DNA of 44,397 bases. Origin: Candidatus Heimdallarchaeota archaeon (GTDB taxonomy: Archaea; Asgardarchaeota; Wukongarchaeia; Wukongarchaeales; JBHIFL01). The notes under the pieces were generated by a model. It made no database searches and was not told the origin of the DNA. It saw nothing but the letters and a program-made list of their open reading frames with translations. The stretch lies in NCBI GenBank assembly GCA_046761065.1, contig JBHIFL010000036.1, positions 1-44,397 on the forward strand, given 5' to 3'. This document shows positions 1 through 44,397 of the stretch, one piece after another (within the stretch, counting starts at the first letter, position 1; every line of letters begins with the position of its first letter). Position numbers and translations under genes: made by a program.

Positions 1-138
1 CGGGACAAGAAGATCCTCCAGCGGCTCTCCGAGTGGTGATCTTTCGAGCACCCTAAATATAAGGTAAATCCCAAAAAGAACCAATCAAGTATATTAAACC
101 AACATCCCTATTATGGGGATTAACGAAGAAGGAACAAG

Positions 139-1740
139 TTATCTTCTTTTTTTTATAAATTGGAGGAGGTTTTTCTTCCGCCGCTCAGGAATGGGAATAC
201 CAATATTATAGCCTAAAAAGTCCACATACATTTGAAGTCTGCTCTGATACTCGTACTTCCTCGATAAAAGACGCGTAATCCCATTTTTCGCTGCCAAAAC
301 ATCTAGGGCTTTGTGAGTTCCAGCGCCAAACTGAGTGGCAAGTTTCGGACGCTTATAGATTTGAGCGGGGAGGCCTAGATCCTTTGCTACAAGCCGCAAG
401 ATATGTTTCCGGATGTAATTTGAATTCTCTTTGAAGATTTTATACTCTGTTGGAAGCTGCAATAGAAATTGCAACACAATACGATCCAAATATGGAAACC
501 CGAATTCAACACGAGTTGCTGTTGAGATCGCATACTCTCTTTGTAATCCTATTGAAAGACCAAAGACGTCGTTTTGCAAAGATGAATGTAATTCGATGTA
601 TCCTTCTGTTTCCAAAATACTTATATATCTCCTGTAGCCTCCTAAACTTTCATCTGCACCCTGACCACAAAGAACTATGACCTTTCCTTCGCGTTTCGCA
701 AGTTGTGTGGCAAAAAAGAGGGGGATAGCGATTGCCAGGTTCATGGGATGCGGTTCTTCTAAAGCCATAAGAATTTGTGGGAGAGCAGATTCTACCGTAT
801 CCAGGTCTAACTGAACGATATGGAGTGGGAGGTCGAGGATCGCTGCAGCGTGCCTGGCGTGAACCAAGTCCTTAGAATTCGAAACCCCTGCACAGTAGAG
901 CACAATATCTGCTTCAAGATCTTTCCCAATTTTTGCGAGGATTGAGCTATCCAATCCCCCTGAAAAAAGAATTCCGAGCTCTCCAATCCCAATTAGTTTC
1001 TTTATTGCGGTGTACAGGAGTTCTCGAAGGTTTTTCCGCGCGTCATCTAGGGGAATCGTGGAGGGTGGTGTTCTTTTTAATTCTAAACCGCTGCTATGTT
1101 GTTGCATACTTTTCGGGTCAAGAATAACGATTTGGCGTGGATTCACCAATATTGGATGTTGTATTCTTAAGGACCACAAGGCTTTTCGTTCAGATGCAAA
1201 CGCGAATGCATCCTCTGTTTTTCCTAAATAAAGAGCTTTCACACCTACGGGGTCTCTTGCAATTAGAATTTTTCCTCGAGTCAAAATAGCAATGGCGTAG
1301 ATCCCATCCAGCTTTGCAAGGGTTTGTTTCATGGCTTGGATCAGGGTTGCTTGCTTAATGTGTGCTTCAAATAAATTGAGGATTGCTTTAACAGCCATCC
1401 CTCCATTCATATGGCTGCATGGAACTTGATTAGTTATTTCGTGCTGATTATAGATCTGACCATTAAATACTATAGCCGATCCCTTGTCTCCTATCACAGG
1501 TTGTTCTTGTTGTAGCGATTCATGACAATCTTTAAGCCACATCCCCCCGATTCCTATCTTTCCTTCAAGATTAGAAAGGTTAAGATCTTCAATTCTATTT
1601 GCATATGAACAAGCTTTCTCAACACAAATACCGACATGCTGCTCCCTCCCTTGGGCGAGAACCTGCATCATCTTGATAAGCAGATTACCCGTCGCCTTCT
1701 TATCTTCAGATAGGATCCCGGCTATTGAGAACATGCCCAT
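139..1740 (-). CDS. asnB: Asparagine synthetase B-like protein (Ntn GATase-II fold plus PP-loop synthetase domain); the N-terminal catalytic Cys appears absent
   Basis: Motifs FNGQIYN, ARDPVGVKALY, FASERKAL, LFSGGLDSS (PP-loop), GQGADE, PYLD and RPK. The N-terminus reads MFSIAGI rather than MCGIAG. Confidence 0.85.
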   Translation of the reverse strand: MGMFSIAGILSEDKKATGNLLIKMMQVLAQGREQHVGICVEKACSYANRIEDLNLSNLEGKIGIGGMWLKDCHESLQQEQPVIGDKGSAIVFNGQIYNQHEITNQVPCSHMNGGMAVKAILNLFEAHIKQATLIQAMKQTLAKLDGIYAIAILTRGKILIARDPVGVKALYLGKTEDAFAFASERKALWSLRIQHPILVNPRQIVILDPKSMQQHSSGLELKRTPPSTIPLDDARKNLRELLYTAIKKLIGIGELGILFSGGLDSSILAKIGKDLEADIVLYCAGVSNSKDLVHARHAAAILDLPLHIVQLDLDTVESALPQILMALEEPHPMNLAIAIPLFFATQLAKREGKVIVLCGQGADESLGGYRRYISILETEGYIELHSSLQNDVFGLSIGLQREYAISTATRVEFGFPYLDRIVLQFLLQLPTEYKIFKENSNYIRKHILRLVAKDLGLPAQIYKRPKLATQFGAGTHKALDVLAAKNGITRLLSRKYEYQSRLQMYVDFLGYNIGIPIPERRKKNLLQFIKKRR

Positions 1741-2151
1741 TTCCCTTACTATTTCACATATTCGTCTGTTTGATGAAATATCTTGTTAAAAATAAAAGAT
1801 TCCCCAAATTACTATTATACGTTGTATGCTCCTAGGACCGATTCCCCAAGGTTAGATAGGTGACATACGATCCAGTCCTTTTTGTACTTCATAGGATGAT
1901 GTTAGTTCGTTCAAGATGGAAAGATGATAGGAATGTTTTAAATCAGCTTCTCCCGCTATACTTTTAATCATGAAAATACACATCAATTGTTAGCGTGAGA
2001 TGTGAAGTATTTAGAGGTGTTGTGTACCTGTAAAGGCTCTAAAAATCCGACTTAGGTGTCCGTACTACTTTAAATTTGGATGATTTGACAGGATTTTCGT
2101 CTTACCACCTTCTAATTTGATCTCATATTGAAATGATTTGCTTGTTGTTCT

Positions 2152-2844
2152 TCACTGTTCACCTTCTTGTTCCAAGCGTTTGAGTAGCTCCAAAGGAACT
2201 TCATAAACAACTTCTCTTGCCATTTTATCCGCTAAACCGGCACCTTTAGCAACTTTTAACGCTTTATCGGCATCAATTAATTCAATGGAATGGCAATCTG
2301 TATTAACAAGTAGTTTCGCTTCCACATCACGTGCTAAGCGAGCTATGTGACCATTTGTCAGGCAATGGCCTTGACGATAGGTCAATTCAAGGAACTTTTC
2401 CTGATCCCTCGCAAGTTCAGCTTGGTTTTTTGTGATGAGCCCAGGATGCGCCAGAATATCCACGTCCTCAGCTTTGAGCACTGCATCATTAGTCCCAGGA
2501 ATCCCGGGTTCTACGAGCGTTTCGCCATGAACTAATACAAGCTGGGCTCCTAATTTCTTTGCGTGAGTTGCTAACTCGGCAATCTTTACTGGGCGTACAT
2601 AGGATATCTCTACTCCGACAATGATTGAGATCTCCTCTAGCCAAGGATCAACCGCCTTCTTCAGCGAATGGATCACCTGTTCCAGATTTGAGTGATCAAC
2701 ATGATCTGTAATTGCAATAGCAGGTAGTCCTATTACGACTGCTCTTCTTGCAAGCTCACTTGGGAGCAACTCTCCATCAGAAAAAATACTATGGATATGA
2801 AAATCACACCACACTTGTTCCACGCCTCTATTTAACCAAAACAT
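2152..2844 (-). CDS. PHP-domain phosphoesterase (archaeal histidinol-phosphatase-like family)
   Basis: DFHIHSIFSDG, AITDH, GVE, HGET, ILAHPG and NTDCH metal-binding motifs. The true start may be GTG at 2823 or 2814. Confidence 0.85.
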   Translation of the reverse strand: MFWLNRGVEQVWCDFHIHSIFSDGELLPSELARRAVVIGLPAIAITDHVDHSNLEQVIHSLKKAVDPWLEEISIIVGVEISYVRPVKIAELATHAKKLGAQLVLVHGETLVEPGIPGTNDAVLKAEDVDILAHPGLITKNQAELARDQEKFLELTYRQGHCLTNGHIARLARDVEAKLLVNTDCHSIELIDADKALKVAKGAGLADKMAREVVYEVPLELLKRLEQEGEQ

Positions 2845-3183
2845 ACTTGATTACCCACGAACCGAACAGATACTATGCTTTTAGTTTTTTTTCACCTATA
2901 TGAAAATCTGAAAATGCTATAAAACCATTATTAAGATGGTTGCTTTATTGACATTTCCCCGAGCAGGCTTATGACTCAGGATCTCAACTTGAGGGGTGGA
3001 ACGCTTGTACGACATGATTGATAATGCGAAAATTTACATGAGTATGCCACTTCTAAATGGCTTCATGAATTACTTTTAAAAAGAAAAAAACAAAGGGGAG
3101 GGATTTGTGCCTGTATCCCACATTTAATGGTGAGTTGACGATTTCTGACGATTCTTCAAGCCGAATTGTTGTGCTGATATGCT

Positions 3184-3747
3184 CTAGATTGGCATCTCTG
3201 GCAGGATTGCATAAAGGAATAGCAATGTCAGGCCTGATCCAAGGAAAACGACGAAGACCCACCCAAGTTCGATGAGAAACGCTGAGATTGATGCAAAGAA
3301 AATGACGGCAAGGATAACAGAAACGATGTACCCCGTTGGGTCACGACGAAGCTGCAATGGTGACATATGTTGGTAAGTTTCTACAGAAAAGATTTCAAGA
3401 CTTGCAATGAGAAGGCCAATAGTAGGGCGATTAAAAGCAGTTTCACCCAGATGTAGGAGAATAAAGCCAATCACAGGTAAAAGAAGTGCAAAGAATAGGC
3501 CATTGGTTGTGGCGTAAGTGAGGGGGTTCCGTTCTTTAACGATGATAGGAAATGGGAGTGTTAAGGCAAATAAGAAGATGAGGAAAAGGACTTCATTCCT
3601 GTAATCCACTGTAATATTGGGACTGTAAAGACTAATCGCAAAGGCGACTAGAAGTAAGAAGAGGAGATATATCATTATCTGTGCGGGAAAGCGTAGGCGA
3701 TACGCTTCTTCCAAACGATCAGTTACTTCGATTTCTTCATCAGCCAT
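3184..3747 (-). CDS. Hypothetical multi-pass membrane protein
   Basis: About 6 hydrophobic segments. ATG at 3747 is preceded by a GAGGTGG SD-like motif, and the gene follows 3762-4685 directly. Confidence 0.7.
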   Translation of the reverse strand: MADEEIEVTDRLEEAYRLRFPAQIMIYLLFLLLVAFAISLYSPNITVDYRNEVLFLIFLFALTLPFPIIVKERNPLTYATTNGLFFALLLPVIGFILLHLGETAFNRPTIGLLIASLEIFSVETYQHMSPLQLRRDPTGYIVSVILAVIFFASISAFLIELGWVFVVFLGSGLTLLFLYAILPEMPI

Positions 3748-3761
3748 GAAACCACCTCGAC

Positions 3762-4685
3762 TCATCTGACTGTCTGAGCGATATTTTGAGCGCGCCACAT
3801 CATCAGGGTACGCGCGTGGCGCTTGCGCCAGCTCAAGGCTTGGAGTTGGATGCTACGGATGACGTAGAAGAGCTCACGGGGAAACGGCATATTGCGAAAC
3901 ATGATAAATTGCTTTTTCCCCGTAAAGATTCGGATATTGCCCCGGGGGATCTTGGCAAAGAAATTCCAGATCTTCTGTACGCGAGTGATATCCAAATCCG
4001 CTTCGCGGATGCTGCCTCGGGAGACCCGTCCACTCATTTCGTCTGCAAAGGAGGTGTCGTAGGTGACACCGCTCCGAGCACCGACTACCAAAGCGTAACG
4101 CTCACGCGCCCAAGCTTTTACTAGATTGTCTATTGCATCCACAAGGATTATGCTCATCACTAGGAGGAAAAGGAGGAAAATCTGCCAGTTGATTTCCGGT
4201 GGGAGGCGGGCCTCAAGTGAACTCCGCAGAGGGCCAATATTGAATATCGTCAGGGCACTGATAATTAAAGCAATGATGAAGATGCCATAAACTGTGAAGA
4301 ACTCCATGTGCGTCAAGAAGGGATGCTGATAGCCACCGTAGAGGAGATCATCATTTTTCGTAATCCTTGAAGCGCGATCAATGTCGTGTTCGGTCAAGAA
4401 TAGGAGAGGGTCAAGCAAGACATAGTAACCCCCCTTCTTCGAGAGCAAGATACCGCGATCTACCAGCGCATCGAGAGCATTTTCAAGTTCTTCCTCGGAC
4501 ATATTAAGTTCGGGCGATTTCTTGAGCAATTCGTTTACTCGGAAATGGCGTTCATCCAGATAGTGTGTTGTTATTGCGGTAACAACGCCTGCAAGTTGTT
4601 TTCTGATAGGATCAAAAGAGTAACGAAGACCGAATCCAAAAGCAAAGCCTATGACAGCAAGTGCAAGTAATAATGGAAATGACAT
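3762..4685 (-). CDS. Hypothetical membrane protein with a winged-helix-like segment and a C-terminal soluble domain
   Basis: N-terminal TM, then MSEEELENALDALVDRGILLSKKGGYYVL (wHTH recognition helix plus wing), then two further TMs. Confidence 0.65.
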   Translation of the reverse strand: MSFPLLLALAVIGFAFGFGLRYSFDPIRKQLAGVVTAITTHYLDERHFRVNELLKKSPELNMSEEELENALDALVDRGILLSKKGGYYVLLDPLLFLTEHDIDRASRITKNDDLLYGGYQHPFLTHMEFFTVYGIFIIALIISALTIFNIGPLRSSLEARLPPEINWQIFLLFLLVMSIILVDAIDNLVKAWARERYALVVGARSGVTYDTSFADEMSGRVSRGSIREADLDITRVQKIWNFFAKIPRGNIRIFTGKKQFIMFRNMPFPRELFYVIRSIQLQALSWRKRHARTLMMWRAQNIAQTVR

Positions 4686-4964
4686 TTTGAATACCCAATT
4701 TTGTTTTTCTTATTGAAAACCTGCGTTTTAATTTGTATCGCAGGATATAAACATTATTGTTTTTTCGGTTATAATAAGGTCCAACACTTGTTGATCAGAA
4801 AACCAGATAAGCATTATTGAGATCCCTTTAATTTCAAGTATTATATTTCTTTCTTATGAATAATAAGGAAAAGTATTGTATTGAGTTGAAAAGAGATTAA
4901 CATGCCTTATATATTGTCCAGATATGGTGTATTTACTTACGAGAAAATGGAATCGAAGCGATTA

Positions 4965-5405
4965 TTAGCTAGTTACTTCGGACGAGAGAGAGAAAGCGCG
5001 GGGAAGAAGCTCACTAAGCTTCTTTATATGGCAAGAATCATAGGATCCATGTTTATCCCCAATGATTACTAGTAAATCTTTGTTTTTTCCTTTAACAAAT
5101 TGCCAAAGGACTTGGCGACAGGCGCCACAGGGAGGAAATAGAATATCTTGATTACTGACTACTGCAACGGCCTTGAACTCTTGTTCACCTCTTGAAACGG
5201 CATTGAACACTGCGACACGTTCAGCACAAATGCCTAAATTCGCGACATCATTCTCGATATTACAGCCAGTATAAATCGTGCCATTTCTCCCAAGTAGGAC
5301 CGCCCCTACTTGTATGCCAGTTAAAGTGTAGGCTTTATTCCTAACTTCAAGTGCTTTTTGAAGTAAGCGCTTAATTTCTGCATCTGAGAGTTCTTTTGAC
5401 TCCAT
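4965..5405 (-). CDS. cdd: Cytidine deaminase
   Basis: VGAVLL, GCNIEN, CAERVA and PCGACRQ zinc-binding motifs of the homotetrameric Cdd family. Confidence 0.93.
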   Translation of the reverse strand: MESKELSDAEIKRLLQKALEVRNKAYTLTGIQVGAVLLGRNGTIYTGCNIENDVANLGICAERVAVFNAVSRGEQEFKAVAVVSNQDILFPPCGACRQVLWQFVKGKNKDLLVIIGDKHGSYDSCHIKKLSELLPRAFSLSSEVTS

Positions 5406-5439
5406 GGCTTATCGCCTCATTTTTAACTACAGAATCAAG

Positions 5440-5868
5440 TTAAAAAATCTGAATTTGAACTGGAAAAAGCGAATCTTTTTTCATGATGAATCCAACATAT
5501 GGAAACTTTGGACCATGGGATATGGTCGAGAAAACCAACCATACCACTCCTTTCCAGCTATCCATATAGTGGAGGTCACTTCTAGACAGGCTTGGAGGTG
5601 CCTGATGAGAGTGATAAATAGCCACCATCTGCATTTCTTTTTCCTCATAGATAGAAAGTGCTTTGTACAGTTTTTCAGGATCTATAACAAAAGAAACTTC
5701 TGGATGTTCAGAAATGTTTTCAAATTTAAGCACCTCATGGGAAATATACCTGTTGGCCGATTCTTGGATTGTTCCGAAGAGTAACCCACAAGCTTCATTA
5801 GGAAAAACCTCTTCGATATGATCAATTATTTCTTTAAACACTGTCGTAGGTACCTCTAACTTCATCAA
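5440..5868 (-). CDS. JAB/MPN+ (Mov34) metalloprotease, desampylase-like
   Basis: PNEACGLLFG and the JAMM motif YHSH-x7-S-x2-D (YHSHQAPPSLSRSD). Confidence 0.88.
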   Translation of the reverse strand: MMKLEVPTTVFKEIIDHIEEVFPNEACGLLFGTIQESANRYISHEVLKFENISEHPEVSFVIDPEKLYKALSIYEEKEMQMVAIYHSHQAPPSLSRSDLHYMDSWKGVVWLVFSTISHGPKFPYVGFIMKKDSLFPVQIQIF

Positions 5869-5982
5869 TTCGCCTTCGTTTACTTCTGAAGATCAATATT
5901 TCATTATGAGATTGAATTCAAAGGGTATAATTATTATTGTAGGATATAATTGAAATGAATTTATCATGGGAGGCGTTTCTTA

Positions 5983-6831
5983 GTGACTGCCGAGGAGGCC
6001 GGTGTAAACCTCAAAGTACAGCTAATGAAACTAAATAGCGAACTAAGGATAGTGAATAATGAGAATTTGAACTTGAAGAAACGGTTGAGTGCTATTTGGG
6101 AAGAAAAACAAGCCCTGGAACAAGCATTACAAGAAAAAGATGCGGAGATAAAACAAATAAAGGACTTAAATGAGCCCGGAGGATTAACTAAAACGACGAA
6201 CGTTCCTTCCCAGAGCCAAGAATTAATTAGCCTAAAACAAATCCTCAAAGAACAAACGCATTTCTTAGAAAGGCTCTCCAGTGCATTGACTGAACTGCTC
6301 ATATTAACTCATTCAACTCAATCAATCGCTGAACCTCTGACCCAAACTATCAGTGAAATAGAACGGTTACTATGGACAGAAGGATTTCCGGAACAGAAAG
6401 TACTAGTAGCACTGATCCGACACGGGGGACAGGTACCCCGCTCAGAATTACAAGCCAAGTGTGCTCTAAGTAGTACAAAATTCGAACGAACTCTTAATTC
6501 GTTACGAAGAGCCAGAATCCTGACTGAAACAGGAACAGATCTTGTGGAATTAACCGCAATAAAACCAATAACAGTTCCTAGCAGCCAATGGGGGCAATTA
6601 ACGATCCCGGAAATATTCCAGCAGGTACGGACGATAATAGAAACGACAAAGGATGCTGGATCAATCACCAAAGCATTGATTGGATTGCGTGATGTGCTCT
6701 TTTTAAAAGGAGTTTCTCCAAGGTTAGGTTATAACATTGAAGCTGAATCAAGGGAGTGGCGTTCTGGTAGTATAACAAAGCAGGAATTGTTAACCACCCT
6801 GTCAGAATGGGAAGCTCAAGTCCATAGCTGA
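5983..6831 (+). CDS. Hypothetical protein: N-terminal coiled coil plus winged-helix domain
   Basis: Heptad-rich N-terminal ~130 aa. LIRHGGQVPRSELQAKCALSSTKFERTLNSLRRARIL resembles a wHTH. Confidence 0.65.
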   Translation: MTAEEAGVNLKVQLMKLNSELRIVNNENLNLKKRLSAIWEEKQALEQALQEKDAEIKQIKDLNEPGGLTKTTNVPSQSQELISLKQILKEQTHFLERLSSALTELLILTHSTQSIAEPLTQTISEIERLLWTEGFPEQKVLVALIRHGGQVPRSELQAKCALSSTKFERTLNSLRRARILTETGTDLVELTAIKPITVPSSQWGQLTIPEIFQQVRTIIETTKDAGSITKALIGLRDVLFLKGVSPRLGYNIEAESREWRSGSITKQELLTTLSEWEAQVHS

Positions 6832-6893
6832 AAAAATCCGAAAAAACTATCTTACATAAAGCTATGCAATTCGATGTTACCCAAACCGAGGAA

Positions 6894-7229
6894 CTAAGAA
6901 TCTTTACTCTTATGAGTAAATCGAGATATTATTGAAAACCGGGGGCTATTAATTCGCTCGTTCCGACAGTTTGGGCATTTACTGGGTTTTTTAGGTTTTT
7001 TGACATCAAAAACGAAACCACATACTCGACAAATAGGGGGAATCATCCCTAACCGTTCTCGTCGGTTCTTCGCTTTGATTGATTTAGCTAAACTCGTAAG
7101 ATCCTCATAAATGACTTTCAGGTCTCTGATATTTAAGATTCTCGCGATCTCCTCCGGGGTGATCCCTTCTTGGGACTCTCGAAGAATTCGATAAATCCTT
7201 TCTCGGCGTGATAAAAACTCAGGCTCCAT
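6894..7229 (-). CDS. HTH plus Zn-ribbon transcriptional regulator (archaeal)
   Basis: N-terminal HTH (ITPEEIARILNI), and PPICRVCGFVF...KPSKCPNCRNERI Zn ribbon. Confidence 0.85.
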   Translation of the reverse strand: MEPEFLSRRERIYRILRESQEGITPEEIARILNIRDLKVIYEDLTSLAKSIKAKNRRERLGMIPPICRVCGFVFDVKKPKKPSKCPNCRNERINSPRFSIISRFTHKSKDS

Positions 7230-7560
7230 CTTTGATCACATAGGGAACCCAACGATTATCTAGATTAAATTTACTATTAAATAATCATTATGGAACGTTA
7301 CTCAGACACTTATTCATTAGGAAAGATTCTTATCGTTCTCTCTCACGCTGCAAATGTAAACTCTTTTAAATCAATCTACTCGTTAATCAATTAGAATTAA
7401 TTAAATCGACTTGAAAACTCTTCTCTCAAAGGGATTTAATCTTGCGGTAATACCCGTTGTACCCCATTAGATGCCCCACGATAGGATCCTTTCGAGAGAT
7501 CTGGGTATTGAATACGTCTTTAAACGAAATGGCCCCTTAACCTGATGGAGGAATATCTGC

Positions 7561-7932
7561 ATGAGCTCAACGCGCTTTCGGGACATAGAAGAGGTGCTTC
7601 ACCGGCTGGAAGGCCGTATTGCAGATATCGAAGGATTGGCGGTGGTAACGAAGGATGGTCTACCTGTGGCGGCAGCCCTACCTGAACGTATTGAGGAAGA
7701 TCGGGTAGGAGCCATGACTGCAGCCATGCTCTCCCTTGGAGAACGGGTAGTCGAAGAACTTGAAAGAGGAACAATTAAACAAGTACTGATTGAAGGGGAT
7801 AATGGCCTTGTTCTTATTATAGAGGCAGGTCCTCATGCTGTATTAGCGGGGGTTTGCAGGCCAGAAGCAAAGCTTGGGCTCGTTTTGTTAGACATGCGTC
7901 GCGCAGCAGCACGGTTGGCAGAAATAGTCTAG
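7561..7932 (+). CDS. Roadblock/LC7 (MglB-like) domain protein
   Basis: IEGLAVVTKDGLPVAA, RVGAMTAAMLSLGER, QVLIEGDNG and KLGLVLLDMRRAA are typical roadblock motifs. GGAGG SD upstream. Confidence 0.92.
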   Translation: MSSTRFRDIEEVLHRLEGRIADIEGLAVVTKDGLPVAAALPERIEEDRVGAMTAAMLSLGERVVEELERGTIKQVLIEGDNGLVLIIEAGPHAVLAGVCRPEAKLGLVLLDMRRAAARLAEIV

Positions 7933-7995
7933 TGATAAGAATCTAACATGCATTACTTGTATAGAACAAGTGATCTGCTCAAAGGAGCCTCAAGT

Positions 7996-8850
7996 TTAAA
8001 ATTGAAGTGCTCGATATTTTGCTCTGAGCGGCTCAATTTTTGCCCGATTTTTCATGTATCGCGAACCACTGGCAATAATCCAGCCATGTAAATGCTCACT
8101 AAATTCATCTCTTGCGAATCGACTTCGTTCAACAGAATCAAAGGTAATTGAGACGTTTCCCGGTGTAAATTTCCCATTTAGACCGCAAATTGCGCATGTT
8201 ATTCCTTTCTCACTAATTCGAATAAGATCACTATGACATGCGGGACAGAACCCTTGTTCCCCATCTACATGAAACTCCCTCTCATTCTCGTTTCTTCGGA
8301 GTGCTTCTACAATATTACTGCCAATTTGATTGGCGCGTATGACGAAAGCTTCATTGAGGAGCACTTCACCAGGTCCTGGACTATCTGCAAGCATAGCATC
8401 AACTAATTTGAGACCCCAACTAAGAACAAATAGGTTCAAGGTTGGTAAAGTCATAGGTGCCCAGTCCCGACGCCCCGCTACTGCAATTGAAGCTCCAACC
8501 TTGTTATCAAATAAGCCAGCTTCTAGACGAAGTGCCACTTGGAGAATTCGATCCAGAATCAATTTGATAATGGCTGTAGAGCTGTAAATATATGTGGGCG
8601 CGCCTACAATGATGCCATCCGCTTCTAAAATTTTTTCTACAAGAAATTCGAAGTCATCTTCAATTCGACATGCTTCTCCTTTGATAACGCATGCCATACA
8701 ACCTTTACACGATTTCAGAGATAGATCCGTTAAACGAATCAACTCAAGTTCAGAAGCTCCAGCTTGTTTTGCCCCCAAGAGGGCTTCTTTTACAAGACAT
8801 TCCGTATTTCCTGCCTTTCTCCATGAACCGATCAAACCTAATACTTTCAA
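7996..8850 (-). CDS. Flavodoxin-like iron-sulfur flavoprotein (NADPH-dependent FMN reductase family) with a C-terminal Zn ribbon
   Basis: GSWRKAGNT FMN-binding loop, CKGCMAC-x6-C cluster motif, ADGIIVGAPTY, C-terminal CPAC...CAIC. Confidence 0.85.
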   Translation of the reverse strand: MKVLGLIGSWRKAGNTECLVKEALLGAKQAGASELELIRLTDLSLKSCKGCMACVIKGEACRIEDDFEFLVEKILEADGIIVGAPTYIYSSTAIIKLILDRILQVALRLEAGLFDNKVGASIAVAGRRDWAPMTLPTLNLFVLSWGLKLVDAMLADSPGPGEVLLNEAFVIRANQIGSNIVEALRRNENEREFHVDGEQGFCPACHSDLIRISEKGITCAICGLNGKFTPGNVSITFDSVERSRFARDEFSEHLHGWIIASGSRYMKNRAKIEPLRAKYRALQF

Positions 8851-9063
8851 CTCAAGTCTCCAATCATTTACAAATTTGAAGATGCTTCATAAGTTCTACG
8901 TTTAGTGTTGAAGGTTATGATGATAAGGACTTACTAGGTCACCAATTCTCTGAACGGTAACCTATTAAGTTATGAGAAGGCATCGAGGTTCGTGTGATTA
9001 AATTTATAAATAACAAAGGATTATTAGCAAGAACACGTTCTTAAATAATCAAGAGGTAGTTCT

Positions 9064-9633
9064 TTGACATCTATTGAGATAAAACGCCGTAAAGCTAGAA
9101 AAAAGAGAAGAGAGGTACAACCACCCCATAAGAGACGTTATGGCAATTTGATTGTAGCGGTGCCCTTCATTGCGTTTATCGGAATTCTTATCGTAATCTA
9201 CGGACCGTTTGGTGGTGAAGGAACGGCTACTGACTTCACTTTAACTGATGTTCATGGACGTGGCACGTTTACTCTGAGTGCTCATCGGGGAGAGGTGGTT
9301 GTCATTGAATTTTTTTCAACAGATTGTTCTAGCTGCCATCGTTACCTCTTTACTCTTAAGCAAATCAGAACTTTGTATAGCAATGAGGAACTAACCATGA
9401 TCTCCATTTCAGTCCCAAGGTCTCATGATACTGAAAGCTCCTTGCGAGTTTATGCCATTGAAAATGGAATAACATGGTATATTGCTTTAGATACAAGTTT
9501 TGTAACTGATGAATATCAAGTTCGATTTACTCCAACAACGGTAATCGTCGATAAAAATGGAGATATTGCATTACAACAGTCTGGTATTCTCTCAAGTACT
9601 TTTTTACAATCAAAGATCGATTCGCTCCTATGA
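9064..9633 (+). CDS. Membrane-anchored TlpA/redoxin-family thioredoxin-fold protein
   Basis: Basic N-terminus plus TM helix, DFTLTD, FFSTDCSSC (CxxC), cis-Pro motif TPTTVIVDKNG. Confidence 0.85.
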   Translation: MTSIEIKRRKARKKRREVQPPHKRRYGNLIVAVPFIAFIGILIVIYGPFGGEGTATDFTLTDVHGRGTFTLSAHRGEVVVIEFFSTDCSSCHRYLFTLKQIRTLYSNEELTMISISVPRSHDTESSLRVYAIENGITWYIALDTSFVTDEYQVRFTPTTVIVDKNGDIALQQSGILSSTFLQSKIDSLL

Positions 9634-9922
9634 CTGCTGTATAAGTGAGAAAATTTATATTGAAGGAATATCCCAAGGATATATTCCGTTAAGATGATTC
9701 TCTTTTCTCGTTGATTTGATTTCTTGAAGGAAAACCACATATTTATGGATCTCCTTTTAGTTTCATACTTTAACAGTTCTAGTAGACTCCCTTATCATTT
9801 TTATCTACTGTTTTTAAATTAAGTGTAGATAAGTGTATTACAATCTTTAAAAGGCCTTGTGAGCTTGTGATTGTGATCATAATGCAATTGTAACCAGATA
9901 ATTCGATGGTAAGGTTTTATTA

Positions 9923-10162
9923 ATGATTAAAAGGCCTGAATTTTTTCAACATGTGCCTTGTATTAAGGCGCAATTGGAAGCCCCAATCGCAAAAATGCAA
10001 CTTGAGAATATCCCAAAGTTATTCGAATCTCTAGGCTATTCAGTCGAAGTTCAGACAAATATTGAAGAGGACAAAACAACCCATAAAATCTGCATCTATA
10101 GGGGAGGATCAGTTAACCCTACCTTCCGCCAAACAATTTATATCGAAGAGATTGGGCGATGA
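9923..10162 (+). CDS. Small hypothetical protein
   Basis: 79-aa ATG ORF with plausible globular composition and no recognisable motif. Confidence 0.45.
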   Translation: MIKRPEFFQHVPCIKAQLEAPIAKMQLENIPKLFESLGYSVEVQTNIEEDKTTHKICIYRGGSVNPTFRQTIYIEEIGR

Positions 10163-10332
10163 GTAGTTAAGAATTTGTAGAAACGCATTAAGCCGTTTCC
10201 ATCGAAGGAAGGGAGCACATTCGCCTGTTTAGGTGAAATGCAAAGGTTGGGAAACATGGTTATCAAACCATAAAGGGGGGGTTTCAAAGGGAATAAAATT
10301 ATTAATACAAACCTAATTGTAAAAGATAGGAA

Positions 10333-10851
10333 GTGCAACCAAAACTGAAGGTGTTATGCATGATGAAAACATGGACTGTTGTCCTTGAAGGCACAACCAA
10401 GGACATTGCAACTGAAAAGCTCACCTTTGAGATGATCGATCACAAAGAATTTTCCCACGCCCCTATTATTTTAAAAGAAGACTGGTTGGTTGCCGTCCTC
10501 AATATTGCAGCAAAAATAGAGGAATATCGCGTGAAAACAGTACTGACCACGGTGCTTGGACCACAACAAGAGAATTTTAAAGACCAGAAGGTTCTCTTTG
10601 TTTATGCACTTCTGAAAAAGAACGAAATTCCCCTCACATTTCTTCTCGGCGCCTTAAAAGAGGGAAGCCATATGGTTCTGGCTATCTGGCCACGTCAATT
10701 TGTTGAAATTGCCAAACAATACCCCGAGAAAGAGCTTGTGCTATCCAGTTTGATTCAGATCGCTAAAAATTCTGAGCTCTTTAAGTTCGTCAATATTTGT
10801 GGTTGGTTTTCGAAGGAAAACAAAACTTTTCCTTCACCTTATGCTTCCTAA
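10333..10851 (+). CDS. Hypothetical protein
   Basis: 172-aa ORF with host-like composition and no motif recognised. Confidence 0.6.
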   Translation: MQPKLKVLCMMKTWTVVLEGTTKDIATEKLTFEMIDHKEFSHAPIILKEDWLVAVLNIAAKIEEYRVKTVLTTVLGPQQENFKDQKVLFVYALLKKNEIPLTFLLGALKEGSHMVLAIWPRQFVEIAKQYPEKELVLSSLIQIAKNSELFKFVNICGWFSKENKTFPSPYAS

Positions 10852-11421
10852 TATCATTACAAAACCACAAGTAGGAAACGTTTAGATTCTTTTGGAGCCG
10901 GATAAACAGTGGAGGCTTCCTGCTGACGGATCAAGAGTCAGCTCGAATGCTATCTTTTTAGTAAAAGCATATATTCAACATCTGCGCGACATAGAAGAAA
11001 GCAAGACGACCGAACCGTCGTAGTTCATTATTATAAAGGTCAGTTAAAAAAGGTGAAGCTAAATAAAACGGAAGAAACAAACCCGTCCTTCCCCCTTTTT
11101 TCCGAACCATCCTAGGCTTCATGCACTCCTCGAAGGGAGTCCCGAACCAAGAGTCACAGCCCAGATGGGCTCCCTCCCACCTCTTAACTGCATTTTCAGC
11201 TGTTATAGTTGACCAATCAACTGTTCACAAGAGCCCTCGCAAACGAAGAATAGTTTAGCTTCTCGTCGGCATTCTTCACCACATTACCTGCTCTTTGAGG
11301 ACAGTGCTATTTTCACGGACGTAAGAAACCTCTTTATTGTTCCCAAAAGACCGTCGACAAACAAAGGTTTGAGCTTGTCAGGGGAGAGGATGCGCGCTTT
11401 CGAGGAGGCTCGACTTCTTTA

Positions 11422-12468
11422 CTATGGCCTTTGCGTGTGTCTCCGGGTTAACAAATAGCTGAGCCCATACGTTGCCCCCAAACTCGCATAAGCAGCGATC
11501 AAGAGACTACTGATGAGATCGTAATTAGCCCACAGGGCCAGCCTAAGTCCTAAAAGAAAGATCGTTATGCTAAACATCCACTTGGTAATCTCACGTGGGT
11601 TTTCATCTGGCATAAGAGCCATACGCTCGCGCCGTGGGGCTTGGTTCAAGCCAGGGAGCTCTAATTTAGGGGCTTGACCTTCACAAGTGAGGCTGCAAGG
11701 CAATTCGGTGTTTTCAGTCCCACCTGATTCCACTAGGTGGCCTGTAGTGATTACCGATTTCCCCCGATTTCCAAACGCCATTCGCGCGGGAAGCCGCTCT
11801 GGTCCCTCACCGTTCCCCACCAGCTCGTGTTCGGGGATGAGGACGCTTCCTGGGTGATCATCCGCTTCGTCTGCAACCACCAGGCCTTCTAGGAGAGCGA
11901 ACTCAGCGGCTTCTCTCTTTCCCTTAAACCTAGAACCTCTCGATAAGTCTAGATCAGAGTTTTCCGCAGCTTCGCTCGAGGACTCTTTGCCTTCGCTTTT
12001 CAGTGCTAAGGGATCGAGAGCCTCGTGCTCTGAGGTAGGGGCTTCTGGCGCCCCTTCACCTCCGATATCAAGCCTAGTACCACTCGAGACGCTTCCCCGC
12101 GCCTCCGGACCTCCGGTCTCAAGCTCATCTCGCTTCCTTGCCGGATCAGAGAGGACTAAGCCTTTAAACTTCTGTTTGGCATACCGGCTCCGCCCATACT
12201 TGCGGGCAATTCGCTTATGAGAATCCGGCACCACCCGACCCGGATCGGAGAACCCGGCCTCCCACGAGGTTCCGGAAAAGATGGCCACATCTATAAGAAT
12301 CACCTGCGTATCGGCATCCTTAAATCGCCACGTGGTCTTTGTCGCAAGCCCCCGCCCCGTCTTCGGGGAGTATCCGGTCCATGTGAGGATTGTTAACGTG
12401 TCCTCCTCCAGCTGGACCGCGGTGCCGTTAGGTTTTGGCTTCGGAACCTCCAACCTTTCACCTATCAT
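11422..12468 (-). CDS. Hypothetical protein with a low-complexity middle region and two C-terminal TM helices
   Basis: 348-aa ORF with a purine-rich SD (GGAGAGGGGAG) upstream. C-terminal hydrophobic pair WMFSITIFLLGLRLALWA / LISSLLIAAYASLGATYGLSYLL. Confidence 0.65.
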   Translation of the reverse strand: MIGERLEVPKPKPNGTAVQLEEDTLTILTWTGYSPKTGRGLATKTTWRFKDADTQVILIDVAIFSGTSWEAGFSDPGRVVPDSHKRIARKYGRSRYAKQKFKGLVLSDPARKRDELETGGPEARGSVSSGTRLDIGGEGAPEAPTSEHEALDPLALKSEGKESSSEAAENSDLDLSRGSRFKGKREAAEFALLEGLVVADEADDHPGSVLIPEHELVGNGEGPERLPARMAFGNRGKSVITTGHLVESGGTENTELPCSLTCEGQAPKLELPGLNQAPRRERMALMPDENPREITKWMFSITIFLLGLRLALWANYDLISSLLIAAYASLGATYGLSYLLTRRHTQRP

Positions 12469-12599
12469 GGAGCTCTCTCCCCTCTCCTGCTTGGTTGATT
12501 GTTGTGGGCGTTCTCCGTCATGGAAACCACTCTTCTGTCTCCCCGGAAGACCCTCGGCGTTTCTCTAGGCAACTTCCCATTCCCAACTTCATTTCCCGT

Positions 12600-12778
12600 T
12601 ATTATAGCCTTCCACAGTACCGTATTGCAGCCCTACAGTACCGTATTATAGACCTCTACAATATCCCATACTCACTATTGTAGCCCTACAGTAACTCAGA
12701 CCCACCTATTGTAGACCTCTACAGGACGGTTTGTAGACCTCCACATTATCTTACCTACGCGTATTGTAGACCTCTACA
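12600..12778. repeat. Array of 7 palindromic direct repeats, consensus TATTGTAGACCTCTACA
   Basis: Copies start at 12600, 12623, 12644, 12676, 12707, 12730 and 12762. The core TGTAGA-CC-TCTACA is an inverted repeat (short variant TGTAG-CC-CTACA). Linkers are 6 bp or 15-16 bp. Confidence 0.9.
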
Positions 12779-12839
12779 TTATCTCATTACTCACCACTTT
12801 GACTATGATTGCCCCGTTCCAAATGACATGAGTCGGGGA

Positions 12840-13496
12840 TTACTCCTCACCCCGTAATGGGGCTTCCTCTAATGTCACCTGACGCTCGAGGGTAGCTGCC
12901 TGTGGGTCGATGATCGCATACCGCCGCTTCAGGGCACTCCGCGGCTCCCCGGTCCAGTCACTCACCCCACACACCTGCCGGTGCGGATCGCTTACGGGGA
13001 CCTGGAAATGGGCGGTCACCAACCAGTCGTCTCGGCTCAATGGGGGGAGGGTGTCGGGGCGTTCCTCCCGCAGTTGCGCCTTCAGGCGGCGCAGGGCATG
13101 GCGAGTCCTTCGCCCCTGGTTGGCCGCAATCGCACGTTCCAGCCCGATCCCGTCGCCATGCACCACCAGGACGTAGTTGTCCCTGCACCAGAGCCAGGCG
13201 TGCGGCTTGAGGATCAGGCCCGATTGCCAGAACTTGGTCATGATGCTGGCGTCGTGATTCCCCGGGAGGAGGAGGGTCCGTTTCAACAGGCCCAGCTCCT
13301 GTAACTCATCCCGCAGCGCGTAGAAGAGGGCGAACACCTCCTCCACCTGCCCGTACTTCAACTCCAACGTGTCTCCGGCTAGGATCAGCGTGTCAATCTC
13401 CTCGCACCGCCGCCGGATCTCCGCCACCCCGAGCTCGTAGTGGGATCGCGGGTTGCCAAGATGGAAATCCCCGAACATAAAGATCTTTTTGGACAT
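12840..13496 (-). CDS. Calcineurin-like metallophosphoesterase
   Basis: GDFH, AGD, GNHD, HGD and AH motifs. The start was reassigned to ATG 13496 (MSKKIFMFGDFH), preceded by a GAGGTGG SD. Confidence 0.88.
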   Translation of the reverse strand: MSKKIFMFGDFHLGNPRSHYELGVAEIRRRCEEIDTLILAGDTLELKYGQVEEVFALFYALRDELQELGLLKRTLLLPGNHDASIMTKFWQSGLILKPHAWLWCRDNYVLVVHGDGIGLERAIAANQGRRTRHALRRLKAQLREERPDTLPPLSRDDWLVTAHFQVPVSDPHRQVCGVSDWTGEPRSALKRRYAIIDPQAATLERQVTLEEAPLRGEE

Positions 13497-13513
13497 TTCG
13501 CAAACCACCTCTT

Positions 13514-15832
13514 TTACACCACCCGGCGGAGGACCTGGCGGAGAGTCCCATGGGCCCGCGGGGAGTACCCGCGCACTAGGGCCCGCAACCACACACACGC
13601 CTCGCAGTACATGCGACACCGGCAGGTGGTGAGGTTGTTTCGGGTCACCTCCAGGATCGCCTTGAGGTGCTCAAAGAGCTGTTTGCTCGCCCCGGTGGGC
13701 CCGCCCCGGTCGAAGATCAGCAATTCATAGCCCCGCCGGCGCTCATCGCCGAGGGGAAGGACGTCCAACTCCCCGGGGTCGAGGGCTAACTCCTCCTTCG
13801 CCGCGCGGAGCACGGCCGCGCCGAGGTGGAGGGCCTCGTGGAGGGTGAATCGATGGCCCTTGAGCCGGATCGTGAGCCCTTCCGTCCGATACAGCGCATA
13901 CCGCCCCCCGCTCTCACTCTGCTTCTTCTCCACGAGTTCATGGGTCTGGAGATTTCGGGTAATTAGGGTCTTCACCACTAGCAGCATCTCGAGTTCCCCA
14001 AACCACGCGACCACCCGTCCTCGTGGATGGGCCGCCCATGTCCCCCACCCCTTCCGGATCTCTCGTTCAACCGGATTCTTAGAGTAATATCGTTTGGTCG
14101 TTTCTTCCACAATGACCTCCTCTCTCGTGACCTCGACCACTTTCCAGACTCGCTTCCCCAGCAGTAAATAGTTCCCCGGCAGACCAGTTTGCGCTACCTT
14201 CTCGAGGTCAATGTACCCCACTAGCTTCCCGCTCCGGGTTCGCACCCGTAGCTCTGGCAAGGCAGTCATTAGCCCCAACGTGAAAAACACCTCCTCACTC
14301 TTCTTGAGATGCGTCTGGAACTCCCCCTCCGTCCGCTGGACGAGCCCCTCAGCCAAGTAGTCCGTCAGGACTTCAGTGACCTTCTCGTCCAGGTACTCCG
14401 GTTGGGTGAAGGGGAAGAGCCAGGTAAAGTCCTGCTGCGTGAGCCCCAGCGCCCCACACAGGAACAGGGCACTCCGAAGGAGCTTCTCGCTGAAGTATGT
14501 GTAGTCGACTGGTTCAGGCTCAAGCCGCTCCACCAACTCCTGTAACTTGTCCCGGTGTTCCAGATAGTAGCTGTCCATCCGTCCCTTGATCGTGAGAAAC
14601 CAGTACACCTCCCCGGTCTGCTCGGGATGCCGGGCAACCCGCATGATCTCTTGGTGCAGCCCTCGTTTGCCTCCACTTGGGAATCCGAGGATAATCAAGA
14701 GTTCCAGGTGACCAAAATTGAGCCCGGCTTCCACCGCCCGCGTGACTAATAAGCCCCGCACCTGCCCTGCTCGGAACCGCTGCAGCATCTGCCGCTTCTC
14801 AGCCCAGGGTAAGTCCCCGTGGATGATCCCAAAATTACAGGCTATCAGCTCTTTCAGGACCGCCGCCCGTTCCAGCAGGAATTTGTTATCCGCATAGATC
14901 ACTACCTGCTTGCCGGCATAGATCGTCCCCCTTTTTAAGTGATCCAGAAACCGATCGAACACCGTGATTCTCCCCTCCGTCCTGTCCACCCGCCCCGTGT
15001 CCAACCCGTACGTATAGAGCCGGATGGTCCCATGCCGGGCCTTCCCCCGCACCACCGCCGCGTTATCCAAGAGCTGCTGGGCTAACTCCTCCGCATTGGG
15101 GATGGTCGCACTGTTGAACACCACCCGGAGCGGCTGCTGCGTCACCTCGGCATTGTATTTCTTGAGGATCCGATATACGGCGAGCAGGTACGCTAGGCTG
15201 TACCCGCTATAATAGTCCACTTCATCACAGACCAGCATCCAGGGGCTGGTTAGTGTCCGCACCCACCCCTCCTCTCCCCAAACAAGGGCCCGGTACAACG
15301 TGTCCTTCCACATGTACAGGGTCATCAGGAGAATGTCGAGCTCCCCCCGACTTGCCGCCTCCCGGATCTTCCGGCGCTCCTTCCGATTCAGGTCGGTCGT
15401 GTACCGCGCGATGCGTAACTGCCCGTCCATCAGGGCCGCATTGTGCTCCCGGAACCGGGCCTCTTGATCGAACAGCAGAGCGTTGTTCGGAAACAGGTAT
15501 AAGGCGACCCGCCCTGCCGCCGCAAACCCCTCGCCATCTGGGTCCCCCGTCCCCCGCTCGCGTTTGAGGTTCTCTTCGCAGACCACGGTGTACGTCACCT
15601 CGGTCTTCCCTGTCGCGGTCCCCGACGCATTCACAACGTCCCGCTCCTCTACTACCCGCAAGAAAGCCTCCTGGCTCTTGAACACGCTCCACCCATAGAT
15701 CGCCTCGATTCGAGGACCTACATGGGGGAGGAGCTTAGCCCACGGGGTGACGCTATCCTCCCCATCCGAGCGGGGATACACCGCCTCCGCCAATAGGTTC
15801 TTCAATATCAATTCTTCAGTCATCCTCTTCAC
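13514..15832 (-). CDS. YprA/Hrq1/SftH-like SF2 helicase with C-terminal DUF1998 (MZB) Zn-binding domain
   Basis: Motif I SGTATGKT, Ia FPNNALLFDQ, II DEVDYYSG, III SATIPN, V EAGLNFG, VI QEIMRVAR. C-terminal IFDRGGPTGASKQL...CRCRMYCEAC. Confidence 0.85.
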   Translation of the reverse strand: MKRMTEELILKNLLAEAVYPRSDGEDSVTPWAKLLPHVGPRIEAIYGWSVFKSQEAFLRVVEERDVVNASGTATGKTEVTYTVVCEENLKRERGTGDPDGEGFAAAGRVALYLFPNNALLFDQEARFREHNAALMDGQLRIARYTTDLNRKERRKIREAASRGELDILLMTLYMWKDTLYRALVWGEEGWVRTLTSPWMLVCDEVDYYSGYSLAYLLAVYRILKKYNAEVTQQPLRVVFNSATIPNAEELAQQLLDNAAVVRGKARHGTIRLYTYGLDTGRVDRTEGRITVFDRFLDHLKRGTIYAGKQVVIYADNKFLLERAAVLKELIACNFGIIHGDLPWAEKRQMLQRFRAGQVRGLLVTRAVEAGLNFGHLELLIILGFPSGGKRGLHQEIMRVARHPEQTGEVYWFLTIKGRMDSYYLEHRDKLQELVERLEPEPVDYTYFSEKLLRSALFLCGALGLTQQDFTWLFPFTQPEYLDEKVTEVLTDYLAEGLVQRTEGEFQTHLKKSEEVFFTLGLMTALPELRVRTRSGKLVGYIDLEKVAQTGLPGNYLLLGKRVWKVVEVTREEVIVEETTKRYYSKNPVEREIRKGWGTWAAHPRGRVVAWFGELEMLLVVKTLITRNLQTHELVEKKQSESGGRYALYRTEGLTIRLKGHRFTLHEALHLGAAVLRAAKEELALDPGELDVLPLGDERRRGYELLIFDRGGPTGASKQLFEHLKAILEVTRNNLTTCRCRMYCEACVWLRALVRGYSPRAHGTLRQVLRRVV

Positions 15833-18800
15833 CTCTTCCTAGAACGTCCTTGGATCACCGGGGGTTCCGCTTTATCATATTCCCACCCCCGTTTGAGCCG
15901 CTCTTCTATGGGGCTCAGGACCTCACTCAACTCCTCTAACACCTCCCCCACTGATAACCATGGTATGTCCACCACCCTCTTGTACCACAATCCGATTTGC
16001 TTCGGAGTTTCGATGAGGAGCGTCCGGAGTTTCTTCACCGGCTCAAGATCCTTCAGCTGTGTCGGAATCGGAATAAACGGCTGATACGGCCCTGGCTGGT
16101 TCTTCTGAAGACATTCGAGCAGGTGCACCACATGCGCCGCGTGGGCTTCCGCCAGAGGTCGGACTTCTCCTCGGTACCAGACTGCCTCCTCCAGAAAGGC
16201 CGTGACCAGGGTCTCCAGCACCCGGCTCCCCCACGGCGTCGGCGCGCACCGGGGGAACCCTTTTGGAGACAGATGCTCCTGAAAGTGCTCCGCCGTCAGG
16301 TCCTGGCCCAACAAGGCAAAGATTATCCGGTTCCCGAGGAGCCGCTGACTGGGTTCTTCCAGATCCAGATGGGCTGCGAGCGCGGGGTTGTCATGGACCT
16401 TGTGGGTGAACAGTTCCACCGTCTTGTACCCCAAGCACAGGTCTTCATACTCGGTTTCGGCATTGCTCGCCCGGAGGGTGTTCCGCAAAATCTTGCTGCC
16501 TCGGTTTTGGGCCGCATCCAGCTTCGTTTTCCCGGCCGCCGCGTGGGTGGGCTGGTAGTACAACCGGTCGCCTTTCCGCCCAAATGTCCGCCCAATTCCT
16601 TCCCGCACGATCTGTTCCCCCGGCCGGGTCCTATACAAGGTCTCCCGGACATATTTCTCCACTTCCTGGGCAAGGCGCCCCTCACACGCCATAAATGCCG
16701 CAGGACTGAACTTCCGGTGCTTCACAAACTGCTGTAAGATCCGCAGTTGAGCCTTCAGTACCGCCTTCGCCCCCTCCTGCAACTCTGCCGACCCCTCCAG
16801 TAACTCCAGCGTCGCCACCACATAGCTGACGAGGAGCCCCCAACCATACTTCCGCCGGAACGTTTCGAACCATGGACATTCTTTCAGAACTTTGACCAAC
16901 GCCTTACTCACCTCGGGGTGGCGGGGCGGGCTGAGCCCCAGAAAGCGTACCGGGATCCCCCGCGCTTCTAAGGCCGCGACCAGGGCCGCATCGGTTTGGA
17001 CCATGACATATACATTGGGGAGGGGGAACTCCTCCGTATAGTTGGAGGGGTACATGACCACCAGCCGGTCCCCTTCAATGTGACCCTGACAGTCCCAGGT
17101 CACATACACGAAATCGGTCGTCTGTGGGGCGTGTTCCGGCAGGTCGGGGTCCAGACTCGAATAGTGACGAACCAGCCGGCAGATCTCCACCCGATAATCC
17201 ATCTGCTCGGCCGCTCTCCCATCTATGCGCCCCTTGTACCGCGCCCCACAGCCCTGACAGACAGCGACCCGGCCAACTTTCGGCTCGCGGTCCAGCCACC
17301 CATCACACTCCGGCCGCCGACAGGGCCACCCCTCGATCCGCCCTACGGGCCCAAGCTTGGCGACTTTCTCGAACCCCTCCAACGGGAGGAGCCGCCCCTG
17401 TTCCCGGGGGACATACCACTCACACGCCACCGAGTTCGGTGTCACCACCCCATAGGTCGCCCGCATCTCCACGCGGAGGATCGCGGCCGGGAGGAAATTT
17501 CCCCCTTTCTTCTGCAAGTTGTACCATCCCGAACAGCTCCGGTCGTTCCGTTCATACATCCCGCATTCCCCGCAGACTGATTCTTCACTCTCCAGCAACT
17601 TGAGCACCCCTCGAGCTTGGAGTCGACACACCAAGACCAAGAGGGGTCTCCCCCGCCCTATCGCCTGGGTGGTCAGCCGACAGGCTTGCAGCACTTGGAG
17701 CAGGCCTCGCGGCAGCGGGTCAAGCCGCTCCAGCAGTAGCCGTAGCAACTCTCCGAGCTCCAAGCCATTCCCTGTCGGGAAGTACAGATTGAGGAGATGG
17801 TTGACACTCCGGCTCGGAACCGCGATTTCCTGTCCCAGATCTTGGTACCACACGATCCGGCTCGGTTTGACTTGGGTGGCCTTGTCATGGAGCGGCGAGG
17901 TCAGGATTCCGTACAGATGGTCGGTGATTCGGACCAACGCGCTCTTGAAGCGGACTTTCTTCCTCGCTTGCCAATATTTGGCCTGCCCCTCGTCCTCCTG
18001 CAGGGCAGCGCCAAACCGCTCCTCGAAGGTCGGGATCTTGCAGTCCGGATTGATCCGACAGATCTTATAGACCTGCACCATGGCGCGGAGGGAATGTTGG
18101 GCTTGTTGGCCAAACGACACGCCTTTTTTGCCCCGGCTGGGTGCGGAGGTGGGCCATGGATCCTCTTCTTCCAACCCACCTTCAGCCATCCGCTCTACAA
18201 GCTTAATCTTCTGCTCTTCGGTCAATTCCGGGGATTTGAGGCTGGTGAAGAGCTTCATGTAATCCTTCGCCCGGCGATAATCTTTTGCAATCAGCGTCCC
18301 AACCTCCGTACATTGGAAATACCCTGAAGCTCGGACCTTCTCTTGCTTCTTCTTTACCCCACCCTTGCATGCCCGTTCGTCCTTCCCTCTACCCTCTTTG
18401 GCCCTGCACGCCCGCTTGTACTCGTCCCGCTCCTTGGACGCCACCGCACCTTGCTGGGGGGCGCGCTCTCCCTTTGCCGCCCCCAGGAGTGGCTCTTCAT
18501 CCGCCACTTCCGAGGGGCTCTCGCCTTCTGCTCCGGCTTGTTGCGTCATATCCTTCGCGCATATCCCCACAAAGGGGGCTTTCACACGGGAAGTACAACG
18601 CCGGACTAGCCCCACCTCATCAGCCTTGGCCCACTCAAACTGAGCGGCCGCCCGCTCCCAAAACTCCGCCAGCTCATCAATATAAGGGCCATCCGGCTCT
18701 TCTTTCGCTTTCCGAGCAAGCACAAAATACGGGTAAGCCTTCTTCACATTCCGTTCGAACTGCTTCTTCGTCTGCGGCCAGCGTAGGATCCCTAACACAA

Positions 18801-20250
18801 AATCCAAGTCGCGGTGCATATACCAAGGGTCGATCCGGGGGCAGAGTTCGAATTGCCGCTTCATCAACGCTTTCGGTTTCTTGCCCCCTTTGAAATTCAC
18901 CTGCACCAGCTGACCCCCAGGTTTCAGGAACGCTGCTACTCGCGCCAGCTCCACTCCACTGACGAACCGCTGACTGTCGACATAAATCACGTCCAGCTCG
19001 CTTTCCGGGGACTCGTTGAAGTCTAATTGCTCCTCAACCACGAGAAAGGGCTTCCCACCCTCCCACCACGTCTTCCCATCTTTGGAGTACCTCCCTCTCT
19101 GCCTCCATCGAGTCAGGGAGGGCACCCCAATATGAATCCCGGAGCCGGGCTCTGCCAGCTGGATGTCCGCCCCTTTCACTAACACGGCATAGGTCACCCC
19201 CGGCTCCAACATGATTTCATGGACGGAAAAGTCCACCCGACACTTCGTGAACGTCTCCGCATCCCTCCAGTACTTCGGATCGTCCTTGTCCAGCAGTACG
19301 GACGGGGTAAGGCGTTCCAGATGCCTCTCTTTGCCTACTTTATAGACGGAACACTCTAAAGCTCCAGTCTTCAGGACGCCGTGCGTTCTCACATAGACCC
19401 CGAAGTGTCCGAGGCGGGTTGGCCTCTCCACCTGGAACTGTTGTATCATCCGGTACTCACTCGATCGGAATATGAACTCCGCCTCCTCTGGCGGGTGGCT
19501 ATAGATACAGAAGCTCTCGGTTCCCAGCGCCTTGGCATGCTCCCAGAGCTCATCTAGTGTGCGGAAGGTGGCCTTCTTCGTTTCTTGCAGCTCATAATGC
19601 AACCGGCGGTGCTGCACCATGGTCGGCTCCAGCCCTAACGACTCCAACCACTTCCACAAACGCGTGGGTTCGGGATGGCTCACCAGGAATACCAGAGGGG
19701 GGCGTAATCGGGCGTATTTGGCGAGCCGCGTCACCACGTTTGAGGTTTGATCCCATTCTTGCCTCATGAGCTCCGCCTCCAGCCCCACTAGGAAAATCCG
19801 TTGAAGGCCGAGCCCCTGCCGCCCCATCTTCTTGATCCAGTTGGATAACGCCAGGGGGCCACTAAAATACACCTTCGTCTTCTCCACATCTTCCGTCTTG
19901 GTTTTCCCGAGCTCCGTCGCTTCATAAGCCTCTTTGAGGGCGAATTGGCTCGTGCTCAGGCGCGCCAGCGCCGCCCAGAGCCGCCGCTTCAGGTAGCCCG
20001 GACTAACGATCAGGTAGCTGTTCCCTTTCCGCACCCGTTTTACCCCTCCCTCGTCCGTTGCAATTTCCACATACGTACGCTTGTCCTCAATCGCGAAAAA
20101 TCGGATCAACCCTTTAAGGATATCGCCAAAGCGATCCTTCCTCGGGTCACTGTACACCATACACCTCGATTTGTCGAGTAACCCATAAGCCAAGCTTGGA
20201 AACCCTTGTTCCGTCAGGTCTTCAAGGGGGTCGTCGATCTTTTCCGTCAT
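15829..20250 (-). CDS. cas1: Giant (1473 aa) multidomain protein with a C-terminal divergent Cas1 integrase domain, Zn-binding motifs and a probable degenerate helicase-like N-terminus
   Basis: The C-terminal region follows the Cas1 motif order: FMACEGRLAQ (cf. LMGIEGxAA), LDAAQNRG (cf. DPVNAxLSxG), LFTH...ALAAHLDLEE (cf. GFLH...SLALDLME), GSRVLETL...WYRGEVRPL...PYQPF (cf. GRK...Y.G...YxPF). Upstream CxxC pairs: CGEC, CRRPEC, CQGC. Confidence 0.75.
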   Translation of the reverse strand: MTEKIDDPLEDLTEQGFPSLAYGLLDKSRCMVYSDPRKDRFGDILKGLIRFFAIEDKRTYVEIATDEGGVKRVRKGNSYLIVSPGYLKRRLWAALARLSTSQFALKEAYEATELGKTKTEDVEKTKVYFSGPLALSNWIKKMGRQGLGLQRIFLVGLEAELMRQEWDQTSNVVTRLAKYARLRPPLVFLVSHPEPTRLWKWLESLGLEPTMVQHRRLHYELQETKKATFRTLDELWEHAKALGTESFCIYSHPPEEAEFIFRSSEYRMIQQFQVERPTRLGHFGVYVRTHGVLKTGALECSVYKVGKERHLERLTPSVLLDKDDPKYWRDAETFTKCRVDFSVHEIMLEPGVTYAVLVKGADIQLAEPGSGIHIGVPSLTRWRQRGRYSKDGKTWWEGGKPFLVVEEQLDFNESPESELDVIYVDSQRFVSGVELARVAAFLKPGGQLVQVNFKGGKKPKALMKRQFELCPRIDPWYMHRDLDFVLGILRWPQTKKQFERNVKKAYPYFVLARKAKEEPDGPYIDELAEFWERAAAQFEWAKADEVGLVRRCTSRVKAPFVGICAKDMTQQAGAEGESPSEVADEEPLLGAAKGERAPQQGAVASKERDEYKRACRAKEGRGKDERACKGGVKKKQEKVRASGYFQCTEVGTLIAKDYRRAKDYMKLFTSLKSPELTEEQKIKLVERMAEGGLEEEDPWPTSAPSRGKKGVSFGQQAQHSLRAMVQVYKICRINPDCKIPTFEERFGAALQEDEGQAKYWQARKKVRFKSALVRITDHLYGILTSPLHDKATQVKPSRIVWYQDLGQEIAVPSRSVNHLLNLYFPTGNGLELGELLRLLLERLDPLPRGLLQVLQACRLTTQAIGRGRPLLVLVCRLQARGVLKLLESEESVCGECGMYERNDRSCSGWYNLQKKGGNFLPAAILRVEMRATYGVVTPNSVACEWYVPREQGRLLPLEGFEKVAKLGPVGRIEGWPCRRPECDGWLDREPKVGRVAVCQGCGARYKGRIDGRAAEQMDYRVEICRLVRHYSSLDPDLPEHAPQTTDFVYVTWDCQGHIEGDRLVVMYPSNYTEEFPLPNVYVMVQTDAALVAALEARGIPVRFLGLSPPRHPEVSKALVKVLKECPWFETFRRKYGWGLLVSYVVATLELLEGSAELQEGAKAVLKAQLRILQQFVKHRKFSPAAFMACEGRLAQEVEKYVRETLYRTRPGEQIVREGIGRTFGRKGDRLYYQPTHAAAGKTKLDAAQNRGSKILRNTLRASNAETEYEDLCLGYKTVELFTHKVHDNPALAAHLDLEEPSQRLLGNRIIFALLGQDLTAEHFQEHLSPKGFPRCAPTPWGSRVLETLVTAFLEEAVWYRGEVRPLAEAHAAHVVHLLECLQKNQPGPYQPFIPIPTQLKDLEPVKKLRTLLIETPKQIGLWYKRVVDIPWLSVGEVLEELSEVLSPIEERLKRGWEYDKAEPPVIQGRSRKR

Positions 20251-20299
20251 GTGTTCTGACCTCTATAAAGGGTATCGTGTTTTATTTAAGGCATTTAAC

Positions 20300-20640
20300 A
20301 CCCCAAACCCACTTCTTCAATCCCTCTCAAAAACGCCGGAACGACCCCCATGGGCTCAACGGACTTGCTAAAAAGCTTTAAACATTTAAATACCATATAT
20401 ATGATCTATTATTTGGCGATACAAATCGTTGTGTGAGGGACTGCCATGAAGTCGATGAAAAACTCCCAGTTGGAGGGAGCTTATAATCCTTCAAATCCCA
20501 CCTTTTTCGCCCACCACAAAAATGCTGGAACGACCCCCGGGGAGTTAGCGGGCTTGCTAAAAAGCTTCAAACATTTAAATACCATATATATCCCAATTAT
20601 TGTGTGCTGGAAATCCATGGGTTAGGGAAATACCATGAAC
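20300..20640 (+). promoter_or_regulatory. Tandemly duplicated archaeal promoter/leader (189-bp period) in the divergent intergenic region
   Basis: GGAACGACCCC...CTTGCTAAAAAGCTTyAAACATTTAAATACCATATATAT occurs from 20338 and from 20527. It contains a TTTAAATA TATA-like box, and both copies continue ATTATT...AAATC...AGGGA...CCATGAA. Confidence 0.7.
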
Positions 20641-20655
20641 CCCAGCCTATTGCTT

Positions 20656-20844
20656 CCCTCGTCTGCTTCGGCAGCGCTCACAGGAGAGCCAGGTGCAACT
20701 CCTGGCCCTGTCGAGATGGAAGATCCGCGGAACAGCGATGAGCCTCCCGCTTCGTGGTGAGTTCCGCGCGAAATGATACATACTCGGCGGTGTGGACGCA
20801 AACTCCTTGGAAAGGGGTTTTTGTGCATCAAGGAGCGATAAACC
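20656..20844 (+). ncRNA. Candidate structured ncRNA, copy 1 (189 nt)
   Basis: About 83% ungapped identity to 23365-23553. Hairpins CTGC-TTCG-GCAG and GCCAGG-TGCAACT-CCTGGC (T-loop-like), plus stems with compensatory changes between copies. Confidence 0.7.
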
Positions 20845-22512
20845 GTGAATTCCAATAAATTAAAAACATCGGGTGGTTTCTCCTCCCCGCTAAGCCTCTT
20901 TGCCGAAGAATGGCGGCGCCAGGAGGCAATACCGCCTGAAACTGAGGATCTTGTCCAACGAACTGCCCACCACCAGCATCCAACGGTCCAAGAGTCCGTG
21001 GTGGAGAAGCTTCTCACCACCTTACAGGTGCAATACCTCCCCCGGTGGGTCTTTCGCACTGGCGCCGAAACCTTCATCTTTGATTTCTTGATCGAACCGA
21101 ACCTGGTGCTGGAGTGCACCTTGACTGCTCGGAAAGGGTGTGCGGAGTCTAAAGCGTGGTTAAAGGATCGCTCTACCATCTTTGAACGCAAATTCAAGGA
21201 GCTCAAACACCACAAGCCCCACTGCTTCACCGTGATTTTCCTCGAAGCGACGAGCTGCCGCCCCGAAGATCTGAGAGAAGGCATCCCCACCTTGCAATAT
21301 ACAGATCGGCTGATTACGTGCCTGGAGGAGTTCGAAGCGTTCTTGACTCAATGGAACCGCGCGCATGCAACTGAAAAACGCCGTTCCCCTCAGAAAACCC
21401 TCCTACCCCACCACAGCCCCAAAAACCGTCTTCTAGAGAAAGCACCCCTGCAACTGACACCGGTAACGGGCTTTCGGCTCCGCGCACAGTTTTATACGCC
21501 GATGACCAAGCCCCTCGGGGTCAATGTTCCCGGCAGCCCCACCAGTTACATGGTCGGCACGGCCCCCTTCCTCATTGAGACCTCCTCCGAGAACAAACTG
21601 GCCAGCCTCGCCAAAGAAATTACGGAAGAGACCTTGATGCGGCTCACGGTTAAGGAACTTCGAGATCTGCTGGCTTGCCTTCACGCCGCCAGTGGGGACA
21701 AACTGCCCAAATCGGGGACGAAACCGGTACTGGTCCAGCGCATCCTCGCTTCCCCCCACAAGACGACCGCTGTCCAGCGGTTCCTCGCCGACAAAGAGGT
21801 GACGGCCCAGCGAAAACGGGAACGCCTCGATGTGAAGCTCTTTACCAGCCTCCGGGGCGCGCTAAGACACGCAGGGAGAGAGATCCTGCACGCTCTCCGC
21901 CTCCCCTACAGTATGCCCGCCCTGTCCGAGGATAAGCTGCCCGAAGGCGCCCACCGCCCGGGAGAGTGCGTCGAGGCAGAACAGGAATGTTTGCTGTGCC
22001 GGGTCTTTGGCTCCCTGTCCCACCCCTCCCTCTTCCGGACCTACATTCCCCCGCTGGTGAATGACCCCGAGCACAAGTTAGCCACCCCGCAGGAAGTGAA
22101 TCATGTGTTTATCCGCACCCATGCCCGCAACGTCCACCGCCCTGATGGAAATACCCTCAACTTCAACCAGCAGTATTTCGCAGGCACATTCGTCGCCTAC
22201 CTTACGTTTCTTAACGGGCTCCCAGACCCGGTGGAGCTGGGGTTCCTCCTGAATTGCCTCGAACGCTGTGATGACGTGGGCGCCGCCAAGGCCTGGGGCG
22301 CGGGCAAACTGTTCCTCCAGTCCTACACCTTGGAGAAGGTCGAACGCACCTATCAGCGGGTATGGAACGGCAACGCCTACCAGATGACCCCAAAAACCAC
22401 GGTGACGCCCCTCAAAGCGGAACTCGACCAGGCGTGCGCTGCCTACACCCAGTGGCTGGCCCAGCTTCTGGCGACCCAGCGCGGAACTGAGGAAGGAGCG
22501 GTGCCTGCATGA
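20845..22512 (+). CDS. cas7: PD-(D/E)XK-like nuclease domain fused to a Cas7 (Csm3-like RAMP) domain with an inserted SAP motif
   Basis: N-terminal E...FIFDFLIEPNLVLECT. RAMP motifs GFRLRAQFYTP, TSLRGALRHA (cf. SSLKGALR), CLLCRVFGS (cf. CxxCRLFGS) and G-rich loop VGAAKAWGAGKL. SAP-like LMRLTVKELRDLL...LPKSGTKPVLVQRI. Confidence 0.78.
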   Translation: MNSNKLKTSGGFSSPLSLFAEEWRRQEAIPPETEDLVQRTAHHQHPTVQESVVEKLLTTLQVQYLPRWVFRTGAETFIFDFLIEPNLVLECTLTARKGCAESKAWLKDRSTIFERKFKELKHHKPHCFTVIFLEATSCRPEDLREGIPTLQYTDRLITCLEEFEAFLTQWNRAHATEKRRSPQKTLLPHHSPKNRLLEKAPLQLTPVTGFRLRAQFYTPMTKPLGVNVPGSPTSYMVGTAPFLIETSSENKLASLAKEITEETLMRLTVKELRDLLACLHAASGDKLPKSGTKPVLVQRILASPHKTTAVQRFLADKEVTAQRKRERLDVKLFTSLRGALRHAGREILHALRLPYSMPALSEDKLPEGAHRPGECVEAEQECLLCRVFGSLSHPSLFRTYIPPLVNDPEHKLATPQEVNHVFIRTHARNVHRPDGNTLNFNQQYFAGTFVAYLTFLNGLPDPVELGFLLNCLERCDDVGAAKAWGAGKLFLQSYTLEKVERTYQRVWNGNAYQMTPKTTVTPLKAELDQACAAYTQWLAQLLATQRGTEEGAVPA

Positions 22513-23450
22513 TCACCCGGCTCATTGCCGAGACCCTGACCCCGATTGTCGCCAAATCCCGGTTCTTGAACCTGCGTGGCGCCCGGGGGGTGGTCTCGAA
22601 TCGCCCCTATCTGGACCTCCCCGCCCCCACCCGCCATCGGTGTCGCACGACTCTGGTCGTGAAACAGGGGGAACACGGCCTTCTGGTCCACCTCCGCGCT
22701 CATATGGGCTACCTCCACGTGGATTTCAAGACCCGCACCCAAAAACAGGCCCGCCGCAACCTCAAGGCCTTCCTCACTCTCCAATCCGTTGGCCAGCTCA
22801 CTACCTGGGGCTACGGGGCAATTTGCTGGATCCTGCAAAAAGATTACCATGGCCAAGCGTCGGCTCGTCCGTTTGGCCCGCGGTTCCGGATTCTCAAGGG
22901 GTTACCTCCCAATCTGTCACCCCGTGAGCGCCAACTGGTTATGGCCGCGCTGCTCCATGACCTGGTGGACACGGCCCTCCACTCCTCCAAGTTGGGGTGT
23001 TCCGTCACGATCCCCGACCCCTACGTGCAGTGGTTGTGTGTCCACCATCATGCCTTAAAAGAGCATCCGGACAATTCGGATCTCCAGCTCATCCAAGAAG
23101 CCGACGTCCGCACCTCCCGGTATGCTCGGCTCCTCTCCCGACCAACCTCCCGCCGCAAGATGGCGCCCGTCAATACCCAGCAACTCACCCGCCAGCTGGA
23201 GCAGGCGGCCAAGGGCTCCATCTATAAACTTTATTCGGTCATCTATCATTCCCAAGAGTTAAATAGTCTGACTGCCTCTAAAGTCCATCCCACTGAAAGT
23301 CTCCGGAATCACTTGATTAGCACAGCCAACTGGACCCTCTTCCTCCTGCGCACCCGGCCCTCCCCCCTCTCCTGCTTCGGCAGCGCTCGCAGGTCAGCCA
23401 GGCGCAACTCCTGGCCCTGTCGAGACGGAAGATCCCCGGGCCCCAGATGA
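22509..23450 (+). CDS. cas5: Cas5-like RAMP fused to a circularly permuted HD nuclease domain
   Basis: ATGA overlap with cas7. N-terminal LIAETLTPI strand and G-rich loop VGQLTTWGYG. HD motifs ALLHDL, HHH and ADVRTS, with the usually N-terminal His placed last (SLRNHL). Confidence 0.65.
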   Translation: MITRLIAETLTPIVAKSRFLNLRGARGVVSNRPYLDLPAPTRHRCRTTLVVKQGEHGLLVHLRAHMGYLHVDFKTRTQKQARRNLKAFLTLQSVGQLTTWGYGAICWILQKDYHGQASARPFGPRFRILKGLPPNLSPRERQLVMAALLHDLVDTALHSSKLGCSVTIPDPYVQWLCVHHHALKEHPDNSDLQLIQEADVRTSRYARLLSRPTSRRKMAPVNTQQLTRQLEQAAKGSIYKLYSVIYHSQELNSLTASKVHPTESLRNHLISTANWTLFLLRTRPSPLSCFGSARRSARRNSWPCRDGRSPGPR

Positions 23451-23553
23451 GCCATCCGCTTCGTGGTGAGGCCCCCGCGAAATGACACGTACTCGGCGGT
23501 GTGGATGCGAACTCCTCTTGGAGGGGCTTTCGTGCAACAAGGAGCGGAAAACC
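23365..23553 (+). ncRNA. Candidate structured ncRNA, copy 2 (189 nt); overlaps the cas5-HD 3' end and the XPD start
   Basis: Direct diverged repeat of 20656-20844 (32 mismatches by my count, no gaps). The same hairpins are retained. Confidence 0.7.
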
Positions 23554-25559
23554 TCTTTCCTTATAGGCCGTATCCCGAACAAGTTCAGTTTATGAGCGAC
23601 GTAGAGCTACTAGCGCAGAAGGGGGGGGTCGGCTTATTTGAAGCTCCAACTGGGTTTGGGAAGACCGCGGCTACCCTGAGTGCCTTATTAGGGTATGTAG
23701 ATAAGCCAATTGTCTATCTGACACGTACACATAACCAGATGCGGCAAGTTGCCAAAGAGTTGCGAGAAGTCAATCGGCGGGGATGTGATTTCAAAGGGGT
23801 AGTCCGGGGATCCCGGCGATTTCTTTGTCTGATCTCAGAGGTGCGAGCCTGTGCAACAAATGCGGAAATGATTGAAAGTTGTCTTTCGCGGCTACAAAGT
23901 TCCGAAGGCGTGACTTTATTGGATTTTGTCGAAACAGGCTCAGCATCGGTTACTGGAAGTGACCTGCATCTACGAGTACGAGCAGATATGACCTGTTCAT
24001 TTCAAGGACGTACCATAGAGGTGCCGATAGATATTCCACAGGGGATTCCGGCAGTAGCAGATGTCGAGACGTTAGTTCGATATGGTCGAGAATTCCATAT
24101 TTGTCCCTATTTCCTTGCACGGCTCTTAGCCCAGAGTCGACGTGTAGTGGTTGGCTCGTATAAATACCTGTTCATTGGAGATCTGTCCATTAAAGGCGCA
24201 TTTCTGGTTCTTGATGAGGCGCACAACATTGATGCGTTATGTCGAGAGGCGTATTCGCTACAGCTTAGTCAAAGGAGTGTGGAGCAAGCAATTGCGGAAA
24301 CCCAAGAAGGCGAAGACTTTGGGGCCATCAACTGGGAGGAGCTCTCTATCGAGGTGCACGAGTTCTTCAAACGGGTGACCCTACCAAAGACAGAGACCGC
24401 GATATTAACGCAACAGCAAACACTAGATCTCCTCGAAGAGTATGGGCTCGGGGACAATTTTTTGAAAAGCGTGAAAGCTGCTTGGACGGATCTTTGTCAA
24501 CTACATGCCGAGTTAATGCAAATCCGAGGACGTGTCTTCCCCCTCGAGTCGCTTCGAACGCATTCCATCTTTACTTTTTTCCACCGGCTGATGGAGGACC
24601 CTCCCGAGCAATTTGTGGCGATTTTGGAGACACAAGCACTGAAAAGACTCGCATGGACATGTCTTGATCCGGCGCTTGCCTTTCGAGAGATTCGCGAGAA
24701 AAACCCCCATGCTATCATTTTAATGAGTGGAACATTGTCGCCGATGGTAAATCTAGGGCGTATGTTTGAAGTTGAGACGATCATACATGATTATCCTTCG
24801 ATTGTCCCTTTAAGGAATGTTCAAGTGCTCGTATTGAGGACAGGACCGTATGATGACCCCTTAACCTCCGAGTATAAACATCGAAATAACCCTGCGATTG
24901 GAGAAGCGTATGGGGAGACGATTCAGCAGATTGTTACTCAAGTACCTAACGGATCACTTGTCTTTTTTCCCAGTTATGGGTTTATGCGGCAATTGCTACG
25001 AGTTTGGAGTCAACAAGGGATCTTAGAGCGAATGAAAGACACGGGGTATGATCTCTTCTTTGAGACCCCGGAGGCAGGAAAATCCCTGATTGACAAATAT
25101 AAAGAACAGGCCCGCTCAGGCAACGCGGTGTTGTTTGCGGTGTGTCGAGGGAAACTTAGTGAAGGAGCCGATTTTCCAGATGCGACAGGGAGAGCGGCAA
25201 TCCTTGTGGGGGTTCCTTTTCCCGATCTAAGTGATCCGAAGGTCAAGGCACAGCGACAATACTATGAAAACAAAAGTCAAGGGCTCGGTGCAACATGGTA
25301 CTTGGATGAAGCGATTCGAACGGTGAACCAGACGCTTGGTCGTGTGTGGCGGCACCACCAAGACTACGCCCTTGGATGTCTTCTTGATGGGCGCTATTAC
25401 TGGCGATCAAATTTTGAAAAGATAAGTCCATGGCTGAGGTCACGAATGCGTTTCCAAACACGAGAAGACTCGTTTTCCTCTATTTTACATCGAATCAAGG
25501 CGTTTTTTAACAGAGCGGAGCGTCGCTATCACCATATTAGTTCCTCGAAGACCACTTAA
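23532..25559 (+). CDS. XPD/Rad3/DinG-family Fe-S DNA helicase
   Basis: Q motif FPYRPYPEQ, EAPTGFGKT, Fe-S Cys (RRFLC...C...C...CPYF), DEAHN, MSGTLSP, VFFPSY, RGKLSEGADF, GVPFP, QTLGRVWRH and LLDGRY. The likely start is GTG 23532 after GGAGGGG; the ORF track start is 23463. Confidence 0.92.
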   Translation: MQQGAENLFPYRPYPEQVQFMSDVELLAQKGGVGLFEAPTGFGKTAATLSALLGYVDKPIVYLTRTHNQMRQVAKELREVNRRGCDFKGVVRGSRRFLCLISEVRACATNAEMIESCLSRLQSSEGVTLLDFVETGSASVTGSDLHLRVRADMTCSFQGRTIEVPIDIPQGIPAVADVETLVRYGREFHICPYFLARLLAQSRRVVVGSYKYLFIGDLSIKGAFLVLDEAHNIDALCREAYSLQLSQRSVEQAIAETQEGEDFGAINWEELSIEVHEFFKRVTLPKTETAILTQQQTLDLLEEYGLGDNFLKSVKAAWTDLCQLHAELMQIRGRVFPLESLRTHSIFTFFHRLMEDPPEQFVAILETQALKRLAWTCLDPALAFREIREKNPHAIILMSGTLSPMVNLGRMFEVETIIHDYPSIVPLRNVQVLVLRTGPYDDPLTSEYKHRNNPAIGEAYGETIQQIVTQVPNGSLVFFPSYGFMRQLLRVWSQQGILERMKDTGYDLFFETPEAGKSLIDKYKEQARSGNAVLFAVCRGKLSEGADFPDATGRAAILVGVPFPDLSDPKVKAQRQYYENKSQGLGATWYLDEAIRTVNQTLGRVWRHHQDYALGCLLDGRYYWRSNFEKISPWLRSRMRFQTREDSFSSILHRIKAFFNRAERRYHHISSSKTT

Positions 25560-25584
25560 CACCAGACCAAGGAAAATTCAGAAA

Positions 25585-25920
25585 CTAACGAATTTTCGTC
25601 CCAGGAGGAGTCTCCGTCTCAGGGTGTAACAAGATAGGCCGCCCCTTAATGTCTGCTGCAAGGATCATCACCTCACTTGTGATCCCATGGATGGTTACAG
25701 GCTGCAGATTTGTGACTACTGGGACAAGCTTCCCTTCTAGATCGTGGGGGGATTTGTATGCGGCCATTCCTGCCACAGACGCACAGGGTTCCGCCTTCCC
25801 TATATCAATTTTTAATTTCAATAAGCGATCTGTTCCCTCAACACGGTCTGCGGAGATAATCTTGCCAATTCGCAAATCCAATTTTTTAAATGTGTGAAAA
25901 GGGAAATGCTCGACCATCAA
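25585..25920 (-). CDS. Stand-alone tRNA-binding OB-fold protein (Trbp111/CsaA/MetRS C-terminal-like)
   Basis: FKKLDLRIGKI, DRLLKLKIDIG, VVTNLQP...GITSEVMILAA, PPGTKIR. Confidence 0.9.
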   Translation of the reverse strand: MMVEHFPFHTFKKLDLRIGKIISADRVEGTDRLLKLKIDIGKAEPCASVAGMAAYKSPHDLEGKLVPVVTNLQPVTIHGITSEVMILAADIKGRPILLHPETETPPGTKIR

Positions 25921-25951
25921 AGTGTCACCTCTGTCTTATTGAAAGGGAGGC

Positions 25952-28258
25952 CTAAAATTTAACGGGTTTAGCGATCGAAACGAATTCACTTAACATAATC
26001 TTTTGGAGGAGTTGAACCAATAATTCACTCTCTGTCAAAATCGTAACAAACTCCTCCTCAGGAGTTTCAAGAGCGATAAAGACCTCTTCCGCATCGCGTA
26101 GACACATATTCATATCTTTTTTCGCATAATGGCGGAGTTGGACGTTACCTTGATCCAGCAATTGGCCCAGTTCGCGTTCATATTGATCAATATCAATTTC
26201 TGAGACGAGGGTAATCTTCCGTGTTCGGGGTAAATCGGCAATGCGTTTCAAGAGGTCTCCACTTAATTCGGGGACAATTATAGTAATGCTCGACTTTGTT
26301 CGCTCCAACATGTCATTGACAAGTGGTCTTATGTTTTGCTTACCAAGAATTGCCCATGTTTTTGCTGTCTCAACTGGCTTAATTTTCTCACTGGCTTCTT
26401 GTATCTGTGAAAGCGCGTTCTCAGCCGCCTCGGTCCGCATCACGGCAGCAATAATTTTTTCGCCTACTGCGCGTTCAACGTTATTTGCCGAATCTTTGAT
26501 CTGTGTTATAACTGGTTCGATTGCTTTTTGAATCGCCTCCCCAGCTTTCTCAAGCGTGTCGGTTTGTGTCTCAAAATAGGTTTTCAGCTGTTCCATGATT
26601 TGTTGGTTGAGGTTATCAGTTTTAGTATGAAATACCTCGATATCGGCGCCTAAGCTTTCAGCGACTATATTCTCTTTTTCCTTAAAGAACGCTTGGATGG
26701 CCTTTCCGTGCTCATCTAAGATCGCTTCAATCGCTTTCCTTGTCTTAGAAAGGCCAATTTCGGCTTGGTTCGCAGCATCAGTGTGGAGATGAGCGGCTTT
26801 GGGCGTGAATTGCTCGATACGTTCTGTTTGGGTCTTAAGCCATTCAGTTGTTTGCGATTCAACGCCTTCCTTAGTTGTGATCACTCCTTTTTTGACTTTT
26901 GAACAATAGTCCTCTACCGGTTCTCGATTATCCTGCATAAGATCGGCTTTAAAGTCGCGGAGTGTGGCCCCAATTCTTTTATCAGCCGCTTGTTTTAGAT
27001 TCTCAAGTTCCGTTTGAACCGTAGTTGTGACTCCAGAAATAATTTCTCGGGTTTCCTGAGCCATTGTTTGGGATCCAGCAAATGCAGTTTGAATTGGGGC
27101 ATTCAAGTTCTCTAGAAGAGTTTTCGTGTCATTTACGAGCGTCTCCATTTCAGTCGCAAGGGTTTCTGTTTTTGCTGCAATCTCCTCTTGTGGAAATGGT
27201 TTTCGGAACCCGACTTTAATTGTTCTTATCTCCTCGCCTAAGGCGTGTAATCGTCGTCCCAACTCGGTGATCACTTTATTAACTGTATCTAATTTAGGTT
27301 GAACTTTACTGCTAGTTTTGTCCCATTCTTGGGCAATGTCATCATACACGTTCTGAAGGGATAACTTGAGGTCGTCATTTGCCTTAGTGATCTTTTCAGA
27401 CTGCTTGTCTACGAGTCTGAAAAAATCTTCTTTAAGAAAATCTGAAGAGCGAGCAAATTCTGTTTGGTACTTATCAACGGTATTTCCCACTTTCTGGAGG
27501 ATTTCTTGTGTCAGTTGGTCATGGAAGGCCACATGTTGATCTAAAGTGGTAAATAGATTGGATTTGAGGGTTTCCGTTTCATGTTGTAGCTCTAAAGAGA
27601 GATCTGAACCTAATGACGAGAGCATATGGCGTGATGTTTCAAGGGAGGTCTTTATGGTATCAATTGTCCCGAGGGTGAGTTGGCCAACTAAACCTTGACG
27701 TTCTCCCACCTGCCTCATTATCCGCTCAGCCAAAGCAGTGATTGTGTTTTTCAGATCTTCTGTCCCTTTTTCTTGAACAGCGACATAATTGTTTTTCTGT
27801 TCATTAAAGAGCGCATTCAAGTTTTTTTCAGTAGTTGAGAGGATATCGGGAGCTTTGAACCGACCCTGAGTAAGATCTAGAAGGTGAGTCAATTGCCCAT
27901 AAGTTTCATCGATTTTACTAACAAATTCATTGACATTATTAGTAAAGACATCTCTTATTTGGGCTATGTCGATTCGAAACCGTTTATCAATATCCACAAA
28001 GGCCCGAAGGAAGGGTTCCATAGGGATGAACCGATGTAGGATCCCGGGGAGCTTTTTAATATATCCTAAGCTTTCTAAATTGGGGATCCGTTCAGAGATC
28101 TCGAAAACATCCAGACTTGTAAGTTGAGCTATCTGCCCGATAGTCGCATTTCCAAGTCCTAAAATCGCTAGATAAATTTGAGTTTCCTTTTCACTTAGTC
28201 CCGCATCCGCAAGAAGCTCGGGGGAGACTTCTTTTACTGACACAAAGTTCAACTCCAC
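25952..28258 (-). CDS. TrmB-family protein: N-terminal HTH, very long helical/coiled-coil insert, C-terminal TrmB effector-like domain
   Basis: GLSEKETQIYLAILGLGNATIGQIA...LESLGYI. About 520-aa amphipathic helical middle. C-terminal MLERTKSSITIIVP...RDAEEVFIA. Confidence 0.75.
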   Translation of the reverse strand: MELNFVSVKEVSPELLADAGLSEKETQIYLAILGLGNATIGQIAQLTSLDVFEISERIPNLESLGYIKKLPGILHRFIPMEPFLRAFVDIDKRFRIDIAQIRDVFTNNVNEFVSKIDETYGQLTHLLDLTQGRFKAPDILSTTEKNLNALFNEQKNNYVAVQEKGTEDLKNTITALAERIMRQVGERQGLVGQLTLGTIDTIKTSLETSRHMLSSLGSDLSLELQHETETLKSNLFTTLDQHVAFHDQLTQEILQKVGNTVDKYQTEFARSSDFLKEDFFRLVDKQSEKITKANDDLKLSLQNVYDDIAQEWDKTSSKVQPKLDTVNKVITELGRRLHALGEEIRTIKVGFRKPFPQEEIAAKTETLATEMETLVNDTKTLLENLNAPIQTAFAGSQTMAQETREIISGVTTTVQTELENLKQAADKRIGATLRDFKADLMQDNREPVEDYCSKVKKGVITTKEGVESQTTEWLKTQTERIEQFTPKAAHLHTDAANQAEIGLSKTRKAIEAILDEHGKAIQAFFKEKENIVAESLGADIEVFHTKTDNLNQQIMEQLKTYFETQTDTLEKAGEAIQKAIEPVITQIKDSANNVERAVGEKIIAAVMRTEAAENALSQIQEASEKIKPVETAKTWAILGKQNIRPLVNDMLERTKSSITIIVPELSGDLLKRIADLPRTRKITLVSEIDIDQYERELGQLLDQGNVQLRHYAKKDMNMCLRDAEEVFIALETPEEEFVTILTESELLVQLLQKIMLSEFVSIAKPVKF

Positions 28259-28600
28259 TACCTAGAAGTTAACACCATTTACCGACTACATGATAAAAAA
28301 TTATGGGAATTTAGCAGAAACTATAACGACTTGAGGTCCCATCTGAATCAAGTCTACAAAAGGCAATTCAGATAAATTTTATGAATAACTACTTCTTAAT
28401 CTTCCACAATTGTTTAAAGTGTAGTGGAAGAATTTGTAGATTATACGCTTATTTTAATTAGATAAATCTTTTTGAGGCATTTTTCTTTCTGCTTTCTAAG
28501 ATTTTTAAAGTGTATAATGACGCTATTCGTAGTGAATCCTTTTTAACGTTTCGTAGGTAATGGAAATAGGGTGTTAGAATACTTATTATATGTCCTGACA

Positions 28601-29401
28601 TTAAAATTCAAGTTTTTGAACAACAAAAATAGCAAGGAGCACTGAAGCCACAATTGTAAGAGAAACTATACCAAGTGCAGAGTAAAACACGGACAAACTG
28701 GTTTGTTCTGCATTTAAAAAAAAGAAATATCGTTGAATTTCTATAAACTGTTGTAAGAAAGTGTATTTCAGCATCGTGCTATCTATGAACCCGAACCTAA
28801 TGCTTGATTCGATAATAAAACTGAGAACAAAAAAGATGAAAATCGGAATAAGGGCTCCGACTGCTGTGCCTTTTTCTTGAGCGATGAGGAAAGAAGTGGT
28901 ACAGAGGGTAATAGAGGCTGCCAGAAGCGAAGCCAACAAAACGATCGTGAAAGCCAACAGTTGAGAACTTAGAGCCGGAAGAGGAGCGCCCCACATAATG
29001 AGGAGGAGATCAAAAGCTACCAACGAGGAAAAGACACCGATGGTGGTGAGTAACATCGCCGCAGCAAATTTTGCTAAAAGGGTAATCAGTCGAGATGAAC
29101 TGGTACTGAATAAAACCATGAGCGCGCTTCGTTTTTCACCCCCCAACAGGTCTGCTACAAGCAATATCGCAATCACTTCTGAGAGAAACGGAGTGAAAAA
29201 TACAAAAACTTGGAGTGATCGTATTTTGAACCAGGTTTCGCCAAAAAGGGCGATGGCAACGCTCTGTTGACGGGCAAAAAGATCTAAATATAAAAACATA
29301 GGAAGAATGGATGCCAAAAATATTACCAGAAAACGAGAACTTCGGAAAATTCGGTAAATTTCGAGTTTTATTATATAAAAAAACGCTTTGGTGTTTCCCA
29401 C
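28601..29401 (-). CDS. ABC-2 type transporter permease
   Basis: IIKLEIYRIFRS, DLLGGEKRS...SRLITLLAKF, about 6 TMs; directly downstream of an ABC ATPase. Confidence 0.82.
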   Translation of the reverse strand: MGNTKAFFYIIKLEIYRIFRSSRFLVIFLASILPMFLYLDLFARQQSVAIALFGETWFKIRSLQVFVFFTPFLSEVIAILLVADLLGGEKRSALMVLFSTSSSRLITLLAKFAAAMLLTTIGVFSSLVAFDLLLIMWGAPLPALSSQLLAFTIVLLASLLAASITLCTTSFLIAQEKGTAVGALIPIFIFFVLSFIIESSIRFGFIDSTMLKYTFLQQFIEIQRYFFFLNAEQTSLSVFYSALGIVSLTIVASVLLAIFVVQKLEF

Positions 29402-29404
29402 CGC

Positions 29405-30115
29405 TTATTGCCCCCTCGCTATACACTTATTTTCAACGAGTCTTCCATTCTCAAGTAATACAAAATTATCTGCAATATTGCGGAGAAATTCGTCTCGATG
29501 CGTTGAAATAATAATTGTTTTTCCCTTTTCCCGCAAAATTTGCAGCTCTTCCAAAACCAAATCGCGCCCAGAGGCATCAAGGGAAGAGAGGGGCTCATCT
29601 AAAAGGTAAAGATCAGGATCCGAAACCATTGCTTGAGCAAACCCCAACCTTTGTTGCATTCCACTACTAAAGAGTTGAACAGGAACATCCCGCCACCGTA
29701 AAAGCCGTACTTTTTGTAAAAGTTCATCAACTCTAATGGAAAGGTTATCGGTAACATTTCGGAGGCGGCCAAGCAATTTTAAATACTCAGAAGCAGTGAC
29801 ATCGGATGGAGGGAATAGATTCTCAGGGAGGAATCCTGTCAGGACTCGAACCTGTCTTGGATTGCGGGCGACATTAACGCCAAAAATAAAAGCTTTTCCG
29901 GAGGTAGGTCGGGTGAGTGTGGCTAAAATTTTTAAAATGGTACTTTTTCCCGATCCATTTGGGCCGTGAAAGATTGTTAAGGTTTCGGGAAGAATCTGAA
30001 GGGAGATATCCTGAAGGGCTCTAATTTGAAAACGCATCCATCGTGAAAAATAGGTTTTAGACAAAGAATCCAGCTCAACTGCGGATTTCATTGTAATTAT
30101 CACCCCGCTTTGCAA
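29405..30115 (-). CDS. ABC transporter ATP-binding protein
   Basis: Walker A GPNGSGKST, signature FSSGMQQR, Walker B YLLDEP, H-loop STH. Confidence 0.93.
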   Translation of the reverse strand: MQSGVIITMKSAVELDSLSKTYFSRWMRFQIRALQDISLQILPETLTIFHGPNGSGKSTILKILATLTRPTSGKAFIFGVNVARNPRQVRVLTGFLPENLFPPSDVTASEYLKLLGRLRNVTDNLSIRVDELLQKVRLLRWRDVPVQLFSSGMQQRLGFAQAMVSDPDLYLLDEPLSSLDASGRDLVLEELQILREKGKTIIISTHRDEFLRNIADNFVLLENGRLVENKCIARGQ

Positions 30116-30152
30116 TCAAGGGTTTGTTCCAAAAGAATTTACCTTTAATTGA

Positions 30153-31001
30153 TTGATAAAACAATGCACTTTTGATCCTCAAATACATCAAATATCTTGT
30201 GTGGAAGTATTGATCAAAACAGCCAAACCATTCCTATTAACCCTTGCAATCTGCAGTGGGCTTTTTAATGCCCCCCTAAATAATCGAGGGACCGATTCTA
30301 TTCCTTTTGTGGGAATGGAAGTCCGGTATGGGTTTGAACTCCAAGTGAGTGGATGGGCTCTCCCCGGTGGAGGATTTTTATACCTGAAATACCAAGATTC
30401 CACCGAACAAGCTTTCTTTGCGAACGTCTCATTCAGATTATACCTAGATCCCTTTACAGGAACTGAGAATGCAACGATGATTGAGGATGCCCGGACAAGA
30501 AGGATCTTTGTTAACACCACTGGAACTCGCTACGTGGCTGGAGCCTTCTTTCTCTTATTTGATCCGAAGGAAAATGCAACCAATCGAACCCCAATATGGG
30601 TCTTTCCAGATGAACTAAGGGAAGGGAACATGATCACCATAGGCGCCTATAATTTTACAGTCCAAAATGCTCAAAATATCGAAGCTGTAGAAAAAAACCT
30701 CCAATGTTTCCGTGTACATTTTGAAAAGGCGGGAGAGATCTTCAGAAACTATACTGCCCTTTATGAAAGCAACACAGGACTTTTGATTAGCGGTGATTTT
30801 ATTGTGTCAGAGGATTCGTCGAGGAATCACGGGACTCTCCGACTAGAAGAAACAAATATAGCCTTTGAACAGATCTCATTTCTGAGACGCAATCTCCGTA
30901 TAATTTTGCCTGTGCTTTTTGGAGCGGGTATTATTGGAACAGCCTTCATCTACATTCGTCGTCGCAGGATCGAGATCGAGGGTGGCCTAGATGCGGATTA
31001 G
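30153..31001 (+). CDS. Secreted protein with C-terminal membrane anchor
   Basis: N-terminal hydrophobic stretch, several N-x-S/T sequons, C-terminal TM followed by RRRR. Confidence 0.65.
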   Translation: MIKQCTFDPQIHQISCVEVLIKTAKPFLLTLAICSGLFNAPLNNRGTDSIPFVGMEVRYGFELQVSGWALPGGGFLYLKYQDSTEQAFFANVSFRLYLDPFTGTENATMIEDARTRRIFVNTTGTRYVAGAFFLLFDPKENATNRTPIWVFPDELREGNMITIGAYNFTVQNAQNIEAVEKNLQCFRVHFEKAGEIFRNYTALYESNTGLLISGDFIVSEDSSRNHGTLRLEETNIAFEQISFLRRNLRIILPVLFGAGIIGTAFIYIRRRRIEIEGGLDAD

Positions 31002-31420
31002 CGAGGCATTCCTCAAATCCCATGTCCTTGCTAACATGTTAACATACATCAGATTATTTTCAAAGCTTCAGGAGGGAAATTTTAAAAATGTGCCGCAAAA
31101 TCGAGAAAAAAAGACTAAGAGACTACTTCTCAGTTTATATCATAAAAATACGAAAGGTTAAATAATGCTGTAGAAACGGTAATAAGAGTGATATTCCAAG
31201 TGAAGAGCCCTATGAAACAGATTATCTTGCTTAAAAGCTGTGAACTGTTTGGATCCACAATGTTCTGACCTAAAGAGCGAATCTTACTGAAATACGACAC
31301 TTTATGAAGCCATTCGTGAATCTTTGGTGTCATAACGGGGTATTAATCGAATTTATAGTAAAAAACTGAACAAGATCCATTTTCAGAATAACTAGAAATC
31401 CGATCACAATAAGGAATCAA

Positions 31421-32509
31421 ATGAGCTATTTGGAACAGAAATTGAGATCGTCTGAGGACCTAAAAAAAATGACTGAAGAAGAAGAACAAGTCCATAAAGA
31501 AATCCAGAAGCTCCGCGAGGAAAAACGCCTTTTAGGAGGACTAAAAACATACTATACACGCGAAATAACATTCCAAGAGCTGGAAGAACTAACAGGATTC
31601 AATATGCGAGAGATCACCGGTTACATGGAAGCCCATTATTATCCACGAAAATCGTTGGGAGAACCCTTTGACAAAAATCGCGAGTTGACAGCGATCCAGA
31701 AACGCTTTACCGAAATAGATGAAGAAATCCTCAATGTTAAATCCCGATTAGTTAAAGAACTCACTTCCATTCTGTTAATTCCAAGCTGGTCAGAACTTAT
31801 TAATGCTAAATTCAAAGGAATTTACGCAGGGAAAGCGGTTTCAAGCCTAAAAAAAGACGCAATTATCATGTTAACCGATTTACGGGCCGGTTTCAGTGAA
31901 ATCACAGGTGAAGAACTCGTCTTAATCACGGGACCAGGGATCTACTATACGGAGTTCACCATTGAGACCCGTTTGCTTGTCCGTGATCACCGTGAACTGT
32001 CCGCGATTCTCCTCCCAAAATCCATTGTTGATCGCATGTGGGATGCCCCTTCGATCTTCAGGGGAGAAAATATGAACATAACCCTCAATGAACTTGTCGC
32101 CACGATTCCCTTCGATATTATCCTTCGAACAACCTCAGAACAAGCGTTTCTCAGGGGAATACTAGCCCGCAACATTTTCCTCCCCTATCGTGAAATCTTC
32201 GATCTCCTCTATGAAACCTGTAGCTCGATAAGCTCCTATCCCCCAGAAGAAGGGCTGAAATGCCTTTCAGCGTCCCCACTTTGGTTTAATCGTCTCTTAG
32301 TTCAAGAAAATTTTACTCGTTCTCCGCGATATTCCTCTTATAAACAACTTACAGCGGGTCTTAGTAATATTCAGCCGGTACTAGATCGATTCCTATCCGA
32401 TATCTTTGAGGAAGATGAAATCGTTCAACTCTTTGAGCGTATTACCACCCTAAAACAGAACTACACAGAAATAGGCAAACGAATTCTGCAAGAATGGATT
32501 CCCGATTAA
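31421..32509 (+). CDS. Hypothetical protein (N-terminal coiled coil)
   Basis: 362-aa ORF with an AAGGA SD; no family recognised. Confidence 0.7.
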   Translation: MSYLEQKLRSSEDLKKMTEEEEQVHKEIQKLREEKRLLGGLKTYYTREITFQELEELTGFNMREITGYMEAHYYPRKSLGEPFDKNRELTAIQKRFTEIDEEILNVKSRLVKELTSILLIPSWSELINAKFKGIYAGKAVSSLKKDAIIMLTDLRAGFSEITGEELVLITGPGIYYTEFTIETRLLVRDHRELSAILLPKSIVDRMWDAPSIFRGENMNITLNELVATIPFDIILRTTSEQAFLRGILARNIFLPYREIFDLLYETCSSISSYPPEEGLKCLSASPLWFNRLLVQENFTRSPRYSSYKQLTAGLSNIQPVLDRFLSDIFEEDEIVQLFERITTLKQNYTEIGKRILQEWIPD

Positions 32510-32641
32510 TTTTAAACAAATTAAGACAAATATCAACGCTTGTTGAAAAGTAGACATTTGGTAAGAATTTAACCCAGGGATTTTTCAAAAATGGAATTAG
32601 CAAATATTCCACTATTCTATAATAATAGAGGTATAAACCAG

Positions 32642-33373
32642 TCAATTAATTTGAATCAACTCTCCCACTTGTACCACTAACCGATTAATCGCCTTTGCAT
32701 TCTTAAGCGAAATTTCTAAAGTGTTTGAACTACCTTCGATCAAGAAAAGCATATTTTCTGGAGCTGCTTCATAAGTTTTATAAAACGATAGCTGTTGCAT
32801 GAACTTCCCATAAGTTACTGTGTATGATTGCTTACCAATATGAGGAAGGTTTGTTACAATATTCCCAAAAGTATCGATCCGTACGATTTCCCCAATTCGA
32901 TTTTTAAGATCCAGTTGGAACTCAAACTTACAAGCGATTTCAACAGCTTCCCCTAAGAGTTCAAGTTCGGTGCCTTTTTCGAGTTCAGCTGCTGCTCTTG
33001 CAAATACGTCACGCCCATGAAATGTCCGCGATGCGCCTTCTTCGGAGAGCCGCACCACGAATCGTAGCCCATCTTCCTGCACTGTGGGATACACCAATCC
33101 ATTATCAGGTCCTACAAAGATATAGTGCTGGGTTTCGACCCCTAACGCGTTCCGGCCACTTCCGACTCCAGGATCAACCACACAGAGAAAAATTGTGTTG
33201 TAGGGGAAGAATTTATAGTTTTGGAGGAGAATCCAAGCCCCTTCCCGAATATTTTGAGGGCTCACTTGATTATATAAATCTACGACCTTTGCTTGAGGCA
33301 CGATACTATAAATGACTCCTTTCATGACCCCTACATATTCAGTATCACCAAAATCGGTTAAAAGTACAATCAT
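32642..33373 (-). CDS. SAM hydroxide adenosyltransferase / SAM-dependent halogenase family (DUF62)
   Basis: LLTDFG, YVGVMKGVI, VVDPGVGS, VGPDNG, TFHGRDVFA, IDTFGNIVTN. Confidence 0.93.
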   Translation of the reverse strand: MIVLLTDFGDTEYVGVMKGVIYSIVPQAKVVDLYNQVSPQNIREGAWILLQNYKFFPYNTIFLCVVDPGVGSGRNALGVETQHYIFVGPDNGLVYPTVQEDGLRFVVRLSEEGASRTFHGRDVFARAAAELEKGTELELLGEAVEIACKFEFQLDLKNRIGEIVRIDTFGNIVTNLPHIGKQSYTVTYGKFMQQLSFYKTYEAAPENMLFLIEGSSNTLEISLKNAKAINRLVVQVGELIQIN

Positions 33374-33558
33374 TGCTATACCAAACTCTGATTTTTGAAA
33401 TATGTTTATTATATACTACATATTAATGAGAGTCTTGCTTTCGGAAGAAATGCGTCAAAGGGCTCTTTGGAGGTCAAGCAAAGCCTTCGTTGTAGGATGT
33501 GTGACAAACAAAAAACCCAAAGGTTTGCATATCATATAAATGATTGAGGAAAAATATA

Positions 33559-33912
33559 ATGGAATTTTATGAACAACATATCAAACAGATGATCCGAACG
33601 CGCCTCTGGACGCTTGCAACTGAAAAACCAAACAAACTTCATTTGATCATCTCAAGTGGAACACCAGAACCCTTGTATCAGGTGTTAATTCATTATTTTC
33701 AAGATAATTCCACAGATTGGGAGTGGTTCTTACAAAATCAGGAGTTTCTCATCAAACATCGTAATGAGTATCTAGATGCCGACCATTATGAGTTGGTCGA
33801 CCGAATTTTCCAGTGGTATCTCAGAACAAGAAAAAGAAAGGTTTTAAAAAAGAACACATTGAAAGAAGCAATTGAAAGGATCGATAAGCAGATATACGGC
33901 GATATTTATTGA
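33559..33912 (+). CDS. Hypothetical protein
   Basis: ATG 33559 preceded by GAGGA; 117 aa; no motif. Confidence 0.55.
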   Translation: MEFYEQHIKQMIRTRLWTLATEKPNKLHLIISSGTPEPLYQVLIHYFQDNSTDWEWFLQNQEFLIKHRNEYLDADHYELVDRIFQWYLRTRKRKVLKKNTLKEAIERIDKQIYGDIY

Positions 33913-34057
33913 TCCTAGGTCTATAGAAAATGGTAGTGAGAGAACGCCTGAGATACCCTCCATTTTACCATATTTCCTATCGTATCTGCCCAAGAGTCAT
34001 ACGATAGGCTTATCAATAATTTGATTCTACGAATTAAAACATGAGGGAACAATACTT

Positions 34058-34981
34058 ATGCCCTTAACTGGACTCCATCTTTTGCTCTCCTATCAGTGTA
34101 ACTACGAATGTGATCACTGTTTTGTGTGGGGGAGCCCTTTCAACGAAGGGACAATGACGCTTACTTTCATCCGAAGAGCCCTAAAAGATGCGCAAGATTT
34201 AGGAACCATAAGAAAAATCTACTTCGAAGGAGGCGAACCCTTTCTCTACTATCCTATTATGGTGCAAGGGATTCGAGAAGCAGTTGACGCAGGATTCGAA
34301 GTTGGCATTGTGACGAATGCATATTGGGCGACATCTGTTGAAGATGCAGAAGTATGGTTGCGTCCTATTGCTGAAATTGGTATTAGTGATTTGAGTTTGA
34401 GCAGTGATTTATATCATGGAGACCGAATGGAGACTTCAGAGGCAATGCGAGGAAGGAAGGCCGCGACAAACCTGGAGATTCCTGTCGACCTGCTCCAAAC
34501 CTATGGTCCAGTCTTGGAAACGAATAATCTGATGGCAACGGAGATCTCCGACAAGAATTATGGGCGGGTAATGTTCAAGGGGAGAGCAGCGGAAAAGCTT
34601 GCTCATCTTGCTACCCAGCACAAGTGGACAGAATTCATCGAGTGTGATTCAGAAGAGTTGGAAGATCCTGGGCGTGTTCATATAGATCCCTTCGGGTTCA
34701 TTCACGTGTGCCAAGGCATCAGTATAGGCAACCTCCTAAAAGAATCCCTCTCACAAATTGTTGACTCCTTCAAACCTAACAAACATCCTATCATCGGTCC
34801 GTTAATTGAGGAGGGGCCAGTTGCGCTCGTGAAAAGGTATCACGCCCCTCACGAGTCCACTTATGCCGATGCCTGCCATCTCTGCTACCAGGTACGGAAA
34901 CGGCTCCGAGCCCAGTTCCCAAACACTCTTTCCCCCAATCAGATGTATAATGCGACTGCTAACTCCACGAAAGCTCTGTAG
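34058..34981 (+). CDS. Radical SAM protein
   Basis: CNYECDHC (CxxxCxxC), FEGGEPFL, VTNAYWA, C-terminal Cys motifs including CHLCY. Confidence 0.92.
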   Translation: MPLTGLHLLLSYQCNYECDHCFVWGSPFNEGTMTLTFIRRALKDAQDLGTIRKIYFEGGEPFLYYPIMVQGIREAVDAGFEVGIVTNAYWATSVEDAEVWLRPIAEIGISDLSLSSDLYHGDRMETSEAMRGRKAATNLEIPVDLLQTYGPVLETNNLMATEISDKNYGRVMFKGRAAEKLAHLATQHKWTEFIECDSEELEDPGRVHIDPFGFIHVCQGISIGNLLKESLSQIVDSFKPNKHPIIGPLIEEGPVALVKRYHAPHESTYADACHLCYQVRKRLRAQFPNTLSPNQMYNATANSTKAL

Positions 34982-35104
34982 GACAAAGTCATACCTATAT
35001 CGTGGAGAACATTTTAATTTACCCCTACTAGTATCAACAATGTTGCATTGCAACCAATTAAAAAAAGAGAAGGGAGGATCGAAGTGCAAGGGACTCATAG
35101 ATTA

Positions 35105-35536
35105 CTATTTTACTATCAAGACGGGACATGTTGCTCCATCTGCAACGCGATGACTAACACTTCCTAAGATGAATTCTTGAATACCGCCTAGGCCCCTGTC
35201 ACCCACTATTATTAAGTCAGATTTTTTTAATTTAGCTGTTTCAAGTATCTTGTTCGCAGGTCGCCCTTCAGCTAACTTTGTCAAGATGTTCAAATTAGGT
35301 TGTAGGTTTTTAGCTTTTTTGAGAGTGTCTTGCAGTACTTGTTCGTGTCTAGCTTTTGATGCAGCATAGTACTTGTCGCTACCTGGATATACAGCGCTGA
35401 TTATAGAAGGAATTAGAGGGACGACACTAAATATTAAAATTTCAGCCGAATATTTCTCAGCTAAATCTAGTGCGAAATCGAATGCCCGATCTGATTTTTG
35501 AGAACCATCAAGAGCGACTAAAATCTTTTTAAACAC
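35105..35536 (-). CDS. uspA: Universal stress protein
   Basis: KKILVALDGS, DLIIVGDRGLGG...LGSVS..V...ATCPVLIVK. Confidence 0.93.
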   Translation of the reverse strand: MFKKILVALDGSQKSDRAFDFALDLAEKYSAEILIFSVVPLIPSIISAVYPGSDKYYAASKARHEQVLQDTLKKAKNLQPNLNILTKLAEGRPANKILETAKLKKSDLIIVGDRGLGGIQEFILGSVSHRVADGATCPVLIVK

Positions 35537-35662
35537 ATGATACGCCCCAATACAATTTTTCAGCTTTTCAAATTAAAATTGTGCGTTGCCTGATAGAAAA
35601 ATCCATTAAGCAGGTTAGCTTTATCTCACCTACAATATAGGAAGTCAGGATGAACGTCATCG

Positions 35663-36595
35663 ATGTTACTGGAACTTGAAAAAACAATCGTTAGTGTCGT
35701 AGAAAAAGTCGTCCCAAGCGTAGTCAGCGTATCGACAACAAGATTGGCACGAATAGACCTATCCAGGGTTGTACCGCTTCAAGGACAGGGTTCTGGCGTG
35801 ATTTTGGCCGATGACGGCCATGTTGTAACAAACTTCCATGTTGTGAGAGGGGCGCGACATGTCGATGTAACACTCAACGATGGTCACTCACTTCACGCCA
35901 AAGTCGTTGGCGGGTCTACTATCAGAGACCTAGCAGTTCTGAAGATTGACGTAGCAACAGACCTTACTCCCATCAAGCTTGGCGATTCCAAATCACTTAA
36001 AGTAGGGCAATTCGCCATCGCAGTTGGAAACCCATTGGCACTTGGAACCACAGTCACATTTGGGATGGTTAGTGCTATTGACCGAACAATAAAGTCACGC
36101 GAAGCATTCTTGGAAGGATTGATTCAGACTACGGCTCAGATAAATCCTGGAAACTCTGGGGGCGCACTTGTAGATACAGAGGCCAATCTCATTGGAATTC
36201 CCACAGCAATGATCCCGTGGAGTCAGGGAATTGGATTTGCTATTGCAATTGATAGCGTCAAAAGCGTCTTTGACGAGTTAGTAGAGACCGGCACCATCAG
36301 AACTCCATGGATGGGTGTTGTTGGTGTCACTCTGAATCGAGGCATAGCAGCACACTATCGGCTGCCAGTAGACAAAGGGGCCCTGATAGTCCAAGTACCG
36401 CGAGGTCCTGCATTAAGGGCAGGGCTTAAGCCGGGAGATGTTATTGTAGCAGTGGATGGCAAGAAAGTGACCACCATGGAAGCATTACGTAGTCGAATCA
36501 TGCGTAAGAAAGTAGGAGCCAACATAAATTTAAAATTTAATCGGGGTCAAAAGGTCTTGGAGGTGGATCTAAAACTTCAAGAAGCCCCAAGTTAA
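35663..36595 (+). CDS. htrA: HtrA/DegP-family trypsin-like serine protease with one PDZ domain and no signal peptide
   Basis: GSGVI, TNFHVV, DLAVLKI, INPGNSGGAL catalytic triad; PDZ GPALRAGLKPGDVIVAVDG. Confidence 0.92.
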   Translation: MLLELEKTIVSVVEKVVPSVVSVSTTRLARIDLSRVVPLQGQGSGVILADDGHVVTNFHVVRGARHVDVTLNDGHSLHAKVVGGSTIRDLAVLKIDVATDLTPIKLGDSKSLKVGQFAIAVGNPLALGTTVTFGMVSAIDRTIKSREAFLEGLIQTTAQINPGNSGGALVDTEANLIGIPTAMIPWSQGIGFAIAIDSVKSVFDELVETGTIRTPWMGVVGVTLNRGIAAHYRLPVDKGALIVQVPRGPALRAGLKPGDVIVAVDGKKVTTMEALRSRIMRKKVGANINLKFNRGQKVLEVDLKLQEAPS

Positions 36596-36716
36596 CGATA
36601 GGATAGTGAATAAACGCTCTTAATTAGGAAAAAGGATAATCAAGGGAACTCATTACGAATGAAAAAATGAGAAATGTTTCTGTGTCTGAAGATGAAAAAT
36701 TAGTAATGAAAGGCCT

Positions 36717-37478
36717 TTAACTGATTCGAAAAAACCGTTTTACCGTCTTTGTCGTTGTCCTGGCAATCAATTCCTTTGAAACTTGTTTAATCTGAGCAAT
36801 TTCTGAAGCTACAAGTGAAACAATGCTTGGTTCACCAAGTAGATTGTTGTACCGGACTGGTCCGTCTGATTCAAGCATCAACCGGTTAAGAGGAGTTAGT
36901 TCCACTACTTTCCTCATCTTTTTTTGGAAAAGGACAGCTGGTGTAATGGAAAAGTAATACCCTGCCTTTAAAGCGGATTTGATGGCCGTTTCACTCCCCC
37001 CAAACCAGTGAAGTACCACATCCTCTGCTTCGTGACTTATGAGGTATTCAACAAGTCCAGTTTCATAGCCTTTCCCATGAGTAATGAGGGGAAGGTTAAA
37101 CTCTTTAGACATGGCGATCAGTTGGTTAAGAGTGGATTCTTGGGCAATCCATAGTTGTGTATCTTTGATAAAGGTATGATCGAACCCCACCTCGCCAATG
37201 GCTGTTATCGCATCAAGGTTTTCTTGAAGGAGGAGAGTAATTGCTTTCACTTGTGATGGAGTCTTTACGTTCCAAGGATGAAGCCCTACTGCTGAATACA
37301 CATTGTCATATTGCCGCGCGATGTCAAGGGTGTACTTAGATGAGGTTAGGTCCATGCTGACCGCAATGACCTTTACTTTTTGAGCTGTTGCCCTCATTAA
37401 CACCACTTCAAGGTCTTGAAACAATTCTTCTGCATGCAAATGACAATGCACATCAAAATATTTCGCTTCTTGCTGCAT
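36717..37478 (-). CDS. tatD: TatD-family deoxyribonuclease
   Basis: DVHCHL, VGLHPW, AIGEVGFD, LHWF, LESDGP. Confidence 0.93.
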   Translation of the reverse strand: MQQEAKYFDVHCHLHAEELFQDLEVVLMRATAQKVKVIAVSMDLTSSKYTLDIARQYDNVYSAVGLHPWNVKTPSQVKAITLLLQENLDAITAIGEVGFDHTFIKDTQLWIAQESTLNQLIAMSKEFNLPLITHGKGYETGLVEYLISHEAEDVVLHWFGGSETAIKSALKAGYYFSITPAVLFQKKMRKVVELTPLNRLMLESDGPVRYNNLLGEPSIVSLVASEIAQIKQVSKELIARTTTKTVKRFFRIS

Positions 37479-37859
37479 AAATAGTGCCTCTAGGATTTTT
37501 CGCGAGTGTTTTGAAGTTAAAAAAGGTTAGTAAAAACTCAATCTTATAATTTTTACAGATTTATCTTAATTGTCGCAATTCTCAGCTAAAAAAACATTAT
37601 TTCATATTAGGTGTGAAGAAACCTCGAGGATCATTTGTATTAGATATCCTAGAATCGATATTAACTTGTCCTATAGTAAATTAAAAGAGCTGAGGAAGGT
37701 TTTGTGATTGTACCTTCGATGAAGGTATCTTGGAAGACCCCATGGAAAAGCAGAAAAAGCCGTTTATAGACTCTGTGAATAGCAAAGAATCTTGCATTTA
37801 CAGCCTCTACATAACTTCTGACAGCAATAAGTGTTGATATAGATCCCGAGAGTACATTT

Positions 37860-38300
37860 TTGGGATTTCAATTTGGGACAAGCATGCTTGTCATCATTAG
37901 AATTATTGGTACTGGGTGGATTCATGGCGCAATCTTTTATGTGTTGTTAGTGAATTAGAATATTTTTGATAAAGAATCGGCAGTGGCCATCCTGTTTGTA
38001 GATCTTTCCATAACACTTTTGTTCGATATCTTATTAGTATTGCTTCCAAAAGATTTTTCCAATATTGTATTTACCTGGAGTGGTCTTTTTTAGTCGGATT
38101 GTCTTTACTTCGACACTCAAGGTGGTTCTGGAGATAAAGAGACCAAATATATTTTTGGGGATTCTGTAACTTGGGATTGGATTTGTTCTGATCTTTAGGA
38201 AGATATTATTCGGCATTCAAGTGTATGATATCTTGAGAGCGATCCTTACTTCTACAGAGTTTATCACTATATTATAAGAGTGGGATGCAAATTCGAATAA
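37860..38300 (+). pseudogene. Possible degraded membrane-protein gene
   Basis: Manual translation gives successive hydrophobic segments (MLVIIRIIGTGWIHGAIFYVLLVN*, AVAILFVDLSITLLFDILLVLL, IFLGIL*LGIGFVLIFRKILFGI) broken by stops and a frameshift, within a ~1-kb gap lacking long ORFs. Confidence 0.35.
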
Positions 38301-38538
38301 ACGATCTATGAGAAAGGTTTGTGGAGTTATAGAGTGACATCAAAAGCATAAATTCAAGTTTAACGTCATTAATGAAATCAAATTTCGTATTTAACAAGGT
38401 TTTAAAAGACATAATAGAGAGAAGTTGTTAAAATTCACTATTGAGCAAGAATCTATCCACAGAGTTAGTTTCTAGAATTTTCCAAAAACAAATAAAAAAC
38501 AACATAAATTATTTGATAAAGTTACAAGGTGCTAGGAT

Positions 38539-39879
38539 TTGGAAAAAGAATCATTAATTGAGTATTTAGAAACTGCATCGCTCTCAAGATTCCACTATGG
38601 CATATTGACAATTTGTTCTCTGGCATATGCCCTTACAGGAATGGGTGTGATGCTGATATCGATTCTATTGACACCCATTAAGAATGAATGGGGTCTTAGT
38701 CTCATAACAACTGGACTGTTGGCAAGTGTTGGATACGTTGGTATGTTTTTTGGGGCCATCGGGTGTGGATTCCTTGCAGATCTTATAGGACGTAAGAAGA
38801 CCCTCCTCTTTACAATTATAATTTCTTCCATTTTTACTGGTCTTTGCGCTGTGGCATGGGATGTGCCTTCCTTGGCGGTTTTACGTTTTTTTGCAGGAAT
38901 AGGTTTAGGAGGGGCTTTACCTCAACCCGGGGTATACATCTCAGAATATACTCCTGCAAATTATAGGGGGAGATTTTTAGGAATTACTGAAACATCATGG
39001 GTTTATGGAGTTTTACTCGGTTTGTTTTCTGGTTGGTTGCTTGTTGAACCATTTGGATGGCGTGCAGTCTTCTTAATAGGTTTTGTTGCTCTTGCACTCG
39101 TCCCATTAATTGTGTGGCTTATTCCAGAATCGATTCGTTACTTGGAGGACAAAGGAAAGATTGGAGCGGCGGTAGAAATTCTTCAAATGCATGGACTTGT
39201 AACTATTCCAGATGCCGACAAAAAATTGAGGAAAAGAGCGGTTGAAAAAGAAAAAAGTAGATTGGTGGTCAAGGATGCTTTGAAAGAACTTTGGTCATCC
39301 CTCTACTGGAAGAGGACAGCTGTACTTTGGATTCTTTGGGTTGCCTTGGTTTACACATATCATGGGATCTTCATTTGGTTGCCTTCGATATATGTAAAGT
39401 TGGGGTTTGCAGAAGTGCGAGCAATATGGTTTACTTTGGTAGTGACATTACTCCAAATACCAGGATACTACAGCGCCACCTTCTTTCTTGATCGTTTTGG
39501 AAGAAAACCGGTTTTAATAAGTTATCTTATCTTAGCAGGAGTTGGCAGCTATTTACTTGGATATGCCGGAGACATATCCTCTATTCTTATTTGGAGTTGC
39601 GTAATCTCCTTCTTCAACCTCGGTGCATGGGCTGGTCTCTATACATATACTCCAGAACTCTATCCTACATGGATGAGGGGTTCCGGTTCAGGGATAGCCG
39701 CTAGCCTTGGTCGGTTTGCAGGCATATTTGCTCCAACAGTCACACCATTTCTGTGGGAGCGTGTGGGACTCTGGTTACCTTTTCTAGTCTTCGCATTGGT
39801 TCATGGTATAGCTGCGTTGTCTGTTGCTATTCTAGGAATAGAAACGAAGGGTAAAACTCTAGAAGAAATAACTAAGTAG
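38539..39879 (+). CDS. MFS transporter (SV2/NiaP-like)
   Basis: 12 TMs, motif A ADLIGRKK, RFFAGIGLGG, SEYTPANYRG, PESIRYL, DRFGRK, YTPELYPT..RG, ETKGKTLEEI. Confidence 0.93.
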   Translation: MEKESLIEYLETASLSRFHYGILTICSLAYALTGMGVMLISILLTPIKNEWGLSLITTGLLASVGYVGMFFGAIGCGFLADLIGRKKTLLFTIIISSIFTGLCAVAWDVPSLAVLRFFAGIGLGGALPQPGVYISEYTPANYRGRFLGITETSWVYGVLLGLFSGWLLVEPFGWRAVFLIGFVALALVPLIVWLIPESIRYLEDKGKIGAAVEILQMHGLVTIPDADKKLRKRAVEKEKSRLVVKDALKELWSSLYWKRTAVLWILWVALVYTYHGIFIWLPSIYVKLGFAEVRAIWFTLVVTLLQIPGYYSATFFLDRFGRKPVLISYLILAGVGSYLLGYAGDISSILIWSCVISFFNLGAWAGLYTYTPELYPTWMRGSGSGIAASLGRFAGIFAPTVTPFLWERVGLWLPFLVFALVHGIAALSVAILGIETKGKTLEEITK

Positions 39880-39933
39880 TATATTATAAAAAAATTCCGA
39901 GCGTAGAAGTTATAATGTTACCGCATCATGTTC

Positions 39934-41319
39934 TTAAAAATGATGCTTTTTACTTAATTTAAAGCGATAGAGACCCACGATTAATATCAAACAATAAACA
40001 ATTACGAACAAAGTGTTCTGGAACTCTAGAAGAGATATTGGGTTGGGAATTTCAATTAATATGATTATCCCACCATTTATAGTGATATTAAACGTGAGAG
40101 TGGACCCCATTAGTTGAAAGTCTAGAGGTTTGGAGCCGGAGGGTTCGATGAGGGAAACTGACACCACACCTGGTGCTTGAAGCGTAAGCGTGATATTACC
40201 AAGAACCCACTCTGTATCGGTTCCATTCCAATAATAATCATGATTAGCAAGAAACAAAACCGTCTGGTTACCTCTTTTGGCATAGGCGGCTTCGATCTTT
40301 TCATCTATTGGAAAGATGTGTATATCATTCTCTCGTCCCATAAGAACGGGAGCCACCTGTGAAATCCGACGAAGAACCCGACCCAGAGCGTCCCATGAAG
40401 TCGGAAATTTATACGCCCCGAAACCCATCTGTTCAATTTGCCCAAAGGCGAACCAGAGAAGCCCTTCAACACCCCGTTGTAAAGCCAGAACACTATCCAT
40501 CATATATTCTGGTTCGCTAGGGATATCGAAACTATACCCTTTCTGCGATTGAGAGAAGTCTTGGGCAGTCAGGACGGCCCACACTTTTGCCCGTCCTGCA
40601 TTGTACTGGAGAATAGTATCCACCCAGTCAGTGACAATACTATGATTAGTAGAGGGCATGTTGGGGTAGGGATCCACACTTATAATATCAACAAAATCTG
40701 GCACCGAAGCATATGATTTCTCCCACAAGGATTCATTAATCGTTTGGAGGGAGAATTGAACAAAAGTTGGCCGATCATCTATTTTGCGAATCGTTTCTAC
40801 TGCATCCCGAATCATATTTTCATCAATGAGTGTTCCATTAGTACTGAGACCGGGTTCATCCACAATATACCAAGCGTAAATAGACGGATGATCTACAACC
40901 CTTAAAACAAGATCCATAAGCTCATCCATTGCATTCTCTCGGAGAAAAAAGGATGTTTCAAAGAGCACCTTCATTCCCAGAACATCACAGGTATACAGCA
41001 TTTCTTCAATGTTTAACTCTTCAAAATCTTCTGGCTCTGCATACCCAAATATGACTGTATTGAACCGATTCATCCAGCTTTCCCAGATTTCTGTCGAGTT
41101 ATGGACTCCATAGATCCCAAGAGGGAAGAATGGATAGAAAGGAGGAGAATAATTCGTTTCACGTTTCGTTTCTAGTGAATCACCTTTAGGATTATTGAAT
41201 TGCGAGTCTGTTTTACTATTCGTTGGAAAAAGGAGGAGTATAAAAAGAATACAAATGATAAAGCTCTCTTGAAATGTATATTCCTTTTTCATTATATAGT
41301 TCCTGCACATGTAACCCAT
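39934..41319 (-). CDS. Secreted, C-terminally anchored glycoside-hydrolase-like TIM-barrel protein
   Basis: Signal-like N-terminus, FFPLGIY, HPSIYAWYIVDEP, DIISVDPYP, GVEGLLWF, C-terminal TM plus basic tail. Confidence 0.7.
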   Translation of the reverse strand: MGYMCRNYIMKKEYTFQESFIICILFILLLFPTNSKTDSQFNNPKGDSLETKRETNYSPPFYPFFPLGIYGVHNSTEIWESWMNRFNTVIFGYAEPEDFEELNIEEMLYTCDVLGMKVLFETSFFLRENAMDELMDLVLRVVDHPSIYAWYIVDEPGLSTNGTLIDENMIRDAVETIRKIDDRPTFVQFSLQTINESLWEKSYASVPDFVDIISVDPYPNMPSTNHSIVTDWVDTILQYNAGRAKVWAVLTAQDFSQSQKGYSFDIPSEPEYMMDSVLALQRGVEGLLWFAFGQIEQMGFGAYKFPTSWDALGRVLRRISQVAPVLMGRENDIHIFPIDEKIEAAYAKRGNQTVLFLANHDYYWNGTDTEWVLGNITLTLQAPGVVSVSLIEPSGSKPLDFQLMGSTLTFNITINGGIIILIEIPNPISLLEFQNTLFVIVYCLILIVGLYRFKLSKKHHF

Positions 41320-42142
41320 ATTTTGATAATAATTGGCAAGTGCTTTCTTCTACTAGTAATAAAATTGGTAGCAGGCTTAACTAAGTTAGAAAGAAGGGTG
41401 ATATAAAAGGGAAGTATTTCCAACAATTTAGGATCTCAGTGTTTGTAGAAGAACCTCTAACTCACTCAAAGTATTGGACAGGGCCTGTTGGAGATTTTCT
41501 AACGTTTTTGAGAGGTTTTGACAGATTTGTTTTAACTGTTCAGGATCTATAGGCATATTATCACCTTTGAAAAGAAATATGACAATTTTTGATCAATTTA
41601 TCATTTTTCTCATCATATGATGTTGCTTATGAGGTATATCGAATTGCAGAGTTTGAATAATATATATTTTGTAGATCTGTAACATTATACTTTTCTGACG
41701 TTTGTTCCTTAAACAATTCTACATTTGAATATAGCGTTTTGAAGAGCAGCTTTAAAACCGATTGTGAAAAAGTGAATAGGCATCCAGATAAAGAATCCAT
41801 AGAAAAGCCTTTTAGATACGCAGAAGAAAATAAATGACATGAATAAAAAGAATGGGAGAAGATTTGTAATATGAAATATGTTCAATGGAGCCATATAGAG
41901 TGGATTCATCTTTTGTATAACTTATAGAATTCAGGAACGAAAAGGCATGTGTGTTCTATTAATAATCCAATCTTTTATCGCTTTCATCAACAGAGTGGTT
42001 TGAGCAGATATGCGATACTAAAAAAATGAAATATTAGATCAAGATAAATCGAATACTTTTTGTAGCCAACACCCCCAAAATAAATCAATAAAAATTACTG
42101 GATTTTATACATACTGGATGCAAGAAAACATTGGTGGCAAGT

Positions 42143-42868
42143 ATGGCACTTAAAAAAGATCATGCAGGTGTTATAACTGTAAAAGTCGTTTTTTGGGGTC
42201 CAACCCTTGCAGGAAAAACTACCGCATTGACGATCTATAAAGTCCTTAAAAGTCTAGAAGACCCAGCCAACGTGTATAAATTCCTAAAACTTGAGGATCC
42301 CACTGGACGAACGCTTTTTTTCGATCAAGCAATCTTTGGATTAGGCAGAAATCCTACTTCCGGAATGCCATTTCTCAAGTATCATGTCTTTACCGTGCCA
42401 GGGCAAATGCGACATAAAGCCCAACGCAAAGTTGTTTTGGAAGGTGTTCAAGGATTAGTAATTGTCATTGACTCCGACCGTGACCGGTGGGAGGAGAACA
42501 AGGAAGCCCTTATTGAGTTAAATGATTTAATTGGTGAAAAGATTGCTCAAAATATGCTTCCTTACGTATTAATGCTAAATAAAATGGATCTCCCCGAATC
42601 TGAACGGATTAGCCCCCAAGAGGTAAGTAAACTGCTGGTAGAAGCAGGAATGCATGGGACATTACGTGATGCGCATGCTCGTATTATCACGACAAGCTGT
42701 CTAAAAGCCAGAGATGAGCTTAAAGATTTGTTTCAAAACAAATCTGAAGATGAACTCAAAGATAAAGATGGACGTTTAAAAAGAGAACTTCGTCCTCAAA
42801 GCGTGCAACGAATTGTGAAACCTGTAGAACAAGTTGTTCGAGAAATCGTGGTAAAACATCTTACATGA
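42143..42868 (+). CDS. MglA-like small GTPase
   Basis: VKVVFWGPTLAGKTT, RTLFFD, TVPGQ (MglA-type G3), RKVVLEG, NKMDLP. Confidence 0.88.
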   Translation: MALKKDHAGVITVKVVFWGPTLAGKTTALTIYKVLKSLEDPANVYKFLKLEDPTGRTLFFDQAIFGLGRNPTSGMPFLKYHVFTVPGQMRHKAQRKVVLEGVQGLVIVIDSDRDRWEENKEALIELNDLIGEKIAQNMLPYVLMLNKMDLPESERISPQEVSKLLVEAGMHGTLRDAHARIITTSCLKARDELKDLFQNKSEDELKDKDGRLKRELRPQSVQRIVKPVEQVVREIVVKHLT

Positions 42869-43193
42869 ATTGTCGAATTTTGTGATCGCTTCGATTTTAC
42901 CTCTCTCTACCCTCGACTCATGTCGAAAAGAGAAAAGCTGCTCGAACAAGTCGTCCACCGCCTCGTCTATCAGCTCTATGCCGTCATTTACCATTCAAAA
43001 GAATTACTACTTCACCTTCCCTGCTTCAGCACTCCCTCACAGACCAGTTAAGTGCGTATCTTGGTCCTATCGAAACAGAAGATCAGCGGAATATATATGA
43101 ACTATTTGTTGTGAGTCCCGTACGACATGACATGTACTCGACGGTGTAGACGCTAACCCTGCTCCCCGGGACTTTCGTGCACAAAAAAGCGAA

Positions 43194-43703
43194 TTACTTG
43201 CCCAACATCATACGTGAAAGAGTCAAAAACATCTGGTCGACACCTACTCCTGTCTTAGCAGATGTCTCGATGTATTGATGGTTTTTTTCCTTTGCATAGG
43301 TTTCAGCTTGTTCTCGAAGGACTTCCCTTTGATCGGTTAAATCAATTTTATTCCCTACAAGAATGAGAGGAATTGCACCAACATGGATGTAAATTTCATT
43401 AAGCCAGCCATCTAATGCCTCGAAGCTGGCCTTAGAGGTGATATCATAGCAAACAATTGCGCCATTGGCCCCGCGATAATAGTATGGACGCAAACGGCCA
43501 AGGAGTTCTTGACCTCCGGTGTCGAACAGTACTAATTTAATGGTTTGCTCTTGAATCTTGATAACTTTTGTTGCAAAGTCGACTCCCAAGGTAGGAATAT
43601 AGGTTTCACGAAATGTTCCTTCAGCAAAACGCTTGATAAGAGATGTTTTCCCGACACTTCCTGAACCAACGGATATCGTTTTAAATAAGTATTCAACACT
43701 CAA
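43194..43703 (-). CDS. Rab-like small GTPase
   Basis: YLFK, GSGSVGKTS, PTLGVDF, DTGGQE, YYRGANGA, GNKID, ETSAK. The start is likely TTG 43703, which avoids overlap with the upstream gene; the ORF track start is 43793. Confidence 0.92.
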   Translation of the reverse strand: MSVEYLFKTISVGSGSVGKTSLIKRFAEGTFRETYIPTLGVDFATKVIKIQEQTIKLVLFDTGGQELLGRLRPYYYRGANGAIVCYDITSKASFEALDGWLNEIYIHVGAIPLILVGNKIDLTDQREVLREQAETYAKEKNHQYIETSAKTGVGVDQMFLTLSRMMLGK

Positions 43704-43728
43704 TTTTGAACCACTCGGATAAGATTTG

Positions 43729-44397
43729 TTAGGGTTGGAGCTCTTGAATCTCTTTTCGCATAGCATGCAATAGATTATTTCGTCCTTCTTCATTTCCTAT
43801 GGAAGTTTTATCATCCTTTATGTTATGTTGACTACCTTTTCTTAAAAATTCAACTGCTTGTATTTTACCGTTTTTTACCAGTAAGCGAACCAGATAACCT
43901 TCAACAGGATGAGAACCGTCTGACAACTCTTTCTGGAGTTCAAGTCTTTCTTCCTTGACACCTAAAAGTTGTACTTCTTTTCTCACAATCGTGTAAAGCA
44001 TATTCTCGGATATAATAAATTCACGTATATAGCCAAATGGAACGCTGAATTCTTTTAGTACCTCCTCAAGAGTTTTGTTAATAACCGTTGTGATTTTCTC
44101 AGTGGCTTTATCCTTTATTTTTTCCTTTTTAGCTTCGATATATTCATTAGGAGGCATTTCGGGCATAATATGTGGTTCTTGTGGGGTTTTGGGTGTTTCA
44201 ATTACAGGTTCGCTTTCAATAACTTCGGCTTCGGTGATTTGATGATGTTCTACCTCTGTGAAAGGTGGAAATTTCATGGCAGATAGAAGTTCTTCTGCTT
44301 CTTCAAATGAAAGCCCATGTTGAGTTTTTGATTCTGGCGTTACTACCTCCTCCTCCCCAACCGCTACCTCCTCCTCCTCAACCGCTACCTCCTCCTC
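43729..44397 (-). CDS. Hypothetical acidic protein, 5'-truncated by the window edge
   Basis: The frame is open from 44397 (EEEVAVEEEEVAVGEEEVV...) through the ORF-track segment 43729-44277. Confidence 0.65.
   Translation of the reverse strand, partial: EEEVAVEEEEVAVGEEEVVTPESKTQHGLSFEEAEELLSAMKFPPFTEVEHHQITEAEVIESEPVIETPKTPQEPHIMPEMPPNEYIEAKKEKIKDKATEKITTVINKTLEEVLKEFSVPFGYIREFIISENMLYTIVRKEVQLLGVKEERLELQKELSDGSHPVEGYLVRLLVKNGKIQAVEFLRKGSQHNIKDDKTSIGNEEGRNNLLHAMRKEIQELQP
44344..44397. repeat. 21-bp coding tandem repeat (EEEEVAV units)
   Basis: CAACCGCTACCTCCTCCTC repeated with a 21-bp period up to the window end. Confidence 0.75.

Follow-up and report, generated by a model that had tools for sequence, protein, structure and literature searches.

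A seven-box palindromic array upstream of an Asgard archaeal membrane-protein gene as a candidate PadR-family operator set

To our knowledge, transcription-factor sites in Asgard archaea are almost uncharted. Archaeal Lrp-like control regions offer one point of reference, such as that of Ss-LrpB, in which three phased 15-bp boxes are bound cooperatively and the DNA is wrapped or bent. Plasmid parC arrays offer another; these short tandem repeats lie directly upstream of a gene, are bound by ParR, and double as an operator. Published operators of PadR-family regulators are ATGT/ACAT inverted repeats lying 8-10 nt apart (PMC3506622), and the operator in the crystal structure of Bacillus subtilis PadR with DNA reads CNTGNA-N6-TNCANG (PMC5728393). 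Among the neighbours of the locus studied here is a putative operon of the ARAMP (Asgard RAMP) type, systems that are without a known array or substrate (PMC8730458).

The window analysed is the whole 44,397-nt stretch of contig JBHIFL010000036.1, and it contains an array of seven palindromic boxes with the core TGTAGACCTCTACA and the box consensus TATTGTAGACCTCTACA. The box can be read as TGTA-GACCTC-TACA, that is, TGT-AGACCTCT-ACA (TGT-N8-ACA), which agrees with the half-site geometry of PadR operators; the spacer is 2 bp shorter in two of the seven copies. As argued below from sequence comparisons, the array is probably the upstream control region of a neighbouring 348-aa gene, with its seven boxes as operators of a winged-helix regulator from the PadR family.

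Architecture and genomic setting of the array

The array spans positions 12600-12778, with boxes starting at 12600, 12623, 12644, 12676, 12707, 12730, and 12762. A sequence-only reading of this DNA had reported these repeats with start-to-start distances of 23, 21, 32, 31, 23, and 32 bp, and its coordinates match exactly. With flanks, the dyad reaches ~20 bp (TA-N-TGTAGA-CC-TCTACA-N-TA), while the non-palindromic box centre (ACCT) keeps the same orientation in all seven copies, each on the + strand. Boxes 5 (12707-12723) and 7 (12762-12778) have perfect cores and read TATTGTAGACCTCTACA, the latter being followed by the linker TTATCTCATTACTCACC up to position 12795. One core mismatch each is found in box 3 (TATTATAGACCTCTACA, 12644-12660), which with its flanks forms the 20-bp palindrome TATTATAGA-CC-TCTACAATA, and in box 6 (TTTGTAGACCTCCACA, 12730-12745). 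The cores of boxes 2 (TATTGCAGCCCTACA, 12623-12637) and 4 (TATTGTAGCCCTACA, 12676-12690) are shorter by 2 bp, at 12 bp (TG[C/T]AGCCCTACA / TGYAGCCCTACA). Box 1 (TATTATAGCCTTCCACA, 12600-12616), the copy closest to the 348-aa gene, is the most degenerate (TATAGCCTTCCACA; position-weight score 22 bits). Cores thus measure 12-14 bp and the linkers between boxes 5-19 nt, and the three long linkers resemble each other, as had been noticed before.

The significance of the array was assessed with the pattern TGTAGNCCTCTACA, allowing up to two mismatches, over the whole 44-kb window and in 100 shuffles. Six matches were found as compared to 0.65 expected, all within 12647-12778, and none of the 100 shuffles reached six. 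A repeat search of the window also recovered the box family, together with a 53-55-bp higher-order duplication (D2, D3). The dyad centres are separated by 22, 22, 31, 32, 22, and 33 bp. At 10.7 bp per turn these distances give a phase concentration R of 0.95 (P ~0.006 after a pitch search from 10 to 11), and at 10.5 bp per turn an R of 0.72 (P ~0.06 against random spacings of 20-34 bp). The earlier proposal that helical phasing places the boxes on one DNA face is therefore plausible and only moderately supported.

Local GC content dips to 0.42 at the array as compared to 0.55-0.62 in the flanks. As RNA, both strands of the array form more stable folds than shuffled sequences do (z = -2.5 and -3.8), a trivial consequence of the repeated palindromes, and a search of Rfam returned no match for the array.

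The host genome is 4.4 Mb in size with ~40% GC, and the window is GC-rich from ~11.4 to 23.5 kb. Along the minus strand the order is a 1473-aa ORF, a DEAD/Helicase_C/MZB helicase, a calcineurin-like phosphoesterase, the array, and the 348-aa ORF (P0001). The phosphoesterase (12840-13619, minus strand; Pfam Metallophos) is the last gene of a putative Cas1-helicase-phosphoesterase (ARAMP) operon. The Cas1 label is itself putative here; Pfam and NCBIfam detected no Cas1 domain in the 1473-aa ORF. With the phosphoesterase stop codon at 12840, the end of the array lies at most 62 bp from the 3′ end of the operon. A short hairpin (CCCC-GTAAT-GGGG, within 12800-12860) overlaps this stop codon, and on the minus strand no T-run terminator is present in the sequence between the stop codon and the array.

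The previous description of the array as downstream of the Cas1 operon is literally true, and equally the array lies upstream, on the 5′ side, of the co-directional P0001 gene (11422-12468, minus strand; ATG at 12468), its likely regulated target. The phosphoesterase is a neighbour of the array and falls outside the module to which the array belongs. A weakly TATA-like element, CAACAATCAACC (12493-12504, minus strand), is located 25-36 nt before the P0001 ATG and aligns with CCTTAAAATAAAC and CATAATCAACC in front of a paralogue and an orthologue of the gene (contigs C93 and L070; alignment A4). We take it as the putative core promoter of the 348-aa gene. The distance from the array to the ATG is 132-310 bp, and that to the TATA-like element, which the array precedes, is about 90-270 bp. 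No tRNA gene, as an att-site origin would suggest, was found anywhere in the window. At its far end (44343-44397), the window breaks off within a 21-bp tandem repeat, CTACCTCCTCCTCCCCAACCG, which is present in 2.6 copies with 97% matches and lies inside a minus-strand open frame.

Association of the array with the 348-aa gene

P0001 has a conserved N-terminal domain of ~105 aa with no assigned function, which a low-complexity acidic linker joins to a C-terminal membrane segment. It has no match in Pfam, PADLOC, NCBIfam, or the PDB, and no homologue in 399 other Asgard genomes. Two paralogues are encoded in its own genome, on contigs C93 and C4, and an exhaustive HMMER search identified an 86%-identical orthologue (P0002) on contig L070 from another metagenome. 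In L070, positions 1349-5323 after the 348-aa gene hold a 179-aa ORF and a gene for an MmeI-like N6-methyltransferase/restriction protein (777 aa), neither of which occurs in the genome studied here (G000).

Contig L070 begins inside an array, and the three boxes that it retains are collinear with window boxes 1-3 at an overall DNA identity of 86%. Both linkers and boxes are collinear over these three comparable units. The counterpart of box 1 reads TGTGGATGTCTATAATAA, and that of box 2 is a perfect palindrome, TGTAGGGCTACA, and thereby better than box 2 of the window. Homology between the two sequences ends 23 nt past the stop codon of the P0001 gene, and the module of the 348-aa gene sits in a different neighbourhood in L070.

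A related arrangement is found at the C93 paralogue (locus L068; gene at 8479-8991, + strand, 170 aa), which is 49% identical to P0001 over residues 3-146. Upstream of this gene, at 8190-8390, lies an array of seven or eight 24-bp units TG[A/T/C]AAGSCTTGCGTTATGAGATAR, and a TATA box is found ~30 nt before the ATG. The C93 core (TG[A/T]AAGSCTTGC, or in palindromic form GYAAGSCTTRC) occurs nowhere else in the genome, and this array shows no helical phasing (R = 0.31). The promoter-proximal 100 nt of the window locus (contig C36), C93, and L070 align with one another (A4). In addition, ATGAGATAATG is common to the long linkers of C36 and the linkers of C93, and the linker after box 7 holds its reverse complement; this 11-mer occurs eight times in the genome, three of them in the C36 and C93 arrays. 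Such homology of both linkers and promoters points to descent of the two arrays from one ancestral array-plus-gene module, which would also explain why the long linkers are similar to each other.

By these comparisons the array appears to belong with the 348-aa gene and not with the Cas1 operon. An operator for this gene was among the options offered by the sequence-only reading, and it gains support from the boxes kept with the gene in L070 and from the homologous array at C93. The same reading favoured duplication of the units over spacer acquisition and called for a check of linker polymorphism. The L070 linkers show no turnover over the three units and the linkers are homologous to those at C93, in agreement with duplication.

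A role for the neighbouring operon had also been put forward, with the boxes as transposon ends, as sites for an integrase (Cas1), or as a CRISPR-like mini-array built by a Cas2-less Cas1. The short distance from the array to the 3′ end of the putative Cas1 operon speaks for such a role, as does the lack of a known array or substrate for ARAMP systems. The genome, however, contains a second ARAMP-like operon, on C12 (L067, 5803-12678, minus strand), which encodes a 1302-aa protein, a 762-aa helicase, and a 240-aa Metallophos protein and is followed by an FTR1 iron permease gene. The 1302-aa protein is 41% identical to the 1473-aa ORF over the C-terminal part of the latter (residues 891-1426). 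This second Cas1-like/helicase/phosphoesterase operon has no repeat array, and the box motif, which had been expected beside homologous Cas1 loci, is missing there; judged by this one homologous operon, the array does not behave as a component of an ARAMP island, and the suggested link to Cas1 or other island proteins gains no support. Further Asgard matches lie on short contigs, and a related-locus search with the helicase returned no relatives.

The individual forms of the idea fare no better. CRISPR arrays have repeats of ~23-50 bp and unique spacers of similar length, whereas here repeats of 12-14 bp are separated by linkers of 5-19 nt that are related to each other and show no turnover between the window and L070 over the three comparable units. 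For transposon or casposon terminal repeats, an inverted partner would be expected at the other edge of the island or elsewhere in the window, but no box was found in the window outside 12600-12778. Further arrays of the same box are on other contigs, where they front ordinary promoters at loci without any cas gene. We consider a Cas1, CRISPR, or transposon function of the boxes scarcely credible.

Shared boxes and a candidate regulator

The whole assembly was searched with the box, both by word and by position-weight scan. Strong matches in the 4.4-Mb genome are confined to four arrays, namely the one on C36 and clusters at C7:45578-45643 (three boxes), C32:45241-45336 (four boxes), and C76:18346-18400 (three boxes). 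In each array all copies share a single orientation. Spacings at C32 are 28, 32, and 22 bp, and across the three additional clusters they are 22 and 28-32 bp. The C7, C32, and C76 loci are mutually homologous over 270-450 nt and form promoter modules (L009, 7540-8250, for C7; L010, 11200-11900, for C32; L011, 9750-10480, minus strand, for C76). Each module comprises three or four TAGTGTAGACCTCTACAGTA boxes and, 15-25 bp downstream of them, a GAAAGCTTAAAATAGG BRE/TATA element. The conserved leader that comes next, ~150 nt in length, contains a CCTCCCTC/GGGGGG hairpin as well as GGAGG-ATG, and it is followed by a small membrane-protein ORF (MGIRDSTGSPP...) in the modules of C7 and C32; the next genes at C7 are Rce1-like and TldD/PmbA peptidase genes. 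The location of the boxes just upstream of BRE/TATA at C7, C32, and C76 therefore marks the box as a promoter-associated element. The neighbourhoods of these three arrays have no regulator gene in common, so that a factor acting in trans is to be expected.

Isolated TGTAG-N2-4-CTACA words were considered as additional sites and rejected; two of the four checked fall within long ORFs, and such words are about as frequent as chance predicts. Close relatives yielded no matches to the motif, the family being represented by this genome only and the class by three genomes, and the five genomes closest to it in phylogeny or in the similarity of their PadR showed no such arrays. The same 14-mer is present in three bacterial metagenome contigs (L049, 4780-5000, minus strand; L048, 780-960; L050, 690-800, minus strand), which we judged to be probably unrelated, a chance identity of a short word. 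The bacterial contigs carry 21-bp tandem repeats with TGTAGACCTCTACA, in up to 11 copies, beside CHASE2 adenylate/guanylate cyclase or MacB-type genes.

The promoter association bears on the possibility that an integrated mobile element uses the boxes as iterons or as a centromere-like site, for the origin of its replication or for partition. Direct repeats at roughly two-turn spacing, a locally lower GC content, and a position at the edge of a GC-rich island would all be in keeping with such a site. Against it, no Rep, Orc1/Cdc6, ParA, or ParB-like gene is found among the ORFs adjoining the array, the GC content falls only to 0.42, and identical boxes lie upstream of BRE/TATA elements at three chromosomal loci and inside PadR promoters (see below). 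Additionally, the high GC of P0001 is intrinsic to its gene family wherever the gene is located, so P0001 need not belong to the island, nor the array to a mobile element. The iteron option of the sequence-only reading is thus, in our estimation, highly improbable.

The four arrays also allow us to weigh a functionless origin, in which one or two ancestral operator sites underwent tandem duplication, the copies are decaying or have survived fortuitously, and no more than one or two of them matter. The 53-55-bp higher-order duplication, the degenerate or shortened boxes 1, 2, and 4, and the relatedness of the linkers by descent are what such a process would leave behind. Yet all four loci with multi-box arrays have kept the box orientation and reuse spacings of 22 and 28-33 bp, and L070 retains its boxes, including the better palindrome at box 2, at 86% overall DNA identity. 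Units are also more alike within than between arrays, which suggests continuing homogenisation. We regard mere decay as improbable.

A candidate for the factor in trans comes from other Asgard archaea. Many genomes of another Asgard family contain the exact 14-mer, each in a single copy, and there it is always the first of three tandem boxes (TGTAGACCTCTACA, GTAGAGCTCTACA, GTAGGTGTCTACA) between TTTATA and the ATG of a gene for a 192-aa protein. This protein scores 66.7 bits against the Pfam PadR model and its orthologue in the present genome 47.1 bits, at a cut-off of 27. The orthologue (212 aa) is encoded at C23:21344-21979 (L076, 3342-3980, minus strand). An Lrp/AsnC gene lies directly upstream of it, and a further PadR-type paralogue of 150 aa with a Cys-rich tail is encoded on C64.

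Orthologous PadR promoters were collected by querying with the protein of the present genome, which kept the retrieval free of bias from the box. In 18 of 29 promoters from several Asgard families (L077-L106), the TATA element is directly followed by [AGT]TAG-N4-CTA[CT] boxes, one to three in number, as compared to a 5% background in 133-nt windows from the same loci. Several of the first boxes read exactly GTAGACCTCTAC. The promoter of the closest orthologue (62-65% identity) holds ATAGAGGTCTAC, the inverse of window box 3. PadR orthologues with a changed recognition-helix sequence carry other boxes (GTAGAGATAACAAT). In the stereotyped promoter, a TTTATATA box precedes two or three tandem GTAG-N4-CTAC boxes, which have spacings of 20-22 and 16 bp and are followed by the ATG, and in these autoregulated promoters the boxes overlap the start site. 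In the present genome the PadR promoter has the variant boxes AGTAGTTATCTACA and TATAGATATCTATA and not the exact word, which is found in promoters of PadR orthologues. Because orthologous promoters of this gene carry the same box, the C23 PadR is the best candidate and the likely binder of the array, rather than Cas1 or SAP-Cas7. The dimeric protein anticipated earlier from the dyad core would fit well with this PadR operator geometry.

Alternatively, the product of the adjacent gene may bind the boxes itself, its N-terminal domain being a new DNA-binding module with a basic helix and a membrane tether that regulates its own gene, in the manner of ParR. The N-terminal domain (residues 1-110; alignment A2) is conserved in a small uncharacterised family, for which 1.8 billion proteins yielded ~15 representatives; most of these stand alone and are 105-170 aa long. 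The basic segment SHKRxARxxGRERxxKxRF contains the invariant residues of the domain, and a confident AF2 model (pLDDT 85) predicts a five-stranded sheet and a basic helix at residues 82-96. One homologue, P0004 (913 aa), contains 15 repeats of a 50-residue portion of the domain and matches the chromatin protein Cren7 weakly. The shared ancestry of the C36 and C93 arrays combined with their private cores is also what co-evolution of a protein with its sites should produce. PadR binding does not account for the private core at C93, a hint that the adjacent gene product might determine specificity.

Self-binding is not backed by the domain model, which matches no DNA-binding fold and has no convincing match in the PDB (Foldseek best E 0.057; VIA best Z 5.8, to generic GNAT-like sheets); we would count the absent fold match itself as neither for nor against DNA binding. 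More distant homologues of the 348-aa protein have no arrays upstream at the loci checked, and the same box fronts three unrelated genes. Self-binding would also leave as coincidence the identity of the C36 box with PadR-promoter boxes across Asgard families. Taken together, we deem binding by the adjacent gene product rather unlikely.

For the favoured PadR reading, we infer from sequence both the binding itself and its outcome, that is, the sign of regulation and a roadblock role. Each box, (TA-N-)TGTAGA-CC-TCTACA(-N-TA), would accommodate one PadR dimer reading two adjacent major grooves. Dimers two or three helical turns apart would be on roughly one DNA face and possibly cooperative, and the C-terminal coiled coil of the Asgard PadR orthogroup may aid such cooperation. 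The seven boxes would then form a high-avidity platform, probably a cooperative one, and the loaded array could set transcription of the 348-aa gene. As no T-run terminator precedes the array, a loaded array could also act as a roadblock against read-through into P0001, thereby insulating the 348-aa gene from the ARAMP operon. Boxes over the start site, as in the autoregulated PadR promoters, would imply classical repression. The boxes at C36, C7, C32, and C76 are instead upstream of the TATA element, and so the sign of control could go either way, with activation, or repression by spreading or looping, as candidate modes.

Several observations weigh against the PadR reading. The regulator is assigned solely through the identity of promoter boxes in orthologues, the array lies far upstream of a poor TATA-like element, unlike the boxes of autoregulated PadR promoters, and the cores of boxes 2 and 4, shorter by 2 bp, would alter the half-site spacing. 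The variant boxes in the promoter of the C23 gene itself, the private core at C93, and the lack of such arrays in the five nearest genomes count against it as well. A bolder view, which we hold to be unlikely, has two versions. Either a coiled-coil PadR would polymerise on a phased seven-site pad and, in the role of roadblock or insulator, bring transcription of the array-less ARAMP Cas1 operon to an end while coupling the neighbouring membrane-protein gene to that operon, or the 348-aa family would be a new membrane-tethered DNA-binding factor co-evolving with its private array (C36 versus C93).

Comparison with known operator systems

These results bear on two systems. For ARAMP, the array, donor end, or target that this array-less Cas1 system lacks is not to be found in the repeat cluster and should be sought elsewhere. 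For Asgard transcription, the data suggest a conserved PadR-type regulator whose operator word can be read as GTAG-N4-CTAC, often GTAGACCTCTAC. Its promoter is stereotyped and apparently autoregulated, with a TATA box ahead of two or three boxes. Within the present genome, a small putative regulon of membrane-protein genes appears to be equipped with unusually large multi-box arrays, and the C23 protein and its boxes are a candidate protein-DNA pair that is directly testable.

Like Ss-LrpB-type regions, the array combines several helically phased palindromic boxes. Its box sequence and half-site spacing nonetheless fit PadR and not the Lrp consensus, and no Lrp gene is linked to the arrays. 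With parC/ParR it shares tandem repeats directly upstream of a gene, but it differs in that no partition ATPase or actin-like gene is present and the box is used at several unrelated chromosomal promoters.

The closest likeness is to bacterial PadR operators (padC; LmrR at lmrCD and lmrR; bcPadR1/2; C. difficile PadR1; PMC3506622, PMC5728393, PMC5050560), with which the array has TGT/ACA half-sites 8 nt apart in common. One dimer per dyad, boxes in the regulator's own promoter, and the common presence of at least two sites are further features of the bacterial systems that the array would share. By sequence geometry and promoter association, the array qualifies as a PadR-family operator set, with binding predicted. 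In the characterised bacterial cases one or two sites overlap the core promoter, whereas here seven co-oriented copies are spread over 180 bp far upstream of it. The array further differs from those cases in its archaeal machinery (TBP/TFB) and in its regulator, which belongs to a lineage-specific Asgard orthogroup.

Follow-up and report, generated by a model that had tools for sequence, protein, structure and literature searches.

Two diverged copies of a 189-nucleotide sequence flank a cas7-cas5 gene pair in the 44,397-nucleotide stretch of Heimdallarchaeal DNA analysed here (the window), raising the question of whether this repeat, designated element E, is a functional RNA and whether it serves the Cas-like proteins or the genes that follow it. 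We show here that E belongs to a dispersed family with a conserved fold on the + strand, that the family is linked to an array-less CRISPR derivative, ARAMP, and that its members hold a defined position relative to start codons. ARAMP and its haloarchaeal counterpart HRAMP are catalogued as CRISPR derivatives from which the arrays have been lost, and their mechanism, including any use of RNA, is described as enigmatic (PMC8730458). A covarying RNA that ends every cassette is a concrete candidate for the RNA partner that these systems were thought to lack. The explanation that we put forward, to which we give slightly better than even chances, is that the structured RNA forms the 3' end of the ARAMP cassette, supplies a ribosome-binding site and persists as the leader of housekeeping genes.

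A dispersed family with a conserved fold on the + strand

The 189 nucleotides at 20656..20844 (copy 1) and 23365..23553 (copy 2), both on the + strand, align without gaps at 83% identity, as a first, sequence-only reading of the window had reported. That reading treated the two as private to this locus, which they are not: nhmmer recovers about 48 copies in the genome, 22 of them full length, and a third lies within the window at 43013..43200 (+), a degenerate solo copy with neither a cas remnant nor a gene directly downstream. A covariance-model search returned 38 matches in the genome, with scores of 206, 215 and 133 bits for copies 1, 2 and 3, respectively; the matches rise to 61 when metagenome loci are included, further copies being carried by related Heimdall metagenome contigs. 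The same type of search detected E in one of 40 other genomes of the phylum, and a scan of GTDB genome contigs with a Cas5-HD profile (see below) found no relatives outside this genome. In public runs the locus is carried by DNA contigs only, from hydrothermal-vent and sediment metagenomes. The element is ~185 nt long, and its copies, many of which are decaying, are separated by 0.65 kb to tens of kb with genes in between, in contrast with the regularly spaced 23-50 nt repeats of CRISPR arrays; the identification of E as a CRISPR repeat was thus rejected. Contigs built from reads break at the E repeats. At gathering thresholds Rfam has no match in the window, and at expect values up to 10 no match in + orientation overlaps E, the sole overlapping row being snoR9 on the opposite strand (15 bits against a 90-bit threshold), so the copies could not be assigned to an Rfam family. 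A tRNA/tmRNA search also found none.

A 59-pair fold on the + strand was built on 22 and then 59 distinct copies. The hairpins picked out by the sequence-only reading (CTGC-TTCG-GCAG, GCCAGG-7nt-CCTGGC inside CAGG/CCTG, and CCGC-TTC-GTGG) are all present, and the compensatory changes that it listed, GGAAC/GTTCC to GGGCC/GGCCC and GCAAA/TTTGT to GCGAA/TTCGT, hold across both sets. Its view that the RNA structure is conserved by pairing is borne out: some 81% of cells are paired (80.7% and 80.9%) compared with 35-47% in slid controls, the range for the 59 copies being 36-46%, the covariation score is 0.28-0.30 compared with 0.06-0.13 in controls, and 0 of 500 shuffles reached the observed values, bearing in mind that the 61-copy alignment was fitted to the covariance model, which favours the structure of the model, and that the copies are related, which makes the shuffle controls overstate significance. 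Because G-U pairs are frequent (at one pair GU occurs in 40 of 59 rows), the fold is assigned to the + strand, as the earlier reading had it. The structure is multi-helix and not an end-to-end hairpin. Between cassettes E is 80% identical, compared with 74% for cas5-HD and 55% at the third codon positions of that gene, and E is the more conserved of the two in 34 of 36 pairs.

The ARAMP island and its limits

The genes between copies 1 and 2 were read as cas7-cas5, an assignment that is supported, more tentatively for cas7. The first encodes a 555-aa protein (20845..22512, +) comprising an N-terminal domain, a SAP domain and a probable Cas7-like RAMP, assigned through Pfam (SAP, expect value 6e-5), PADLOC (Csm3, 0.005) and a profile search of PDB sequences, in which 13 of 13 matches were to RAMP or Cas7 proteins, although all were weak (0.28-1.3); the protein carries CxxC-FGS and G-rich loop motifs. 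The second gene (22509..23450, +) encodes a 313-aa protein, Cas5-HD, in which a Cas5/Csm4-like RAMP (residues 1-114) is fused to a Cas10-type HD domain (residues 137-287). In its structure model (pLDDT 76) the latter aligns with the HD domain of Csm1 with a VIA-align Z of 8.6 over 126 residues and the former with Csm4, Csf3 and type VII RAMPs at Z 7-8.3, values that are near the noise band of VIA-align, the match list nonetheless consisting almost entirely of RAMP proteins. The residues H150 D151, H180 H181 and D199 are invariant, and homologues carry the NCBI name Candidatus Heimdallarchaeota.

On the opposite strand, a 1473-aa protein (15829..20250, -) displays the Cas1 integrase fold in its C-terminal 424 residues. 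The model of this region has a pLDDT of 84.5, its best 50 Foldseek matches are all to Cas1 or casposase (best expect value 7e-8, probability 1.0), and the E, H and D/E residues are invariant; Pfam and PDB sequence searches with the protein were negative, and a protein atlas search gave no usable match. Beyond it lie a DEAD/DEAH helicase with an MZB (DUF1998) zinc domain (13514..15832, -; Pfam) and a metallophosphoesterase (12840..13619, -; Pfam), the latter marking the left limit of the block common to related islands; homology with the related loci L086 and L089 begins at 12854. Copy 2 forms the right end of the island. The host gene that adjoins it encodes an XPD/Rad3-like helicase (23556..25559, +; Pfam DEAD_2 and Helicase_C_2), and homology to a second genomic XPD begins exactly where E ends. 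No CRISPR array was found in the 44-kb window by a repeat finder or TRF.

The island is a catalogued ARAMP system, ARAMP standing for Asgard RAMP, an array-less CRISPR derivative (PMC8730458 and PMC12669027, in their summaries of Makarova, Wolf, Shmakov, Liu, Li and Koonin 2020, CRISPR J 3:156). It has the Cas5-like RAMP with a nuclease, the distinct Cas1 homologue, the array-less surroundings and the Asgard host, together with a probable Cas7-like RAMP; as outlined in the same summaries, ARAMP systems have an Asgard host, highly diverged Cas7 and Cas5 proteins whose closest counterparts are those of type III, an associated nuclease domain (here of the Cas10 HD type), a distinct Cas1 and no CRISPR array. 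In contrast, the summaries of ARAMP in these two accounts call its mechanism enigmatic and mention no RNA component, whereas here a structured, genome-dispersed RNA ends every cassette.

Copy 1 lies in the 5' leader of the SAP-Cas7-like gene. L086 and L089 have the empty site, and relative to them the region of copy 1 is an insert of ~215 nt that ends 5 nt 5' of the start codon. Bracketing of the gene pair by two copies is not a fixed feature, as the upstream copy lies elsewhere in one related island and is missing from three others. E was inserted independently at two places inside related islands. The TATA box previously proposed for copy 1 is present as the TATA-like motif AAACATTTAAATACC, ~70 nt upstream of the element. 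A promoter-like segment with a TATA-like box (20305..20591, +) occurs as a tandem duplicate here (20305-20402 and 20494-20591) and as one copy per related island; it may act as a promoter. A second TATA-like motif, TCTATAAACTTTATT, lies inside cas5-HD (23222..23236, +) and may provide an internal promoter from which E and the gene after it are transcribed. It is retained in 19 of 25 copies, one of them a non-coding remnant, and the shortest cas5-HD remnants start just upstream of it.

Cassette ends and start codons

In 10 of the 10 cassettes examined E overlaps the 3' end of cas5-HD; in the window, copy 2 shares the last 86 nt of that gene and directly adjoins the XPD-like gene. On contig C12, a paralogous cassette that has diverged carries a distinct repeat of its own at the same two positions. 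Eleven E copies carry cas5-HD remnants that are cut at varied 5' points. The conserved 3' end of E contains the ribosome-binding site AAGGAG, 9 nt 5' of the start of the next gene; in copy 1 it lies at 20830-20835 (+) and is followed by a GTG start at 20845. The contention that each copy ends at a GTG start is correct for copy 1 only, since copy 2 adjoins the XPD-like gene, where homology begins at 23556 without a canonical start codon. Of 23 well-kept copies, approximately 14 have an open reading frame of 85 to >500 aa starting 5-17 nt beyond their end, and the genes downstream of E include those for GMP synthase (guaA), an Obg-like GTPase (ychF), fumarase, PFK, MCH and ribosomal protein L18Ae. 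Before these housekeeping genes E stands either solo or with 5'-cut cas5-HD remnants. In other genomes ychF, fumarase and a cyclophilin-like gene carry E, with a full island or cassette in one genome and a remnant in another. The cis-regulatory leader that the sequence-only reading had offered as one option fits this anatomy, in which AAGGAG sits inside the conserved 3' end and the next gene's start codon comes after it. A role for E as the leader of downstream genes is well supported; E may, in addition, be an RNA scaffold or guide.

We propose that E, a + strand RNA of ~185 nt, forms the 3' end of ARAMP cassettes in one Heimdall lineage, in which genes for the Cas7-like and Cas5-like/HD proteins lie beside the giant Cas1 fusion and the helicase. 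E would be transcribed together with the cas operon, overlapping the cas5-HD stop region and continuing into the next gene, to which it would give its AAGGAG ribosome-binding site. Two pairings with similar support cannot form together, one being the 5' hairpin (CUGC-UUCG-GCAG) and the other joining GCUUC to the ribosome-binding site; the element could therefore gate translation. Where cassettes decayed, or where E spread alone, the element would remain as a housekeeping-gene leader. The RAMP proteins may bind E as their RNA partner, and the neighbouring Cas1 fusion may move the island or E itself.

The second role of E, in which it leads about a dozen housekeeping genes, presents two possibilities: either a CRISPR-derived island has gained control of essential host genes, or that island spreads by a Cas1-linked route. 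Either, if true, would be new to the biology of the archaea most closely related to eukaryotes. It could further be argued that E supplies the RNA subunit that ARAMP appears to lack, and that a complex of E with the Cas7-like protein and Cas5-HD, acting with the Cas1 fusion, places the island or E alone immediately before the start codons of conserved housekeeping genes, which are then translated only through the ribosome-binding site of E. We regard this extended form as decidedly doubtful; if correct, it would describe a mobile system, dependent on RNA and driven by Cas1, to which essential host genes are held hostage.

Alternative explanations and related systems

Omega RNAs, the partners of TnpB and IscB, are long structured RNAs that extend over the 3' end of the nuclease gene at the junction between element and host, and solo and truncated copies of them are common. 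E resembles them in each of these respects: it overlaps the 3' end of a nuclease gene, sits at a junction and has solo and truncated copies. It could be argued that E is such a guide scaffold, with the transcribed host flank as the guide, and that Cas7/Cas5-HD finds empty sites and, with Cas1, homes the island to them. The overlap with cas5-HD falls exactly at the junction of island and host, a gene for a Cas1-fold integrase is adjacent, and islands or cassettes occupy different housekeeping genes from one genome to another, the same genes elsewhere carrying a solo E. It should be emphasized, however, that the junction consists of a ribosome-binding site and a start codon at fixed spacing, leaving no free 3' tail, and that no variable guide-like segment was found within E. 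The notion, also raised from the sequence-only reading, that the flanking sequence is a variable guide led to a negative result when island RNA was compared with neighbouring host DNA: in a 5 x 5 matrix the non-coding RNA regions of the islands matched their own flanks with scores not above those for the flanks of other islands. A candidate guide match from the upstream spacers to the XPD gene (an 11-mer and an 18-nt gapped match, p ~0.03 each) was dropped for this locus because own flanks matched no better than those of other islands. The left flank of the ychF island showed no synteny with the ychF site in G000. We consider a guide scaffold unlikely. OMEGA systems, listed in PMC8730458 as Obligate Mobile Element Guided Activity, differ from the island, which contains neither TnpB nor IscB, in their RuvC nucleases, as opposed to class 1 RAMPs plus Cas1; in addition, the island lacks IS200/605 ends, and the junction at E is a ribosome-binding site and start codon. 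VIPR, in which the RAMP-like protein Vipr of phages and bacteria is associated with vrRNAs (bioRxiv 10.64898/2026.04.26.720920), is similar in joining a RAMP-fold protein to structured non-CRISPR RNAs, which in VIPR are ~100 nt and encoded on either side of the protein genes. In contrast, vrRNAs consist of nine or more tandem YNNGG (GGY/NN) units, whereas three units occur in 4 of 61 copies of E and more in none, which fits chance.

Correia, ERIC and Rickettsia palindromic elements are intergenic repeats, co-transcribed with genes, that form simple inverted-repeat hairpins and are flanked by target duplications. E is likewise a short dispersed repeat beside or inside genes and, unlike them, is multi-helix, has a fixed orientation and brings its own ribosome-binding site. 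A related argument is that E is a selfish, non-autonomous MITE-like or SINE-like element that folds for its own mobilisation, its sites in front of genes being tolerated insertions. The ~48 dispersed copies, many in decay, the sharp common 5' limit at 23359-23380 in 10 copies, as expected of a discrete unit, the graded series of 5'-cut forms that all keep one 3' end and the two independent insertions in related islands are all in keeping with this argument. Against it, in 31 of 32 copies the two flanks have no longer word in common than expected by chance, giving no sign of target duplications, no terminal inverted repeats of E were found, and the genome, which is 91% complete, has no RVT_1 match to indicate a reverse transcriptase. 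The constraint on E also exceeds that on the neighbouring gene, E keeps its place beside particular host genes in genomes that are ~70-80% identical, and the fixed spacing of ribosome-binding site and start, always in the orientation of the gene, is hard to derive from tolerated random insertion alone. A selfish origin is thus decidedly unlikely. The identification of E as a MITE was rejected in view of the multi-helix fold and of the inverted ends and target duplications not found. The idea that the repeat is a MITE or IS end dispersed independently of the cas genes survives only as far as the dispersed family itself, as no known MITE or IS end was identified and the spread of E is tied to the cas genes by the cas5-HD remnants that travel with it. 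Casposons and Cas1-solo elements (PMC4046053) share with the island a Cas1-family integrase outside a CRISPR adaptation module and a block found at differing sites in related genomes; in contrast with casposons, no PolB, terminal inverted repeats or target duplication were found for the island, in which RAMP effector genes are accompanied by a structured RNA. Aloposons, giant-gene transposons at tRNA sites (PMC8813620), are unrelated. A candidate circular junction, a single joint going back 2701, was discarded as a C15 remnant with E, that is, another genomic copy, mapped at 90%.

A further proposal is that E is a riboswitch-like leader serving a host regulon and functionally unconnected with ARAMP, the cas operon being one more regulated unit. 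Consistent with it, two exclusive folds exist, the ribosome-binding site being hidden in one of them, and many of the genes that E precedes belong to metabolism or translation. The cas5-HD remnants that accompany E, the presence of E at the end of every cassette and the different RNA at the same place in the diverged cassette speak against it, as does the detection of E in a single one of the 40 other genomes of the phylum searched, riboswitch classes usually being broad. On this evidence an unconnected leader is very improbable.

The cas5-HD reading frame extends ~28 codons into E, in one conserved frame, in most homologues, the window copy 2 being shifted out; in 16 of 20 homologues the open reading frame, with the tail ASAALAGQPGATPGPVEMEDP, stays open over the initial ~85 nt of the element. 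The statement that the copies share no coding frame is thus accurate for copy 2 in the window and does not extend to most homologues, and the 5' half of E could owe some of its conservation to the overlapping cas5-HD frame. That the similarity as a whole reflects protein-coding conservation of the Cas5-HD C-terminal tail is, despite this shared frame and the synonymous nature of some compensatory changes within it, scarcely tenable, as copy 2 retains the fold out of frame, solo copies are without such a reading frame, the compensatory pairs include non-synonymous positions and the 3' 100 nt beyond the stop codon are equally conserved. In L086, one copy of E lies inside an open reading frame that is still open across the element.

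A dispersed and folded element

The two copies of E, a structured element of ~185 nt, at 20656-20844 and 23365-23553 (both on the + strand) form a gap-free alignment of 189 nt with 83% identity, as proposed in the sequence-only reading, and all the hairpins and compensatory substitutions listed there were found in the sequence. That reading treated E as two private copies, whereas the element forms a dispersed family with ~48 members in the genome. The whole assembly comprises 234 contigs totalling 4.4 Mb, with a completeness of 91% and a contamination of 8%; in it BLAST returned 24 matches and iterated nhmmer 48 (22 full length), among them a third copy in the window at 43013-43200 (+). R1, a covariance model built from an alignment of the 22 full-length copies (A2), located 61 copies in the genome and the fetched metagenome loci.

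A structure of 59 pairs, written from the consensus fold of two copies, was scored on A2. Standard pairs occupy 80.7% of the cells, compared with 38-47% in controls that slide the 3' partners 1-3 columns, and the covariation score is 0.295 against 0.09-0.13 in the slid and 0.22 in the shuffled controls; the observed value was reached by 0 of 500 shuffles, controls that overstate significance because the copies of E are related. For the 59 distinct rows of the 61-row alignment, which was fitted to R1, the corresponding values are 80.9% paired (36-46% in controls) and a covariation score of 0.277 (0.06-0.11). The long-range CGAG/CUCG stem is among the best supported. The CAGG/CCUG stem and the GCCAGG/CCUGGC hairpin are 94% and 89-92% paired, respectively, with four to five of the six inner pairs changing on both sides, as do all five pairs of GGRNC/GNYCC and, in the larger set, all 12 of the 3' hairpin. 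A segment of E, GCUUC, can also pair with GGAGC at the ribosome-binding site, a pairing that excludes the 5' CUGC-UUCG-GCAG hairpin; the two conformations have about equal support across copies. Many pairs are G-U, which the other strand would read as A-C, and thus the fold is that of the + strand. E is a structured element of this strand, and the earlier view of a structured RNA tied to cas7-cas5 was right. No Rfam family was matched by E, and a tRNA was ruled out by a negative tRNA search.

Between cassettes (the cas7-like and cas5-HD genes) E has a mean identity of 80%. The neighbouring cas5-HD coding sequence reaches 74%, with 55% at third codon positions, and E is the more conserved in 34 of 36 cassette pairs. 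Within the element, GAUGAGCCA ... UGGUGA (20737-20745 and 20755-20760; element positions 82-90 and 100-105) flanks an internal hairpin by a covarying stem, with letters that are 80-93% conserved in the 61 copies; judged from its sequence, it may form a K-turn like those that L7Ae binds.

An array-less ARAMP island

The GC-rich island occupies ~11-24 kb of the window, at 55-63% GC compared with ~40% elsewhere. In the predicted structure of the 313-aa cas5-HD product (gene 22509..23450, +; 21 homologues, pLDDT 76), residues 1-114 match Csm4, Csf3 and type VII RAMPs (Z 7-8.3) and residues 137-287 the Csm1/Cas10 HD domain (Z 8.6, 126 aligned residues), and the H-D, H-H and D residues are invariant among the homologues compared. 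The 555-aa protein (cas7 fusion gene, 20845..22512, +) contains a SAP domain, weakly matches Csm3 and is likely a Cas7; all 13 of the weak PDB matches in its profile search are RAMP or Cas7 proteins. The divergent 1473-aa protein (15829..20250, -) found no match in sequence searches; its last 424 residues, folded with 24 remote homologues (pLDDT 84.5), match only Cas1 and casposase structures (E down to 7e-8). The remaining genes of the island block encode a DEAD/MZB helicase and a metallophosphoesterase, and the window has no CRISPR array. This gene set is the array-less ARAMP (Asgard RAMP) system of Asgard archaea, already catalogued, which is described as type III-derived, usually accompanied by a distinct Cas1, and enigmatic in mechanism (PMC8730458, PMC12669027). 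The ARAMP accounts in these two papers make no mention of an RNA component, and the E RNA appears to be undescribed there.

Several features adjoin the conserved genes. A 348-aa ORF (11422-12468, -) without a Pfam or PADLOC match sits in the GC-rich zone, outside the block common to related islands. Just beyond the left limit of the conserved island the palindrome TGTAGACCTCTACA occurs four times (12642-12787), and the related locus L089 has a similar motif on that side of its island; the palindrome may act as an operator or in end recognition. A promoter-like segment of 98 nt with a TATA-like AAACATTTAAATACC is tandemly duplicated (20305-20402 and 20494-20591, period 189 nt) and is single in the related islands L086 and L089. 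In L070 an HNH/RRXRR-domain gene (4855-6378) is inserted between the island's small upstream gene and the cas7 operon.

Position of E around the cassette and before host genes

Ten cassettes were examined: one each in the window and on contigs C25 and C4 of this genome, and seven from metagenome loci. In every one the final ~90 nt of cas5-HD lie within E, and in most homologues the ORF enters the element by ~28 codons in a single frame; copy 2 of the window is out of this usual frame and keeps the fold. The upstream copy is not constant among related islands. In the window it precedes the cas7 fusion gene start by 5 nt, and comparison with L086 and L089 reveals there a ~215-nt insert relative to the empty site. 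In L086 it separates the N-terminal domain from the SAP-Cas7 part, and it is absent from L070, L071 and L089. A diverged paralogous ARAMP island on contig C12 of this genome carries another repeat, unrelated to E, on both sides of cas7 and cas5-HD, inside an upstream ORF and at the cas5-HD end (L039:8475-8540 and 10632-10697), and the other two of its four genomic copies are on contigs C15 and C30. Because the C12 cassette bears a different repeat at the same two places, bracketing has recurred in independent events. Identity between L086 and the window is 83-84% over Cas1, the helicase and the N-terminal parts and only 71% over cas7, cas5-HD and E; since the boundary falls at the internal E, the cassette appears, on sequence comparison, to have been swapped at that point.

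At its 3' end E reads AAGGAGCGAAAAAC, with ATG or GTG coming next, and in ~14 of the 23 best-kept copies of this genome a real gene begins 5-17 nt after the element. By Pfam these genes encode GMP synthase, an Obg-like GTPase, PhoU_div, a cyclophilin-like protein, MptE-like, the fumarase C-terminal subunit, a class III aminotransferase, ribosomal L18Ae, a MiaB-like enzyme, MCH, PFK, DUF371 and a radical SAM protein. Remnants of cas5-HD, alone or together with cas7, lie before 11 copies and differ in their 5' cut points, and 10 more copies start within 20 nt of each other at the 5' edge of E. The same host genes recur behind E in other genomes: ychF follows a full island in L089 and a remnant here, fumarase a full island in L086 and a remnant here, and the cyclophilin-like gene a cassette in L090 and remnants both here and in L073. 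Inside cas5-HD a TATA-like GTTTATAAACTCTA (23222-23236), which forms codons for S-V-Y-K-L-Y, is kept in 19 of 25 copies, one of them a non-coding remnant, and marks the 5' limit of the shortest remnants; it is possibly an internal promoter.

Role and spread of E

Of the two functions first envisaged, leader and guide scaffold, the leader is the better supported, and the anatomy of E, which bears a ribosome-binding site, supports such a role. The strict link to ARAMP, conservation stronger than that of coding sequence, and the presence in the paralogous cassette of a different, cognate RNA together suggest that E may be the RNA partner of the RAMP proteins. As for a guide, upstream spacers of the island show short matches to the XPD-like gene (23556..25559, +) that failed a control against the flanks of other islands, and E has no long variable segment and no YNNGG repeats of the VIPR type. 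Among public sequencing runs, none of RNA-seq type contains the locus.

Neither inverted ends nor target duplications were found for copies of E, a search of the 91% complete genome returned no RVT_1 reverse transcriptase, and a Cas1-fold integrase gene adjoins the E-bearing cassette. The fixed 3' end and variable 5' ends would be consistent with one-sided copying; alternatively, the variable ends may have arisen by deletions that selection stopped at E or at the TATA-like motif inside cas5-HD.

An exact 14-mer, CCCCTCTCCTGCTT, near the island's left side (12479-12492) is shared with the 5' edge of copy 2 (23364-23377), ~0.05 such matches being expected by chance. The sole match to E among 40 other genomes of the phylum (L041:1501-1689, G010 contig C257) lies on a 3.8-kb contig in a genome of a different family, with no cas5-HD near, and may be a genuine solo copy or the product of mis-binning. 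Contig C115 of the present genome (L026:1-10459) carries six same-strand E fragments within 10 kb, and the small ORFs between them resemble, judging by sequence alone, toxin-antitoxin genes of the PIN, DUF433 and DUF5615 kinds.
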